Of a stretch of 64,000 nt of DNA, positions 1 to 64,000 are shown piece after piece. The notes below the pieces were generated by a model, which saw only the letters and a list, made by a program, of their open reading frames with translations, had not been told where the DNA came from and did not search any database. The translations under genes and the position numbers were made by a program. The stretch's first letter is position 1, and the number at the start of each line of letters is the position of its first letter. The stretch is from Mobula birostris (Eukaryota), in assembly GCF_030028105.1 (NCBI RefSeq), contig NC_092375.1, positions 32,339,130 through 32,403,129 of the forward strand. The letters run 5' to 3'.

Positions 1-3000
1 TAACTTGAGAGAATAGGGGTATGTAGACAGAGCCAGTGTTTTGTTCTGGGTGTCAGATGTGGGATTTCTGGGAGACTATCAGCCTCCTGGATGGCCACAT
101 CTGCACCAGGTGCATCAAGATGCAGCTCCTCAGAAAACGTCTTAAGGATTGGAGCTGCAGCTCGATGACCTTTGGCTTGTTAGGGAAAGTGAAGAGGTAC
201 AGGGAGGTAGTCACCCCGAGGCTACAGGGACAAATAAACGGGTGACTGCCAGGAGAGGGAAGGCAGAACAGCAGAGAGTGGAGAGCACCCCTGTGGCTGT
301 CCTCCTCATTTTTGAGTACTGTAGTGGGGGACGACCTACCTGGAAGGAAGCAATAGTGGTGGTGCCTCTGGTACTGAGTCTGGCCCTGTGGCTCAGAAGG
401 GTAGGGAACTGAAGAGGATTGCTGTAATAATAGGGGACTCTAGAGTGAAGGAGACAGATAGGCGATTCTGTGGATGAGATGAAGAAACAAAGGTGGTAGT
501 TTGCTTTACAGATGCCAGGGTCCGCGATGTTTCTGAAGGCATCCACAATATCCTAAAAAGGGAGAATAGGCAGCCAGAAGTCGAGGTACATGTTGGTACC
601 AAAGACAAAGGTAGAAAAAGGGAGGTGGTCCTAAAAACAGAATACAGGTTAGAAGCAGGATAGTAATCTTGGGATTGCTGCCTGTGCCACGCGACAGTGA
701 GGATAGGAATAGAATAAGGTGGTAGATAAATGCATGGCTGAAGAATTGGAGTAGGGAGCAGGGATTCAGATGTCTGGAACATTGGGACCTCTTCTGGGCA
801 GGTGTGACCTGTACAAAATGGATGGGTTGTACTTGAATCTGAGGGGGACCAATATTCTTCTGGGCAGGTTTACTAAAGCCGTTGGGAGTGGCTTAAAGTA
901 ATATGGCAGGGGTATGGGAACCAGTATGATAGAGCTGAGGATGAGCCAGCAGGTTTACAAGTAGATGATGGATATAACATGAATGTAAGGAAGGACAAGC
1001 CAATGACTGGGTACAACTGCAGACAGAGCAAAGAGTTAAATTGTACCACAGAGGCAACATTCAAAAGGTCAAAGAATGCAAGACTGAAGGTGCTGTATTT
1101 AAATGCATGTAACATTCGGAATGAGGTGGACGAAGTCACTGAGTCATGGCTGAAAGAAGGCCATAGTTGGGAGCTTAACATCAAAGGATATAATTTGTAT
1201 TGCAAGGACAGGTAGGAAGGCAAAGGCTGTGGCATGGCTCTGTTGGTAAAGAGATGGAATCACATCTTTAGAAAGAGGTGACTCAGGGTCAGAGAATGTT
1301 GAATCTTCATGGGTGGAGTTAAGAAACTGCAAGGGTAAAAAAAATTATGGGAATCATTCCTAGGCCTCCAAATAGTAGCCAAGTTGTGGGGTTGAACTGC
1401 AAAAGGAGCTGGAAAAGGCATACAATAAGAGTAATGTCACAATTGTAATGGGAGACTTCAATATGCAAGGGGATTGGGAAAATCAGGTTGGTGTTGGATC
1501 ACAAGAGAGGGAATTTGTTGAATGCCTACAAGATGGCTTTTTAAGAGCAGCTTGAGCTTACTAGGGGAAAGGCCATCTTAGATTGCATGTTGTGTTAAAT
1601 AACCCAGACCTTATTAGGGAGCTTAATGTAAAGGAACCCTTAGGAGACAGTGACCATAATATGATTAAATTCATTCTGATACTCGAGAGGGAGAATCAAA
1701 GCCACATATATCAGTATCATAATAGAATAAAGGAATTACAGAGGCATGAGAGAGGAGCTTATCCATGTGGATTGGACGATGATACTGGTGGGAATGATTG
1801 CAGAGTTTCTGGGAATAGTTCACAAGACACAGAATAAATACATCCCACAGAAGTTGTTCTCAAATGGCAGGGTAGCCAACCATGGCTGACAAGGGAAGTT
1901 AAGGACTGCATTAAAGGCAAGGAAAGGGCACACAAGATAGCAAAAGTGAGTGGGAAGTTGGATGATTGGGAAGCTTTTAAAATCCAACAACAGGCAAAAA
2001 AAGCTACAAAGGAAAAGATGAAATATGAGGACAAACTATCCAATAACATAAAGCAGGATACAAAAAGTTTTTCAGCTTTATAAAGAGTAAAAGTTAATAT
2101 AGTTGATATTGGACCACTGGACAATGATGCTGGTAAGGTCATAATTGATGACAAGGAAATGGCAGATAAACTAAATGGGAACTTTGCACCAGTCTTCACT
2201 GTGGCAGACACCAGCAGTGTGCCAGAGGTCCGTGAGTGTCAGGGAGCAGGAGTGAGTGCCACTGCTGCTACAAACGGGTGCTAGGCAAACTGAAAAATCT
2301 TAGGGTGGATAAATCACCTTTACCAGATGGACTACGTCCCAGAGTCCTGAAAGGGGTTCCTGAAGAGATGATAGATGCATTGGTCATGATCTTTCAAGAA
2401 TCGCTGGATTCCAGAAGACTGGAAAATTGCAAATGTCACTCAATCTTTAAAAAGGGAACAAGGCAAAAGAAAGGAAATTATAGGCCAGATAGCCTAAACT
2501 CAGTGGTTCGAAAAGTGGAGTCGATTATTAAGGATGAGGTTTCGGGGTACTTGGAGATGAATGATAAAATAAGTCAAATTCAGCATGATTTCTGTAATGG
2601 GAAATCTTGCCTGACAAATCTGTCAGAATTCTTCGAGGAGGTAACCAGCAGGTTGGACAATGGAGAGGCAGTCGATCTCCACCCACAAGGCTATATAACA
2701 AGATAAATTCCTAAGTTGTTACAAGAAAGATACTGGCATGGATAGAGCAACGGCTGACTTGCAGGAGGCAGCAAGTGAGAATAAAGGGGCATTTTCTGGT
2801 TGGCTGCCAGTGACTAGTGGTGTTCTCCAGGGTCAGTATTGGGACCGCTACTTTCCACATTGTTTGCCAATAATTTAGATAAGGGAATTGATGGCTTTGT
2901 GGCAAAGTTTGCAGATGATACAAAGATTGGTGGAGAGGTAGGTTCTGCTGAGGAAGCAATGTGATTGCAGCAAGACTTAGACAAATTGGAAGAATGGGCA

Positions 3001-3518
3001 AAATAGTGGTTGATTGAATGCAGTGTTGGGAAATGTATGATAATGCACTTTGATAAAAGGAACAATAGTGCAGACTGTTATCTAAATGGGGAGAAAATTC
3101 AAACATCAGTGGTGCAGAGGGACTTAGGCATCCTCATGCAAGACTCCCAGAAGGTTAATTTACAGGTTCAGTCTATGGTTAAGAAGGATGTGAGAGGCTG
3201 TTTCCTAGGGTATGGGGGAAATCCAGAACTAGAGGGCACAGCCTCAAAACTGAAGGGTGACCCTTTAGAAGAGAGTTAAGGAGGATTTTTTTTAGCCTGA
3301 CATAATAAATCTGAAGAATGCTCTGCCACAGACAGTGGTGGAGGCCAAGTCCGTGGGTATATTTAAAGTGGAAGTTGATAGTTTACTCTTTGGTCAGGGC
3401 ATCAAAGGATATGGCTTGAAGGCAAGTATATAGAGCTCAGTGGGATCCGGGATCAGCCATGATGAAATAGCGAGCAGACTTGACTGGCTGAATGGCGTAA
3501 TTCTGCTCCTACATCTTA
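1..3518 (+). mobile_element. CR1-clade LINE, long degenerate copy (ORF1 zinc-finger/SGNH-esterase remnant, ORF2 EN-RT remnant)
   Basis: CSGCQMW..CTRC zinc finger, IIGDS esterase motif, LYLNACNIRN and GDSDHN endonuclease motifs, KSP.PDG, NYRP and KFADDTK RT motifs, many stops and frameshifts, an internal deletion near 3185, and a CR1-type 3' end. Confidence 0.9.
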
Positions 3519-3780
3519 CAGTCTCTGTAAATATCTCTGTTAGGACTGCTGCAGTTTCTGCACTAGCCTTCCACAGGATCCGAGGGAATACCTCGTCAAA
3601 GCCTGGGGATTTATCCACCCGTATTTGCCTCAAGACAGCAATCAGCTCCTGCTCTGTAATCTGTATACAGTTCCTGACCTCGCTGCTGCTTTGCCTCACT
3701 TCAGTAAACTTTGTGTCTGTCTCCCAAGTAAATACTGATCTCCATCTCCCTTGGCTGCACACACAAAGTATCACACTGAT
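3519..3780 (-). mobile_element. CR1 ORF2 fragment
   Basis: IRVDKSPGFDEVFPRILWKA in ORF 3394..3825. Confidence 0.7.
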
Positions 3781-3959
3781 CTTCCATAGCACCAATTTTG
3801 TCCCTTGCTCTCTGTTTCTCCTCAACCATCAGACTCTTCGACTGCCCCATCACTGGACTGAACAAACACCAGTAAGAGGAAGGCAATGAAAAGTTTGTCA
3901 AAACAAAGGCACAGAGCTTTAATACAATAGGAACAGACATGAGTGAAGGCAAGTTATAG

Positions 3960-5642
3960 AAAAACATAGAAAACCTACAGCACAATACAGGCCCTTCGGG
4001 CCACAAAGCTGTGCCGAACACGTCCTTAACTCAGAAATTACCTAGGGTTACCCATAGCCCTCTATTCCTCTGAGCTCCATGTACCCATCCAGGAGTCTCT
4101 TAAAAGACACCGTCGCCGGCAGCCCATTCAACGCACTCACCACTCTCTGCGTAAAAAACTTACCCCTGACATCTCCTCTGTACCTACTTCCAAGCACCTT
4201 AAAACTGTGCCCTCTCGTGCTAAGTATTTCAGCCCTGGGGAAAAAGCCTCTGACTATCCACACAATCAATGCCTCTCATCATCTTATACAGCTCTATCAG
4301 GTCTCATCCTCTGTCGCTCCAAAGAAAAAAGACGAGTTCACTCAACCTATTCTCATAAGGCTTGCTCCCCAATCCAGGCAACATTCTTGTAAATCTCCTC
4401 TCACCCTTTCAATGGTTTCCGCATCCTTCCTATAGTGAGGTGACCAGAAAAGAGCACAGTACTCCACGTGGGGTCTGACCAGGGTCCTATATAGCTGCAA
4501 CATTACCTCTCAACTCCTAAACTCAGTCCCACGATTGATGAAGGCCAATGCACCCTATGCTTTCTTAACTACAGAGTCAATCTGCGCAGCGGCTTTGAGT
4601 GTCCTATGGACTCAGACCCCAAGATCCTTCTGATCCTCCACGCTGCCAAGAGTCTTACCATTAATACTATATTCTGCCATCATATTTCACCTACTAAAAT
4701 GAACCACCTCACACTTATCTGGGTTGAACTCCATCTGCCACTTCTCAGCCCAGTCTTGCATCCTATCAGTGTCCTGCTGTAACCTCTGACAGCCCTCCAC
4801 ACTATCCACAACTCCTCCAACCTTTGTGTCATCAGCAAATATACTAACCCATCCCTCCGCTTCCTCAAACAGGTCATTTATAAAAGTCACGAAGAGTAGG
4901 GGTCCCAGAACAGATCCGAGGCACACCACTGGTCACCGACCTCCATGCAGAATATGACCCGTCGACAACCACTCTTTGCCTTCTGTGGGCGAGCCAGTTC
5001 TGGGTCCACAAAGCAATGTCCCTTTGGATCCCATGCCTCCTTATTTTCTCAATAAGCCTGGCATGGGATATCTTGTCAAATGCCTTGCTGAAATCCATAT
5101 ACACATCTACTGCTCTACCTTCATCAATGTGTTTCGTCACATCCTCAAAAAATTCAATTAGGCTCGTAAGGCACGACCTGCCTTTGACAAAGCCATGCTG
5201 ACTATTCCTAATCATATTATACCTCTCCAAATGTTCATAAATTCTGCCTCTCAGGATCTTCTCCATCAACTTACCAACCGCTGAAGTAAGACTCACTGGT
5301 CTATAATTTCCTGGGCTATCTCTACTCCTTTTATTGAACAATGGAAGGACATCCACAACCCTCCAATCCTCCAGGACCTCTCCCGGCCCCATTGATGATG
5401 AAAGATCATCACCAGAGGCTCAGCAATCTCCTCCTTCACCTCCCACAGTAGCCTGGGATACATCTTATTGGTCCCGGTGACTTATCCAACTTAATGCTTT
5501 CCTAAAGCTCCAGCACATTCTCTTTCTTAATATCTACATGCTCAAGCTTTTCAGTCCTACGATCGCCAAGGTCCTTCTCTGTAGTGAATCCTGAAGCGAA
5601 GTACTCATTAAGTACCTCTGCTATCTCCTCCGGTTCCATACA
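3960..5642 (-). mobile_element. CR1 LINE, 5'-truncated, young subfamily
   Basis: RT motifs NYRPVSLTS, QHGFVKGRSCLTSL, DFSKAFD and FADDTKV, and a 3' tail (ttctatgt-like) at 3960-3975. Nearly the same sequence as 20416-22386 and 46160-47425. Confidence 0.93.
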
Positions 5643-6059
5643 TATCTGATTTAATTTTACTGTCAGGGAGTGAGATAAAAGTCTGTGGAATGGAATGTAC
5701 CGCAGGATATGAAGGCAATGGTTTCACAATTGATCAAGTTGAGAAAAAAAAGATTTAGGAAAGAGTATGGGAATGAAATTCAGAACTCTTTCAATCAATC
5801 ACATCTACACGACAGGCTCTGAGCAATCCTTGCGCTGTAGAGTTCTATTTCTCCTATAACTTTAGGTTTAACTGAAGTTTAGTATAACCAATCATAATTT
5901 ATTTAGTTTTTAATTTTATTCCTTTTAGCTTTGATGGCATCCTGTATCATAAAACTCAATATTCCCCTCTCCATCCTGCTAGAATACCATCCCTGGCAAT
6001 AATTATTGTAAGCAATAACTTGAAAACAGATAAACATTTCACAGAAGTTGCTTAATTAC

Positions 6060-6165
6060 CTATGAGCTTTTGGCAATCTTCTTGAATTAATGTTTGTTCA
6101 GGCAGATCGAGAGATCCATCCCATGATCCCAGACTACCTACTTTCCCTGCTACATTAAGTGAAAT
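6060..6165 (-). CDS. TBC1D23: TBC1D23 coding exon 3 (ISLNVAGKVGSLGSWDGSLDLPEQTLIQEDCQKLI)
   Basis: Acceptor tacttttcAG, donor G|GTAATT, 106 nt, in phase with exon 2. It matches human [35 protein letters not shown]. It is not in the ORF track and was read manually. Downstream exons lie beyond position 1. Confidence 0.95.
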
Positions 6166-6554
6166 CTGAAAAGTAGAACCAGTTAAAATTTAAAAGCATC
6201 ACAGAAAATAATATTTTGCATTGATATGGTGCTGCTTTTAGAATGCATTAACAATTGCAATGTAGGCAAAGACAAAATGCATACAACACAGACTTAAAAA
6301 CAATTAGATGAGTAGATTATTTTGGGACTAAAATAAGCAAAAATGCTGTAAATGCTCAGGATGGCTGCAAGCATTTCAGGAGACAGAAATAAAATTTACA
6401 TTTTAGTTTAATAAATTTTCATCAGAACTGGGAATCATTATAAATCAACAAGTAGGAAGATGCAGAAAAAGGTAAAGACTAAAGGTGGCACAGGAAAAGA
6501 GAAATATGATTAAGGACCCAGACTACCCTAGAAGGGGAAAACCACAATTGAAAC

Positions 6555-7318
6555 AAAAAGGAAGCCATCTTAAAGCATTGACACACAAGGTGGAATTACA
6601 AAGAAGTAAATGCAATGAGACAGAGAAACTGGGAGAATGGAAATGTGCTCACAAAAATGACTGGGTCAAGATAGTGAGAGAATCAGTAAACTGATAGTAG
6701 TTACTAACTGGCAGCCCAGATCCTGAAATTTACTCTTTATTCATTCACAGAATAAAGATATTTAACAGCTAGGTATGTTAATAAAAAGGGGAAGAGTCTG
6801 AAAGTTGGATGGAAATTGGTAGTAAAATTTTAGATAGATTAAGGTGATGGGAAAGAGGCAAAGGAGGACACCAAGCATTAATTGGAAGAAAGAATTTTCA
6901 CATATTCCAAAGTTAAACAGATGCATATGGATTCCAATGGCAAACATTTTTATATGGAGAGAGTGAATGGAGTTAAAACTGAAAGCTTTCACTGAATGCT
7001 TGGTATTCCTCCTTTGCCTCTTTTCCATTACCTTAATCCATTTAGTGCTTTTGCTATCAATTTCCATCCTGCTTTCAGACTCTTCCCCTTTTTACTAACA
7101 CACCTAGTTGTTAAACATCTTTATTCTGTGAATGAATAAAGAGTAAATTTCAGGATCTCGGCTGCCAGCTAGTAATTACCAGCTTACTGACTCTCTCATC
7201 TTGACCCAGCCAATTTTGTGAGGACTTATTTCCATTCTCTCAGTTTCTCTGTTTCATGGCATTCGCTTCTTTGTACCTCCACCTTACACATCAATGCTTC
7301 CAAGCTAACTTCCTTTTT
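6555..7318. repeat. Long imperfect inverted repeat (arms ~6555-6879 and ~6995-7318, spacer ~115 bp)
   Basis: For example, CCTGAAATTTACTCTTTATTCATTCACAGAATAAAGAT at 6722 is the reverse complement of the sequence at ~7118-7155. The mirrored ORF peptides KVELQRSKCNETEKLGEWK (+) and KVEVQRSECHETEKLREWK (-) confirm it. Confidence 0.9.
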
Positions 7319-7384
7319 AACATTCAGTCTGGTGGAGATCTGAAGTGGGGCATTAACTGGATCTGTGTTCAAATAAGAAGTGAA

Positions 7385-9580
7385 GAGCTGCTCAAGATTA
7401 AGATTGTTTAATATCATTTCCAGTGCCCAAGTGTAAAGAACAAAATAATTGTTTTCCATATCTGATGAAGCACAAAACAATAAAATAACATAAAAACCCA
7501 ACACAACAAATATAAATACATAATCTAGCTTATGTGCATAGATTGATTTATGACCATAAAGTGACACTGGGCACAGGACTATCTGTACATAAAGTGACTG
7601 ACAGAAAATGAGTACTGGTGGTAGGGAAGTGGAGGGTTTGATATGTTGATTAGCCTTACTGCTTTAGGGAAAGTAACTGTTTATGAGTATGGTGATCCTG
7701 GAGGGGTGATGCTACATAGCCTCCTCCATAATGGAAGTGGGACAAACAGTCCATGAGCAGGCTGTATGGGATCCTTCGTGATATTACTGGTCCTTATCTG
7801 GCACCTCTATGCATATTAGATTAGATTCAACTTTATTGTCATTGTGCCGAGTACAGATACAAAGCCAATGAAATGCAGCTAGCATCTAACCAGAAATGCA
7901 AAGAATAGTGTCATTTACAAAATAACTGTGAATAAAAATTAAGTGCTACAGCACACAAATATAAAAGTACTGAGACAGTACAATATGGGTGCAATACTGC
8001 TTAGCGCTGTGATGTGAGGTTCAGCAGGGTCACAGCCTCAGGGAAGAAGCTCTTCCTGTGCCTGCTGGTGCGGGAGCAGAGACTCCTGTAGCACCTACCA
8101 GATGGGAGGAGAGTAAAAAGTCCATGGTTAGGGTGAAATGTATCCCTGATAATGCTTTTCGCCCTGCCCAGGCAGTGTTTATGGTAGATGTTCTCAATGG
8201 TGGACAATTGGGTGCCAATAATCCGCTGGGCAGTTTTCACCACACGCTGGAGTGCTTTGCGGTCCGATACGGGACAATTGCCATACCACACTGAGATGCA
8301 GTTGGTGAATATACTCTCAATGGTACAGCAGTAAAAGTCCATCAGTATCCTGGGACAGAGGTGAGCTTTCTTGATGCTCCGCAGGAAATAAAGGCACTGT
8401 TGTGCTTTTTTGATTAGGACATATGCCCTTAATGGTAGGTAGGCTGGTACCGGTGGTGGGTTTGGCAGTTTTGACTACCCACGGCCTTCCTGTTTGCCAC
8501 AGTGCAGTTTCCATACCATGCAGTGATGCAGCTTGTTAGGATGCGCGTATAGATATACATAGTCTAGCTCTCTTCAGCCTCCTCAGAAGGTAGAAGCATT
8601 GGTGAGCTTTCCTGATTGCGTATGTGTTCTGCGACCATAAAAGGTTGTGCAAGATGTGCTGTGCACACCCAGGACTTTGAACCTGCTTGCAGTTTCCACT
8701 GCTGTGCCGCCGATGTAAAGAGGGGTGTGAGTGGTGTGAGTTCTCTTGGAGCCATCTCCTTCGGCTTGTTGACATCGAGGAAGAGGTTACTTGCCTGGCA
8801 CCTGACCTTGAGCTCTACCACTTGACCTCGAGCTCTACCATCTCCTCTCTGCAGGCTTTCTCATCATTGTTGATGATCTTCTTATCGTGTCCACGGACAC
8901 TCTATACATGGCCCAGCCAAATCTGGACACAGTTTTGCACCTTTTTGTTGAATTCAGCAAGATCTGCAACAGTATAGGGTTCCTCTAGCAATGGGCATTG
9001 CATGATAAGCCTCACCACTGTTGTGTCATCAGCAAACTTGAAAATATGATTACTTGGTGTTTGGCTGTGCAATCATGTGTTAGCAGAGCGTACAGCAATG
9101 GGCTCAGTACACAGTCCGGGGGGGAGGGGGTGGGGAGGATGTTGTGGGAGGCACCTACATTGAGGATGATGGGGATGGAGAAGCAGTTCTACATCATGGC
9201 TACGAGAGTTCTGTTGGTTAGGAAGCCCATCACCCAGTTCCACAGTGTACTGTGAATGAGTAAAATTTTGTTCACCAGGGTCTATGGGACAATAGTGTTG
9301 AACACTGAGGTGAAATCCAGAAACAACATTCTGACATGCGTTCTTGTTTTCTAGGTGTGTCAGGGTCAAATGCATGGCATCTGGCATAGAGCGGTTCAGT
9401 CGGTAAGCAAATTGGTGAATGTCCAATGGCTTTTGATACGTGCAGCCTTTCAAAGCACTTCATAATAATTAGCAGTAGTCACTTAGGTCTGAATGTGTAG
9501 AGTTCTTTTGTACCGGGATGATGGTGGCTGATTTGATGCATGTGAGGACAACAGCCTGAATGAGTGAAGTACTAAAGATG
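7385..9580 (-). mobile_element. Rex1/Babar-type LINE remnant (host copy, interrupted at 7817-8419)
   Basis: MKCFERL, HQFAYR and KFADDTT RT motifs; the 3' end is near 7390-7440. Confidence 0.7.
7817..8419 (-). mobile_element. Younger Rex1/Babar-type LINE 3' end nested in the older copy
   Basis: ORF 8001..8342 (FYCCTIESIFTNCISVWYGNC...HPNHGLFTLLPSGR), a (TCTAA)n tail, and flanking CATAT repeats at 7812-7816 and 8420-8424 (candidate TSD). Confidence 0.8.
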
Positions 9581-10123
9581 TTGGAGTTGAAGGCTTGGGG
9601 AGTTTATTATTCATGGCATATATTAAAGCATAGAAGTAACTTGGACATTGCAAGTATCCTGTTGGTTTTGAACAATTAGGGTCATGGTACCTTTTCTATC
9701 TCAGTTGATAGTATCTAAATTTAATGCACCATGAGAAAGGTGGCACTTTGAATATGCAGTAATCCCTTAGCGTTGCACTGAAAATATGTTCAAGTCACCA
9801 CTGTGTGCCTTGCACTCAGAAATTTCTAATTTATAATTTAGTGTACTGGCACTTGGCCAAGGCACACATAATAGGGTCAGTCCATTTCCCATTAAACAAC
9901 CACAGCCAAGTTCATAACTTTTCATCCTTAAATCATTTAGAAGGAAGTACAGTGTCAGGTAGCAGAGATTAAAATAATTCTACCTTAGCTGAATGTAAAG
10001 TCTTCTGCACAGTACTGTATATTGGTTGGTTAAAATGGAAAGGTGGTTGGGAAAAATAATACTTAGCTTTGTATTATCTCAGTAGTATTAAGTGTCATTT
10101 GGTAACTGGAAAGACATAGTATA

Positions 10124-10186
10124 CAGTACTGTGCAAAAGTCTTAGGCACCTTGGCTATATGTGCTCAAGACTTTTGTACACTACTG
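10124..10186. mobile_element. 63-bp Tc1/mariner-type MITE
   Basis: Inverted termini CAGTACTGTGCAAAAGTCTT ... AAGACTTTTGTACACTACTG, flanked by TA on both sides. Confidence 0.75.
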
Positions 10187-10374
10187 TATCAATATTGTTT
10201 GAAGGCACAGGAATAGGTCATTCACTCAAGTCTTATAATAAAAAGCAACAGAAACCTCTGATGGAGAAGTGTAAGTAATACATTTCGATGGGTGGAATAC
10301 CAAGAGGCAATATTGAAACAAGGCATAGTTCAAACAGCACAGGTGGAAAGGAACTGAGGGTTTGTGGGAAGCAC

Positions 10375-10620
10375 TGCGGTGCACCTATTAGAACTGTTGT
10401 CTCACAGTGCCAGAAACCCCAGTTCGATCATTACTTCAGATGATGTCAGTGTGGGATGTGCATATTTGCCCTATGAGGACACGGATTTCATCCTGATTTT
10501 CCCAGTTTCTCCCAAATTCCAAAAGCAAGCAAGTTGGTAGATTGACTAGCGACTGTAAATTGGCCCAGGATTGTAGATGAGTGGCAGAATAAAGGTGGAG
10601 ATGATGAAAATGTAGGGAGA
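10375..10620 (+). mobile_element. Degenerate tRNA-derived V-SINE (HE1-like)
   Basis: B-box-like CAGTTCGATC followed by a V-domain-like 'gtttctcccaaattccaaaag...tgtaaattggccc'. Confidence 0.55.
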
Positions 10621-10771
10621 ATACTTTGGAATAGGAACAATGTCATTAAGATGGAAAGAGTGCAGAAATTATTTGCAAGGATGTTGCCAGGACTGGAGGG
10701 ACTGAGTTATTAGGGAGGCTGAGCAGGTTTGGACTTTATTCATTGAAGCATTTAAGAATGAAGGGTGATCT

Positions 10772-12669
10772 CATATCTTGGGATTAAAATTACTTGTAAA
10801 CACAAAGATTTATTTAAGATTAATTTTTTACCCTTAATTGACCATATTATTCAACTTTCATCTAAATGGTTTCCATTATATTTAACTTTGATTGGTCGTA
10901 TTAATGCAGTTAAGATGTTTTTTCTGCCAAAATTTTTATATATATTTCAGGCATTACCGATTTTTGTTCTAAAATCTTTTTTTGATAAAGTTGACTCAAA
11001 AATTTCTTCATTTATTTGGCAAAATAAAAACCCGAGACTGGGTAAAATACATTTACAGAAAGCTAAGAGAGATGGAGGTTTAGCATTAAATTACCTAACT
11101 TTAGATTCTATTACTGGGCAATTAATATTCGACATATGAAATTTTGGTTACTTGACCAGGATATACTATCCATTCCTAAATGGGTAGCAATGGAATTACA
11201 ATCTGTTCAGGGCTATACACTTGGCTCTATTTTAGGTTCCTCTCTTCCTTTTGATTTGAAACGCCTCAAACAGGTGTCTAACCCGATAGTTAAATATACC
11301 TTACGTATTTGGTTTCAATTCAGAAAATTTTTTGATCTTAACCAATTTGGGCTAGCGATTCCTATTTTAGGTAACATTTTTTCCTCCCTCTTTCACAGAT
11401 CGTGCTTTTCAAATTTGGAAGACTAAGGGTATTTCACGGTTTTTGGATTTATTTTTAGATGGTTCCCTTATGTCTTTTGAACAATTATCTAATAAATATA
11501 ATTTATCAAGAATACATTTTTCTAGATATCTACAAGTTAGAAATTTCCTAAGTACTATATTTTCTTCCTTTCCAATGCTTCCTCCTACATATATTTTAGA
11601 TACTATAATTAACCTTAATCCATGTCAGAAAGGTGCATCGGCTATGATTTATAATATTATTATGAAACTTAGGAAAGCTGCATTTGATAAGATTAGGGTA
11701 GATTGGGAACAGGAATTGGGTTCTATCATTTCCGTGGATGACTGGGGGCAGATCTTACAATTAGTCAATACTTCCTCTATCTGTGCTAAACATTCCCTAA
11801 TTCAATTTAAAGTTGTTCATAGAGCACATATGTCCAAAGATAAATTAGCTCGTTTTTATTCTCATATTAATCCTTTTTGTGATAGATGTCCGGGGCAGAT
11901 AGCCTCCTTAACTCATCTGTTTTGGTCTTGTCCTACTCTGGAAACTTTTTGGAGAGACATTTTTAATATTATCTCAAAAGGTATTGAATATAGATATCTC
12001 TCCTCACCCTATTACTGCTATCTTTGGATTACCTAAAATTTCCAGTAATCTTTCTCTTTCAGCCCGTAGAATGATTGCATTTCTTACTTTAATGGCGAAA
12101 AGATGTATCTTACAACATTGGAAAGAGCTTAATGCTCCAACTACCTTTTTTTGGTTTTCTCAGATGATATTATGCTTGAATTTGGAGAAAATTAGAAGCA
12201 ATCTCTATGATTCCTCACTTAAATTTGAACAGACCTGGAGATCTTTTATTCAATATTTTCATTTAATGTAATTTTTTTTTCTTCTCTTTTTTGCTCCATA
12301 TTTATATTCCCTTCTTGTTTTTTTTTACTGTTTTTAATGGAGGTTGGGTTTGAGGACGTGATTTTAAGTTCTTTAACTCTACTTGGTTCCAAGTTAGCCC
12401 ATTGCTTTGCTTTGCTTTTAGTTTAGTTGCACGGTGGGTTTTTTTTTGGGGGGGTTTTTTTGGGGTTTTTTTTTCCTTTTCTCTATTGATATATATATAA
12501 AAATTAGTATACTATTATGTTACCTTATTGTTATGTTTAAATTACATTGTTTGTATCATTTTTTTATCTGTATTAATATCTCCTGTAATTTTATTATATT
12601 CTAACAGTGTATTAGTGCCTATATGGCTTACCTTTTTGTATACTTATTCAATAAAAAGATTTAAAAAGA
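10772..12669 (+). mobile_element. 5'-truncated L1-clade LINE inserted into a CR1 fragment
   Basis: YLGI and LIGRINAVKM motifs, GGLAL, the CCHC finger CDRC..LTHLFWSCPTL, a T-rich 3'UTR, AATAAA at 12650, and an 18-bp TSD AAGAATGA(A)(G/A)GGTGATCT at 10754-10771 and 12670-12687. Confidence 0.93.
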
Positions 12670-13470
12670 AAGAATGAAAGGTGATCTTAGAGGAGTACAA
12701 AATCATGAGGTGCATACATCGGGTAAATACACATTTGTGAAGAAGAAATGCTGCCTGGATTAAAGAGCATATAAGGTTGGGCGAAGTAGGGCTTTTCTCT
12801 TTGGAGCAAAGGAGGATGAGAGGTGACTTGATGGAGGTGTACACAATGGTAAGAGGCAGACAATGAACAGCCAATACCTTTCTGCCAAGGTTGCAATAGC
12901 TAACACAAGAGGACGTACTTAAGGTAATTAGAGAAAAGTACACTGGAATGTCAGAGGTATGAATTTTTATTTTACAGTGAGTGATGGGTGCATGGAACAC
13001 GCTGCTAAGGGTGAGGGTAGAGTCAGATACATTAGGAACATTTAAGAAACTCTTTAGATATGTACATGGATGAGAGAAAAATGGAAGGCTTTGTGGGAAG
13101 GAAGTGTTATGTTGACCTTGAAGTACGTTTGTAGGTTAAAGGGTTCATTATAGGCTGTACTGTTCCATTTCTATCTTTTTTCCCATGGCAATGGAAGCAA
13201 GAACTAGAGGGTATAGGTTTAAGCTCAAGGGCAGAGATTTGACAATAACCTCAAGGGCAAATTGTTCATCCAAAGGAATGCTCATATATGGATTGAGCTG
13301 CCGGAAGAAGTGGTTGAGACAGGTACATTAACAATATTTAAGGGGTATTTAGACAGGTACATGGACAATAAAGTTTTAAAGGGATATAGGCCAAAGGTGG
13401 GCAATGGGACTAGCTTACATGGGCATTTTGATTGGCATTACCAGCTGAACGAAGAGTCCATATTGCAAGG
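12670..13470 (+). mobile_element. Cluster of old CR1 3' fragments (continuation of the 10640-10771 host plus a further nested copy)
   Basis: Repeated CR1 3' motifs 'ttggagcaaaggaggatgagaggtgac' and WIELPEEVVETGTLTIFKGYLDRYM. Confidence 0.7.
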
Positions 13471-14918
13471 CTCTAGAATTTTTTAAAAAATGATCTAAGG
13501 TTTTTAAAAAATGAACTATTCTCATTATCTGATGGCACAAAGGAAAGGGAAACACAAGTTTAAGTTTTGCATAATAATTACAGGGGAGGAGGCGAGGAAG
13601 AACATTTTTTACAGTGAGCGGAAATGGTCTAGAACTTGTTGCATACAAGAGTGGTGAAAACAAATACTATTAATGATTACGGGATAATAGTGAGGCAAGT
13701 ACATAGAACATTTAGGAGGTACTTGGACAAGTACGTAAATAGGAAAGGTTTAAATGGATATGGGCCAAACCCTGGCAAGCAGGACTAGCTTGGACAGGGC
13801 ATCTGGGTCATACTGGACCAAAGTTTCAGGACGATGTTGCTTGTCTTAAAACTAGCAATGTTTCCAATCTACATGACACGGAGTGAATGGATTATTGGCT
13901 CCATAGAATTCCTGGGCTGAATCTTGTTCCTCTCCACTGTAATGAATTTATGACTTGAATCTTGTCCCTTCATATTTCTAATATCCTTTCAGTGAAGATG
14001 TGTTTCCTAACATTGCTCTTGAATGGCATATCCGAAACTTTCAGATTATGTGCCTATATTTTGCTTCCAAGAGAAAAATGTCTCACCTTTCACTTTCTCT
14101 CACATTTCTAAAGTTTCAGTCATCCCCAACATTCTGTATTACAAGGGCTAAATCCCCTTTTTACTCTGTTTTCCTTCTGCTGTATATCCTTCCTAAATGC
14201 AATTCTGCAGTCACTATTCAGTTTTGCACAAGTCACAGCAATCTAACTGGACACTAACAAGAGACATCTTCTGCCAATGAAGAGGAAATATTACATATTA
14301 AATCAACATTAATCCAATATATTTGACAGCTTTTCGGACTCAAGACCATTCATGCATCCACCAGAAAGAATGTTTTAATTATTTGAAGCAATCAAACTGA
14401 ATACATTTATATATGAATTTGAGAGAACAAAGCCATGCATTATTTTTCAAAATTTGAACTGAAGCACAGAAAACAGAGTATAAAGTGTAATTTATGTTAG
14501 TCATGCAAGAGCAGAAATCTCTAGCAAAAGCACTGTCACTTGGAAATGATCAGCTACTTCATCCAGATAACCATTCTTTATTTGTAAGCCTGGCTAGGCT
14601 GATTGATATATTCCTATGCTCTAGAATGAATCACTGGATAATAATAAGTAGTTCTGATGTTACTACCCCTTTCATAATCACTAAATTGAGGCCATCACCA
14701 CATCAACACATCTTGAGAATCAAAAGTATTTTCTTCTGGTGTGTATAATTTAGAAGAAAACAAACAGCAAATTTATGCAGAGGAACTGGGGCAATGTTAT
14801 GTTTATGATGATCAAAGAGCTGATTATCCCATTGTCACCATCAGCAAATTATAACAGAAGTCATTTTTAAATACTGAAAGCTCTAAAAATAAGCTTAATA
14901 TTTTCTCCAAATGGATTA

Positions 14919-15170
<252 letters not shown>

Positions 15171-16622
15171 TTACTAATAGGAATTAGAACACTTATCAGG
15201 AATAATTGATTCATTTCAGTCTGTAGAAATACATTAAACTATCAGCAGACTAATCTTACCAATACTTGCAACACTTTAGCACTGGCTGACTTAGAAGTGG
15301 CAGAAAAGAATATAATCCAATATTAATGTCACTTGTAAGGATTAGAAAGTGGCTGGAACAATAAATAAAACCATATTTCTTATGTTGAAATTTGAGAAGC
15401 TATAACAATTGTGTATGGCAAATATAACTGGAAATACATTTGTAGTATTTGAAATTAAACGGAGGCAATTTCTATAGCCTTTCTTAAGATGCTCTCTCTA
15501 TAGCACTGTCTGGTTCATTGAGAGCTTTCCAGCATTCTTTTTTATGCTTATTTTCCACATACACAGAATTCTGGTTTGTTTGAGTGGAAAGGCAGTGGCA
15601 AATCAAAGTCCATGAATGCTATTTCTACTATCATCAACTTGGAATACAAGAACTGTTTTCTGTATGGGAATTAATTTTCACTTAGATACCTCTAAACAGT
15701 TTTAAATTTCTCACCAGTTAAAAAAATCTGCCTATTTTTCCACATTACATTCCACACACCATATTGTCAATGGACATAGCCTTGTCCATATCTCCCAGAT
15801 CCTCTCCACACTCTCAACTCACATTGCCATTCAGTCTTGCATCAAGAATAAACCTGGATATGTAACACCTGATCGCCTCATGCAAATCATTAAAATTAAA
15901 AGCGAACAGCTAAGTCCTATGCACCAATCCCCTTGACACTCTTCTGCTCATAGCCTCCCAACACGAGAATGATATGCTTATGTCTACATTCTGAAGTACG
16001 CTTGTTAACTAATCCTCAAATCACATTAATATATTATGCAGATCAATGTGCAGATCTACATTTTTTGTTGATGAATATTATAGAGTATTCCTTATTTTCT
16101 TCTGCCTCACACTGCTACATATGCAACATCAATAATTTTTGATGACATGCTTCCAAGTTGCAAGAAACCAATGCTGAGTCTATTATTATTTCACATTATA
16201 CTAGCTTGATTTAAACTTGGAAGAATGTGGCCAAAAAATTTTCAAGTCACATATGGAACATAGAAGGTTTAAAGGAAAAAGTACACAGGAGTTTCAGCAC
16301 GATGTTACCCGGACTGGAGAACTTGAGTTAAGGGGGGGAAGGGACAGAGTAAATAGGATTGATTCGTTTTCCTTGGAGCAAAGGAGGCTGAGGGGTGACC
16401 TGAAAGAGGTATGCATAGATTCAGTAGAGAAAGCATTTTTCCCCACAGTAGTGGCATCAAAAACAAGATGGAAGATTCAAATGATTCTGAGTAAAAGTTT
16501 TTAACACTCAGAGATAGCTGATATCTGCCGTCAGACGATGTGGTAGGATCAGATAGTCAGTACATTTATCATGCATTTAGACACAGGCACTCGCAGGATT
16601 CAAATCTAATTGAGGTAAATGG

Positions 16623-17188
16623 CAGACATCCCACCCTGCAAAAACTCATTTCAGGGAGGTAGCACCATCAATTGCGGGAGACTTCCGGGAGAGGTGGGAT
16701 GTCTGCAATAAAGTAGCTCCTTAGCAGCTGGCCAGCTAGTTTAAATAACGTTAGCTATGCCAATGAACGAATGACACCTGTTAAACTCACCTCAACATTT
16801 CTTTTACAGTCTTAACCCACCATGGGCAATAGAAAAGTCACTGTTGCAAACAGTGCAGCGAGCAACACTGTCATCATTTTGATCCCTATTAGGTAGGGGT
16901 ACACTTTAGTGTAGTCTGGGGTGACGTACGTTTTTTTTTGGAACACTCTGCAGTGGCGCACTCTCTCTCTCTCTCTCTCTCTCGTGGTCGCTCGCGTGCT
17001 CTCAAGCGCTCTCGTTTGCTTTCTCTCTCGCTCTCTCTCGTGGTCGCTCTCGCGCTCTCTCTTGCTTTTCTCTCACTCGCTCTCAAAAAAATTGATTTCC
17101 GTGATATTGTATATAATTTGTGGGCATCAGGGAGTCATTACTAATATGTGGGAGACTCTCGGAAGTTCCAGGAGAGGTGGGATGTCTG
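16623..17188. mobile_element. Non-autonomous DNA transposon/MITE with 13-bp TIRs inserted in a CR1 3' fragment
   Basis: CAGACATCCCACC (16623) and GGTGGGATGTCTG (17176-17188), flanking AAATGG direct repeats, an extra internal TIR copy at 16693-16705, and an internal CT-rich microsatellite. Confidence 0.8.
16960..17083. repeat. Degenerate (CT)n/(CTCG) microsatellite
   Basis: Directly visible CT runs inside the MITE. Confidence 0.9.
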
Positions 17189-18309
17189 AAATGGGATTAG
17201 ATGGATAGGCAAAAGGCTGGTATGGATATGGTGGGCCAAGAAACCTGTATTTGTGTTGTATGACTCTGATGATAAAAATTTGCAGTTGAATGTAGGTGGA
17301 AAGATATAGAAAAGTGGCAGCTGTTATTTACTGCACAGAATAAGGTGAGAATAAACTTTCACTCACAATTATATATTGCAGTGCATAATCGAGATTAAGT
17401 TGTTGAAGGATCGAGATTAAAACCAAGAATACAAGTACACGTCCTTAAATGCCTGACAACTATAGGACAGTTCTGATTAATAAGTTTGCTTTGTATAGCT
17501 TTCGATGAAGACAAGGGAAATAGACAAAAACTCAACACTGCAAAACAAGTCTATAGTATCTTTGGGTTTTGTGGATATTGGCAAAAATATAGAACAAAGA
17601 TGCAACAACAACTTTACAAAGTAAGCATTAGGGCATAGTGCACAGCGTGTGGTTTTACATACATTTTAGGGAAGAGCATTAAAACCACACTGTTAATGCA
17701 AATTTATCAGTGAGGAACCATGATTACCTGAATTTTAAGATACTGGAGCAATTTCAACCACAACTCACATCAAGAGAATATTTCACCAAAATCATTTATG
17801 AAGAATTTTGTTATAATGAATAATAGTTGATTGAGTATACAAATTTCAATGCGATTTAGATTATCTGTATTTATTTATTACTTGCACATTGAAACATAGT
17901 GAAATTTCTAGCGTGCATTAACAATCAACACAACCCAAGAATGTGCTGGAGGAAGCCTGCAAAATACAGTAAGATTCATTTTTCCCTACAAGTTGATGAA
18001 CCATGAATTGTTCTGTCACAGGGAACAATTAGGGACAGCACCTATTGAATCTTTCAGTATAAAAGCAGCTAGGTATTTGAAGCTTTGAAAAGTCAATGAA
18101 AAAGGAAGCAGATTTATTTTGAAGTACTCTTTCTGAAAGCCAAAGAACTCCCACATTGCTGTGAATTTCTTTACTTTCACTGAATGTGCCTCCAACGATC
18201 AGTCACTTATGCATTAATACATTTCCAATGAATGCTGCAATTTCTCTTTAAACAGATGTTGCCATTAAAAGATTCTGATCAAGAATCTTAGAATAACAAA
18301 TACTTTGAA

Positions 18310-19540
18310 TAAGAACATAAGAACTTAAGAAGTAGGAGCAGGAGTAGACCACCCAGCCTGTTGAGCATGCTCTGCCATTCAATAAGATCATGGCTGATCT
18401 GATCATCTCCACCTTTTCCCTAGAACCCTTAACTCCACTACTATGCAAAAATCTATCCAACCTTGTCTTAAATATACTTACTGAGGTAGCCTCTACTGCT
18501 TCATTGGGGGCAGAGAATTCCACAGATTCACCACTATGGAAAAGCAGTTCCTCCTCATCTCCATCCTAAATTTACTCCCCTGAATCTTGAGGCTATGTCC
18601 CCTAGTTCTAGGCTCACCTATCAGTGGAAACAATTTACCTGCCTCTATTTTATCTATCTCTTTCATAATGTTAATGTTTCTATAAGATCTCCTCCCATTC
18701 TTCTGAATTCCAGTGAGTACAGTCCCAGGCGATTCAATCTTACCTCATAGTCCAACCCCCTCATCTCTGGAATCATACTGGTGAACCTCCTCTGCACCGC
18801 CTCCAAAGCTAGTATATCCTTCCTCAAGTAAGGAGAGCAGAACTGCATGCAGTACTCCAGATGTGGCCTCACCAGTACCCTGTACAGTTGCAGCATAACC
18901 TCCTCGCTCTTAAATTCAATCCCTCTAGCAATGAAGGCCAACATTCCATTTGCCTTCTTGATAGCCGCTCCATCTGCAAACCAACCTTTTGTGATTCATG
19001 CACAAGCACTCCCAAGTCCTTCTGCACAGCAGCATGCTGCAATTTTCTACCATTTAAATAATCTGATCTTCCATTTTTCCTTCCAAAGTGGATGACCTAG
19101 CATTTACCAACATTGTACTCCATCTACCAGACCCTTACCCACTTACTTAACCTATCTATATCCCTCTGCAGACTCTCCATATCCTCTGCAGTGTTTGCTT
19201 TTCCACTCAATTTAGTATAATCAGCAAACTTAGATACACTGCACTCAGTCTCCTCCTCATGATTGTTAATGTATATGGTGAACAGTTAGGGATCCAGTAC
19301 TGACTCCTGTGGCACACTGCTCACCACTGACTGCCAACCAGAAAATCACCCATGTATCCCAATTCTATTGGTTAACCAATCCCCCATCCATACTAATACA
19401 TCACCCCCAACTCGATGCATTCTTATCTTATGAACGTCTTTTATGTGGCACCTGATCAAATGCCTTCTGGAAATCCAAGTAAATAATGTCCATCTGTTCC
19501 TCTCTACCGTTATATCCTCAAAGAACTCCAGTAAGGTTGT
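18310..19540 (-). mobile_element. CR1 LINE 3' portion
   Basis: MLAFIARGIEFKS...RPHLEYC...QRRFT; 3' tail near 18310-18330. Confidence 0.9.
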
Positions 19541-20221
19541 TAAAAGATACTGTTAAAAGAGAAATGTTAAATTATATGGGGAGCAAAACCAGGCTGAGCT
19601 TCACAGAGAAAACCACTAACGGAGTCTAGCATTAAAAGCAGAAAGTGCTAGATAAATAAAGCAGATTGGACAGCACTGTATCCATTAGAAGTCCACTAGC
19701 TCACATAATTATCTTGATTGCATCGCCCACAATGCTTCTCAGAAGAATATTTCATTTTCCAATTTTTCCATCTCTTCTGTAACTGTTCTGAAGGATTTGC
19801 ACACAAGTGCTTCTGAAGAGTCTTCCTTTTTTCTTCACTCTGGCTTCCCGGTTTCGTAATTTTCATGGCTCTCAACCTTGCTCATACTCCATTCCCCGCA
19901 CTTTGTTTTCATCTTCTCTTTCCTCGCTAGAACAAGGACATTGGTCTCTTATCAGCTTTTCATTCCAGCAGCCTTCTCGCTCAATAAAATGTTTTTTATA
20001 ACAAAGTTCAAAGTAAAGTTATTATCACAGTTCATATATTTCACCATATACAAACCTGAGATTCATTTTACACTATCTTAAGAGGGATTCTACCATCAGG
20101 TACACTACTTTCTAATACGATCATTCTCTTCCTGACTCATTGCATCTCCACAAACCACTCCTGCAAAACCTGTCCTTTAACTTCACTCCTTCCCACCATT
20201 TAGGATCTCAAATAAACATTT

Positions 20222-20415
20222 CAGGCAGCCTTTCTCAACCCTTTTTTTGCCTTGGAGGAACCCTTTAAATAATTTTCAGGTCTCAGAGAACCCCTGCATA
20301 AAAATGATTAAATCTACAGCTCACGGTATGTTAGTGTGATCAGTAAGTTGGAGATGTAATACTACAAAAATAATTGTTAATGTTCTGTTGAGTACAGAAT
20401 TAATTTTTAGCCAAC
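20222..20415. mobile_element. hAT-Charlie-like terminal fragment truncated by the adjacent CR1
   Basis: Starts with CAGCCTTTCTCAACCCTTTTT...GGAACCC, typical of Charlie-type ends. No partner TIR was found. Confidence 0.45.
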
Positions 20416-22386
20416 CTAAAGAAAAGCTTACAAAAGGTTCAGAGGGCTAGGTAATGTTAAGAGATCCAGAAGATTATAAGGCTAACAGGAAGGAGCTTAA
20501 AAAGGAAATTATTTGGAGAGCCAGAAGGGGCCATGAGAAGGCCTTGGCGGGCAGGATTAAGGAAAACCCCAAGGCATCCTACAAGAATGTGAAGAGCAAG
20601 AGGATAAGACGTGAAAGAATAGGACCTATCAACTGTGACAGTGGGAAAGTGTGTATGGAACCAGAGGAAATAGCAGAGGTACTTAATGAATACTTCACTT
20701 CAGTATTCACTATAGAAAGGGATCTTGGTGATTATAGTGATGACTTGCAGCAGACTGAAAAGCTTGAGCATGTAGATATTAAGAAAGAGGATGTGCTGGC
20801 GCTTTTGGAAAGCATCAAGTTGGATAAGTCTCCGGGACCGGATGAGATGTAACCCAGGCTACTGTGGGAGGCGAGGGAGGAGATTGCTGAGCCTCTGGCG
20901 ATGAGCTTTGAATCATCAATGGGGATGGAAGAGGTTCCGGAGGATTGGAGGGTTGCGGATGTTGTTCCTTTATTCAAGAAAGGGAGTAGAGATAGCCCAG
21001 GAAATTATAGACCAGTGAGTCTTACTTCAGTGGTTGGTAAGCTGATGGAGAAGATCCTGAGAGGCAGAATTTATGAACATTTGGAGGGGTATAATATGAT
21101 TAGGAATAGTCAGCATGGCTTTGTGAAGAGCAGGTCGTGTCTTACGAGCCTGACTGAATTTTTTGAGGATGTGACTAAACATATTGATGAAGGTAGAGCA
21201 GTAGATGTGGTGTATATGGATTTCAGCAAGGCATTTGATAAGGTACCTCATCGAAGGCTTATTGAGAAAGTAAGGAGGCATGGGATCCAAGGGGACATTG
21301 GTTTGTGGATCCAGAACTGGCTTGCCCTCAGAAGGCAAAGAGTGGTTGTAGACAGGTCAAGTTCTACATGGAGGTCAGTGACTAGTGGTGTGCCTCAGGG
21401 ATCTGTTCTGGGATCCTTACACTTCGTGATTTCTATAAATGACCTGGATGAGGAAGTGGAGGGATGGGTTAGTAAGTTTACTGATGACACAAAGGTTGGA
21501 GGTATTGTGGATAGTGTGGAGGGCTGTCAGAGGTTACAGCGGGACATTGATAGAATGTAAAACTAGGCTGAGAAGTGGCAGATGGAGTTCAACCCAGATA
21601 AGTATAAGGTGGTTCATTTTGGTAGGTCAAATATGATGGCAGGATATAGTATTAATGGTAAGACTCTTGGCAGTGTGGAAGATCAGAGGCATCTTGGGGT
21701 CCGAGTCCATAGGACACTCAAAGCAGCTGCGCAGGTTGACTCCGTGGTTAAGAAGGTATACGGTGTATTGGCCTTCATTAATCGTGGAATTGAATTTAGG
21801 AGCCGAGAGGTAATGTTGCAGCTATAGAGGACCCTGGTCAGACCCCAGTTGGAGTACTGTGCTCAGTTCTGGTTACCTCACTACAGGAAGGATGTGGAAG
21901 CCATAGAAAGGGTATAGAGGAGATTTACAAGGATGTTGCCTGGATTGGGGAGCATTCCTTACGAAAACAGGTTGAGTGAACTTGGCCTTTTCTCCATGGT
22001 GCGACGAGGATGAGAGGTGACCTGATAGAGGTGTATAAGATGATGAGAGGCATCGATTGTGTGGATAGTCAGAGGCTTTTTTCCCAGGGCTGAAATGGTT
22101 GCACAAGAGGACACAGGTTTAAGGTGCTGGGGAGTAGGTACAGACGAGATGTCAGGGGTAAGTTTTATTTTACGCAGAGAGTGGCGAGTGCATGGAATAG
22201 GCTGCCGGCAACGGTGGTGGAAGCGGATATGACAGGGTCTTTTAAGAGACTTTTGGATTGGTACATGGAACTTAGAAAAATAGAGGGCTATGGGTAAGCC
22301 TAGTAACTTCTAAGGTAGGGACATGTTCGGCACAACTTTGTGGGCTGAAAGGCCTGTATTGTGCTGTAGGTTTTCTATGTTTCTAT
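20416..22386 (+). mobile_element. CR1 LINE, 5'-truncated, young subfamily
   Basis: ORFs 20454..20852, 20901..21560 and 21582..21827 reconstruct the RT domain (GVPQGSVLG, KFTDDTKV) with a few stops; tail ttctatgtttcta. Confidence 0.95.
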
Positions 22387-23807
22387 AATTTTATCTTCTG
22401 TTTTGGCACATTGGAGCTTTCAAGTCTTCCTACTGAATTCAACTATTTCAAATAATTTCCTTTTTTAGTTTGTATTGAAATGAGCCAGTTCATTTGCAAA
22501 TTATCCATCTGTAAGATGAGATCGGATGTTTTTGTCTTTCCACAGACACTACCTGATATGGACATTTCTGGAATGTGTTTGGCTTCAGGTTCAGCAACAA
22601 TGCTTAGCTGCATTTCACAACTTTACACATACCTATTTGCTTTCTTGGCCCCCAGTTGTGCATACTAATTTATTAACCAGACACCTTGTAAACTTCAGAA
22701 TTACTTCAAAAAACCTGACCACCTACCAGACATACTCCCTTTGTCCCATCTATTACTCCCACAACCTCTTTGGAACTTAAACCTAGCTTGCTTTGTCACA
22801 TTTTGAGTTCTGACAGAAGAAATGAAACAAAAACTCCGCTTCTCATGCTGTCTGATTTGCTGCATGTTTCCACCATTTTCTGTTCTTATTTCTGTTTCTA
22901 GCCTCTGCAGCTTTTTGATAATTAAAGAATGTTTCAAGTTTGGTTCTAGTCTGAACAGGATACCCATTCAGGCTAAAAGGAATTGGAGGCAGCAAGAAGA
23001 AAAAGGCCCAAGAAAAGAGTAACAATTAGTAATCACTAACAGATGCAACAACTCATATTTGCACAGCATCTTTACAATAGCAAAATATTCAAAGGTTCTT
23101 TCCAGGAGCATAAGTAAACACAGTCTCCAATTCCATTTCAAAGCTTGGTTGCAACAGTCCAGCAAATGATTTCAGAGACTATCAAAAGTCTATAATCTCA
23201 AAAGAGTATAGATACCTGTAAGAAATGTGATGCTGGAAGAAATCGCAAAGGAGCAGCAAGATCACAGAACAACTTGAAAATGAAGTTGCTCCTGGTATGG
23301 TAAACGGTATGTTCCTGGTGCAGGTCGCTGGGAGTAGGCCGTACAAATTGTTCAGCATTAGCTAGATGGGCTGAAGGACCTGTTACTGTGTTTTCTATGA
23401 CTATGAAAGGGAAAGTTTACATCAAATTGTTTAACCAGGAGCCAGTGAGTGTATTTATAAAGGTAACTTTGGAATCCAATGAGACTATTAAACTGAAGGC
23501 TGTCTGGTTCAGTCTCAAACTTGAATGTGGAAGCAGCGCTTGTAGTAGAAACCAAAGAAAATAGATTTGAAATATTTAGCTGGAAGAAATATTTTCACAC
23601 CCAACATTAAATGTTATGCAACGAAACATTCTTCTCTCCTTCTTCCCAGGAAATACTCATCTGAAGTAGTAGGAAGGCAAAATAAATGATGCTGGCAGAC
23701 TTGGGAATACCGATGACAAATTGTGAGTTATATTCAAGTAGTAAATGCTCCATTGTAATGACCTCACCTATGTGGTTGAGTAACTTTGTATCACTCATCT
23801 TTTAGAT

Positions 23808-25775
23808 CAGGGTCCCCAACCCTTTTTGCACTGCGGACCGGTTTATTATTGACAATATTCTTGCGGACTAGCCGGTCGGGGGGGGGGGGGGGGGTAGGGT
23901 TGCCAACGGACAAGAGTAGCAGTCAAATACATTGTGTTTAGCCCAAGAAAGACTACCACGACCATGCGGACACCTATGCGCATGTGTGTATATGCCGATT
24001 TTTTTCCTACAAATAGTTTCTGGCGATTCTGTTTGGGGGGGGGGTAGAGTGTTACACGACTGGAGTATAGGTGATAAGTGGCTAATACACTCAATTTCGT
24101 TTCTAAAAGGGTTTATCTAACGAATTTAATATTAAACACACAGTGCATATTTTCCTCGCATGAATATAGTGATAAGTCAGTTATCAGGGGAGCTTGAAGT
24201 AAGTGTTGAATGAACTTCCAGTAGAAGTGGTAGAGGCAGGTTCGATATTATCATTTAAAGAAAAGTTGGATAGGTATATGGACAGGAAAGGAATGGAGGG
24301 TATGGGCTGAGTGCAGGTCGGTGGGACTAGGTGAGAGTAGCGTTCGGCACGGACTAGAAGGGCAGAGATCGCCTGTTTCCGAGCTGTAATTGTTATATGG
24401 TTATATAAGTCACTTACAAGTCAATATCATAACATTTTAAGTAACGTTTGGATATATTTTCCCCGTATGAACATATAAAATCGTTGCAACACACCAATAT
24501 CGCTGAATCAGTGGGAGCCCTAGGCTGAGTACTTGTTCCCTGCAACAAGACGGTGCCATAGAACATAGAACAGTACAGCACAGTACAGGCCCTTCGGCCC
24601 ACAATGTTGTGCTGACTCTCAAACCCTGCCTCCCGTATAAGCCCCCCACCTTAAATTCCTCCATATACTTGTCTAGTAGTCTCTTAAACTTCACTAGTGT
24701 ATCTGCCTCCAATGACTCAGGCAGTGCATTCCATGCACCAACCACTCTCTGAGTAAAAAACCTTCCTCTAATATCCCCCTTGAACTTCCCACCCCTTACC
24801 TTAAAGCCATGTCCTCTTGTATTGAGCAGTGGTGCCCTGGGGAAGAGGCGCTGGCTATCCACTCTATCTATTCCTCTTATTATCTTGTACACCTCTATCA
24901 TGTCTCCTCTCGTCCTCCTTCTCTCCAAAGAGCAAAGCCCTAGCTCCCTTAATCTCTGATCATGATGCATACTCTCCAAACCAGGCAGCATCCTGGTAAA
25001 TCTCCTCTGTACCCTTTCCAATGCTTCCACATCTTTCCTATAGTGAGGTGACCAGAACTGGACACAGTACTCCAAGTGTGGCCTAACCAGAGTTTTACAG
25101 AGCTGCATCATTACATCGCGACTCTTAAACTCTATCCCTCGACTTATGAAAGCTAACACCCCATAAGCTTTCTTAACTACCCTATCCACCTGTGAGGCAA
25201 CTTTCAGAGATCTGTGGACATGTACCCTGAGATCCCTCTGCTCCTCCACACTACCAAGTATCCTGCCATTTACTTTGTATTCCGCCTTGGAGTTTATCCT
25301 TCCAAAGTGTACCACCTCACACTTCTCTGGGTTGAACTCCATCTGCCATCGAGGGGTGATGGGAGACAGCGATACTCGAAGGGGGTTCCTTATGTACAGT
25401 CTATTCCGCAATTTAGTTTTTGTTTCATTCATTGCAGAAAAGCCCGCTTTGCAAATATGTTGGAAATGGAAGCAACGTTTTCAGTGCTTTTGTGGCTATT
25501 TCAGGATATTTAGCCTTGACTTTGATCCAGAATGCCAGCAGAGATGTTATGTCAAACATACTTTTCAGCCCGCCATCATTTGCAATCTCGAGGAGTTGAT
25601 CTTCTTCTCACGCTGACATAGATGACGCGCGGGTAATGACCTCACGTGTGTTCAAGCTCAACAGTGGCCGTGACAGGGAGTAAGGAAAGCTGCAGCTGAC
25701 TCATATGGACAAATCATATCGTTTCCTCGCAGCCCAGTAGCACATGCTTCGCAGCCCGGTGGTTGGGGACCGCTG
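23808..25775 (-). mobile_element. hAT-Charlie/Buster-type non-autonomous DNA transposon with transposase C-terminal remnant
   Basis: TIRs CAGGGTCCCCAACC / GGTTGGGGACCGCTG and a perfect 8-bp TSD TTTTAGAT (23800-23807, 25776-25783). The minus strand at ~25390-25550 reads FWIKVKAKYPEIATKALKTLLPFPT..AGFSAMNETKTKLRNRL, the hAT dimerisation domain. Confidence 0.92.
24557..25349 (-). mobile_element. Young CR1 3' end nested in the hAT element
   Basis: Uninterrupted frame from WQMEFNPEKCEVVHFG to KRLLDKYM, a (TTCTATG) tail, and TGCCAT on both sides. Confidence 0.92.
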
Positions 25776-26225
25776 TTTTAGATTCATAAGATACCAATGG
25801 CCACCAAAGCCCGTAGAATAATTGCATAACACAAGTTGTCAGTTTAAGGAAGGAAAAGAAATAACCTACATTTACATTAAAAATTTACCACACAGACTGC
25901 CCAATGGCACATTAACAAATGGTCATAGTTTTGGTGGTAGTAAATTCTCCTGCCCCGGGGGAGAAAGAGATGACACAGAGCAGAGTCAGAAGACAACAAA
26001 TTGCATTAAGTTACAAGGATAATTCAAAATATAAAGTGGGGATGAGAATTTGCATCACCAGGTCTGGGAACAGCAAGCCAATTAATCAAAGGGCATGAAT
26101 GTTACAATATGTTAGATTTGTGTTTCAACAGGTACATCAGCTACCCATGAGAGAAGCTGAATTGCTAGATTAAGAAAGTTATTGGATTAATTGAACCAGG
26201 ATGTGACAAAATCATTGATCAGCAT

Positions 26226-26680
26226 TCTGACTGGCGGCATCACTGTTTGGTATGGGGGGGGGGTGCTATTGCACAAGATCGAAATAAGTTACTGAAACTT
26301 GTAAAATTAGTCAGCTCCATCATGGGTACTAGCCTCCATAGTGTCCAAGACATGTTCAAGGATTTGTGCCTTAGGAAGGTGGCGTCCATCATTAAGAATC
26401 CCCACCACCCAGGACATGCACTCTCCACATTGTTACCGTCGGGATGGAGGTACAGAAGCCTGAAACACACACGCAGCGATTCAGGAATAGATTCTTCCTC
26501 TCTGCCATCCAATTGCTAAATGGACATTGAACTCATGAACACTACTACTTTGTAACCTGTTTTTCTGCACTATTTATTTTAACGTTATTATATATTAAAA
26601 ATGTAACTCAGTTTTTTTATCAAGTATTTCACTGTACTCCTGCCATAAAGTTATGCTGGTGATATTAAATCTGATTCTGA
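26226..26680 (+). mobile_element. Rex1/Babar-type LINE 3' fragment
   Basis: KVASIIKNPHHPGHALSTLLPSG, and the tail 'aaatctgattctga'. Confidence 0.75.
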
Positions 26681-28222
26681 TATACATTGGAACAGCACTG
26701 GTAAGGACACATGCAGGTGCAGCTGCCACTGTGTCAACAAGCTGCACAGCTGACAAAGTGAACGTGAAGTTTGCAGCTCAGGGTTTAACAAGATGTCAAG
26801 GTTGTATATATCTCAGTTTAATCTGAGTTAAGGCTAGATAAGAGTGACTGTAGTGCAAACTAGGAACAACGCTAATAGTTGGCTGAAGTAGCAACCAAGC
26901 AGACAGCGAATACATGATGTGGCAATGTTAGAACAGGACTCCTCACTGTAATACCCTCCAGCCTGTGACAGCTTCCACTGCACCGAATGTGGCTCCCTCA
27001 ATACTTACAATTCGATTTATATTATAAGCAATAATGACAACAATTTTACACAGGCAACAGTATCAACAAGAGCAAATTGTGGCGCTAAAACACACTGCTG
27101 TTCATTGAATTTTGGAATTATTGGGTACTGAAACAAATCATAGCTATTGGGAATAAGTCCTTGTTGGTTATGGCAGTATTCTCACATATATTCAATTTTA
27201 TCAATATTATGATAGGCTGAGTGTGACTTGTCCACAAGATATCATAAGATATTTGGTCAAATATTGCAGGAGAAAGGGCCAAGCAAGGACAGATTAGACA
27301 AAGAGCTTGTGTAACAACAAAGCATATTAATTGAGAGATGCATTGAAACAGAGCCAGAACTATTGAATAACGAAAAAAGCGTAAAGCAATGGGATATATC
27401 AGATAGCTGACACCCCAAAGAGAAGCATACAAGAGTGTATAGGTCAAGAGTCATGAAGAAAACATATACAAGAATGGAGGCAACCAGGATGATTGTATCA
27501 TGGAAATATTATTAAAGACTCATTGGATTCAAAAATTCAGCATGGAATAATGGGTGACCCAATATGCCATTTATCACTGGCCTCAAGAAGCATCACAGTG
27601 GTCACATTTAATGGGCTATCACTCCACTACCAATTATGGCTGTGCCATATCTCAGAAAAATGTTATGTGTTATGAGTCCTGACAATTTTTTTTAATTGAA
27701 TTCCCTTGCTTACAATCGGTACTATAAAGGCTTGTTATAACTCTTCGCCTTCTTGTAGTAATCATCCACAATTTTCATACCAATAAGTATTTAATAGTGT
27801 TGTGGGCATACCAAGAAATATATGACTGCGTTTTCAACTATTGTGGGACCATATTATTTTTTAACCAGAGTGTCATGGGAAAGAATGGGTAGATTCATAA
27901 ATCTATTGAAGAGAAAATTGGAAGTGAAAAAGCGAAGGACACAACTGTGGATTTTAAACAATGTGCAACAACTGCAGAAAATAAAGCATACCGTATAAAG
28001 TAGTAGCTATATTAAGACTATAACCAAGCCAAAAACAAGAAGGAAATGTGAATGGTCCAGGCTTCATAACATTAAAAATTGATGTTTCAAGGAAAGTGGA
28101 CTGAAGCATGCATAAATCCTATTTGTTTAGTTTATCAACAGTCGTGTCATGCTTTTAACTGTTGTAATTTAGAGCTTAAATACTGTTCATGCAAATTTCA
28201 GAGAAAATTGCTCACTGGTACT

Positions 28223-28493
28223 AAAGGAAAGGAAAGGTAAGGTACGTCACATCTGGCGTTTCACTGGTTAGCGGACGATTTCCCTTCACGCCTCTCTGAC
28301 GTAGTGAGGAACCGCGTCCGAGGCAAGTTACAGCAGTGGTTTACCATTGCCTTCTGCCAGGTGAGTTTCCTAAGAGATCACCAGCTCCTAACCCAGCGTG
28401 GATGGAAAGCGTGCAGGGGAGTCGGCTGGATTCGAACTCAGAACCTTTCATCCTGAAGTCCGACAGTGATGCCACTACTACACCACCAACCAG
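28223..28493 (-). mobile_element. tRNA-headed SINE with RTE/BovB-like tail
   Basis: Minus-strand A-box TGGTGTAGTAGTGG and B-box GAGTTCGAATCC, a 3' part AGAAGGCAATGGTAAACCACTG, and an (ACCTT/CCTTT)n tail. Confidence 0.7.
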
Positions 28494-28902
28494 GTCTCAC
28501 CCAAGAAAAAGTAAATTTGAACAACTTTCTTGTTAATCTCATATACTAACAGCAAGGAGGAGATACAGGAGCCTGAAGACTCTCACAACAATTTAGGAAC
28601 AGCTACTTCCCTGAACATCCCATGAACACTACCTTGTTATGACGATTTTGCAATATTTATTTCGTGATTTATAATTTTGCCTTTGCATTATACTGTTTCC
28701 AAACAAATTTCATGTCACAAGTCAATAATAAATCTGATTCTGATTCTAACTGCTTCGTTAAAAAGCCACAAAAACAGAATGTTGCAGAATTACAACAAAT
28801 GAGACTTTTGAAATGATGTAGATTTCAGAAAGACACAAAAAGTGGAATTTCCTAATGCAGAGTTGCTTGTTCCTTCAGTAGAAATTGTATATGCCAATGT
28901 TA

Positions 28903-29197
28903 TTTATCTATTTGAGATACAGCATGGAATAGGTGCTTCCGTCCCTTCGAGCTGCACCACCTAGCAGCCCCCCAATTTAAGAGTAGTCTGATCAGAGAAC
29001 AGCTTACAATAACCAATTAACCTTCTAACCGGTACATCTTTGGACTGTGGGTGGAAACTGGAGCACCCATAGAAAACCCATGCATTCCACAGGGAGTATG
29101 TACAAACTCCTTACAGATGATGTCAGAATTGAACTCCAAACTCTGACATCCCAATACGTAATAATGTGGCACTAACCATTACACTACCACAGTGCCC
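28903..29197 (-). mobile_element. V-SINE-like element
   Basis: 'ggtacatctttggactgtgggtggaaactggagcaccc' is the reverse of the V-domain; a tRNA-like head lies at the right end. Confidence 0.65.
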
Positions 29198-29859
29198 AAT
29201 TTTAATAAAAACCCTAAGAATGACGTGACTGCAATTACCATAAGGATACACAAAATGGGGAAAAAACCCAGACATCAGTTAACATTCATTTTTTTTGACA
29301 GAACCAGGTTTTAGCATTGAAATGGATAAAAATACCAATTTGCATGTTATCTTGGGTTCAGTTATCAATAGGACATTTTGCAAAAACAGCTTTAATATCT
29401 TTGAAAGGCTAAAATACATTTTGACTATCCATCTCAATTCTTTTTGCTGAGAGTAACTTTGTCTGGACAAAAATAACATCTACATGCACAGATGGTGTTC
29501 TCAACAGAGGGAAGCAGAATGGATTGATTGCCTGAAGGGGAAATGAAAGAAATAACCAGATTCACACTGTACATCACTGAATTATAATTTTAAAAAAACA
29601 ATGGCAGGTTAAGTGAAAACAAGTGAACTGCAAAATGCTGTGCAGATATAAAAGGCAGCAAATTTTCTTGTTTCAAGAACTCTGGTCACTTGAAGGGTTC
29701 ATACACCACTGGAAGGGTAAAACACTCACATAATTCAGTGAAGTGATTTATCGTATGTCAGAGACCTTGTAAGAGTTGTGGATCTTTTTGTGAATTGCTT
29801 AAAACTAAAGAGAAATAGGATAAAGGACTTGGAAAATACAGAGTGGATAATTAAGCAAA

Positions 29860-30572
29860 TGTGGGAGTGCTTGTTCATGAATTGCAAAAAGTTGGCTTGC
29901 AGATACATCAGGTTATTAAGAAGGCAAATGGAATGTTGGCCTTCATTGCTAGAGGAAATGAATTCAAGAGCAGGGAGATCATGCTGCAACTATACAGGGT
30001 ACTGGTGAGACTGCACCTGGAGTACTGTGTGCAGTTCTGGTCTCCATACTTGAGGAAGGATATATTGGCTTTGAAGGCAGTGCAGAGGAGGTTCACCAGG
30101 TTGATTCCAGCAATGAAAGGCTTAACCTATGAGGAGAGATTGAGTCACCTGGGACTATGCTTTCTGGAGTTCAGAAGAATGAGAGGGGATCTTATAGCAA
30201 CATACAAAATTTTGAATGGGATAGACAAGTAGGAAAGTTGTTTCCATTGCTAGGTGAGACTAGAACTAGGGGACATTGCCTCAAGGTTCAGGGGAGAAGA
30301 TTTAGGGTGGAGATGAGGAGAAACTGTTTTTCCCAGAGAGTGGTGAATCTGTGGAATTCTCTGCCCAGGGAAGCAGTTGAGGCTTCCTCACTAAATATAT
30401 TTAACAAACAGTTAGATAGGTTTTTACATGGTAAGGGAATTAAGGGTTATGGGGAAAAGGCAGGTAGGTGGAGCTGAGTTTATGGACAGATCAGCCATGA
30501 TCTTATTGAATGGAGGGGCAGGCTCAATAGGTTGGATGGCCTACTCCTGCTCCTATTTATTATGTTCTTATG
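29860..30572 (+). mobile_element. CR1 LINE 3' portion
   Basis: KKANGMLAFIARG..HLEYCVQFWSPYLRKD, WNSLPREAVEA, and a CR1 3' UTR. Confidence 0.9.
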
Positions 30573-32427
30573 TACTCTAGCACTAAAATCTGCAGTTGAA
30601 GGGAAACAAACTTCCCAGTTATATGTGCTTGATTTAAAAAAAGATTTGAGTCTAAATTTCAAGATAAAATGAAATGCAAAAATTAAAGAAAATACTGCAT
30701 GAATGAGGTCAAGGACTAGAAGGGCTGAGATGGCCTGTTTCCGTGCTGTAATGGTTATAAGGACCATCAGGCACAACTTTGATAACCAAGTTTTTTTAAA
30801 AGTAAGTTTTTGAAGTACAAAAAATTGTGTGCATAGGTGCCTTTCTAAATTCCATAGTTCTCTGCAATTTTTTAATAAAAGGATATTTTTATTGTACAAA
30901 TCAACTACTTGCCTTCATTGCTCTGTAAAATTATATTATTAAATAAAAATAAGCCATTCAATAAGTTTGTGGTTCCCACATTGAAGATTTTTTGCTTCTG
31001 TTTGGTAAAAGAGTAATGATCATAGAAATAGGAGATTTACTTATTAAAAGGAAAGGTACTATTTGAGTACTTTATTTTGATGTTAAGGAAGATCCAGTTA
31101 TAGAGTCTCAGCAACAAAATATATTTGACACAGGATTAACCAAAAAGTGAGTAACTACATTGGAAAAGCTAACTGCATGTAAAAGGGGCAGTTAGAACAA
31201 AACAATTAGGGCCCCCATGACAAACTGCCATAAAACCATTACTTGAAACTGGATTATTGAGGCCAGTTCTGGACATCATAGTTTAATGAAATGATTGTAA
31301 GAATGAGGGACTTCAGCTACACTGTACACTAGAGAAGTTGGAATTGTTCTCTATGGAAAGTAATATTTCCACAGGATCTGATAGAGGTACTTAAAATCAT
31401 GAAGAGGTCATACCAAATAGATTGAGAGGGAAACTATTTAAATTGGTGGAATGTCCAAAACCATAGCATGTAGTACAAGAGAATTATTGGCACAAGAATC
31501 AAAAGGAAATGTTGTGAGACTTTGTTTCCCCTCAGTGAGAGGTTGGAAGATGCTGGAATCTGAAACAGAAAACACCCAAAGACGGACTCAACAGGTCAAG
31601 CAGCTGCTGTGAGGGGAGACGGGGATAAAAAGGGCAGGTGGAGACAGATTGGGAGGAGGGAAAGATGAAGGTGGAGGCAGCTGCTGGAGGATGACAAGCT
31701 GGAACAATAGGACTACCAGTGCCAGAATCTGATAAGAAACTATGGTGATAATGGGAAGAAGTGGGGAAAGGTGAAGGGTTAATGAAACCAGATTAGGGAG
31801 AGGATCTTGTGCGTCAAATCTATAGATAGCAGGTGAATAGAACAGTGGGGGGGGGGGGGGGAGGCAGAAGCACATAAATGGGTATGGAAAAGGAGAAAAT
31901 ATAGGAGGACTGGAGACCCTTAACTCCCATGTTTCTCTCTCTCTCTCCCCCCCACTTCTTCTGATCTACCCCTGGTCCTGCAATTTATTCCCATATCATC
32001 TTTCATCTCACCTTTGTCCATGTATCACCTACCGACCCCTCCCCTGTGTTCTTTATGGTGGCTTTCTATTCCCCTCCATCCTCTGTCCTAGTGCAGGGTC
32101 TCAAAACAAAATATCAATAATTCCTTTCCCCTCACAGATCCCATTTGATTCACTGAGCTCCCCCAAAAGTTTGTGTGTTTTTTTCCCCAGTGAATTATTA
32201 GCAATACATAGCCAGAAGCCTTATTAGTGTACCCTAACAGTCACAAATGTCATTGTAACCTCAATTATCTAACAAACTTGTCATAATACTGGTATGAAAT
32301 TATAATACGAGACCGGTGATAAAATTAAACTTAGGCATACGTGAAACAACCTGTAGACTGTAGCAACACAATTCCTTCTACTCTGCAAAAACAACAATGC
32401 CAAAGCAGTCTAATACTCATACCACTA

Positions 32428-32560
32428 AACAAGAGAAAGTCTGCAGATGCTGGAAATCCCAGCAACACACACAAAATGCTGGAGGAACTCAGCAGGCCAG
32501 GCAGCATCCATGGAAAAAAGTAGAGTCGCATTTTGGGCCGAAACCCTTTGGCAGGACTCA
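32428..32560. mobile_element. Penelope-associated short terminal repeat fragment
   Basis: 'aaatgctggaggaactcagcaggccaggcagcatc' matches the terminal region of the element at 62921. A reverse copy lies at ~34255-34330. Confidence 0.6.
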
Positions 32561-33689
32561 TCCTGTTGAACTTTTTACTCTCTGCTAACTCCTTAGAGTT
32601 CATTCTTTAATGACTTTACAGATTCCTGACCCTTTTTTTCCAAATTACCACCCTGTAGGTGCAGTTGTAAACAGAATCAATACTTTTTTTAAGCTTAATA
32701 AGCATCACGTCTCACCTTTTTTCATACCGAAAGCATACAGATAACAAATGTGCTCAAAATATTTGACAGCAACAGAAACCAAAGTATTAACAGTAATGAC
32801 CTCATAGCAATCAGCCACTGGATGCACATTAAAACGTAACTTGAACAATATTAAACCATAAATTTGTGAACAAAGCTTTGTCCTTTGTCCAGAAACTGCA
32901 AGGCTTGCAATAGTTTATCACTACTCATTCAATACTCTGAGACCGTCATTGTGGTATCTTGACAACTTAGCTACCTTGAACAAAAGAAAACTCAAATACG
33001 TTAACTATTTATCCATGCTAGTATGTAATGGCAGATTTAAGGCACAGTCATTTTAATTCTGTGGTTTTTAGAACAATGTTAATACAAAGACAGTTTTGTT
33101 TTAAGTTCACTCAAATTATTTTGAACTAATAGTGTGGAAGAAAGCATTAAAGTTTGAACTGGTGCTTTTACATATTGAACTTGTCTTTCAAAGTAAGAAA
33201 TGCCTCTCTACACCACTTTTTTTAAAAGGCAAAAAAATAAACTAAACTTCTCTGTCTCAATATACAAACTTCCTCAGCAGATGGCTACAAAAATATCTGA
33301 ATTTCAGAAAGCAATAAGATCAAAGCTTAAAATTCAAGATTCACACATTTCTTTAAATGCAATATTAAAAAAACTGATATCCTTAGGGGAGGTGCAACAC
33401 TTCCGAACACTTCTTGTGAAGTGATTAAGGCTTCACTGGTACAGTCGTTTAAAGAAAACGAACAGCCTCGTTGGATTAACAACTACTAATTTCCACATTC
33501 ATCACAGAATTCAAATTTTTATGGACTTGACTCTCCATTGCAGGGTAAATGACTAGCCTTACATTAAATGTGAAGTAACTAAAATCAAGAAACTCTTGTT
33601 ACACTTAGCCTAAACCCTCACTCGATCCTCCGCTCAGTTTCAAGCTCTTAGCTTGGGCTCGATGGTGATGAGCCGCTTCTACCCAACCG

Positions 33690-34000
33690 AGAGACACCGC
33701 CACCCCGGACATATTCAAGGCCCACTGGCTCCTTTCCATTCAAGGCAGACCATAAGCCACGTTAAGACACACTGACACCCACCAGCTACTGCTGCTGCTG
33801 CCGCTGCCCCCTCCTCCCGGTACCAGCTGTCCGTCCTCGGCCGCCGCCATCCCTCGCTCCGCTTCCACGTCTGTCCCTCAGCTGTTGCCGTAAACTGACA
33901 CCGGATTTTCCCCGAGTGTCGTGAGAGGAGAGAGCTGCCGTAAATAAACCCCAGGGGCGAGTGGATTTACGGCAGTGTCAGCATGGCTAACGACTGTGGA
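33690..34000 (-). promoter_or_regulatory. TBC1D23 CpG-rich promoter / 5' UTR
   Basis: Local GC and CpG enrichment around the ATG in an AT-rich background. The motif TGCCGTAAA occurs three times (33886, 33936, and reversed at 33966). Confidence 0.7.
33783..33850 (-). CDS. TBC1D23: TBC1 domain family member 23, coding exon 1 (MAAAEDGQLVPGGGGSGSSSSS-W)
   Basis: ATG at 33850-33848 in a CpG-rich patch. The exon is 68 nt and ends TG|GTGGGT (phase 2). It joins in frame to exon 2, giving W-DKELAEAL, comparable to human MAEGED...GWEKDLEEAL. Confidence 0.9.
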
Positions 34001-37000
34001 AGTATTGGCAGTAATCAGGGTGATGAAGGTTTTGGTTTTCTTTATTAAATTGCTCACGTGATGATTATAAAATGAACGTTTCCTCATAATGCCGACAAAA
34101 GAAAGGAAAACAATGACTTCTGGAGAAAAAAAGAGAAAGAAAGTGTTTGTACTCAGCAAGTCAGTGCTACGGAGAACAATCTTTCGGTATTTGTCATTAG
34201 AAACATCTTCACTGCAACCTCGGAGCAATCAGCGAGAAATGTTTTAAAATAGTTACACGTTTTTCCTCTTCATAGATGCTGCCTGATTTGCTAGATTCTT
34301 CCAGTATTTTGTGTGTATAGCTCAAGATTTTAAACACCTATTGTTTCTTCAAAATCAGAACCGAAATTCTGATCAGTTGCCCCGAATCGATAATTGAAGT
34401 TCTCTCCGCAGCCACTGTGAACTTAGCTATTTTTTTTATTGCAGCCCCCCCCCCCGGGAAAAAGTCCTTGAGAGTGTATACCGGTTGTTTAGAGGTCTTC
34501 TGTAATTCCAATTTTGATGTAATCAAGTTAGTTAAGAGCAGAGTAAATACAAACCAGCAACAGTATTAAACGATTCATAATATAGGCATTTGAGACTTTC
34601 AATACAATAGGCGCTTTCTGTTCTTAGGATAATAATTTCTGCATCTGATATTTAGGTAAACTGTTAAAATTATTACTGTAATTTACCTATTGCCCAACTT
34701 AGTGTCGCATTATTTTGTGGAATACCACGGATCTGTTTTCAAATTCTGCTTGTATTACCATTCATTTTTTTGCCTGATCTTCCCCCAAAGTAGATGTGGC
34801 ATACATGCAAAATGTGCTTGGTCTCAGCTATTCCTTTAATGAAACATATTTCAGCCAGTCCTGATACTGTAATAGAAGAAAAGCTGAGTATTAGAAAACA
34901 AGTAGGTTTGAGTAGTACCACACCAAAAATTATGCATTCAGAATGAGAAAAATGGATTAAATTGTTGTTATCAAATGTTATAGAAATTTAATTAAAGCAT
35001 AGCCTTCTTAATCACGCTCACTAGATGTAACTATTGTAGCAATTAAATAGTAGCTATGAAGGAGCAACTTGCTTCTATTCCATTACCCTGTAATTTAAGA
35101 TTTATGTTCTGCAGAAAGCAGAACACATCCATGTGTTCACAGCTGTCAGTTTGAGAAATGATGTAGTAAACATTTAAAATCTTTCAACAAGTCTTGATAA
35201 TTGGTGAAATTGATTGGTTATTAGCATACTCAAATCCAGAAGTAAATGTTGTAGAATAAACACAAGCAAGTTGTAATCTATGCGAAGTATCTATTGCGGA
35301 AGCCTATTTTTGCACACTTAACAATACATGAGAAGATTTAGGGGATTTATAAAATACAAGAGCTTTATGTATACAAGATTTAATTGTACATATGTAAAAC
35401 ATTTGTGTTTGCATGAACTAGGTACAAATTCCTTTATTGAATTATTGTTTAAGGAATAAAGTAAATTTGGAGAAAATTTGTATTTTCAAGTGTTACTTTA
35501 ATTTGTTCATCCACCTTTTATTTGTCCAAAAGGAACCCCTTGTCGTTTTGTTTAGGTAACGTAGACTAGTTGCAGTCTTGTGGCAGTGGGGTTAGAGAAT
35601 AGGGATACGAGGACAAGAATCCAAGCAATTCTTACTGATGGAGGAAACGAATACAACTACATGTTCAATTACTTGTAGATGACATAAATTTAAGGATATT
35701 TGTACATGACAGCCAACAATTAGGACATATGACCCAAGCTAACACTTTGAAAGAAATTCAAATAACTCCATTCTTGGATCCTTTCCAACAAATATTCATA
35801 AAGTATTAAATTTTATTAAAATTTGTTATTGAATCTCTTATCACAATTTAAGACTGCTTACTTTATTTTTACTTACTGCCTGTTATGCTGCTGGGGTTTA
35901 GGGAAGCGATGAAAGTCCTCCTGCACTGTTTATTTCTGATTCTTCATCGCTGTTTCCGTAACAATTGTTTTTTGACTAATCAGGGTTGTTAGCGCTGAGC
36001 TGAACTCCCAAACCTGGTGGAAGGGTGAACCATTCTTAGCCTGGCCTCAACACTTTGACCTGATTGACATGGGTGACCCCACCAAGAGCCAAAGTACAAG
36101 GCTCCAACTCCCAACAACACAGCTGTTTGGGTCATTGAGGCAAGAACCCTCTATGACAGGATTGTGGACCTATTGGAGATCCATATTGTAGCAATGCATG
36201 ATTTATACCTAATGTCATCTCTGCTCCTTTTGCCAATTATCTAAAGTCAATGGTTTCTGCTCTGAAAAGCTTATTACTTACTTTGTCAAATTCATTTCAT
36301 GTTTATCCATTAGTCTCTTTTAGATAGTAATGTAAAAAGTGCCAGTAAATCAGGTGCTATGCCAGGATTAGTGATTTTCTCCTAAAAATCACTCCAGGTG
36401 TCAATTTGGTCTACAATGAAATCCCTGAAATTTAAACTTCATTAGTTCTTGAGAGGGGCATTATCGCATGATTTTGAATACTTTTTCATAACCAATCTAA
36501 ACTTAGCTGTTTACCATTCCGCAAATGAAACATACTCCAGATACTGCTTCAAGCATTTGTTCTGACCTCAATGTAGAAACTTCTGAGAAAGATAGAGATA
36601 CACAGAAAAGACAAAAAAACTTAAGTATTTTTATAAAGATACATAAACAAATCTTGCATTTCTGAAAATTTTTCCCACTCTTATTTTCTCCAATTGAGTG
36701 AAATTATGTACTTTACAAGACTTGAAATTTCATTTACCTATTAGTTAACTGTTCATTCCAATCTGATTGTTTAGAAATGCTACCTTCAGCACAATAAAGG
36801 ACAATTGAGAAGTTAATTCAAACTTGTGTTCAAGTTCATTGTCTCCTGACTGTTCATATATAACCAAATGAAACGTTCCTCTGGACCATGGACAAAGCGT
36901 ATATCACAATCAGCATATAATCGCACCATACATTAATAATATAAATTTAAAATGCAGTGTGCAGCACAGAAAGCAGCTTGCTGTCCTGTCCTTGTGACGA

Positions 37001-37409
37001 GACCTCAGTGGTGACAGGGTACAATCGTTCACAAAATACAAACCCCATCTTTGAGCTCAGAATTATGTAACCCTCAGAACTAGGGTTCAAATGGTACTTT
37101 TATACACCCCCCCCACCAATCAGTCTCACAGATGGACTGAATTTTTTGACAATCTGTCTAATTTAAGGCTTCTCAAACGATTATGAGCGAGGTATTAACT
37201 TCCTGACAGAAATTGTGCCATGGTACAGGAATAAATACAGCACTAACATGGAACAAAGATCAACAAGAGTTGAGACAACATCCAGAGATAGACAAACAGC
37301 ATCAAAGAAAACTTTGGATTCAACACCTACAGATTTCATGCAGACGGTGTGTGAAGGCCATATCCTCTGAAGATGTGGACAGCAGGCAAATAATGTGCAT
37401 AATTTCCCT

Positions 37410-37830
37410 TAATCAGAATCAGATTTATTATCACTGGCATGTGACGTGAAATTTGTTAACTTAGCAGCAGAAGTTAATCTGGCAGAGAAGAAAAATAATA
37501 ATAAATACAATAAAACATAATAAACAAGTAAATCAATTACATATATTGAATAGGTTTTTTTAAATGTGCAAGAACAGAAATACTATATATTAAAAAAATG
37601 AGGTAATGTTCAAGGGTTCAATGTCCATTTAGGAATTGGATGGCAGAGGGGAGGAAGCTGTTCCTGAGTCACTGAGTGTGTGCCTTCAGGCTTCTGTACG
37701 TCCTACCTGATGGTAACAGTGAGAAAAGGGCATACCCTGGGTGCTGGAGGTCGTTAATAATGGACGCTGCCTTTCTGAGACACCACTCCCTAAAGATGTC
37801 CTGGGTACTTTGTAGGCTACTGCCCAAGAT
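37410..37830 (-). mobile_element. Rex1/Babar-type LINE 3' fragment
   Basis: (AATCAG)n tail and CLRKAASIINDLQHPGYALFSLLPSGRTYRS. Confidence 0.75.
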
Positions 37831-38977
37831 GCAAGCAGTAAAATGATGTTTGTTCATTTTACAACTCAATTAAATGAAAATGACTAATTGATAAATGCTC
37901 CTTTTTCAAAACATTGAATCTCTCACATAGTCTGCAAAATAAAATATTTAAGTACAACATTTCCAAAATTGGATCTGTAATCATTAGTTTTTCCAATCTC
38001 CACACAATTATTGTAGTGATGTCAATACTTATTTTATTTGGAAAACTCTTAAAAATATCACATCACTCATTTACAATAACAGACGATTCTCCCCTCCCCC
38101 CAATTAGATACATTGCATTTCAGTGTTTCAATAAGAATATCAACTTACAGTATTACATTGGCTCAGAACTAGGTAAACTTACACATATGAAATCCATAGA
38201 TAATTTAAAGAAAATAGTATTTTTATACACATATGAAAAATATTCCCAACTCTGGCCAAAATGAATAACTTTTTTGGTGTATTACCAGAAAAACTACATT
38301 AAAACAATACTTAGTCAAAGGTTAAAGTGCAATTGTCATTATTAGATTACTAATATTGCCATTACACCAAACTTGTACTATACATTCTACTTGCATGTTC
38401 TAATTTACAAATTGTCATTTTCTTCCACAAAAAGGGAGTTAAATAAGATTAACAAAATTATTTTCAAATACAATCTGCATTTTAAAAATCACTATTTAAT
38501 ACTGTCAAATTTCCATTGAAAAAGTCCATTCAGCAATATCCAAGAAGATGAGTACTAAAATTCACACAAACCTCCACAAGATCCTACTGTCATGACAAAA
38601 CTGCAATTTCCATTTTGAGGTTAAAAATCATAAGCTATTCTTACTTATATTTTATAGACAGTGAACAACTTGAATTAGAGGACACAGTCTACCTGCTCCA
38701 GTCTTAACTTTCCAAAACAAGTAAAAAAATTTCCTCCAGAAAATCCATCATTTGTTCAAACTCCACAGAAATCTCCCATTAATTCCAATTTTCCATATTG
38801 TTGTGTTGTATCCATTCAAAGGAAAAGTAGAAATGCTCTGATCTGGACATAGCATTCTGAGCAAACAGATCTGAGAGTAAATCTAAACTTTCTGCAACAA
38901 ACCAAAATGGAATGGAGCCACCATTTTCCTCTCAAGCCATAGGATTTTCTGACTATGGACAAGCTATATGTCACATT

Positions 38978-39098
38978 TCAAGCATTTAGGTAAGATGGAT
39001 TATGTTCTGAAGAACTGCATTCCAGGTCTACAATCATACTATCCAATTCTTCAAGGCAGGGTTTGATCAGTTTGTTTTGCGTATATGCAATTTTCAGT
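38978..39098 (-). CDS. Cut8/Sts1-like gene last coding exon (R-LKIAYTQNKLIKPCLEELDSMIVDLECSSSEHNPSYLNA*)
   Basis: Acceptor tttctgttacAG with matching phase 2, and TGA at 38980-38978. It is followed by unique AT-rich 3'UTR-like sequence with candidate polyA signals ATTAAA (38500-38495) and AATAAA (38038-38033). Confidence 0.82.
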
Positions 39099-39829
39099 CT
39101 GTAACAGAAAATAGAATTGTTAGATAACAGTTTAAAGTTGTCACTTGCTTTTATTACATTACATAAATTACAATTGTGTTTTTCTTTCCATTACTCAGCT
39201 TCTCCACTGCTAGGGTTAAGCTGACAATGTTATCAACACCAGATCTTAGCCCTAAATGGTCATTGATGAGATAGTTCTTTAGTAAACTCAGACAACAAAA
39301 CAATCGTAACTAGATTACTTTTACAAATAAATGCACGTACAAAGATACATAAACAAGGGTATTATGCAATTTTAAGTACATATTCCCACCTGTTCCCTCC
39401 CAGTCCTGCCCAGTAAGTTACTACATTTATTATCATTGTTTCACTAACTTTTGGATGATTTTGCTACAACATATGTGGGGACAAGGTGGTTCTCTTTTTT
39501 CCTCCCCAGTTGCTTTACTCCGAATTGTGATTATAGCTGTGAAGGCATTTAGTATCCATATGTAAAATGATTAAATTATGTATCCATAATAAAAGGGAAT
39601 ATGGATTGTTTTATTTTATTTACATTTTTAATTAACAAGCTCCTTTGATCTCAAGAAGAAAAACAATTCTATTTTCATCTAATTCAGTATTACAAGGTTA
39701 TTCCCAAAAGGACTAATTGGAGGAACTCTGGAAGAAAAACTGGAGTAGGAAATAACATGACCAATGTACACAAAAGCAAGGAAGTTGAAAACTGAAGTCT
39801 GGGCTTTACATCAAAGACAAACAACATTA

Positions 39830-40323
39830 CACTCAGTGGCACTTTATTAGGTAAACCTGCATATCTGCTTGTTAATGCAATTATCTAATCAGTGGCAGCA
39901 ACTCAGTGGATAAAAGCATGCAGGCGCGGTCAAGCGATTCATTTGTTTCTCAGACTTAACATCAGAATGAAGGAAAGTGATCTAAATGACTTTGATCATG
40001 GAATGATTGTTGGTGCCAGATGGGGAGGTTTAAGTATCTCAGAAACTGCTGATGTTCTGGGATTTTCACACTCAACAGTTTCTGGAGTTTACAGAAAATG
40101 GTATGAAAAAGAAAAAACATTAAGTGAGGGGCAGTTCTTTGGGCGAAAACGCCATGTTTATGAGAGAGGTCTCAGGAGAATGGCCACTGTACAAGCTGAC
40201 AGGAAGGCGACAGTAGCTCAAATAACCATATATTACAGCAGAGGTGTGCAGAACACCACAAAAATACACTCAGCGGTTACTTTGTCTGGTGCAGGAGGTA
40301 CCTAATAAAGTGGCCACAGAGTG
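39830..40323 (+). mobile_element. Tc1-like non-autonomous DNA transposon (transposase HTH remnant) in the last intron of the Cut8-like gene
   Basis: TIRs CACTCAGTGGC-ACTTTATTAGGTA / TACCTAATAAAGTGGCCACAGAGTG with TA on the left, and the ORF DFDHGMIVGARWGGLSISETADVLGFSHSTVS. Confidence 0.88.
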
Positions 40324-40840
40324 CATATGTAGGTTAGTTTAAATATTTGTTATGCAGTTCATGTCACACTGTTCATTTACAATATCAAGTCTTATGGATG
40401 AAAATGATAAATTTGTTCACTTTCAGTAGAGTTTAATTTTACAAAAACTTTTAATCCATAAATGAAAATGAGTATAGAAAAGCTCTAGTAGAGAAATTAG
40501 CCCTAAAACAATAAATTATGAGGATGTGTATTTAAACAAAGTTAAAATTTTCTCAACAATTGAAAATGTAAGACTGATCCAATGTGAATATTGACAATCT
40601 GAAAATCTATGGGTTATTTGTAATATAATTATTTCATTTCATGGAAAAGTCACAATAACCCTTTAATAAAAAATACAGATTCTTTGCACAGTTGGCCATC
40701 TGGGACTGTGACCAACATTAATAACAATGTGGTTTTCACATTTTATAGTATTTTGGATTGATTAAATGCATGGCCAATTCAATACCCTTTTCCAAAAATT
40801 AATTCCATTCTTTCTCAAATATCTATGTTGAGACATTTAC

Positions 40841-41067
40841 CTTTTCCTAAGTTGTTTATATTTCTCTAGCTCCAGAGAGCTTCTTTGTAAGGCAGTTGTG
40901 CCCTGAGCTGCTAAAACTGTAAAACACTGTTGTGTACTTTCATTATGGAAGCTATTATCCCAGTGAGGAAGTTCACTGGTATACTGCCACGCAATCAGCA
41001 TGTAGTTTAATGAAGTTTCCCAGCATCCTGCTTGCAATAATATCTTCCCTTGTTCCAAGCATGTTCT
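40841..41067 (-). CDS. Cut8/Sts1-like gene coding exon 6 (RTCLEQGKILLQAGCWETSLNYMLIAWQYTSELPHWDNSFHNESTQQCFTVLAAQGTTALQRSSLELEKYKQLRK)
   Basis: Acceptor tatctttgcAG, donor AAG|GTAAAT, 227 nt, phase 0-2. Contains an LPxWD...H motif. Confidence 0.9.
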
Positions 41068-41534
41068 CTGCAAAGATACAAAAATGTAAAACACTTATGT
41101 TGATTTGAATAAATTTCATATAACTCACCAGAACTTGACTGCACCTTTCTGTGAAGGAAAAGATGCCCAAAGCTTAAATCAGTAGCTTTTGAACCTAATA
41201 AAATAGGTTCCCTATTTTTCTACCATTTGCTTTACTCAGAATTAAGACCATAATGGTGAAAGCATTATATTCTACGTGTAAAATGATTAAACTATATATA
41301 CACACACACATAATAAAAAGAAATATCGATTGTTTCACTTCATTTACATTTTTAACTAACAAAGCCTCTTCACCATGTAACAAGAAGAAAAATAATTATA
41401 CTTGCACCGAACACTCGGTCAAACCAGTAAGCGGAAGATGCATGTTAGGCATTAAAGTTAGAGTGAACCCTCCTCCACCATTTAATTTTTAATTTAATCT
41501 TTAATTTTATTTCTGCATCTGGCCCATTAAAAGA

Positions 41535-42420
41535 GAACCAGATTCAGGTTTAATATCACTGGCATATGTCAAGAAATTTGTCTTGTGATGGCAAATAATA
41601 ATAATAAAACTATAAATTACAATAAGTGTATGTTAAAAAATTAAATTAGTAGCGCAAAATGAGAAAAAAAAAGAGGGGTTCATTGTCCATTCAGAAATCT
41701 GATAGTAGAGGGGAAGAAGCTGTCCTTAAAAATTGGGTGTTTGTCTTCAGGCTCCTGTACCTCCTATTTGATGTTAGCAATGGGAAAGCGGCATGTCCTA
41801 TATGACGGGGATCATTAATGATGGGTGCCACCTTTTGAAGGTGTCCTTGATAACGTGCAGAGGCCAGTGTCCATGAAGGAGCAGCCTGTGTTTACAACTT
41901 TCTGCAGTTTTTTTAAAAAATGATCCTGTGCAGTGACCTTTCCATAATCAGACAGTGATGCAACCAGTTAAAATGCTCACCGGAGTACACCTGTAGAAAT
42001 TCACGAAAGACTTTGGTGACAGACTAGGTCTCCCCAAACTTCTAATGAAATATAGCCAGTGTCATGCTTTCTTTGTAATTACATCAAAATGTTGGATCCA
42101 GGATAGATCTTCAAACTTGAAACTGCTCACCATTTCCACTGCTGATCCCTCCATCAGAGGGAGATACAGAAGCTCAGTTTTTGGGGCTTCTTGATTAGAA
42201 TTGAGGGTATAATGCTTTGAACACTGAGGTATAGCCAATAACCAGCAGCCTGATGGAGATGTTGCTATTGTCCAGGTGATCCAAGGACAAGTGGAGAGCC
42301 AGTGAAATGGGATTCACTGCAGACCGGTTATGATAGACAAGTTGCAGTGGGTCCAGGTCCTTGCTAAGGCAGGAGTTGATTCTGGCCATGACCAACCTCT
42401 CAAAGCACTTCATCACAGTA
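41535..42420 (-). mobile_element. Rex1/Babar-type LINE fragments
   Basis: MMKCFERLVMARINSCLSKDLDPLQL, and a 3' end similar to 37410-37830. Confidence 0.75.
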
Positions 42421-42686
42421 GCATTACAGATTTAACCAAAATCAAAACAGTGCCTATAAGATGGCCTACATAAGTATTATTAAATATTTAATTAAACAGG
42501 CAGAAAATGAAAATATTTCATAAGTGAATATAAAAATAAAACAAGGATTACCAGCATTTGTAAGCTTATGTATATAGGAACTGATGGTGTCCACCCAATT
42601 AAGTATAAACGAGTATCCCTAGAAATATAAAGGCAGGAAATTTGAAGGGAAGCAATTACAGTCCACCTTGGTTGGCGAATACTAAC

Positions 42687-42848
42687 CTTGAAAACCTGAA
42701 GATGATTACGTGCTTTACGATAGCAGTATGCATCTCTGTTGGAACCCAAGCGCCATCGTGGTATAGAACGAAAAACATTGCTTTTGATTATCTCCAGCTG
42801 TTTCTGAGCACATTTCAAGATGAATGATGGAAGAACCAATTTCACGTC
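42687..42848 (-). CDS. Cut8/Sts1-like gene coding exon 5 (DVKLVLPSFILKCAQKQLEIIKSNVFRSIPRWRLGSNRDAYCYRKARNHLQVFK)
   Basis: Acceptor cctgaaacAG, donor AAG|GTTAGT, 162 nt, phase 0-0. Lies within ORF 42492..42902. Confidence 0.88.
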
Positions 42849-42991
42849 CTGTTTCAGGAGGAAATAATTGGGTGTCATATAATTCTGAATCCAACAGCTC
42901 ATGTTACAGTTCTTACTCCAGTTAAAAAATAAAAAAATTTATAAAAATGTTGCTGTGTTTTAAGTTAATGCCACACAGCATGAGTACATAC

Positions 42992-43119
42992 CTCATCATC
43001 AATTGCTGGATATTGGCGCAACAGAGTCTGCACTAGCTGAGATGATAGCAAATCTTTTAGTTTGACTTGTAAATTTCCACCTGGCTTAAAATGTAGTCGC
43101 TGTTTCTTGAAAGGTGATT
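42992..43119 (-). CDS. Cut8/Sts1-like gene coding exon 4 (E-SPFKKQRLHFKPGGNLQVKLKDLLSSQLVQTLLRQYPAIDDE)
   Basis: Acceptor cacttttcAG, donor GAG|GTATGT, 128 nt, phase 1-0. It is absent from the ORF track and was read manually. Confidence 0.85.
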
Positions 43120-43298
43120 CTGAAAAGTGAAGATTTAAAATTTTGTTATCTCTTTCATGGAAATATTTCTGTTGAGTGATACATTTCAGAATGTGTCTTG
43201 GGTGTGCATATTTGTTTTTTCTGTAAATGATGCGCTAGAAGAAATTACCATAAAATAGGTACCATTCACTCAAAATAAATGGCATCAGGTACACACAC

Positions 43299-43415
43299 CT
43301 TTCTCACTGCTATTTTCCGAAGGATTTTTATCACTGATGAAAGTTAATGAACACATTCTTCTTCTAGCTCCAAACTTTCTTTTCGTGAGCGACGAGACTT
43401 CAGAAATATCTTGTG
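43299..43415 (-). CDS. Cut8/Sts1-like gene coding exon 3 (A-QDISEVSSLTKRKFGARRRMCSLTFISDKNPSENSSEK)
   Basis: Acceptor tttgttttccAG, donor AAG|GTGTGT, 117 nt, phase 1-1. Contains the basic cluster KRKFGARRR. Confidence 0.8.
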
Positions 43416-43689
43416 CTGGAAAACAAAAACAAACAAAATCAAAAGATGGATAATTGCCAATAGCTGAAACCAGCATATTAATCTGCATATGCCTGTTGTA
43501 ATACGTTCAGTTGCTTTATTACAAGATCCAGACAAAACAATAAAGATCAGAAAGGCTAACAAAAGGCATTATATTATATGCTTATACATTTCCAATCAGT
43601 ATCAAGAGAATTTTTGTGGTAATTCATTTTATGTTTTTGTTAGATGTCACTATACATTGTCCAAATAGCCGTTTACATTAATCCTCCAC

Positions 43690-43940
43690 TGAATGTATTT
43701 GATTCACCCCACATTCTCCATCAACATTCTACTCACTCATTGACAAAGTACGGGCAATTCACCACAGACCATTAATCTACCCATCTGCATATCTTTGATA
43801 TGTAGGTGGAAATAAAAACACTCAGAAGAAACCCACAAAGTCATTCAGAGAACATGGGAGACTACAAAGACAGCATGAGACCAGGATTGAATCCAAGCCG
43901 TTGGAGCTGTAAGACAACAGCTCCGCTAGCTGCACCACAC
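43690..43940 (-). mobile_element. Degenerate V-SINE
   Basis: 'tctttgatatgtaggtggaaa..gaagaaacccac..ccaggattgaatcc' pattern, as at 28903. Confidence 0.55.
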
Positions 43941-44579
43941 GCGTAAATCTATCAACTTGCAAACAATACACATTTGCAGTTTCATAAGGATCATCCATAA
44001 ATGATTAACAACAAATTTAATTAACAGATGGACATTGAACACTTGGCCCAAATATTTCCTACCATAATTTTGCAAAAACTTGGGGAACAACTAATGTCAT
44101 TTTCAAAATCTCAGTGGTTTCTATAACATTGGGACCACTTACAGTGTAGTAACATACATAATGCAAATACCTCAGAGATTTGAAGGCAAGGAATTTTTTT
44201 TAGAGCCATTATATCAAATAAGTGCAATTGGATCCTAAAAAACTGTCACCCTTGCCTTCTCTTTTAATTGCTCTAGCTAGATTAAGCACAAATTATGATG
44301 AAGCAATATAGATTAATTTCTGCCTGTTGAATTTCCCATCTCAGAGGAAGATAGAGCAACAGATTGCCTCTGTATTTCTGATAATAGGTAGTGTTTTTAT
44401 TGCAAGTAACTTAACTAAAATGATTGCACAAGGACCAGTTTACACAGCCTCCTCAATAACGCCTGAGGCCTTGTCCTAATGGGAGAACTGCCCCATAAAC
44501 TAGTAAAGAGTAGGTGAAAATTTGCAATTTATTTATTTATTTATTTTTACACATTGTTGTAAAATACAAAGGCTAGAAA

Positions 44580-45300
44580 CCTCACAACCTCAGGGATGTG
44601 CACTTAGCCCCCTGCTCTACTCAATTTACACCTATGACTGTGTGGCTAAGTACAGCCGCAACACCACATACAAGTTTGCTGATGACACCACTGTTGTGGG
44701 CTGTAACAAAGATGGTGATGAATCAGCATACAGGAGGGAGATTACCCGGAGATTCGGCATGTCATCAAAAACCTTAGTGAACTTAGATGTGCGGTGGAAA
44801 GTGTGTTGACTGGTTGCATTAAGGCCTGGTATGCGAACACCAATGCCTTTGAGGACAAAGTCCTACAAAAGGTAGAAGATTCGGCCCAGTACATCACGGG
44901 TAAAACCCTCCCAACCATTGAGCACATCTACATGAAACGTTGCCATAGAAAAGCAACATCCATCATCAAAGATCCTCACCAACAAGGAATGCTCTTTTCT
45001 CGCTGCTGCCATCAGGCAGAAGGTACAGGTGCCTCAGAACTTGCACCACCAGGTTCAAGAACGTTTATTACTCCTCAACCGTCAGGCTCTTGAACAAAAG
45101 GTGACAACTACACTTATTTAAGGACTCTTACCGTATTATTTCATGCTCTTTATTTATATATTCAATTGTACCGTTTGTTGTCCATTGATCCTGTCTACAG
45201 TTACTGTTCTATAGATTTGCTAAGCATGCCCGCAGAAAAAAATCTCAGGGTTGTACGTGGTGACATGTACGTACTGATAATAAATTTTACTTCGATCTTT
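44580..45300 (+). mobile_element. Rex1/Babar-type LINE fragment
   Basis: PQGCALSPLLYSIYTYDC..KFADDTTVVG, ESVLTGCIKAWY, and a 3' end 'tgataataaattttact'. Confidence 0.8.
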
Positions 45301-46159
45301 GAAGCAGTAATTTAACTCCACGATCTTGTGAATGGCGGAGCAGAATTACACTAAGTGAAAGTGGTTGATACATGAACACCTTCAGCTTATTAAGAGCAGA
45401 ACCCGTCACCTTACTGAGAAAGCTTACACAATAATACAAAACACAAAGCAACTGACCCATTTCCAGGAGTTCCCCAGCACTACAGAAGCAAGTTTTCAGA
45501 CAGTTCAGTTCATTCTATATGATGAAACAGCCAAGCACTAGCCAAAAAAACACACACACACCCAAGATAACCAACCAAGACTACTGTTGACCTATTACCC
45601 TGATGACATACTCGCTGCAGCATTGAACACCAGTGCTTTAGAACCATCCACACAACAACTGGGGAACTGTGTACAGTAAAGATCTTATTTAAGGAAGCAT
45701 ATTAAAGCGTTAGAAGATCAGATAAGGGTTACTATGCCAAGACATGAAATGTGCATGTTGTCTTGCGGAGAAGGGGCAGACAAGCAGGACTCCGATCTGC
45801 TGGTGTGTTAGAAGTATGAAAAGAATCTTGAATGAAACCCAAGAAACCTTGACTTCCTTGTAAGGAAAAGTTGGATCATTTCTTGATAGCTGGGGACATA
45901 CCAGCTTACTGCAGGTAGGTAAAAACACACGATCAAGATTATGAGATCACCCATGGCCTTATAAATGGCAAACTGTGACCAAGTGACCTACTCAAACTAT
46001 TAATATGTTTGTACATTGACCTTCTGAGTAAAATCTGTATCTCATGAAACCGCGCCCCCCAAACAAAAAAGAAATAGTGCATTGCCTTTCATTTAGATGA
46101 ATGGGATGACAACTATTGCACTAATGATCACACACACAGAAACCTGATACATATTCAAC

Positions 46160-47425
46160 TACTGTCGAGCCTTACGAGACTGATTGAATTTTTTGAGGAT
46201 GTGACTAAACACATTGATGAAGGTAGAGCAGCAGGTGTAGTGTATATGAATTTCAGCAAGGCATTTGACAAAGTACCCCATGCAAGGCTTATTAAGAAAG
46301 TAAGGATGCATGGGATCCAAGGAGACATTGTTTTGTGGATCCAGAACTGGCTTGCCCACAGAAGGCAAAGAGTGGTTGAAGACTGGTTATATTCCGCATG
46401 GAGGTCAGTGACCAGTGGTGTGCCTCAGGGATCTGTTCGGGGACCCTTACTCTTTGTGTTTTTTATAAATGACCTGGATGAGGAAGTGGAGGGATGGGTT
46501 AGTAAATTTGCTGATGACACTAAGGTTGGAGGTGTTGTGAGTAGTGTGGAGGGCTGTCAGAGGTTACAGCAGGACATTGATAGAATACAAAACTGGGCTG
46601 AGAAGTGGCAGATGGAGTGCAACCCAGGTAAGTGTGAGGCAGTTCACTTTGGTAGGTGAAATATGGTGGCAGAATATAGTATTAATGGTAAGACTCTTGG
46701 CAGTGTGGAGGATCAGAGGGATCTTGGGGTCCGAGTCCATAAGACACTCAAAGCTGCTGCGCAGGTTGACTCTGTGCTTAAGGAAGCATAGGGTGCATTG
46801 GCCTTCATCAATCGTGGGACTGAGTTGAGGAGCCAAAAGGTAATGTTGCAGCCATATAGGACCTTGGTCAGACCCCACTTGGAGTACTGTGCTTAGTTCT
46901 GGTCGCCTCGCTATAGGAAGGAGGTAGAAACTATAGAAAGTGTGCAGAGGAGATTTACAAGGATGTTGCCTGGATTGGGGAGCATGCCTTATGAGAATAG
47001 GATGAGTGAACTCAGCCTTTTTTCCTTGGAGCGACAGAGGATGAGAGGTGATCTGATAGAGGTGTACAAGATAATGAAAGGCATTGATTGTGCGGATAGT
47101 CAAAGACTTTTTCTCAGGGCTGAAATGGCTAGCACGAGGGGCACAATTTTAAGGTGCTTGGAAGTAGGTATAGAGGAGATGTCAGGGGTAAGTTTTTTTT
47201 TTAATGCAGAGAGTGGTGAGTGCGTGGAATGGGCTACTGGCAATGGTGGTGGAGGCAGATACGATATGGTCTTTTAAGAGACTCCTGGACAGGTACATGG
47301 AGCTCAGAAAAATAGAGGGCTATGGGTAACCCTAGGTAATTTCTCAGGTAAGGACATGTTTGGCACAGCTTTGTGGGCCAAAGGGCCTGTATTGTTCTGT
47401 AGGTTTCTATGTCCTATGTTTCTAA
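46160..47425 (+). mobile_element. CR1 LINE 3' portion (same subfamily as 3960 and 20416), ending ~30 bp from the exon 2 donor of the Cut8-like gene
   Basis: FSKAFDKVPH, GVPQGSV and KFADDTKV motifs; tail ttctatgtcctatgtttcta. Confidence 0.93.
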
Positions 47426-47452
47426 CATTGAGATCTTGAACCAGACAATCAC

Positions 47453-47572
47453 CTGTTGGGTCATTCTCTCTTCTCAGAAAAGACGTTGGAGGAAGATTGG
47501 CATGAAGTGCTGTTAACCCCATTTGTGATCTTGTAGAGTTCAAAATTTCTTCGTAAGACCTGCGAAGATGGA
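47453..47572 (-). CDS. Cut8/Sts1-like gene coding exon 2 (V-HLRRSYEEILNSTRSQMGLTALHANLPPTSFLRRENDPT)
   Basis: Acceptor tttttccctctcAG, donor CAG|GTGATT, 120 nt, phase 1-1, open in frame with exon 1. Confidence 0.75.
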
Positions 47573-49621
47573 CTGAGAGGGAAAAACAATTAAAAACATA
47601 ATTAATGTTGTGACTTGTTTATTATTTTCCTCCTATCATTTCAAAAAGCAACAAGTGCTCGAGGCAGCTAACCAAACCTCCAGGCACTCCTGATCTGCTG
47701 AAAGCGTTTGGTCTTGAATGATATAGAAAAACACCCATTTAAAATACATAGATGTAAACTCTTCTTCTTTCCACCGTAGAAGAATAAGTGCGTGCACATC
47801 GCTAGTTATAGAACCATAGAGTCAGACAGCATAGAAACAGGCCCCTCTGACTAACTTGTTCACACTGTGTTGCCCAGTGAGCTAATCACATTTGCTCAAG
47901 GTTGGCCTTAGCCCTCAAAACCTCTCCTACCAACTCTAATTAGCAACATTTAAAAACCAGTCAGATAATGTGCTTGCCTCAACCACTATTTCTGGCTGCA
48001 AAGGGAGGGTTGGGCATGTGGCCGGCAACCACGTCCCACAAAAACCTAGAACCCCAGAAACGCCAACAGCAGCTCCAATGACCTCATCCCTGAGAAAAGA
48101 ATGATGTGCCAAGAAGGGCTACATTTGGAGACAACTTGAAAGACTGGCCCTAGATAGAGGACTCAGTTGAGACACTGTTGGCAGCCTATGCCCCAGTAGG
48201 GGTGATGGGCTTAAGAATTCCAAATGTGAACCAACCTTTGCATTAAGCAGCTTCCCCTGATGTTGCTGCCTTAAACCCATTCCTTCTTGTTTTTAGCACA
48301 CCACCTCTCTGGAAAAATAGGAGCTTTCTTTCACCCTGTCTAAGTCTCTTGTGAGCTTATACACCTTCATTAGGACATCTCTCAGTCCAGGGAATAAAGT
48401 CCTAATTGACGAAACAGGGATGAAAATAAAAGTGTACAAAATGTAAAAGACCTCATCAAGAGATTATCAACTCTGGGGGAGAAGAAGTCAAAACTGAAAA
48501 ATATCTTTCCGTACTAGTGTCAAATTTTATTGGAACAGATAGATGTAGATGGAGAAACTGGAATTTTTTTCTTCTTCTTACCGATTCGTTAAGAATTAAA
48601 TCATTAAACAAAGGCAGAATATTTCAGATGGTGAAGAAATTGAATGCCAAGCTGCAGCAGGGAAGTTACACCGGCGGGAAGATAGAAGTAAGCAGCATTA
48701 CGCCACAAAGATACGATGAACCCCCCTCCCCCATTGAATTTTGCTTATTGCTGGAAGTACAGTTAATAAACCCTTAGTAGGTTGTGCATCGAAATATAGG
48801 GTGCCAAAGTCAAAAATGCACTATTAATTTATTTTTTTTAAAAAAAGGAAAATAATGTAAAGGAAAACGAGAAGTGGCCAACAGAGGTCTCTCGGTCTGT
48901 TCAAATGGCCAGGCTTTAAAAGTTTAGGGAACCCAACCACGTAGCATTCGAGCTTAATGTAGAAATGATACAGTGCATCTCCTTTTAACCCTTATCTTAC
49001 ATCTTCTTTGCATCTATAATCGGTCAATCACTATTAACAAGGATCACCATTACCAATGTTTGTGTCTGTACACTTTAAAAGCGTTATCGTTAACCCTTAT
49101 AATAATGTATATTTAAGTTACAATAGCATCCAAAACGCAATAATTGTAAGATCAATATTGTATTTAAATAAGCACACCCATTAATTGTTGGTTCACGTTT
49201 GGCGCGTCCCGCGATTTCCATTGCTATGATCAACATAATCAAATTATTTTAGCTAACAAATTAACTCTATATATTTATATTATATATCTAGACCACATCT
49301 ATAATATGCTAATTTAAAATGTTAAGCATCATATTTTTGGCAAATGTGCAGGATGGAAATTGCTTTCTTGTCTACCCGCCAATATTGCAAAGAAACTGCT
49401 ATTTTAAAAAAATGTAATTGATTTTTTTGAGAGAAACGCTATTAAACTAATTGATTGACAATTTAATTGAACCGGTGTAATATTGAAAATCTATTACCAT
49501 ACTTTCAACAATACCGTATTTTAAACTAGTGAATGAGTTCTCCCCTTCCCTCCCCCATCGCCTCGTCTCAGTTGAGCGCCTTATTTTTTTCCGCGTCTAT
49601 TTAAACATGGTTTATACTCAC

Positions 49622-49685
49622 CAGCAATCTTAGGCTGAGGGTTTGGAATTTCCACCAGAACTTGCCTTAGGTTTTCGGGAGCCAT
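49622..49685 (-). CDS. Cut8/Sts1-like gene coding exon 1 (MAPENLRQVLVEIPNPQPKIA; D-box RQVLVEIPN)
   Basis: ATG at 49685-49683, strong donor CTG|GTGAGT, phase 1. An upstream acceptor (ttcgattttAG at 49697-49696) implies a non-coding first exon. Confidence 0.75.
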
Positions 49686-49929
49686 TAATATACTCCTAAA
49701 ATCGAAATAAGTGAGTGTTTAAGAGACCTTACTTACTGGGAATTAAAAAAGGAAAGATGCCTAATGAAAGCCTGGTCTTTTTCCTCACAGTTTTTCCTGA
49801 GTAATGCAAACTAAGTTGATGCAAATTTTCTCTTCATAAATTACAGTTTATAGAATTTATTCCTCTTTTCCCCCTCCCGCTCTACCCACTTCTTGCCTTC
49901 CACTACACTGAATGATGGACTTCTCACGA

Positions 49930-50070
49930 TTTACCAAACCTTTCCAATGTAACAAAGTGAAAATTGCCGCGCGGGCGGAGCTTCCTGAACTTCATCCAAT
50001 AAGATCATCGCACAAAGGTAGAGGAAACATTCACTGCACACTCATCAGTGGTTTTTGACCGGAACTGCAA
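49930..50070 (-). promoter_or_regulatory. Probable promoter / non-coding first exon of the Cut8-like gene
   Basis: CCAAT at 49944 and 49996, E2F-like TTGCCGCGC (49964-49972), GC box GGGCGG (49973-49978), ETS cores (CTTCC 49981, CCGGAA 50059), and candidate minus-strand donors after 49940 or 49935. Confidence 0.5.
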
Positions 50071-52219
50071 TCGTCTGCTTGCATGTATGTTTCACAAAGG
50101 AAAGGGATTTTATAATTATCTTCTGTTAAAGTTAATCGTTAATTTATCAATTACGCAAAAGGACTTGTGAAGTTTCAGAGTGCAAATGAAATTTAGGGAT
50201 GAAGAAAGCCGATCCTGCATCAGGTCGGAAAGTATCTGTGACGAGGCAGATAAAATCAACGTTTCAAGTGGATGAGCCATCCTTTCTAATTGCAATAGAG
50301 AGATGTTAAGAAATGAAGAGTTTATAAACAATTACAAAGATAGGGAAAGAACTGGAGAGCAGAGGTCAAAAACGAACCTATAAGGAAAGGAATGTTGGCA
50401 AGATAACTGAGGTGATAAGAGGCTATAGAAAATGAGAAGGAGGCCCAGACGAGTTGCAAATGGGGAGGGGGAGACGGAGTAAAGCAAAGGAAATCTGGCA
50501 AGCTGGAAGTAATTTAGTGGCCCAGATATAAGAAGGGTTTGGATGCAGACCTCGGGAAGCTGGAACACTCTGGCATCCACAGAGGAATTTCCTAACAAAT
50601 CACTCATACCTTCTGTCTCTATCTCTATCTATCTATTTCTATCTCAGTCTATAGCAAGCGCATTAATTGGTTAACCACACACTTTTAGGTTAGAAAACAC
50701 TGAGTCTTTTACTCTGTGCTTTAACAAGTTTCCCTTTTGTCTTAGTCCAACATGTCCTATGTCCTACATTTTCCTACTTCTGGAATTTTAACTAGAGGAA
50801 TCATCTCTTTAATATCTATCCTGTTAAACCCCCACAGAATCTTGAAATATTCTCAAATCAAATTGTTGTTTATTCTTCTAAACCTCTTCTCATAGGATAA
50901 TCCCTTAATCCAAAAGTCAATACAATCTATGCTCTTAATTATTCAAGTACTAATTCAAATATAGGTGACAAAATCTACACATTGTTTCCAGGAATGATAT
51001 AAAGTTTTCCATGATTCCCGGTTTCTTGAACTCTTAACTTCTTTGCAATGAGGAGCAATGTATTTTCTTTCCAAAAATGTTTGTTATCTACATGTTGACT
51101 TTCTACATTTCATAACTAGTATGCCAAGAACCCCTATAAAGGCATTATTATTAACTTCTGTGGAGCCAAGTATGGTCTGTGGAGAAAAAAAGAACTCGTG
51201 TTTCAAGAGTGAATTATTAACTCTGCTTCTGGGCCATGTTTAAGGGACAAAAAATTCTTTCTTGTTTGTAAATCCTTACATAATTACATCATATATAATT
51301 ATATATGGATCCACATGGGAATTCTGTACTTTGACCTGGGGTTTCCAGTTACTACTGATCATTAAGGATTCTTTGGGACTTAACTGTGAACTCCAGCAAA
51401 CCCATCTCAGGTCTGGACCTGCATTCCTGAAGCCTGTTGGAAATTAAATTTTCCATTCTTGACTTCTCAATGTCTATCACAGGACTGAAGTCAGTGTTCA
51501 ATATCCATTAAAAGCCTATCAACCCACAGTTTTCTTAATTGGACATTTTCCCCATTGTTTTGGGACTTCATGCAAGGACTCCATTCAGTTTTTCTAGTTT
51601 CCCCAGCTGCTCCTTAAGTATTCCAGTAAAAAAATCTACGCTGGTACATCCAAGGTATCTTAATTTTTTTCCTCAGCTTTGATTTCACCCCTACAACTGT
51701 TGATGAGTTTTTGATGTTTGTTCCATTTCGTGCACTTTTCTTTTCAACCCCTCCCCTACCATGCCGAACAAGGATTACATTCCCCCGGTTCTCACCTTTT
51801 ATCCCACTAGCCTTCCCCAGATGGTAGAACCCAAATACAGATTGGATGACTGCTTTGCAAATGGAGCTGAGGTAGATTTGTCAATATAGGACGAACATTG
51901 GTTCACTCAGAAACTCAAGCTTGGTGAAGATATGATAGCAAGAGTAAGAAATCACAGGAGGAGATAGCTTTAGGTTCCCTAACATTAGTCATACTGTAAG
52001 ACAGTATAATTCAAGAAATAATGAAAGTTTGCAAAGAAAATAGTTTATTTTTGCCAGAGTTTAATGCAACCACATGCAAAGATTCAGAACCATTCTTCTT
52101 TTCGCTGGGGATATTAATGTTGAAATGAAAAGTTTTGACTCGAAATCCCGACAAACCATTTCCCTCCATGGGAGTCTAAGTTCTTCCAGCTGTGTTCTTC
52201 CAGTTTTTTGTATGTTGCT

Positions 52220-52530
52220 ATCTACTTCCGGCGTCATCTGGTTACCCTGGAAATCAGTAGTTTCATATTTAGCGCAACAGTTTCAACCGGTGGTGCTATA
52301 GAAGTGAATGAGGGAGATTCTAAATAATTTACTGCAAATTCAGTAAAAGTCTTAAACACAGTGAGGCATTATTGCGGCTGTCAACCTTGCCGTTGACCTC
52401 TCTACGTCGATTTTATATTATTAGGTCTGGTCCGCATCGTGTGGAAAGTGCTTTCCATATCAGGAGTTGAAGCCACGCTGCCCACAGGCGGAGGGACGCA
52501 GCGTGACTGTATTTAGAGGCAAGGTAAGTG
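52220..52530 (+). promoter_or_regulatory. Promoter and probable non-coding first exon of an unidentified plus-strand transcript
   Basis: ACTTCCGG (52224), CGTCA (52232), X-box-like GTTACCCTGGAAAT (52241-52254), CpG enrichment over 52370-52830, and a consensus donor AAG|GTAAGT at 52523/52524. Confidence 0.5.
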
Positions 52531-53049
52531 AGGGTTCTCATTCCTGGCAAATAGGGCCCAGAAAACCATGTGTTTTTGAAAGGTTTTACGTGTAACCTCC
52601 CACCCAAGCTTTGTGTGTTAAATAGTCGTATTTATCAAGCCGCCGATTGGAGGATTGAGTCTCAGCGCTGCTTTTATATCACGCCTAGGAAATTATACGT
52701 TCACCAGAAGACTGTATTGTAATATTGGTTCGTTTTGCAAGCCCCAACAACAGCTCCCAGTATTACGAGGCACGTTGGGTGGCGTATTAGCTAGTTGAAA
52801 TCAGTAGAGCAGACCGGGATAACCGCGAAGAGTGGATGGATCTGTTTTTCTGCAACAGCTTGAGTTATCTAGAGTCCCAGAGTAATACTGCACAGAAATA
52901 GGCCCTACGGCAACAAATTGGTCCACGCTTGTCTCCATTAGCCCCGGCTATAGCAACCTCACACATCAGTATTTGGATAGTAAATGATTGCAATAACAAT
53001 ACTATTTAGAAATGATGTTATTTTTCAGTCGTATTTTTGAAAGATTAAT

Positions 53050-56000
53050 ATCAAGAGGCAAGGGGATTAAGAAGTCAGCTCAGGGCTTCCCTGTGGACAT
53101 TCCTCTCAGCAACAAGTATACCTCTTTGGATACTTCTGGGGAGGATGACCCATCAGATCATGCAGCAGCAGCAGCAGCCAGGCTGATGTCACTCCAGCTG
53201 GTTTCTGAGGCTCAACAGAGAGGGATAAAGTCAGGTAATGCAGTCGTCATAGGGGACTCGATTGTTCGGGGGACTGAAAGGAGATTCTATGGCCGCAAAA
53301 GAGACACCAAGATGTTGTGTTCCCTCCTGGATGCTAGGGTCCATGGTGTAACGGAGCAGCTGCAGGATATTCTCAAGGGGGAGAGGGAGCATCTAAGAGG
53401 TCCTACGCAGTGAGTACATAGAGTTTAGGAAAGAGGCTAAAGAGACGGACCTCCCAGGTAGTAATCTCGGGATTACTCCGTGTGCCATGGACTAGTGCAG
53501 GTAGGAATGGGGTGATAGCATGGGTGAATGAGTGGCTGCGGAGATGGTGCAGGGAACAGGATTTCAAGTTGTTGGATCATTGGAACCTTTTCTGGGGAAG
53601 GTGTAATCACTACAAGAGGGACAGTTTGCACCTGAACTGGAGGGGAACTGATATCCTGGCTGTGAGATTAGCAGGTACTTCTCAGGAGAGTTTAAACTAG
53701 TTGGCAGGGTCTGGGAACTAGAGCCCCAGGTTAGTAAGTTAAGAATCGGACTTGTAGGTAGATGCCAAGGAAAGTATTGAAAGGCAAAATTGAAATAACA
53801 GATATGATAGGTTGGACAGATTGAAGTGTGTTTACTTAATGCTGGGAGTATTTTGGTTAAGTGTAATGAATTTAAAGCATGGATCTCTACATGGAAGTAC
53901 TGAAACTTGGTTGAGAGAGGAGCAGGAATGGGTGATTAATGTAATATGTTTTTGAAATTTTAGAAAAGATGGAGGAAAAAGAGGTGGGGGATTTGTACTA
54001 CTATTGATGGGATTGTACTACAGACCCCCTAATCGCCACTGGGGCATTGCAGAACAGATATGTAAACAGATTAAGGAAATGTGTAAACATAATAGGGTTG
54101 TTGTCATGGTGGATTTCAACTTCCCTGTTATAAACTGGGATATTCTTAGTGTAAGGGGTTTGGAAGGGGCAGAATTTGTTAAATGGATCCAGGAAGGTTT
54201 CTGAAATCAAAATGTGGATGGTCTAACAAGAGGAGGGGCTGTACTGGACCTGGTGTTGGGTAATGAGCCTGGCCAGGTGACTGACCTTTCATTGGGTGAA
54301 CAGTTAGGGAACAGTGACCACATCTCTTGAACGTTAGGACTTCCATCGATAAGGATACCTATGGTCCTTGTGAGATAGTTTTAAATTGGAGTAGGGCAAA
54401 ATACAATGAGCATTCGGCAGGAACTAAGAAGCGTTTTTTGGGAACACCTATTTTCTGGCAAGTCCACATCGCACATGTGGAGGGTGTTTAAAGAGCAATT
54501 GCACAGAGTACAAGAACGGTATGTTTCTGTTAGAAACAAGGACGGGAATGGAAAGATCTCCAGAGAGGTGATGAATTTAGTCAAGAAGAAAGAGGAAAAG
54601 TACGTAAATCTTCAGAAATTAGGATCAAACAAAGCACACAACGAGTATAAAGAAGACAGTAAAGAACAAAAGAAAGGAATTAGGAAAGCCAGGAGCGGCC
54701 ATGAGAAGGCCTTGGCAAGTAGGATTAGGGTGAATCCCAAGGCATTTTATGCATACGTCAAGAGTAAGAGGATAACTAGGGAGAGAGTGGAACCACTCAA
54801 GGATAAAGGGGAGAACATTTGCTTGGATGCAGAGATGTGTGTGAAGTCCTTGATGAGTACTTTGCTTCTATATGTACCAAGGAAAGGGGATATGGAGAAC
54901 CAAGAGATCAGTATTGAGTGTATAAATATGTTAGAGCGTTTAGAGGCCAAGGAGGAGGAAGTGTTGGCCCTCCTAATGAGTATTTAGGTGGATAAGTCCC
55001 TGGGGCCTGATGGGAATTACCTCAGGTTATTGAAAGAGGCAAGAGACAAGATTGCTGGGCCCTTGAACAGTATCTTCGTGTCTTCTGTAGCCACAGGTGA
55101 GATTCTGGAGGATGGTGAGTGGCTAATACTCTGTCTAAGAAGGGAACAAGGGAAAATCCTGGGAACTGTACACCAGTGAGTCTGACACCAGCTGCAGGGA
55201 AATTGCTGGAGAAAGTTCTTAGGGGTAGGATATATGAGCATTTGGAAACCCATGGCCTAATTAGGGAGAGTCAGCATGGCTTTCTGCGTGGCAGCTGGTG
55301 CCTTACCAACCTGGTTGACATTTTTGACAAGGTACTGAGAGAGATTGATGAGGGTAGGGCAGTGGATGTTGTCTACATGGATTTTAGTAAGGCATTTGAC
55401 AAAACCCCTCATAGGCTAATCCAGAAGATTAAGGTGCATAGGATCTGTGGTGAATTGGCTGTTTGGAATCAGAACTGGCTTGTATATAGAAGACAGGGTA
55501 GTAGTTGAAGGAATTTCTTCAAGCTGGAAATCTGTAAGTAGTGGAGTTCTGCAGGGATCTCTGCTGGGACCTCTGCTGTTCGTAATGTGTATAAATGACC
55601 TGGATGAGAATGTAGATGGGTGGGTTAGTAAATTTGTGGATGATACCAAGATTGGTGGAGTTGTGGATAGTGTAGAACAGTGGTCCCCAACCACTGAGCC
55701 GCGGACCGGTACCAGGCCACAAAGATGTGCTACCGGGCCGCGAGGAAACGATATGATTTGGAGATATGAAACAATGTGAGTCAGCTGCACCTTTCCTCAT
55801 TCCCTGTCACGCACTTGAACTCGTCGTTCCCCCCCCTGTTGGCCAGACCACAAGAATATCATCAATATTAAACTAGTCTGCGGTGCAAAAGAGGTTAGGG
55901 ACCCCTGGTGTAGAAGACTGGCAAAGAATACAGCACAATATAGATCAGTTGTAGATGTGGGCTAAGAAATGGCAGATGCAGTTTAACCCAGATACATGTG

Positions 56001-56650
56001 AGGTGTTGCACCTCAGTAGGGCAAACGTAAGCCAACAGTATACCGTTAGGGTGAGATCCTTAACAGTGTTGCTGAGGAGAGAGATCTTGGGATCCAAGTT
56101 CATTACTCCTTGAAAGTGGCCACACATGTCGATAAGGTGGTTAAGAAGGCTTATGGTATGTTTGTTTTTATTAGTCGAGGCACTGAGTTCAAAAGTCAAG
56201 AGGATATGTTACAACTTTATAAAACTGGTTAGGCCTCATCTGGAGTATTGTGTGCAGTTCTGGATGCACAGATCTGATAGAAGTTTACAAGATTATGAGA
56301 GGCAGAGATAGAGTGGATAAAGAATATCTGTTTCCCAGGGTTGAATTGTCTAATAACAGTGATGATGCATTGAAGGTGAGAGGGGGTATGCTGAAGGGGG
56401 ATATGAGGGGAAGGTTTCTTACTCAGAGAGTGGTGGATGCCTGGAATGCACTGCCTGGTATGGTGGTAGAGCAAATACATTGGAGGCTTTTAAGTGACAT
56501 TTGGATAAGCACATGGATGTAAAGAAGATGGAGGGATATGGACATGGTGTAGGTAAGAGGGATTAGTGTTTTGGGTGTTTTTGATTTTTTTTTAGCTGGT
56601 TCTGCACAGCATTGCTGACTGAATGTCTTGTTCTTGTACCGTGCTGCTCT
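53050..56650 (+). mobile_element. Near full-length degenerate CR1 LINE (ORF1 SGNH esterase, ORF2 EN-RT)
   Basis: IPLSNKYTSL, VIGDSIVRG and DSLHLNWRG (ORF1); YYRPPN, DFNFP, GNSDH, DKSLGPDG, QHGF and KFVDDTK (ORF2); CR1 3' UTR. Confidence 0.92.
55678..55907 (+). mobile_element. 230-bp hAT-Charlie MITE inserted in the CR1 RT domain
   Basis: TIRs CAGTGGTCCCCAACC / GGTTAGGGACCCCTG and a perfect 8-bp TSD GTGTAGAA (55670-55677, 55908-55915). Both ends match the ends of 23808-25775 in reverse. Confidence 0.93.
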
Positions 56651-57012
56651 ACATGGTTAAGATTTGTTGAACAGCTTTTTCTACAATGCTTCATTTATTT
56701 CAATCTTTCTCTGTTATACTTTTATTATTCGTAAGACAATGAATACACGTAAATAAGGACATCATTTTTTCCTTAGAAGTCCATAATTATTTTTACTAAT
56801 TTATTAATCAATGATAATCTCTGCTCAAAATTACCATGGCACATGAGAGAATTTCTTAGATCATTACCAATTCAGGCACACATTCTCAAAAAGGTTCACC
56901 ACCCCTGCTCCAAGCACTCACCTCCCTCTGTGTAAAGAAGTTAGATTTTTTTGCACTGTTTCTTCATTTGTGTATTTTTTAAATCATGAATAAAGCCTAT
57001 TTTTGAAATAAA

Positions 57013-57600
57013 AGATGTGGTCAGCACAGGAGGTCCTGCAGACACCCTATGAGGGGAATTCTATTGATACGCGGAGTGATTCCCTGAACAAATTGTCCAA
57101 ACCATCTGGCAGAATGCCTCTTCACCAGATCTCATCAACAAGCACCAAGACCTTGGCTAGTGGTGAGAGGGGCCACTCACAGTTAGATCTTTCCCCGTAT
57201 CACCCCCAACGCACGCTGCCCTTCGGATGGCTGCGCTGGAAGAGAGACGGTCACCCATCTCTGCAGACTGTGAATTTGCCCAGAGGGTGTAAAGAAGGAT
57301 GCAAGGGTCTGTGTCCTAATGCATCTCCAGCAGTTCCTTAACAGAGGTCTCCCTGGTCTGTGGGATGTCCCAGAATCACACATCGAGACAGGCATTAAGT
57401 GCTACTGGAAAGACGTCAACTCGGAGAAACAAGCTGTTTGGTCTGCTCGAAACTTGTTGGTCTTCCAGCACAGTCTGTATGGGAATGCTGCATGATTGGC
57501 ACAGTCCGGCTGCAGGAACATGCAATGTGGAATGCACTGAAGCTCAGCGCAGCCAATGCTAAGGTTCGGTGGGGAAGGACCACAGTCTAGGTTCCTTCTG
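57013..57600 (+). mobile_element. Tx1/L1-like LINE 3' fragment
   Basis: Frameshifted CPSDGC..ETVTHLSADC CCHC finger and WSARNLLVFQH. Confidence 0.6.
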
Positions 57601-58079
57601 CTCCTATGCACAGAAGGTCTAAGTAGGAGAGAAGAGTGTACGAAGAAAATATAGTGGGAGCATTCCTGAACAAGAAATCACTTAAATTTTTAAAACAAAA
57701 TCAGAAACTGCTAGAAATCTTCAGCATGTTAGGCTGAAGAACAAAAAAGATAATGTTTCAGGCTTGACATTTCATCATATGAAAAGTTATAAACCAAATG
57801 CACTGTAAAATGAAAACGAAGAGAGGACAAACTGAATGCGAGAGATGCAGTGCAGGCAATATGGTGACTAAATGACACTTGTGATGGTCGTGCTGACAGG
57901 GTGAGGTTGGCGAGGGTTTGTTAACGGCTGCTGATCGACCTGGGGATGGATGACAACAGAGGAATGAAGAAATAGCTTGAACCATAATGTCCAGTTGCTG
58001 AAAATGTGAAATACAACAGCATGCTGGGAAGGTCTTCCACTGAGACCATATGGGCAGATCTCAGAAATGAAAAAGGTGC

Positions 58080-58790
58080 TAACACTTGTTATTGGGATTG
58101 TACTGTGGCTCCCAATGGCTAGTGGGAGATATATGTGGGTAGATTATGGAAAGATGATAAAGCAACAGAATTGTCATAGTAGGTGACTTAAATTTCCTTA
58201 ATATGGACTTGGTCCTCCTGAGTGCAAGAGGATTAGATGGGTCAGATTTGTTAGTTGCATCCAAGAGGCTTTCTTAAAACAGGATATAAATAGTTTCAAA
58301 CAGTGACAGGGCCATACAGTACCTTGTGTATTTGGAAGTGAGCTTGGCCTGGTGCTTAGAATTTCAGTGGGAGAGGAATTTGGGAACAGAAATCACAACT
58401 TTGTGGGAGGTTGGGGGAGGCAGTGTTAAATTTTGGACAAAGTAATTTACATCATTACAAGGCAGAGTAGATTGGGAGCAGCAGTTATTGGGCAAGTCCA
58501 TGTCTGACATGTGGGAGTCATTTAAATTCAAGATGATCAGAGCTCAGAATTGGCATGTTCCAGTGAGGAAGAAGGACAAGGGTGGCAAGAGTTAGGAATC
58601 TTGGAGATGTGGCAAATTTAGTTAAAAGGAAAAAGGAAGCATGCGTAAGCTTTCAGAAGGTGAAATCAGTCAGGGCCCTTAAAGAATATAAAGACAACAG
58701 GAAAGAACTCAAACAATGAATCATGAGAGCAAAACAAAATGACCTTGGTGAATAGGATTAAATAAAATTCCAAGGCATTTTATACATACA
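58080..58790 (+). mobile_element. Degenerate CR1 ORF2 (endonuclease region) fragment
   Basis: Parallels 54000-54750 (ataggtgacttaaatttcc, caagtccatgtctgacatgtgg, ccaaggcattttat). Confidence 0.7.
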
Positions 58791-58964
58791 TTAATCTCCC
58801 TAATCCCTAATGCACTGGAAAACTGATATAAAATGCTTGTATATATTATAAGGATGAAATTGGTTTAAAGAAATATGATCACACATGAAGTTATTTTCAT
58901 GTATAGAAGGTCTGAGGTGATCTTAGGATAAAGGTTGTAAAACTGACCAATATGTCAAATTTAT

Positions 58965-60590
58965 AACACTACAGCACAGAATCAGACCCCTTGGCCCACC
59001 TAGTATGTGCGAACTATTAATCTCCCTAATCCCTTTGAGCTGCACCTGGACCGTAGCCATCCATATTCCTCCCATTCATGTACCTATCTAAATTTCTTCT
59101 AAATATTGAAATTCCACCCACCACCACCACTTGCACTAGTAGCTCATTCCACACTCTCACCACCATCTGAGTGAAGAATTTCCCCCTCCTGTTCCCCTTA
59201 AATATTTCATCTTTCATCCTTAATCCATGACCTCTGCTTGTAGTCCCACCCAACCTCAGTGGAAAAAACCTGCTTGCATTTACCCCAGCTATACTCCTCA
59301 ATTTTGTGTACATCTGCCACTTCTGTGCCCATTCTCCCAATTTGTCCAAGTCCTTCTGCAGACTCTCTGCTTCCTCAATACTGTATTACCTGCCCTCCAC
59401 TTATCTTTGCATCATCTGTAAACTTGGCCATGGAGCCATCAATTATGTCATTTAAATCGGTAATGTATGACTTGAAAAGAAGCTTCCCAATACCAAGCCC
59501 TGTGGAACACCACTTGTCACTGGCAGCCGACCTGAATAGGCCCCCCTTATTCCGACTTTCTGCCTCCTGCCAATCTGCCAAGCTTCTCTCCATGCTAGTA
59601 TCTTTCCTGCAGCACCATGGGCTCTTAGCTTGTTAAGCAGCCTCATATGCGGCACCTTGCCAAAGGCCTTTTGAAAATCCAAGAAAACAACCAACTGAAT
59701 TTCCTTTGTCTATCCTGCCTGTTATTTCCTCAAAGACTTCCAACAGATTTGTTAGGCAAGATTTCCCCTGAAGGAAATCATGCTGACTGTGGCCTACTTT
59801 ATCATGCAGGCTGAAACCTCATCCTTAATAATGGATCCCAACATCTTCAACTAACTGGCCTATAATTTCCTTCCTTCTGCCTCCCTCCCTTCTTGAAGAG
59901 AGGAGTGACATATGCAATTTTCCAGTCTTTCAGAACCATTCCAAGATCTAGTGATCATTGCCAATGCCTCTACAATCTCTTTAGCTACCTCTTTCAGAAC
60001 CCTTGGGTGACTTGTTTACCATCAGACCTTTCAACTTCCCAAGCACTTTCTCTTTCACAATAGCAACTACACTGACTTCTGTCCCCTGACATTCTTGAAT
60101 ATTTGGCATACTGCTAGTCTCTTCCACAGTGCAGACTGATGCAAAATATTTAAGTTTGTTTGCCATCTCTTTGTCTCCTGTTACTACCTCTCCTGCATCA
60201 TTTTCCAGCTTAATGATATCTGCTCTCGCTCTCTTTCTACACTTTATGTATCTGAAAAAAAAACTTCTGGTATTCCCTCTGATATTTTTGGTTAACTACC
60301 TTCATATTTCATCTTTTCTTATGTTTATTTTAGTTGCCTTCTGATAGTTTAAAAAATTTCCCAATCCTCTAACTGCCCACTAATACTTGCTATATTATAT
60401 GCCTTCTCTTTCGCTTTTATGCTATCTTTGACTTCCCTTGTCACCAATGGTTGCCTCATCTTTCCTTTCGAATACTTCTTTATTTTTGGGATGTATTTAT
60501 CCTGTGCCTTCTGAGTTGCCCCCGAAACTCCCGCCTTTGCCGTTCTACCATCATCCTTGCTCGTGTCCCCTTCCAATCAACTTTGGCCAG
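58965..60590 (-). mobile_element. Degenerate CR1 LINE with internal deletions
   Basis: LDFQKAFGKVPHMRLLNKL, KFTDDAKI and WNELLVQVV; related to the 1800-3000 copy. Confidence 0.85.
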
Positions 60591-61169
60591 CCCCTCTCTC
60601 CTGTGTACCTCCAACTCTCTTGTACACCTCTATCAAGCTGTCTCCCATTCTACTTTTCTCCAAAGAGAAAAGCCTCAGCTTGCTGTGCTCCACATGGACA
60701 TGATTGCTTGAAGGGCCAGTTTCTGTGCTGTATGATTCTATATAAAGTGTTTTGGGACATTTTTGCCAAACTTATTCGGGACCTCAGTCGACACAAACAT
60801 TGGAGAGGAAAATTGGATCAGCCATGATGAAATGGCGGAGCAGACTCAATGGGCCAAATGGCCTAATTCTGCTCCTTTATCTTATGATGTTATGGTGTAT
60901 TTATTGTACATGGAAGTCCTTGGAAAAGATTGATGTGGCAGATGCACTTGAGAAATGTTAATGCAATAATGTTCATTTGCCAGCAGGTGGTAGTGTTGTA
61001 TTCTGTATCGTAAGTAGTTGTAGTGCATCAGACAATTGTGTCGAATTTTATGTATTGTACTGCCAATGTCCCCACCCATTCACATTTATCTGAGCCAGAT
61101 GCAGAGGACTGCTTGTGCTGATAACTTTGACACTCAAATGTTTAAAATAAAACTCACATTTTAAAAAGC

Positions 61170-62402
61170 AGGGCCTTATTAGGGATAGCTAGCATAGCTT
61201 TGTGAGCGACTGGTCATTTCTCACAAACTTGATGCGTTTATGAAGATGATTGATAAGTGTAGGGCGGTGGATATTTTCTTCAAGGAATTTAGTAAGGCAT
61301 TTGACAAGGTCCCTCAAGACAGGCTGATGCACAAAATTAAGATGCATGGGATCCACTATCACTTGGTAGAATCAATTTAAAATTAACCTGGCCACAGAAA
61401 ACCGAGTATAGTGAATCAGAATCAGGTTTATTACCACTGTCTTACCACAGTAAAATTTCCTGTTTTGGGGCAGTGGAAGTGTGATGTTATTCTTCAGGAG
61501 TTTTGTGATAAGCAATGTTCCACAGAGATCTGTGTTATTTTAATTATATGAGTGATTTGGATAAAATATAGATGGGTTGACGCAAGTTTGCAAATGACAC
61601 AAACATTGGTGGTGAAGAAGGTTGTCACAGATCACCTGCAGACAGCATGAAGAAATGGCAGACAGAGCTGAATTCAGGCACATTTGATGTGTTGCACTTT
61701 GGGAGGACACTAAGAGAACTGGATGTACTGAGGGGTCTTGGGGTTCAAATCTATAGTTCCCTGAAAGTGGCAACACCTGTAACGTGTGGTAAAGAAGGCA
61801 CATGACATGCTTTCTTTCATTAGTCGTGCCGTTGAGTGTATAAGACAGGAAGTTATGTCGCAGCTGCATAAAACATTGGTTAGGCCGTGTTTGGAGTATT
61901 GAGTTCATTGTAGGAAAGATGTGAAGGTTTTGGAGAAGGTGCAGAGGAGGTTCACAAAAACCTTGCCTGGATTAGAGAGTAGAGGTTAAGGGAGAAGTTT
62001 CTCTGCAGTGTTGGAGGCTGAGGGGAAATCTGATTGATGTTCATAAAATGATGCGAGACACAGATAGGCTAGATAGAGTCAAGCCACTTTCGCAGATTTG
62101 GAATGTCTATACTGGAGCATATACATTTAAGGTGATAGGAGGAAAGTTAAAAGGAGAGATAGAGGACAAGTTTATTTTAATACAGAGAGAGGTAGGGCTG
62201 TGAAACATTCTGCTGGAGTGTTGGTGGGAGAAAATACAACAGTGGTGTTTCAGAGGTGTTTAGACAGGCATAAGAGCATGAAGGAAATGGAAGGATGTGA
62301 ATCGTGCATTCACATGGGAGTAGTTTCACTTGGCATCATGGTTGGCAAAGACATTGTGGGACACAGACTATATTCCTGTGCTGTACGGTTCTGTGTTCTA
62401 TA
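61170..62402 (+). mobile_element. Highly degenerate CR1 LINE 3' half
   Basis: 'tttagtaaggcatttgacaaggtccc', 'gtgcagaggaggttcac', and tail ttctgtgttcta. Confidence 0.75.
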
Positions 62403-62920
62403 ATTTTAAATACTATTTGTAAATGAATTAATTAAGCACATGAAAACACTAGGAAATAATTAAAAAATTGAAGTACCATTGGTTTAAAAAAAACTTATTT
62501 TCTCCTAATCTTCAGCCTTAGAATCCCTATTTAGTTGAATGGGCTTCAATCCAATGCCATAGGAACTGAGAAACTACTTTTCCAGCATGAAGTAGAGCGA
62601 TGGAATTTATTTGTGTGGAAGCTAAGGAATCCTATCACTTTCATTCTGGACTTTGATGTCTTTTTTTTTGCATTACTTTTTGTGATATTATTTGATCCAG
62701 TGGACCATAACTGCAGAAGGTGTGGAGAAAGGTTAATTTGAGAATTCATTACAGCTGTATTTCACATTTTCTGATTTATTCCTTCAGGATAATCATGGAT
62801 GGATGTGATATCATTAGTTACCACCTCAAGTGGAGCTTGTGGTTATCAAAAAAGCGTCATTATCTCCATGTTGACTTTTGTTATGAATGTTCTGTTATGG
62901 AGAAGCAGGAGCATGAGTGA

Positions 62921-64000
62921 TCAACACACATCAAAGTTGCTGGTGAACGCAGCAGGCCAGGCAGCATCTCTAGGAGAGGTGCAGTCGACGTTTCAGGCTG
63001 AGACCCTTCGTCAGGACTAACTGAAGGAAGAGTGAGTAAGGGATTTGAAAGTTGGAGGGGGAGGGGGAGATCCAAAATGATAGGAGAAGACAGGAGGGGG
63101 AGGGATAGAGCCAAGATCTGGACAGGTGATTGGCAAAAGGGGATACGAGAGGATCATGGGACAGGAGGTCTGGGAAGAAAGACAAGGGGGGGGGACCCAG
63201 AGGAAGGGCAAGAGGTATATTCAGAGGGACAGAGGGAGAAAAAGGAGAGTGAGAGAAAGAATGTGTGCATGAAAATGAGTAACAGATGGGATACGAGGGG
63301 GAGGTGGGGCCTTAGCGGAAGTTAGAGAAGTCGATGTTCATGCCATCAGGTTGGAGGCTACCCAGACGGAATATAAGGTGTTGTTCCTCCAACCTGAGTG
63401 TGGCTTCATCTTTACAGTAGAGGAGGCCGTGGATAGACATGTCAGAATGGGAATGGGATGTGGAATTAAAATGTGTGGCCACTGGGAGATCCTGCTTTCT
63501 CTGGCGGATAGAGCGTAGATGTTCAGCAAAGCGGTCTCCCAGTCTGCGTCGGGTCTCGCCAATATATAAAAGGCCACATCAGGAGCACCGGATGCAGTAT
63601 ATCACCCCAGCCGACTCACAGGTAAAGTGTTGCCTCACCTGGAAGGACTGTTTGGGGCTCTGAATGGTGGTAAGGGAGGAAGTGTAAGGGCATGTGTAGC
63701 ACTTGTTCCGCTTACAAGGATAAGTGCCAGGAGGGAGATCAGTGGGGAGGGATGGGGGGGGAACGAATGGACAAGGGAGTTGCGTGGGGAGCGATCCCTG
63801 CGGAATGCAGAGGGGGGGGGGAGGGAAAGATGTGCTTAGTGGTGGGATCCCGTTGGAGGTGGCGGAAGTTACGGAGAATAATATGTTGGACCCGGAGGCT
63901 GGTGGGGTGGGAGGTGAGGACCAGGGGAACCCTATTCCAAGTGGGGTGGCGGGAGTATGGAGTGAGAGCAGATGTACGTGAAATGGGGGAGATGTGTTTA
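62921..64000 (-). mobile_element. Penelope-like retroelement (GIY-YIG endonuclease end and terminal repeat), continuing past the window edge
   Basis: The minus strand at ~63630-63500 reads TFTCESAGVIYCIRCS*CGLLYIGETRRRLGDRFAEHLRSIR, followed by a pyrimidine-rich 3' region and 'gatgctgcctggcctgctg'. Confidence 0.88.

What the first reader, a model, noticed from the sequence alone, without database searches (positions are those of the whole stretch)
38978..49685. Intact vertebrate gene resembling Cut8/Sts1, the nuclear-proteasome tether thought to be missing from mammals
Seen in sequence: seven minus-strand exons with GT-AG borders and compatible phases give a 312-aa ORF, and the ORF track shows only fragments of it. 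The C-terminal part follows the Cut8 (Pfam PF08559) motif order as I remember it. (i) A short helical segment, LKDLLSSQLVQTLLRQYPAIDDE, compares with fungal L..LD..QL..LL..IC.RHP.I..E (dimerisation helices). (ii) RSIPRWRLGSNRDAYCYRKARNHL compares with SFP.G..SSDYAYNRVK.PL. (iii) SLNYMLIAWQYTSELPHWDNSFHNESTQQCFTVL compares with SL.FL..AT.II..LP.WD...H...K..AY..I. Established knowledge: S. pombe Cut8 and S. cerevisiae Sts1 are short-lived, NLS-bearing proteins that import or anchor 26S proteasomes in the nucleus; a Drosophila homologue is known; mammals use AKIRIN2 for proteasome import. Inference: this fish-like vertebrate retains a Cut8/Sts1 pathway, possibly alongside Akirin, that was lost in some later lineages. 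The homology was judged by eye, and databases may already list the gene as uncharacterised.
Basis: partly seen in the sequence, partly recalled or inferred. Interest (0 to 1): 0.92.

Follow-up and report, generated by a model that had tools for sequence, protein, structure and literature searches.

The report
Cut8/Sts1 proteasome-tether gene in a ray
This ray genome carries an intact, spliced and expressed gene for a true relative of the yeast Cut8/Sts1 protein that brings proteasomes into the nucleus, a family that recent papers say vertebrates lack but that many fish genomes list as an unnamed gene.

Summary
Seven minus-strand exons (49685-38978) have GT..AG borders and matching phases, and give 939 nt, or 312 codons plus a stop. 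Transcript contigs from four public runs cross four of the six junctions exactly.

The Cut8/Sts1 homology is real:
- Exon 6 alone scores 45.2 bits on Pfam PF08559 (cut-off 26.2).
- The 98%-identical Mobula hypostoma protein scores 84.5 bits.
- A family profile finds only S. pombe Cut8 in the PDB (E 2.5e-13).
- A predicted structure fits the Cut8 six-helix bundle (Z 17.0, rmsd 2.3 A over 139 residues).

The gene is not new to databases. Orthologues tagged PF08559 but named "uncharacterized" occur in lamprey, sharks, rays, chimaera, sturgeon, gar, bowfin and many teleosts. No named hit was a tetrapod, and the gene tree follows the species tree.

The literature has missed them. A 2026 paper states "no homolog exists in vertebrates".

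Function as an NLS-bearing, D-box-controlled adaptor for nuclear proteasomes is inferred, not shown.

I did not search the joined spliced model. I searched exon by exon and used the natural orthologue for full-length work. Earlier notes from this scan on this window flagged the D-box and the NLS.

The parts
49622..49685 (-). Exon 1: start codon at 49685 and 64 coding nt, ending in phase 1 before GTGAGT
   Evidence: tblastn of P0161 residues 1-20 at 100% identity.
49641..49667 (-). Destruction-box-like motif RQVLVEIPN (residues 7-15)
   Evidence: Read. R..L..[ILVM] occurs in the first 30 residues of 55 of 57 full-length-like vertebrate family members, against 7.5% in shuffles. Function is inferred.
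47453..47572 (-). Exon 2: 120 nt, phase 1 to phase 1, 40 codons (VHLRRSYEE...ENDPT)
   Evidence: It matches residues 22-61 of P0161 and of skate P0001.
43299..43415 (-). Exon 3: 117 nt of linker, holding the first basic cluster
   Evidence: RNA-derived contigs lie on 43299-43418.
43357..43383 (-). Basic cluster 1, KRKFGARRR (residues 73-81)
   Evidence: Read. NLS function is inferred.
42992..43119 (-). Exon 4: 128 nt, with the second basic cluster and the start of the three-helix region (LKDLLSSQLVQTLLRQYPAIDDE)
43085..43108 (-). Basic cluster 2, KKQRLHFK (residues 105-112), directly ahead of the first helix
   Evidence: At least 4 K/R at this alignment position in 12 of 13 non-teleost jawed fishes, in lamprey and in 9 of 9 invertebrate rows. 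None of 6 teleost rows reaches 4.
42687..42848 (-). Exon 5: 162 nt, with the long helix and the motif RSIPRWRLGSNRDAYCYRKARNHL
   Evidence: The stop-free piece around it hits Pfam Cut8 at E 9.4e-5, 22.6 bits, profile 79-135. Contigs.
40841..41067 (-). Exon 6: 227 nt, the core of the six-helix bundle (SLNYMLIAWQYTSELPHWDNSFHNE...)
   Evidence: Pfam Cut8 at E 1.1e-11, 45.2 bits against a cut-off of 26.2, profile 131-204. The search with this exon gave 132 hits at E<=0.001. Contigs.
38978..39098 (-). Exon 7: last 39 codons and the stop TGA (38980-38978)
   Evidence: Contigs run from 39098 through the stop.
38014..38977 (-). 3' untranslated region. 38500-38977 is covered by contigs. Beyond 38500 the records run on for 472 (X1) and 486 (X3) letters, so they would end near 38028-38014. 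AATAAA lies at 38038-38033.
   Evidence: table 8 for the record lengths and for AATAAA.
49686..50000 (-). 5' untranslated region and likely promoter. The records hold 190-236 letters more than exons 1-2 need, so the transcript would start near 49875-49921. Two inverted CCAAT boxes (ATTGG) lie at 50000-49996 and 49948-49944, with a GC-rich stretch between them.
   Evidence: for the record lengths and for the sequence. The promoter role is inferred.

Best explanation
Shown: this is an intact, transcribed and correctly spliced seven-exon gene of a Mobula-type ray. It encodes a 312-residue orthologue of the fungal Cut8/Sts1 family (Pfam PF08559), inherited vertically in vertebrates. Its layout is: an N-terminal destruction-box-like motif; a roughly 100-residue disordered linker with two basic clusters; a short three-helix region; and a six-helix bundle that superposes on the Cut8 crystal structure.

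Inferred from what is known of Sts1 and Cut8: the six-helix bundle binds the 26S proteasome. The basic clusters recruit importin-alpha/beta, so that the proteasome is carried into or held in the nucleus. The three-helix region makes a homodimer. The disordered N-terminus makes the adaptor short-lived.

Further inference: in animals the N-terminal RxxLxxI motif would hand that turnover to the APC/C. Adaptor level would then be tied to mitotic exit, when nuclear proteasomes must be restocked.

My confidence in family membership is about 0.97. The figure below is for the whole functional reading.
For: Gene and expression:
- Exon structure, GT..AG borders and phases.
- Spliced contigs in 4 runs from 2 studies, with 0 mismatches in X1 and X2 and empty unique intron bins.
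- AATAAA lies just ahead of the inferred 3' end.

Family:
- 2 of 6 exon pieces hit PF08559, collinear with the profile.
- P0161, which differs from the window model at 6 of 312 residues by my reading, scores 84.5 bits, E 1.1e-23, over residues 102-293.
- All 29 of 29 aligned relatives hit PF08559 and nothing else.
- A profile of those 29 finds one PDB sequence at E<=1: S. pombe Cut8 3q5w, E 2.5e-13.

Fold:
- The AF2 model of P0161 has pLDDT 86-98 over the C-terminal helices.
- The only 3 Foldseek matches at E<=0.001 are Cut8 chains.
- VIA-align gives Z 17.0, rmsd 2.3 A over 139 residues, against 11.5 for the next entry.

Vertical descent:
- In the tree, vertebrates form a clade (100/96) with lamprey outside the jawed fishes (98/97).
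- Cartilaginous and ray-finned fishes are each monophyletic (100/99).

Modules:
- The D-box-like motif is kept in 55 of 57 vertebrate and 22 of 56 invertebrate full-length-like proteins, against 7.5% and 4.9% in shuffles.
- The basic cluster ahead of helix 1 is kept from sea anemone to ray.
- Exon-wise identity to skate and chimaera is highest in the D-box exon and the bundle exons, and lowest in linker exon 3.

Function of the family: the Sts1 six-helix bundle suffices for 26S binding, and its N-terminal NLS binds karyopherin-alpha (PMC10808114, passages seen).
Against: - No vertebrate member has been tested, and nothing here shows proteasome binding, nuclear location, dimerisation or instability.
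- The three-helix region is modelled with only middling confidence: pLDDT block means of 52-88 for residues 121-160.
- The six teleost rows in my alignment have lost the basic cluster ahead of helix 1, so the import function may not be general.
- Against the close relative in runs X3 and X6, the coding part of exons 3-7 shows 6 differences in 755 nt. Two are silent and two change a residue. The other two are probably replacements, judging from P0161. That is too few to show purifying selection at short range.
- The family appears dispensable in tetrapods, where AKIRIN2 does the job (PMC12979645).
Confidence: 0.58

Rival explanations
1. It is a true Cut8-family protein, but in animals the fold serves another job. 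For example it could be a cell-cycle-controlled nuclear factor or a scaffold unrelated to proteasome placement, with AKIRIN2 handling proteasome import in fishes as in mammals.
For: Identity to S. pombe Cut8 is only 16-20% over the aligned structure. Teleost members lack the conserved basic cluster. The animal-specific D-box-like N-terminus is not, as far as I recall, a described feature of Sts1 or Cut8. Loss in tetrapods without obvious consequence fits a non-core role. In the passages I saw, papers name a fruit-fly homologue and no other animal one.
Against: The part that binds proteasomes in Sts1, the six-helix bundle (PMC10808114), is the best-conserved part here. The order of disordered N-terminus, basic cluster, three helices and six helices is the same as described for Sts1.
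Confidence: 0.36
2. It is a decaying or non-functional gene, or a transcribed relic, that merely still looks intact.
For: At short range the count is about 4 replacements to 2 silent changes between two Mobula-type rays (two of the six inferred from P0161). The introns are loaded with reverse-transcriptase fragments.
Against: The frame is open across seven exons, and all splice sites are intact and used. A 312-316-aa product is kept in five ray lineages and a 323-328-aa one in sharks and chimaera. The bundle exon is 73% identical to chimaera and 44% to bowfin. The gene tree mirrors the species tree, with short branches in cartilaginous fishes.
Confidence: 0.03
3. It is a generic helical or 14-3-3-like protein, and the Cut8 match is a fold-level coincidence.
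For: 14-3-3 chains fill the Foldseek list from rank 6 (E about 0.03). They reach Z 8.5-9.2 in VIA-align, where helical bundles often score that high by chance.
Against: Sequence-only tests single out Cut8: PF08559 is the only Pfam family for 29 of 29 members, and Cut8 is the only PDB sequence at E<=1. Z 17.0 at rmsd 2.3 A stands well above the rest.
Confidence: 0.01

Closest known systems
S. pombe Cut8 (PDB 3Q5W/3Q5X), nuclear proteasome tether
   Same: It belongs to the same Pfam family. Its six-helix bundle superposes at Z 17.0, rmsd 2.3 A over 139 residues. A profile of the animal family aligns to Cut8 residues 25-200, including the region ahead of the bundle.
   Different: Identity is only 16-20%. 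As I recall (not from a call), Cut8 is marked for destruction through N-terminal lysines by Rhp6/Ubr1. The ray protein instead carries an N-terminal D-box-like motif and has a longer disordered linker.
S. cerevisiae Sts1, karyopherin adaptor for 26S proteasome import
   Same: The described layout is the same: a disordered N-terminus with a two-part NLS, a three-helix region, then a six-helix bundle that binds the proteasome, in a short-lived protein (PMC10808114, passages).
   Different: Sts1 is degraded without ubiquitin. I did not align Sts1 itself here. Function in the ray is untested.
RefSeq 'uncharacterized protein LOC134347912' of Mobula hypostoma (P0161), and its counterparts in other fishes
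   Same: It has the same length (312 aa) and differs at 6 residues by my reading. It has the same seven blocks. It is the orthologue.
   Different: It is an automatic gene model from another species. In some searches no vertebrate row is named Cut8 or Sts1 by its source, although all carry PF08559.
Invertebrate members named by NCBI 'tethering factor for nuclear proteasome STS1/cut8' (Lingula, Acropora), and the Drosophila homologue cited in reviews
   Same: Same family. Exon 6 is 41-47% identical to them. They share the basic cluster, and many share the RxxLxxI N-terminus.
   Different: Many invertebrate rows and lamprey carry a TPPKTPK-type stretch (lamprey: TPPCSS) where the jawed fishes differ. 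I did not retrieve the fruit-fly protein itself.
AKIRIN2, the vertebrate proteasome import adaptor
   Same: It works alike on paper: cargo-binding part, flexible linker, NLS, dimer, short half-life (PMC12979645 and PMC8961600, passages).
   Different: It is unrelated in sequence and fold according to those papers. It binds the 20S alpha ring rather than the 19S lid. I did not test whether this ray has AKIRIN2.

Membership tests
Cut8/Sts1 (Pfam PF08559) | Match to the PF08559 profile above Pfam's gathering score | tested here: met
   Exon 6 alone scores 45.2 bits against a cut-off of 26.2. The exon 5 piece scores 22.6 bits and is collinear. The orthologue P0161 scores 84.5 bits over profile positions 37-238 of 241.
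Cut8/Sts1 (Pfam PF08559) | C-terminal six-helix, 14-3-3-like bundle as in the Cut8 crystal structure | tested here: met
   The model of P0161 gives Z 17.0, rmsd 2.3 A over 139 residues against 3q5w_A residues 72-216. The three best Foldseek matches are Cut8 chains. The test was done on the 98%-identical natural orthologue, not on the joined window model.
Cut8/Sts1 (Pfam PF08559) | Three-helix region ahead of the bundle that forms a homodimer | tested here: inconclusive
   Helices are predicted at 117-121, 126-136 and 142-171, with block-mean pLDDT 52-88 for residues 121-160. The profile aligns to Cut8 residues 25-71. Dimer formation was not modelled or tested.
Cut8/Sts1 (Pfam PF08559) | Basic nuclear localisation signal in a disordered stretch N-terminal to the helices | tested here: met
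   KRKFGARRR and KKQRLHFK lie within or next to the low-pLDDT stretches 37-92 and 94-115. The second cluster is conserved. This is met at sequence level only. Importin binding is not testable here.
Cut8/Sts1 (Pfam PF08559) | Short half-life through an N-terminal degron | not testable with these tools
   A D-box-like motif is present and conserved, but stability needs an experiment.
Cut8/Sts1 (Pfam PF08559) | Binds 26S proteasomes and is needed for their nuclear location | not testable with these tools
   No computation here addresses this. It is inferred from Sts1.
14-3-3 proteins | Match to a 14-3-3 sequence profile, and closest fold match to 14-3-3 | tested here: not met
   No Pfam family other than PF08559 appears in 29 of 29 members. 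14-3-3 chains reach only E about 0.03 and Z 8.5-9.2, far below Cut8.

The most novel reading that the evidence does not exclude
Jawless, cartilaginous and ray-finned fishes run two unrelated proteasome import adaptors side by side: the ancestral Cut8/Sts1 type and AKIRIN2. The animal Cut8 type is an APC/C substrate through its conserved N-terminal destruction box, so the restocking of nuclear proteasomes after mitosis is gated by the cell cycle. The lobe-finned and tetrapod stem then lost the Cut8 type once AKIRIN2 sufficed.
Probability: 0.3. Interest if true: 0.75.

Novelty: new member of a known kind. Interest (0 to 1): 0.58.

Why it matters
Recent work on proteasome import states that the yeast adaptor has no vertebrate homologue (PMC12979645, 2026), or that only a fruit-fly homologue is known (PMC10520889, 2023). 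This locus, with its orthologues from lamprey to stickleback and medaka relatives, shows that this is true at most for tetrapods.

Three things follow:
- Fishes become a natural system for asking whether the Cut8/Sts1 and AKIRIN2 routes are redundant, divided by tissue or cell-cycle stage, or specialised for 26S versus 20S particles.
- The loss of the gene can be dated to the lobe-finned/tetrapod stem.
- There is a concrete, untested idea that the animal adaptor is under APC/C control.

The correction is modest, because the proteins are already in RefSeq and UniProt with the Pfam tag. What is missing is a name, a paper and an experiment.

Tried and rejected
- Six-exon model. My first model lacked exon 2. 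Skate protein P0001 showed the missing exon.
- A possible 20-nt exon at about 41160-41130, between a good acceptor and GTGAGT. I rejected it because it breaks the frame, no contig uses it, and no orthologue has residues there.
- Long hits (P0013, P0084, P0116, P0132). I checked them as possible fusion proteins or ZSWIM-type relatives. They are bacterial repeat proteins with no Cut8 domain, so they are false positives. P0009 (5602 aa) was not checked.
- Pfam on the E1, E3, E4 and E7 pieces alone gave no Cut8 hit. Only the full-length orthologue shows that E4 and E7 lie inside the domain.
- Pfam on the two suspected TBC1D23 exons gave nothing. The PDB sequence search identified them.
- I could not test the printed claim that Xenopus Zswim4 has a cut8/STS1 domain (PMC10897318), because I held no ZSWIM sequence.
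- Absence from tetrapods, lungfishes and coelacanth is only "none among the named rows". Those rows are 33, 42 and 98, plus 30 of the 132 rows looked up. For the remaining rows, the nearest labelled relative was a fish at 52% identity or more, a lamprey, or an invertebrate.
- Papers. I saw passages only of PMC10808114, PMC10520889, PMC12979645, PMC8961600, PMC10897318, PMC11911490 and PMC13465156. Takeda et al. 2011 (PMC3193221) is not held, so its survey of homologues is unseen. Supplements were not opened.
- That no paper describes a vertebrate Cut8/Sts1 orthologue rests on the searches.

Full report
**What is there.** On the minus strand between 49685 and 38978 lie seven exons:
- E1 49685-49622
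- E2 47572-47453
- E3 43415-43299
- E4 43119-42992
- E5 42848-42687
- E6 41067-40841
- E7 39098-38978

I read the borders from the sequence and pinned them by script. Every intron starts GT and ends AG after a pyrimidine run, and the phases fit. The coding length is 939 nt, or 312 codons plus TGA. My first model had six exons and 272 codons. The missing 120-nt exon 2 came to light when the closest database protein showed 40 extra residues that also stand in an open stretch at 47618-47307.

**Expression and splicing.** One search for public runs found six holders in two studies, with shares of 0.11-0.23 of the sampled words. I laid four of them on 38500-43500.

Single contigs of 2125 (X1), 1632 (X2) and 2123 (X3) letters lie on 38500-39098, 40841-41067, 42687-42847, 42991-43119 and 43299-43418, with consecutive record positions. 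They therefore skip exactly the four introns of that stretch. A shorter contig of X6 crosses two of them.

X1 and X2 show no other letter. X3 and X6 show a few, as expected of a close relative. Bins of unique intron sequence have depth 0. The huge depths inside the introns sit on transposon fragments.

The runs are only guessed to be RNA. However, contigs that lack introns, in runs with no cover of unique intron DNA, are what cDNA gives.

The records run on for 472 and 486 letters beyond 38500. That puts the 3' end near 38028-38014, just past an AATAAA at 38038-38033. They also hold 190-236 letters more than exons 1 and 2 need at the 5' end, which puts the start near 49875-49921. This lies downstream of two inverted CCAAT boxes at 50000-49996 and 49948-49944. 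These end points are inferred from record lengths.

**Family.** I scanned six stop-free pieces around the exons against Pfam. Exon 2 was not yet known, so it was not among them.
- The E6 piece hit Cut8 (PF08559) at E 1.1e-11, 45.2 bits against a cut-off of 26.2, profile positions 131-204.
- The E5 piece hit it at E 9.4e-5, 22.6 bits, positions 79-135.
- The other four pieces gave no Cut8 hit.

Exon 6 alone, scored against 1.84 billion representative proteins, gave 132 hits at E<=0.001. The best is a 316-aa "uncharacterized protein" of the thorny skate, 80% identical.

With that skate protein as query I found 33 relatives, all tagged PF08559. One is a 312-aa protein of Mobula hypostoma (P0161). 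It differs from the window's exons at six residues by my reading, and tblastn lays it on the window in seven blocks covering residues 1-312.

I used P0161, a natural protein, for all full-length tests:
- PF08559 at 84.5 bits, E 1.1e-23, residues 102-293.
- In an alignment of 29 animal relatives, all 29 hit PF08559 and no other family.
- A profile of that alignment finds a single PDB sequence at E<=1: S. pombe Cut8, E 2.5e-13.

**Fold.** AlphaFold2 on that alignment gives a model with mean pLDDT 69.5. The first 115 residues are mostly below 50, and the helices from 142 to 302 are at 86-98. Foldseek's only three matches at E<=0.001 are the Cut8 chains of 3Q5X and 3Q5W, and 14-3-3 proteins follow at E about 0.03. 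VIA-align gives Z 17.0, rmsd 2.3 A over 139 residues (model 152-295 against Cut8 72-216), with the next entry at 11.5. The six-helix bundle is therefore the Cut8 bundle. The three-helix region ahead of it is modelled less surely, and its dimer role is untested.

**Who has it.**
- The named rows include sea lamprey. They also include skates, sawfish, stingray, devil ray and electric ray, four or more shark orders, and the elephant fish.
- Among ray-finned fishes there are sturgeon, paddlefish, gar and bowfin, plus a wide range of teleosts: eels, herrings, carps, salmonids, pike, cod relatives, stickleback, a ricefish, killifishes, flatfishes and others.
- Outside vertebrates there are amphioxus, an acorn worm, a brittle star, a brachiopod, annelids, a priapulid, mosquitoes, fruit flies of the genus Rhagoletis, ticks, corals and sea anemones.

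No vertebrate row is named Cut8 or Sts1 by its source. Some invertebrate ones are (Lingula, Acropora).

No named row is a tetrapod, lungfish or coelacanth. That is an absence of hits, not a proof of loss.

A maximum-likelihood tree of 34 members follows the species tree:
- vertebrates together, 100/96
- lamprey outside the jawed fishes, 98/97
- cartilaginous fishes, 100/99
- ray-finned fishes, 100/99
- rays together, 100/100

This means one orthologue inherited vertically. If the absence in tetrapods is real, the loss falls on the lobe-finned or tetrapod stem.

**Modules and likely mechanism.** Residues 7-15, RQVLVEIPN, fit the destruction-box pattern (RxxLxxxxN, a recalled consensus). R..L..[ILVM] stands in the first 30 residues of 55 of 57 full-length-like vertebrate proteins, against 7.5% in shuffles of their own N-termini. 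It stands in the first 40 residues of 22 of 56 invertebrate ones, against 4.9%. The rows are related, so these are not independent counts.

Two basic clusters, KRKFGARRR in E3 and KKQRLHFK in E4, lie within or next to the low-confidence stretches that one search lists (37-92 and 94-115). The second sits directly ahead of the first helix. It keeps four or more K/R in 12 of 13 non-teleost jawed fishes, in lamprey and in 9 of 9 invertebrate rows, but in none of the 6 teleost rows.

Exon-wise identity to skate is 91, 74, 59, 77, 71, 79 and 67% for E1-E7. The chimaera shows the same pattern, with no hit for E3. The D-box exon and the helical exons are the constrained parts, and the linker is free.

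For Sts1, the six-helix bundle is enough to bind 26S proteasomes, the N-terminal NLS binds karyopherin-alpha, and the protein is destroyed by the proteasome in the nucleus (PMC10808114, passages). By homology I read the ray protein as an NLS-bearing adaptor or tether for nuclear proteasomes. I add the inference that in animals its level is set by the APC/C. None of these functional steps is shown.

**Against.**
- Function is untested in any vertebrate.
- Teleosts have lost the conserved basic cluster.
- The dimer region is uncertain.
- Between the window and the relative in X3, the coding part of exons 3-7 has six differences in 755 nt. Two are silent, two are replacements, and two more are probably replacements judging from P0161. 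The 478 letters of 3' UTR that were laid have six substitutions and one insertion. This is too few to say anything about selection.

**Surroundings.** The introns carry reverse-transcriptase fragments (46201-46656 and 44522-44806, plus strand; E 5.9e-21 and 4.9e-7) and a weak helix-turn-helix fragment at 39892-40302.

Downstream on the same strand, the first two coding exons of TBC1D23 lie at about 15119-14991 and 6177-6061. They match human TBC1D23 chain 6jl7_A at E 6.9e-14 and 2.7e-9.

**What is known.** The passages I read say the following:
- "no homolog exists in vertebrates" (PMC12979645, 2026)
[quoted passage not shown] Two further reviews treat Sts1 as the yeast route and AKIRIN2 as the mammalian route. 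Six full-text searches found no paper on a vertebrate orthologue.

One paper says that Xenopus Zswim4 has a cut8/STS1 domain after its SWIM domain (PMC10897318). I could not test that. If it is true, a distant copy of the domain survives in tetrapods inside another protein. The survey of homologues in Takeda et al. 2011 is not held.

**Verdict.** The gene is a new, unnamed member of a known family, already predicted in many fish genomes but overlooked by the field. Interest is moderate to fairly high. It corrects a statement in current papers and makes the relation between the two import adaptors testable in fishes. The protein's function here, however, is still an inference.

Noticed in passing
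window 14991-15119 (-) and 6061-6177 (-): These are the first two coding exons of TBC1D23, on the same strand as the Cut8-like gene and about 23 kb downstream of its inferred 3' end. I recognised them by recall, then confirmed them against PDB chain 6jl7_A (E 6.9e-14 and 2.7e-9).
   Followed up: yes
window 47423-47452 (-), just past the exon 2 donor: The intron reads on in frame as GDCLVQDLNV, much like the DDCFVQNLNV stretch that sharks carry, and the chimaera's equivalent, inside their longer proteins (323-328 aa). Rays seem to use an earlier donor and keep the old exon tail as intron.
   Followed up: partly
window 49944-50000 (-): Two inverted CCAAT boxes lie 52 nt apart with a GC-rich stretch between them, just upstream of where the transcript contigs would begin. 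This arrangement is common in cell-cycle genes, which would suit a D-box protein. It was read by eye only.
   Followed up: no
alignment A1, columns 220-240: The basic cluster ahead of helix 1 (KK[QR]R[LI]) is kept from sea anemones to sturgeon, but it is eroded in all 6 teleost rows of the alignment. Teleost proteins are also shorter (about 255-270 aa) and lack the ray's exon 3 region.
   Followed up: partly
one search hit list: Among 98 fish clusters found with a goldfish-relative query, ten or more carp-family species are named, but Danio rerio is not. The gene may be unannotated, hidden in an unnamed row, or lost in zebrafish.
   Followed up: no
P0241: The tick (Rhipicephalus sanguineus) member of the family is named 'ESCRT-I complex subunit tsg101' in RefSeq, while UniRef calls its relatives 'Proteasome'. 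The RefSeq name looks like a misnomer.
   Followed up: no
alignment A1, columns 160-185: Many invertebrate members share a [DE]TPPKTP[KR] stretch (two TP sites), and lamprey has TPPCSS there. Jawed fishes have a different sequence at that place. The SP ahead of KKQRL in this ray is found only in some rays, so that CDK-type site is not conserved.
   Followed up: partly
window 39836-40336 and 41506-42507: Transposon fragments inside introns 5 and 6 draw contig depths in the thousands in all four runs, so these repeat families are heavily represented in the transcript assemblies.
   Followed up: no
window 63315-63578 (-): An open stretch gives a weak GIY-YIG nuclease match (E 0.0067, below the cut-off). 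It looks to me like a Penelope-type retroelement fragment.
   Followed up: partly
PMC10897318: This paper states that frog Zswim4 carries a cut8/STS1 domain behind its SWIM domain and promotes nuclear Smad1 degradation. If the domain call is sound, tetrapods keep a distant Cut8-like domain in another protein.
   Followed up: no

What the first reader, a model, noticed from the sequence alone, without database searches (positions are those of the whole stretch)
49641..49667. Canonical APC/C destruction box at the N-terminus of the Cut8-like protein
Residues 7-15, RQVLVEIPN, fit the full D-box consensus RxxLxxIxN (compare cyclin B RTALGDIGN) and sit in an N-terminal, probably disordered tail. 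As I recall, fission-yeast Cut8 turnover is attributed to other E3 ligases (Ubr1/Rhp18). Inference: the vertebrate version may be timed by APC/C, linking nuclear proteasome re-import to mitotic exit in an open mitosis.
Basis: partly seen in the sequence, partly recalled or inferred. Interest (0 to 1): 0.75.

Follow-up and report, generated by a model that had tools for sequence, protein, structure and literature searches.

The report
Conserved destruction box on animal Cut8
This ray gene encodes a relative of the yeast protein that brings proteasomes to the nucleus, and it begins with a short sequence matching the cell-cycle 'destruction box', kept in fishes, a lamprey and many invertebrates, which likely lets the mitotic ubiquitin ligase APC/C remove the protein after cell division.

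Summary
Observation confirmed. 49667-49641 (minus strand) encodes RQVLVEIPN, residues 7-15 of a 312-aa, seven-exon Cut8/Sts1-family protein, 306/312 identical to a Mobula hypostoma protein. Public contigs show this exon spliced to exon 2. R1, L4, E6 and I7 are kept in 83 of 83 jawed-fish relatives. RxxLx[DE][ILV] occurs in 30 of 84 more distant tails (shuffles 1.7), whose flanks are only 6% identical; unselected positions 3 and 8 also follow the published D-box profile. A real APC/C-recognised D-box is likely. One oddity: the box sits in a lysine-free zone (1 Lys in 810 residues after it in distant relatives), so a docking or pseudosubstrate role remains open. The link to proteasome re-import is untested; the box would more plausibly switch the adaptor off after import than trigger import. 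No tetrapod relative was seen. My searches found no paper on a Cut8 D-box, and a 2026 paper says vertebrates lack Sts1. This scan noted the gene and its tag before, in another shark genome.

The parts
49641..49667 (-). Predicted APC/C D-box, residues 7-15 (R1, V3, L4, E6, I7, P8, N9)
   Evidence: translation, chance; conservation; consensus in PMC5717348
49622..49920 (-). Exon 1: at least 235 nt of 5' UTR, then codons 1-21 from the ATG at 49685; holds the box and the near-invariant Lys19 (49631-49629)
   Evidence: Lys at box position 13 in 82 of 83 fish
47453..47572 (-). Exon 2 (120 nt); holds the rest of the second conserved block (PxPQPKI-x4-RRSY-x2-IL, residues 14-32), which likely corresponds to the invertebrate SPDE-x-II-x-x-RGRR motif
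   Evidence: junction seen; the correspondence is my reading of alignment A3
43299..43415 (-). Exon 3 (117 nt); variable linker with a basic cluster, residues 73-81 (43383-43357), candidate first half of a nuclear localisation signal
   Evidence: the NLS role is inferred
42992..43119 (-). Exon 4 (128 nt); residues 102-109 (43117-43094) hold the protein's only S/T-P site (a full CDK consensus) and a second basic cluster; start of the Pfam Cut8 match
42687..42848 (-). Exon 5 (162 nt), Cut8 domain
   Evidence: E=1.3e-4 for this exon alone
40841..41067 (-). Exon 6 (227 nt), core of the Cut8 helical bundle
   Evidence: (E=3.9e-11 for this exon alone)
38978..39098 (-). Coding part of exon 7 with the stop codon; the contigs run on unspliced to at least 38500

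Best explanation
The motif is a conserved, full-consensus D-box sequence in the predicted-disordered N-terminal tail of a Cut8/Sts1-family protein, and it likely works as a degron that APC/C would use to ubiquitinate and remove this presumed proteasome-import adaptor in late mitosis and G1. Shown here: the motif, its spliced exon, the family membership and the deep conservation. Inferred steps: (1) R7, L10, E12 and I13 dock in the D-box groove of the coactivator, Cdh1 more likely than Cdc20; (2) ubiquitin goes on lysines that start only at the second motif and in the basic/CDK-site region further along the tail (Lys19, then Lys73 onward in this protein); (3) importin bound to those basic clusters, or CDK phosphorylation, shields them until the cargo is released in the re-formed nucleus; (4) the adaptor is then destroyed, so its level peaks at mitosis and falls in G1. 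On this view APC/C ends the import or tethering phase; it does not start it. The confidence given is for steps 1 and 4 (D-box-dependent destruction); the whole chain including proteasome re-import I put at about 0.3.
For: Fits the published consensus RxxLx[D/E][hydrophobic]xN at P1, P4, P6, P7 and P9 (PMC5717348). R1/L4/E6/I7 in 83 of 83 jawed-fish clusters. Extended pattern in 30 of 84 distant tails (shuffle mean 1.72, max 5 of 500 shuffles; reversed pattern 1 of 84) and 21 of 48 tails that are probably whole (shuffle 0.34); 27 of the 30 start within 40 residues of the N-terminus; core identity to the ray protein 30%, identity of the 20 residues after the box 6%. Positions not in my pattern follow the D-box profile: P3 is A/V/P in 23 of 27 (background 0.19), P8 is S/T/P in 23 of 27 (0.31), P2 acidic in 1 of 27, matching the structural rules in PMC3690534. 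Proven D-boxes share the odd positions: human Skp2 RKHLQEIPD, Clb5 and Cdc5 have Pro at P8; Xenopus cyclin A1, Cig2 and Cut2 have Val at P3 (supplement). Only 18 of 74 proven boxes have Asn at P9 (PMC3315528). Distant tails are rich in full CDK sites (259, shuffle mean 38, max 53), as in cell-cycle-regulated proteins. Importin shields HURP and NuSAP1 from APC/C (PMC9686011) and shields Sts1 from the proteasome (PMC10808114). The functional analogue AKIRIN2 peaks in mitosis and falls in G1 (PMC12979645).
Against: No binding or degradation data. 54 of 84 distant tails lack the extended pattern (27 of 48 among probably whole tails; about ten of those carry variants such as T/S at P1 or Asn at P6, and about 16 show nothing similar). 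N9 is not conserved (0 of 71 ray-finned fish, 1 of 27 distant). Val at P3 and P5 is bulkier than the preferred A/P/S and G. No KEN box and no ABBA-like motif in the protein, so the degron would act alone. The box sits in a lysine-free zone: 1 Lys in 810 residues after the box in the 27 distant carriers (shuffle of the rest of the tail 50, minimum 24), first Lys 36-110 residues from P1, whereas by my hand count 24 of the 65 rows printed in the proven list have a Lys within five residues after P9. Both yeast proteins and AKIRIN2 are turned over without APC/C. In jawed fish the box is fused to a longer invariant block, which could serve another partner.
Confidence: 0.66

Rival explanations
1. The box binds the coactivator but is not mainly a degron: it is a docking or pseudosubstrate site, as in Acm1, Mes1 or Emi1. 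The lysine-free tail would let the adaptor sit on APC/C without being ubiquitinated, either damping APC/C or holding proteasomes next to it.
For: Lysine-free stretch around the box of 48-118 residues (median 70) in all 27 distant carriers; 2 Lys in 1,215 N-terminal residues while Arg is common. Lysine deserts protect ubiquitin-system components from unwanted ubiquitination (PMC10169902, abstract). Inhibitors carry D-boxes of the same look (Acm1, Mes1, Emi1). The title of Tatebe and Yanagida 2000 (seen in a reference list) ties Cut8 to destruction of cyclin and Cut2.
Against: Tails without the box are equally lysine-poor (3 of 1,215), so the desert may serve the adaptor role and not the box. 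Jawed fish keep one Lys 12 residues after P1 in 82 of 83. Known inhibitors use several motifs (KEN, ABBA, ZBR) and this protein has none. The distant tails still hold 2-14 lysines further on.
Confidence: 0.17
2. The conserved residues bind something other than APC/C: a phosphatase (PP2A-B56, LxxIxE type, consensus recalled), an importin, a proteasome subunit, or the protein's own helical domain.
For: In jawed fish residues 7-32 form one conserved block with invariant P16, Q17, R25 and Y28. 12 of 83 fish have Glu at P9, which makes an exact LxxIxE. Several distant relatives keep L4/E6/I7 but not R1. The low-confidence Sts1 model folds its N-terminus back on the bundle (PMC10808114).
Against: Outside jawed fish the box and the second motif are separated by a variable spacer (29-65 residues in most carriers), so they are separate modules. 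The Glu needed for B56 is absent in this protein, in 71 of 83 fish and in 26 of 27 distant carriers. The conserved positions are exactly those that contact the coactivator, and proven D-boxes without Arg at P1 exist (Sgo1).
Confidence: 0.14
3. Chance match without function.
For: RxxL alone arises in 68% of shuffled tails, and short motifs give many false positives (PMC3315528).
Against: 83 of 83 fish and 30 of 84 distant tails against 1.7 expected; carriers are scattered over the whole quick tree.
Confidence: 0.03

Closest known systems
D-box of human Skp2 (RKHLQEIPD, residues 3-11; He et al. 2013 supplement, PMC3690534)
   Same: Near the N-terminus; R1, L4, E6, I7 and P8 identical; a proven APC/C degron in that list.
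   Different: Skp2 has His at P3 and Asp at P9; unrelated protein; the ray motif is untested.
Cyclin B1 and Hsl1 D-boxes (RTALGDIGN, RAALSDITN)
   Same: Full RxxLx[DE]IxN pattern; the lamprey relative P0144 reads RQALSDISN.
   Different: The ray motif has Val at P3 and P5 and Pro at P8; its Asn is confined to cartilaginous fish and lamprey; lysines are scarce around it.
Schizosaccharomyces pombe Cut8 (PDB 3Q5W/3Q5X) and Saccharomyces cerevisiae Sts1; Pfam PF08559
   Same: Pfam E=1.1e-23; profile A3 finds Cut8 at E=5.4e-20 over chain residues 27-238; Cut8 is the top fold match, E=1.8e-4; basic clusters lie just before the helical region in both.
   Different: The animal proteins add a tail of about 60-170 residues with the box, a second motif and CDK sites. 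The part of Cut8 shown has no RxxL ahead of the helical region (its first 26 chain residues were not shown; Sts1 was not examined). Cut8 turnover uses Rhp6/Ubr1, Sts1 turnover needs no ubiquitin.
AKIRIN2 (vertebrate proteasome import adaptor)
   Same: Short-lived, NLS-bearing, needed after open mitosis, peaks in mitosis and falls in G1.
   Different: Unrelated in sequence; binds the 20S ring; degraded without ubiquitin.

Membership tests
APC/C D-box degron | Arg at P1 and Leu at P4 | tested here: met
   R7, L10; 83 of 83 fish
APC/C D-box degron | Acidic P6 and aliphatic P7 | tested here: met
   E12, I13; 83 of 83 fish; 30 of 84 distant tails against 1.7 by chance; rule from PMC5717348
APC/C D-box degron | Small residue at P3 | tested here: met
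   Val here; A or V in 83 of 83 fish, A/V/P in 23 of 27 distant; Val occurs in three proven boxes, though A/P/S are preferred
APC/C D-box degron | Asn at P9 (preferred, not required) | tested here: inconclusive
   Present in this protein and 12 of 12 cartilaginous fish, absent in 71 of 71 ray-finned fish and 26 of 27 distant carriers; only 18 of 74 proven boxes have it
APC/C D-box degron | Lies in a disordered, accessible region | tested here: met
   By prediction only: no regular structure at residues 1-27, block pLDDT 54-65
APC/C D-box degron | Conserved island with divergent flanks | tested here: met
   6% flank identity in 27 distant carriers; not met within jawed fish, where residues 16-35 are also conserved
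APC/C D-box degron | Acceptor lysines within reach | tested here: inconclusive
   Lys19 in fish (82 of 83); first Lys 36-110 residues away in distant carriers
APC/C D-box degron | Binds Cdc20/Cdh1 and confers motif-dependent destruction | not testable with these tools
Cut8/Sts1 (PF08559) | Cut8 domain by sequence | tested here: met
   84.5 bits against a cut-off of 26.2, residues 102-293; E=5.4e-20 to S. pombe Cut8
Cut8/Sts1 (PF08559) | All-helical fold with short helices followed by a six-helix bundle | tested here: met
   Model helices 117-305; top three fold matches are Cut8 chains, TM 0.58-0.59 by target length
Cut8/Sts1 (PF08559) | Bipartite nuclear localisation signal in the N-terminal tail | tested here: inconclusive
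   Basic clusters at 73-81 and 105-108 align with basic clusters of distant relatives; importin binding not tested
Cut8/Sts1 (PF08559) | Homodimer | tested here: inconclusive
   See Tried and rejected
Cut8/Sts1 (PF08559) | Binds the 26S proteasome and is needed for its nuclear localisation | not testable with these tools
   Shown for yeast proteins; a fly homologue is reported; nothing for fish
PP2A-B56 docking motif (LxxIxE, consensus recalled) | Glu five residues after the Leu | tested here: not met
   Asn here; Glu in 12 of 83 fish, acidic in 1 of 27 distant carriers

The most novel reading that the evidence does not exclude
Animals rewired the ancient Cut8/Sts1 proteasome adaptor to the mitotic clock: a D-box set in a lysine-free tail couples it to APC/C, so that APC/C itself governs when proteasomes are re-imported into, or tethered in, the re-forming nucleus, or the adaptor even docks proteasomes onto APC/C. 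Fishes would run this pathway beside AKIRIN2, and tetrapods would have lost it.
Probability: 0.25. Interest if true: 0.8.

Novelty: new variant of a known kind. Interest (0 to 1): 0.52.

Why it matters
Recent papers state that Sts1 has no vertebrate homologue (PMC12979645) and that among animals one has been found only in Drosophila (PMC10520889). Here the family is present in sharks, rays, ray-finned fish, lamprey and many invertebrates, and it carries a regulatory motif that the visible part of fission-yeast Cut8 lacks. If the box is a working degron, the ligase that feeds the proteasome at mitotic exit would also control the protein presumed to place the proteasome, which gives a direct, cheap test of how cells with an open mitosis restore nuclear proteasomes. 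The motif type itself is ordinary; the interest lies in where it sits, its age and the lysine-free context.

Tried and rejected
No whole genome is held for this window, so paralogues in the same animal were not searched; in the quick tree the 11 jawed-fish rows form one clade (careful search unfinished, 91 rows, lamprey left out for short coverage). Two other candidate exons (45846-45908, 41129-41148) were tried and dropped: the seven-exon model matches the named protein and the 527-nt spacing in the contigs. One search counted redundant cluster members; I redid it on the 149 representatives only, leaving out 63 without a starting Met or with a tail under 60 residues and 2 of ray-finned-fish type. 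No KEN or ABBA motif. PP2A-B56 motif rejected. Homodimer prediction of residues 112-308 gave no verdict (score 0.00, mark 0.32) and is no evidence either way. No listed run is on record as RNA. No complex with Cdc20/Cdh1 could be folded, since no coactivator sequence was at hand. Tetrapod or lobe-finned relatives: none among the named hits or the 30 clusters looked up; this is weak evidence (word-based search, capped candidates, most representatives unnamed, 50% clusters can hide them). Literature: 'Cut8' with 'D-box' 0 papers; with 'destruction box' 1, on Ams2, seen as listing only; with 'Drosophila' 20 and with 'proteasome' and 'vertebrate' 15, none by title or abstract start on a Cut8 degron of this kind. 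Takeda et al. 2011 and Budenholzer et al. 2020 are not held, so their alignments and supplements, which may already show animal homologues or this motif, were not seen. The ESM Atlas added only arthropod-dominated Cut8 clusters. The downstream exon of the antisense transcript was not found in the window.

Full report
The observation. Window 49641-49667 on the minus strand reads RQVLVEIPN, residues 7-15 of a frame that starts at 49685 with an in-frame stop 12 codons upstream. Seven exons (49685-49622, 47572-47453, 43415-43299, 43119-42992, 42848-42687, 41067-40841, 39098-38978) with GT-AG introns give 312 aa, 306 identical to Mobula hypostoma LOC134347912, P0001; the window is therefore from a closely related ray. 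Contigs of runs X1 and X2 carry exon 1 (to 49920 and 49875), exon 6 and exon 7 with no differences and exactly 527 nt, the length of exons 2-5, in between; in X2 and in X5, a second study, the letters past the donor are the start of exon 2. The exon is thus spliced into a transcript; translation is inferred from conservation. The bare RxxL means nothing (68% of shuffled tails), but the full pattern occurs once in 127,996 six-frame codons and in 0.11% of shuffled tails.

The protein. Residues 102-293 match Pfam Cut8 at E=1.1e-23. A profile of 34 animal and unnamed relatives finds S. pombe Cut8 at E=5.4e-20 (the fish-only profile gave only 0.023), and the AlphaFold2 model's three best fold matches are Cut8 chains. 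Residues 1-116 are low in confidence, with no regular structure at 1-27 and one helix at 28-37. Membership of the family by sequence and fold is met; proteasome binding is not testable here.

Conservation in fishes. All 83 clusters (12 cartilaginous, 71 ray-finned; a few are isoforms) have R1, L4, E6 and I7; P3 is always A or V; P8 is Pro in 79. Asn at P9 is in 12 of 12 cartilaginous and 0 of 71 ray-finned fish.

Conservation beyond jawed fishes. The profile search gave 267 proteins, of which 150 were listed. Of the 149 new ones I kept 84 (63 lacked a starting Met or a 60-residue tail, 2 were ray-finned-fish type). RxxLx[DE][ILV] is in 30 of 84 tails (shuffle mean 1.72, max 5; reversed and scrambled patterns 1 each) and in 21 of 48 tails judged whole by a criterion blind to the box (shuffle 0.34). 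27 of the 30 start in the first 40 residues; their cores are 30% identical to the ray protein, the 20 residues after the box 6%. Named carriers are sea lamprey, the hemichordate Ptychodera, a horseshoe crab, a damselfly, a prawn, a sandfly and the soldier fly; 30 clusters were looked up, the rest are unnamed. Positions outside my pattern follow the published profile: P3 A/V/P in 23 of 27, P8 S/T/P in 23 of 27, acidic P2 in 1 of 27 (rules in PMC3690534 section 7, and PMC5717348 passages). In these animals a variable spacer separates the box from a second motif, so the long fish block is best read as two modules that have come together. Against: 54 of 84 tails lack the extended pattern; some are truncated models or variants (Arg-less starts in two cnidarians; Lingula, Priapulus and a wasp with partial boxes), but about 16 of the 48 probably whole tails, and the predicted proteins of a sea cucumber and an annelid, show nothing similar. 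Carriers are scattered across the quick tree, which fits an old motif with losses; the tree is unrooted and unfinished, so I do not date it.

Fit to proven boxes. In the list of He et al. (supplement part 1) the nearest is human Skp2, RKHLQEIPD, also near the N-terminus; Pro at P8 and Val at P3 each occur in several proven boxes. Only 18 of 74 proven boxes have Asn at P9 (PMC3315528 passages), so loss of N15 does not refute the reading. Ile is the best residue at P7 for Cdc20 binding (PMC12401543 passages). Misassigned D-boxes are typically buried in folded domains (PMC9713472 passages), which is not the case here.

An unexpected feature. The box lies in a lysine desert. In the 27 distant carriers there is 1 Lys in the 810 residues following the box (shuffle of the rest of the tail 50, min 24) and the Lys-free stretch is 48-118 residues long; lysines begin only behind the start of the second motif. 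Tails without the box are equally poor (3 of 1,215). Jawed fish have one near-invariant Lys (residue 19 here; 82 of 83), followed in cartilaginous fish by a median of 64 Lys-free residues. APC/C uses lysines near degrons (PMC6927175 passages), and deserts protect ubiquitin-system proteins (PMC10169902 abstract). This either confines ubiquitination to the basic/CDK region, where importin or phosphorylation can gate it, or means the box docks without being a strong degron.

How it most likely works. Shown: motif, exon, family, conservation. Inferred: the box binds the coactivator groove; importin on the basic clusters shields the acceptor lysines, as for HURP and NuSAP1 (PMC9686011 passages) and Sts1 (PMC10808114 passages); after release in the new nucleus APC/C, probably with Cdh1, destroys the adaptor. 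Destruction at anaphase onset by Cdc20 would remove it before the envelope re-forms, which is why I favour a later, gated event and read APC/C as the off switch.

What is known. Fission-yeast Cut8 is regulated by Rhp6 and Ubr1 (PMC5674884 passages; Rhp18 is recalled only); Sts1 and AKIRIN2 are degraded without ubiquitin. PMC12979645 says no Sts1 homologue exists in vertebrates (passages); PMC10520889 and PMC8961600 name only a fly homologue (passages). Databases, however, already assign PF08559 to these fish proteins and name some invertebrate ones as Cut8/STS1. Searches for Cut8 with D-box or destruction box found nothing relevant; two primary papers were not held. No tetrapod relative appeared, which is weak evidence of loss.

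Verdict. A real, deeply conserved D-box-type motif on an under-recognised animal branch of Cut8/Sts1: a new regulatory variant of a known kind, easy to test, with its function still predicted. Interest 0.52.

Noticed in passing
P0090, P0110, P0107, P0194, P0111, P0121: Acropora, Nematostella and some unnamed relatives begin directly with a box lacking Arg (M-x-x-[LM]-x-[DE]-[IL], e.g. MSAMKDITN), close to the Arg-less Sgo1 box; the free N-terminus might stand in for the Arg.
   Followed up: partly
P0218, P0222, P0229; P0113, P0117, P0136, P0139, P0168: Lineage variants: a wasp group keeps R1/L4/I7/P8 but loses the acidic P6; another group has T or S at P1 with Arg moved to P2.
   Followed up: partly
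distant relatives, 29-65 residues after the box: A second conserved motif, [ST]P[DE]E-x-[IV]I-x-x-RGRR, often followed by [VIL]TWSP; the lysine-free zone ends just behind its start in all 21 carriers that have it. In jawed fish the spacer is gone and the RRSY block abuts the box; RRSY resembles an Aurora/PKA site (recalled consensus).
   Followed up: partly
window 49940-50000: Just upstream of the longest 5' end seen (49920): two CCAAT boxes (49944, 49996), a GC box (49973), a relaxed E2F-type site (49964) and a CDE-like CGCGG (49970) without an exact CHR element, the look of a cell-cycle promoter.
   Followed up: partly
window 49895-50015 and 52423-52525, + strand: One contig of run X4 is spliced (GT..AG) across this promoter on the opposite strand: an antisense or head-to-head transcript; 52201-52800 is CpG-rich.
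   Followed up: partly
window 49837-49811, minus strand: One 8-codon upstream ORF in the 5' UTR, out of frame with the main ORF.
   Followed up: no
PMC10897318: ZSWIM4 is described as having a cut8/STS1 domain, and ZSWIM8-like clusters appear as weak Atlas neighbours (0.78): a possible distant link between Cut8 and the ZSWIM ligase adaptors.
   Followed up: no
window 1-39000 and 50000-64000: The long ORFs elsewhere read as broken LINE-type reverse transcriptase fragments, by eye; CpG-rich patches at 16801-17100 and 33601-34200 may mark other promoters.
   Followed up: no
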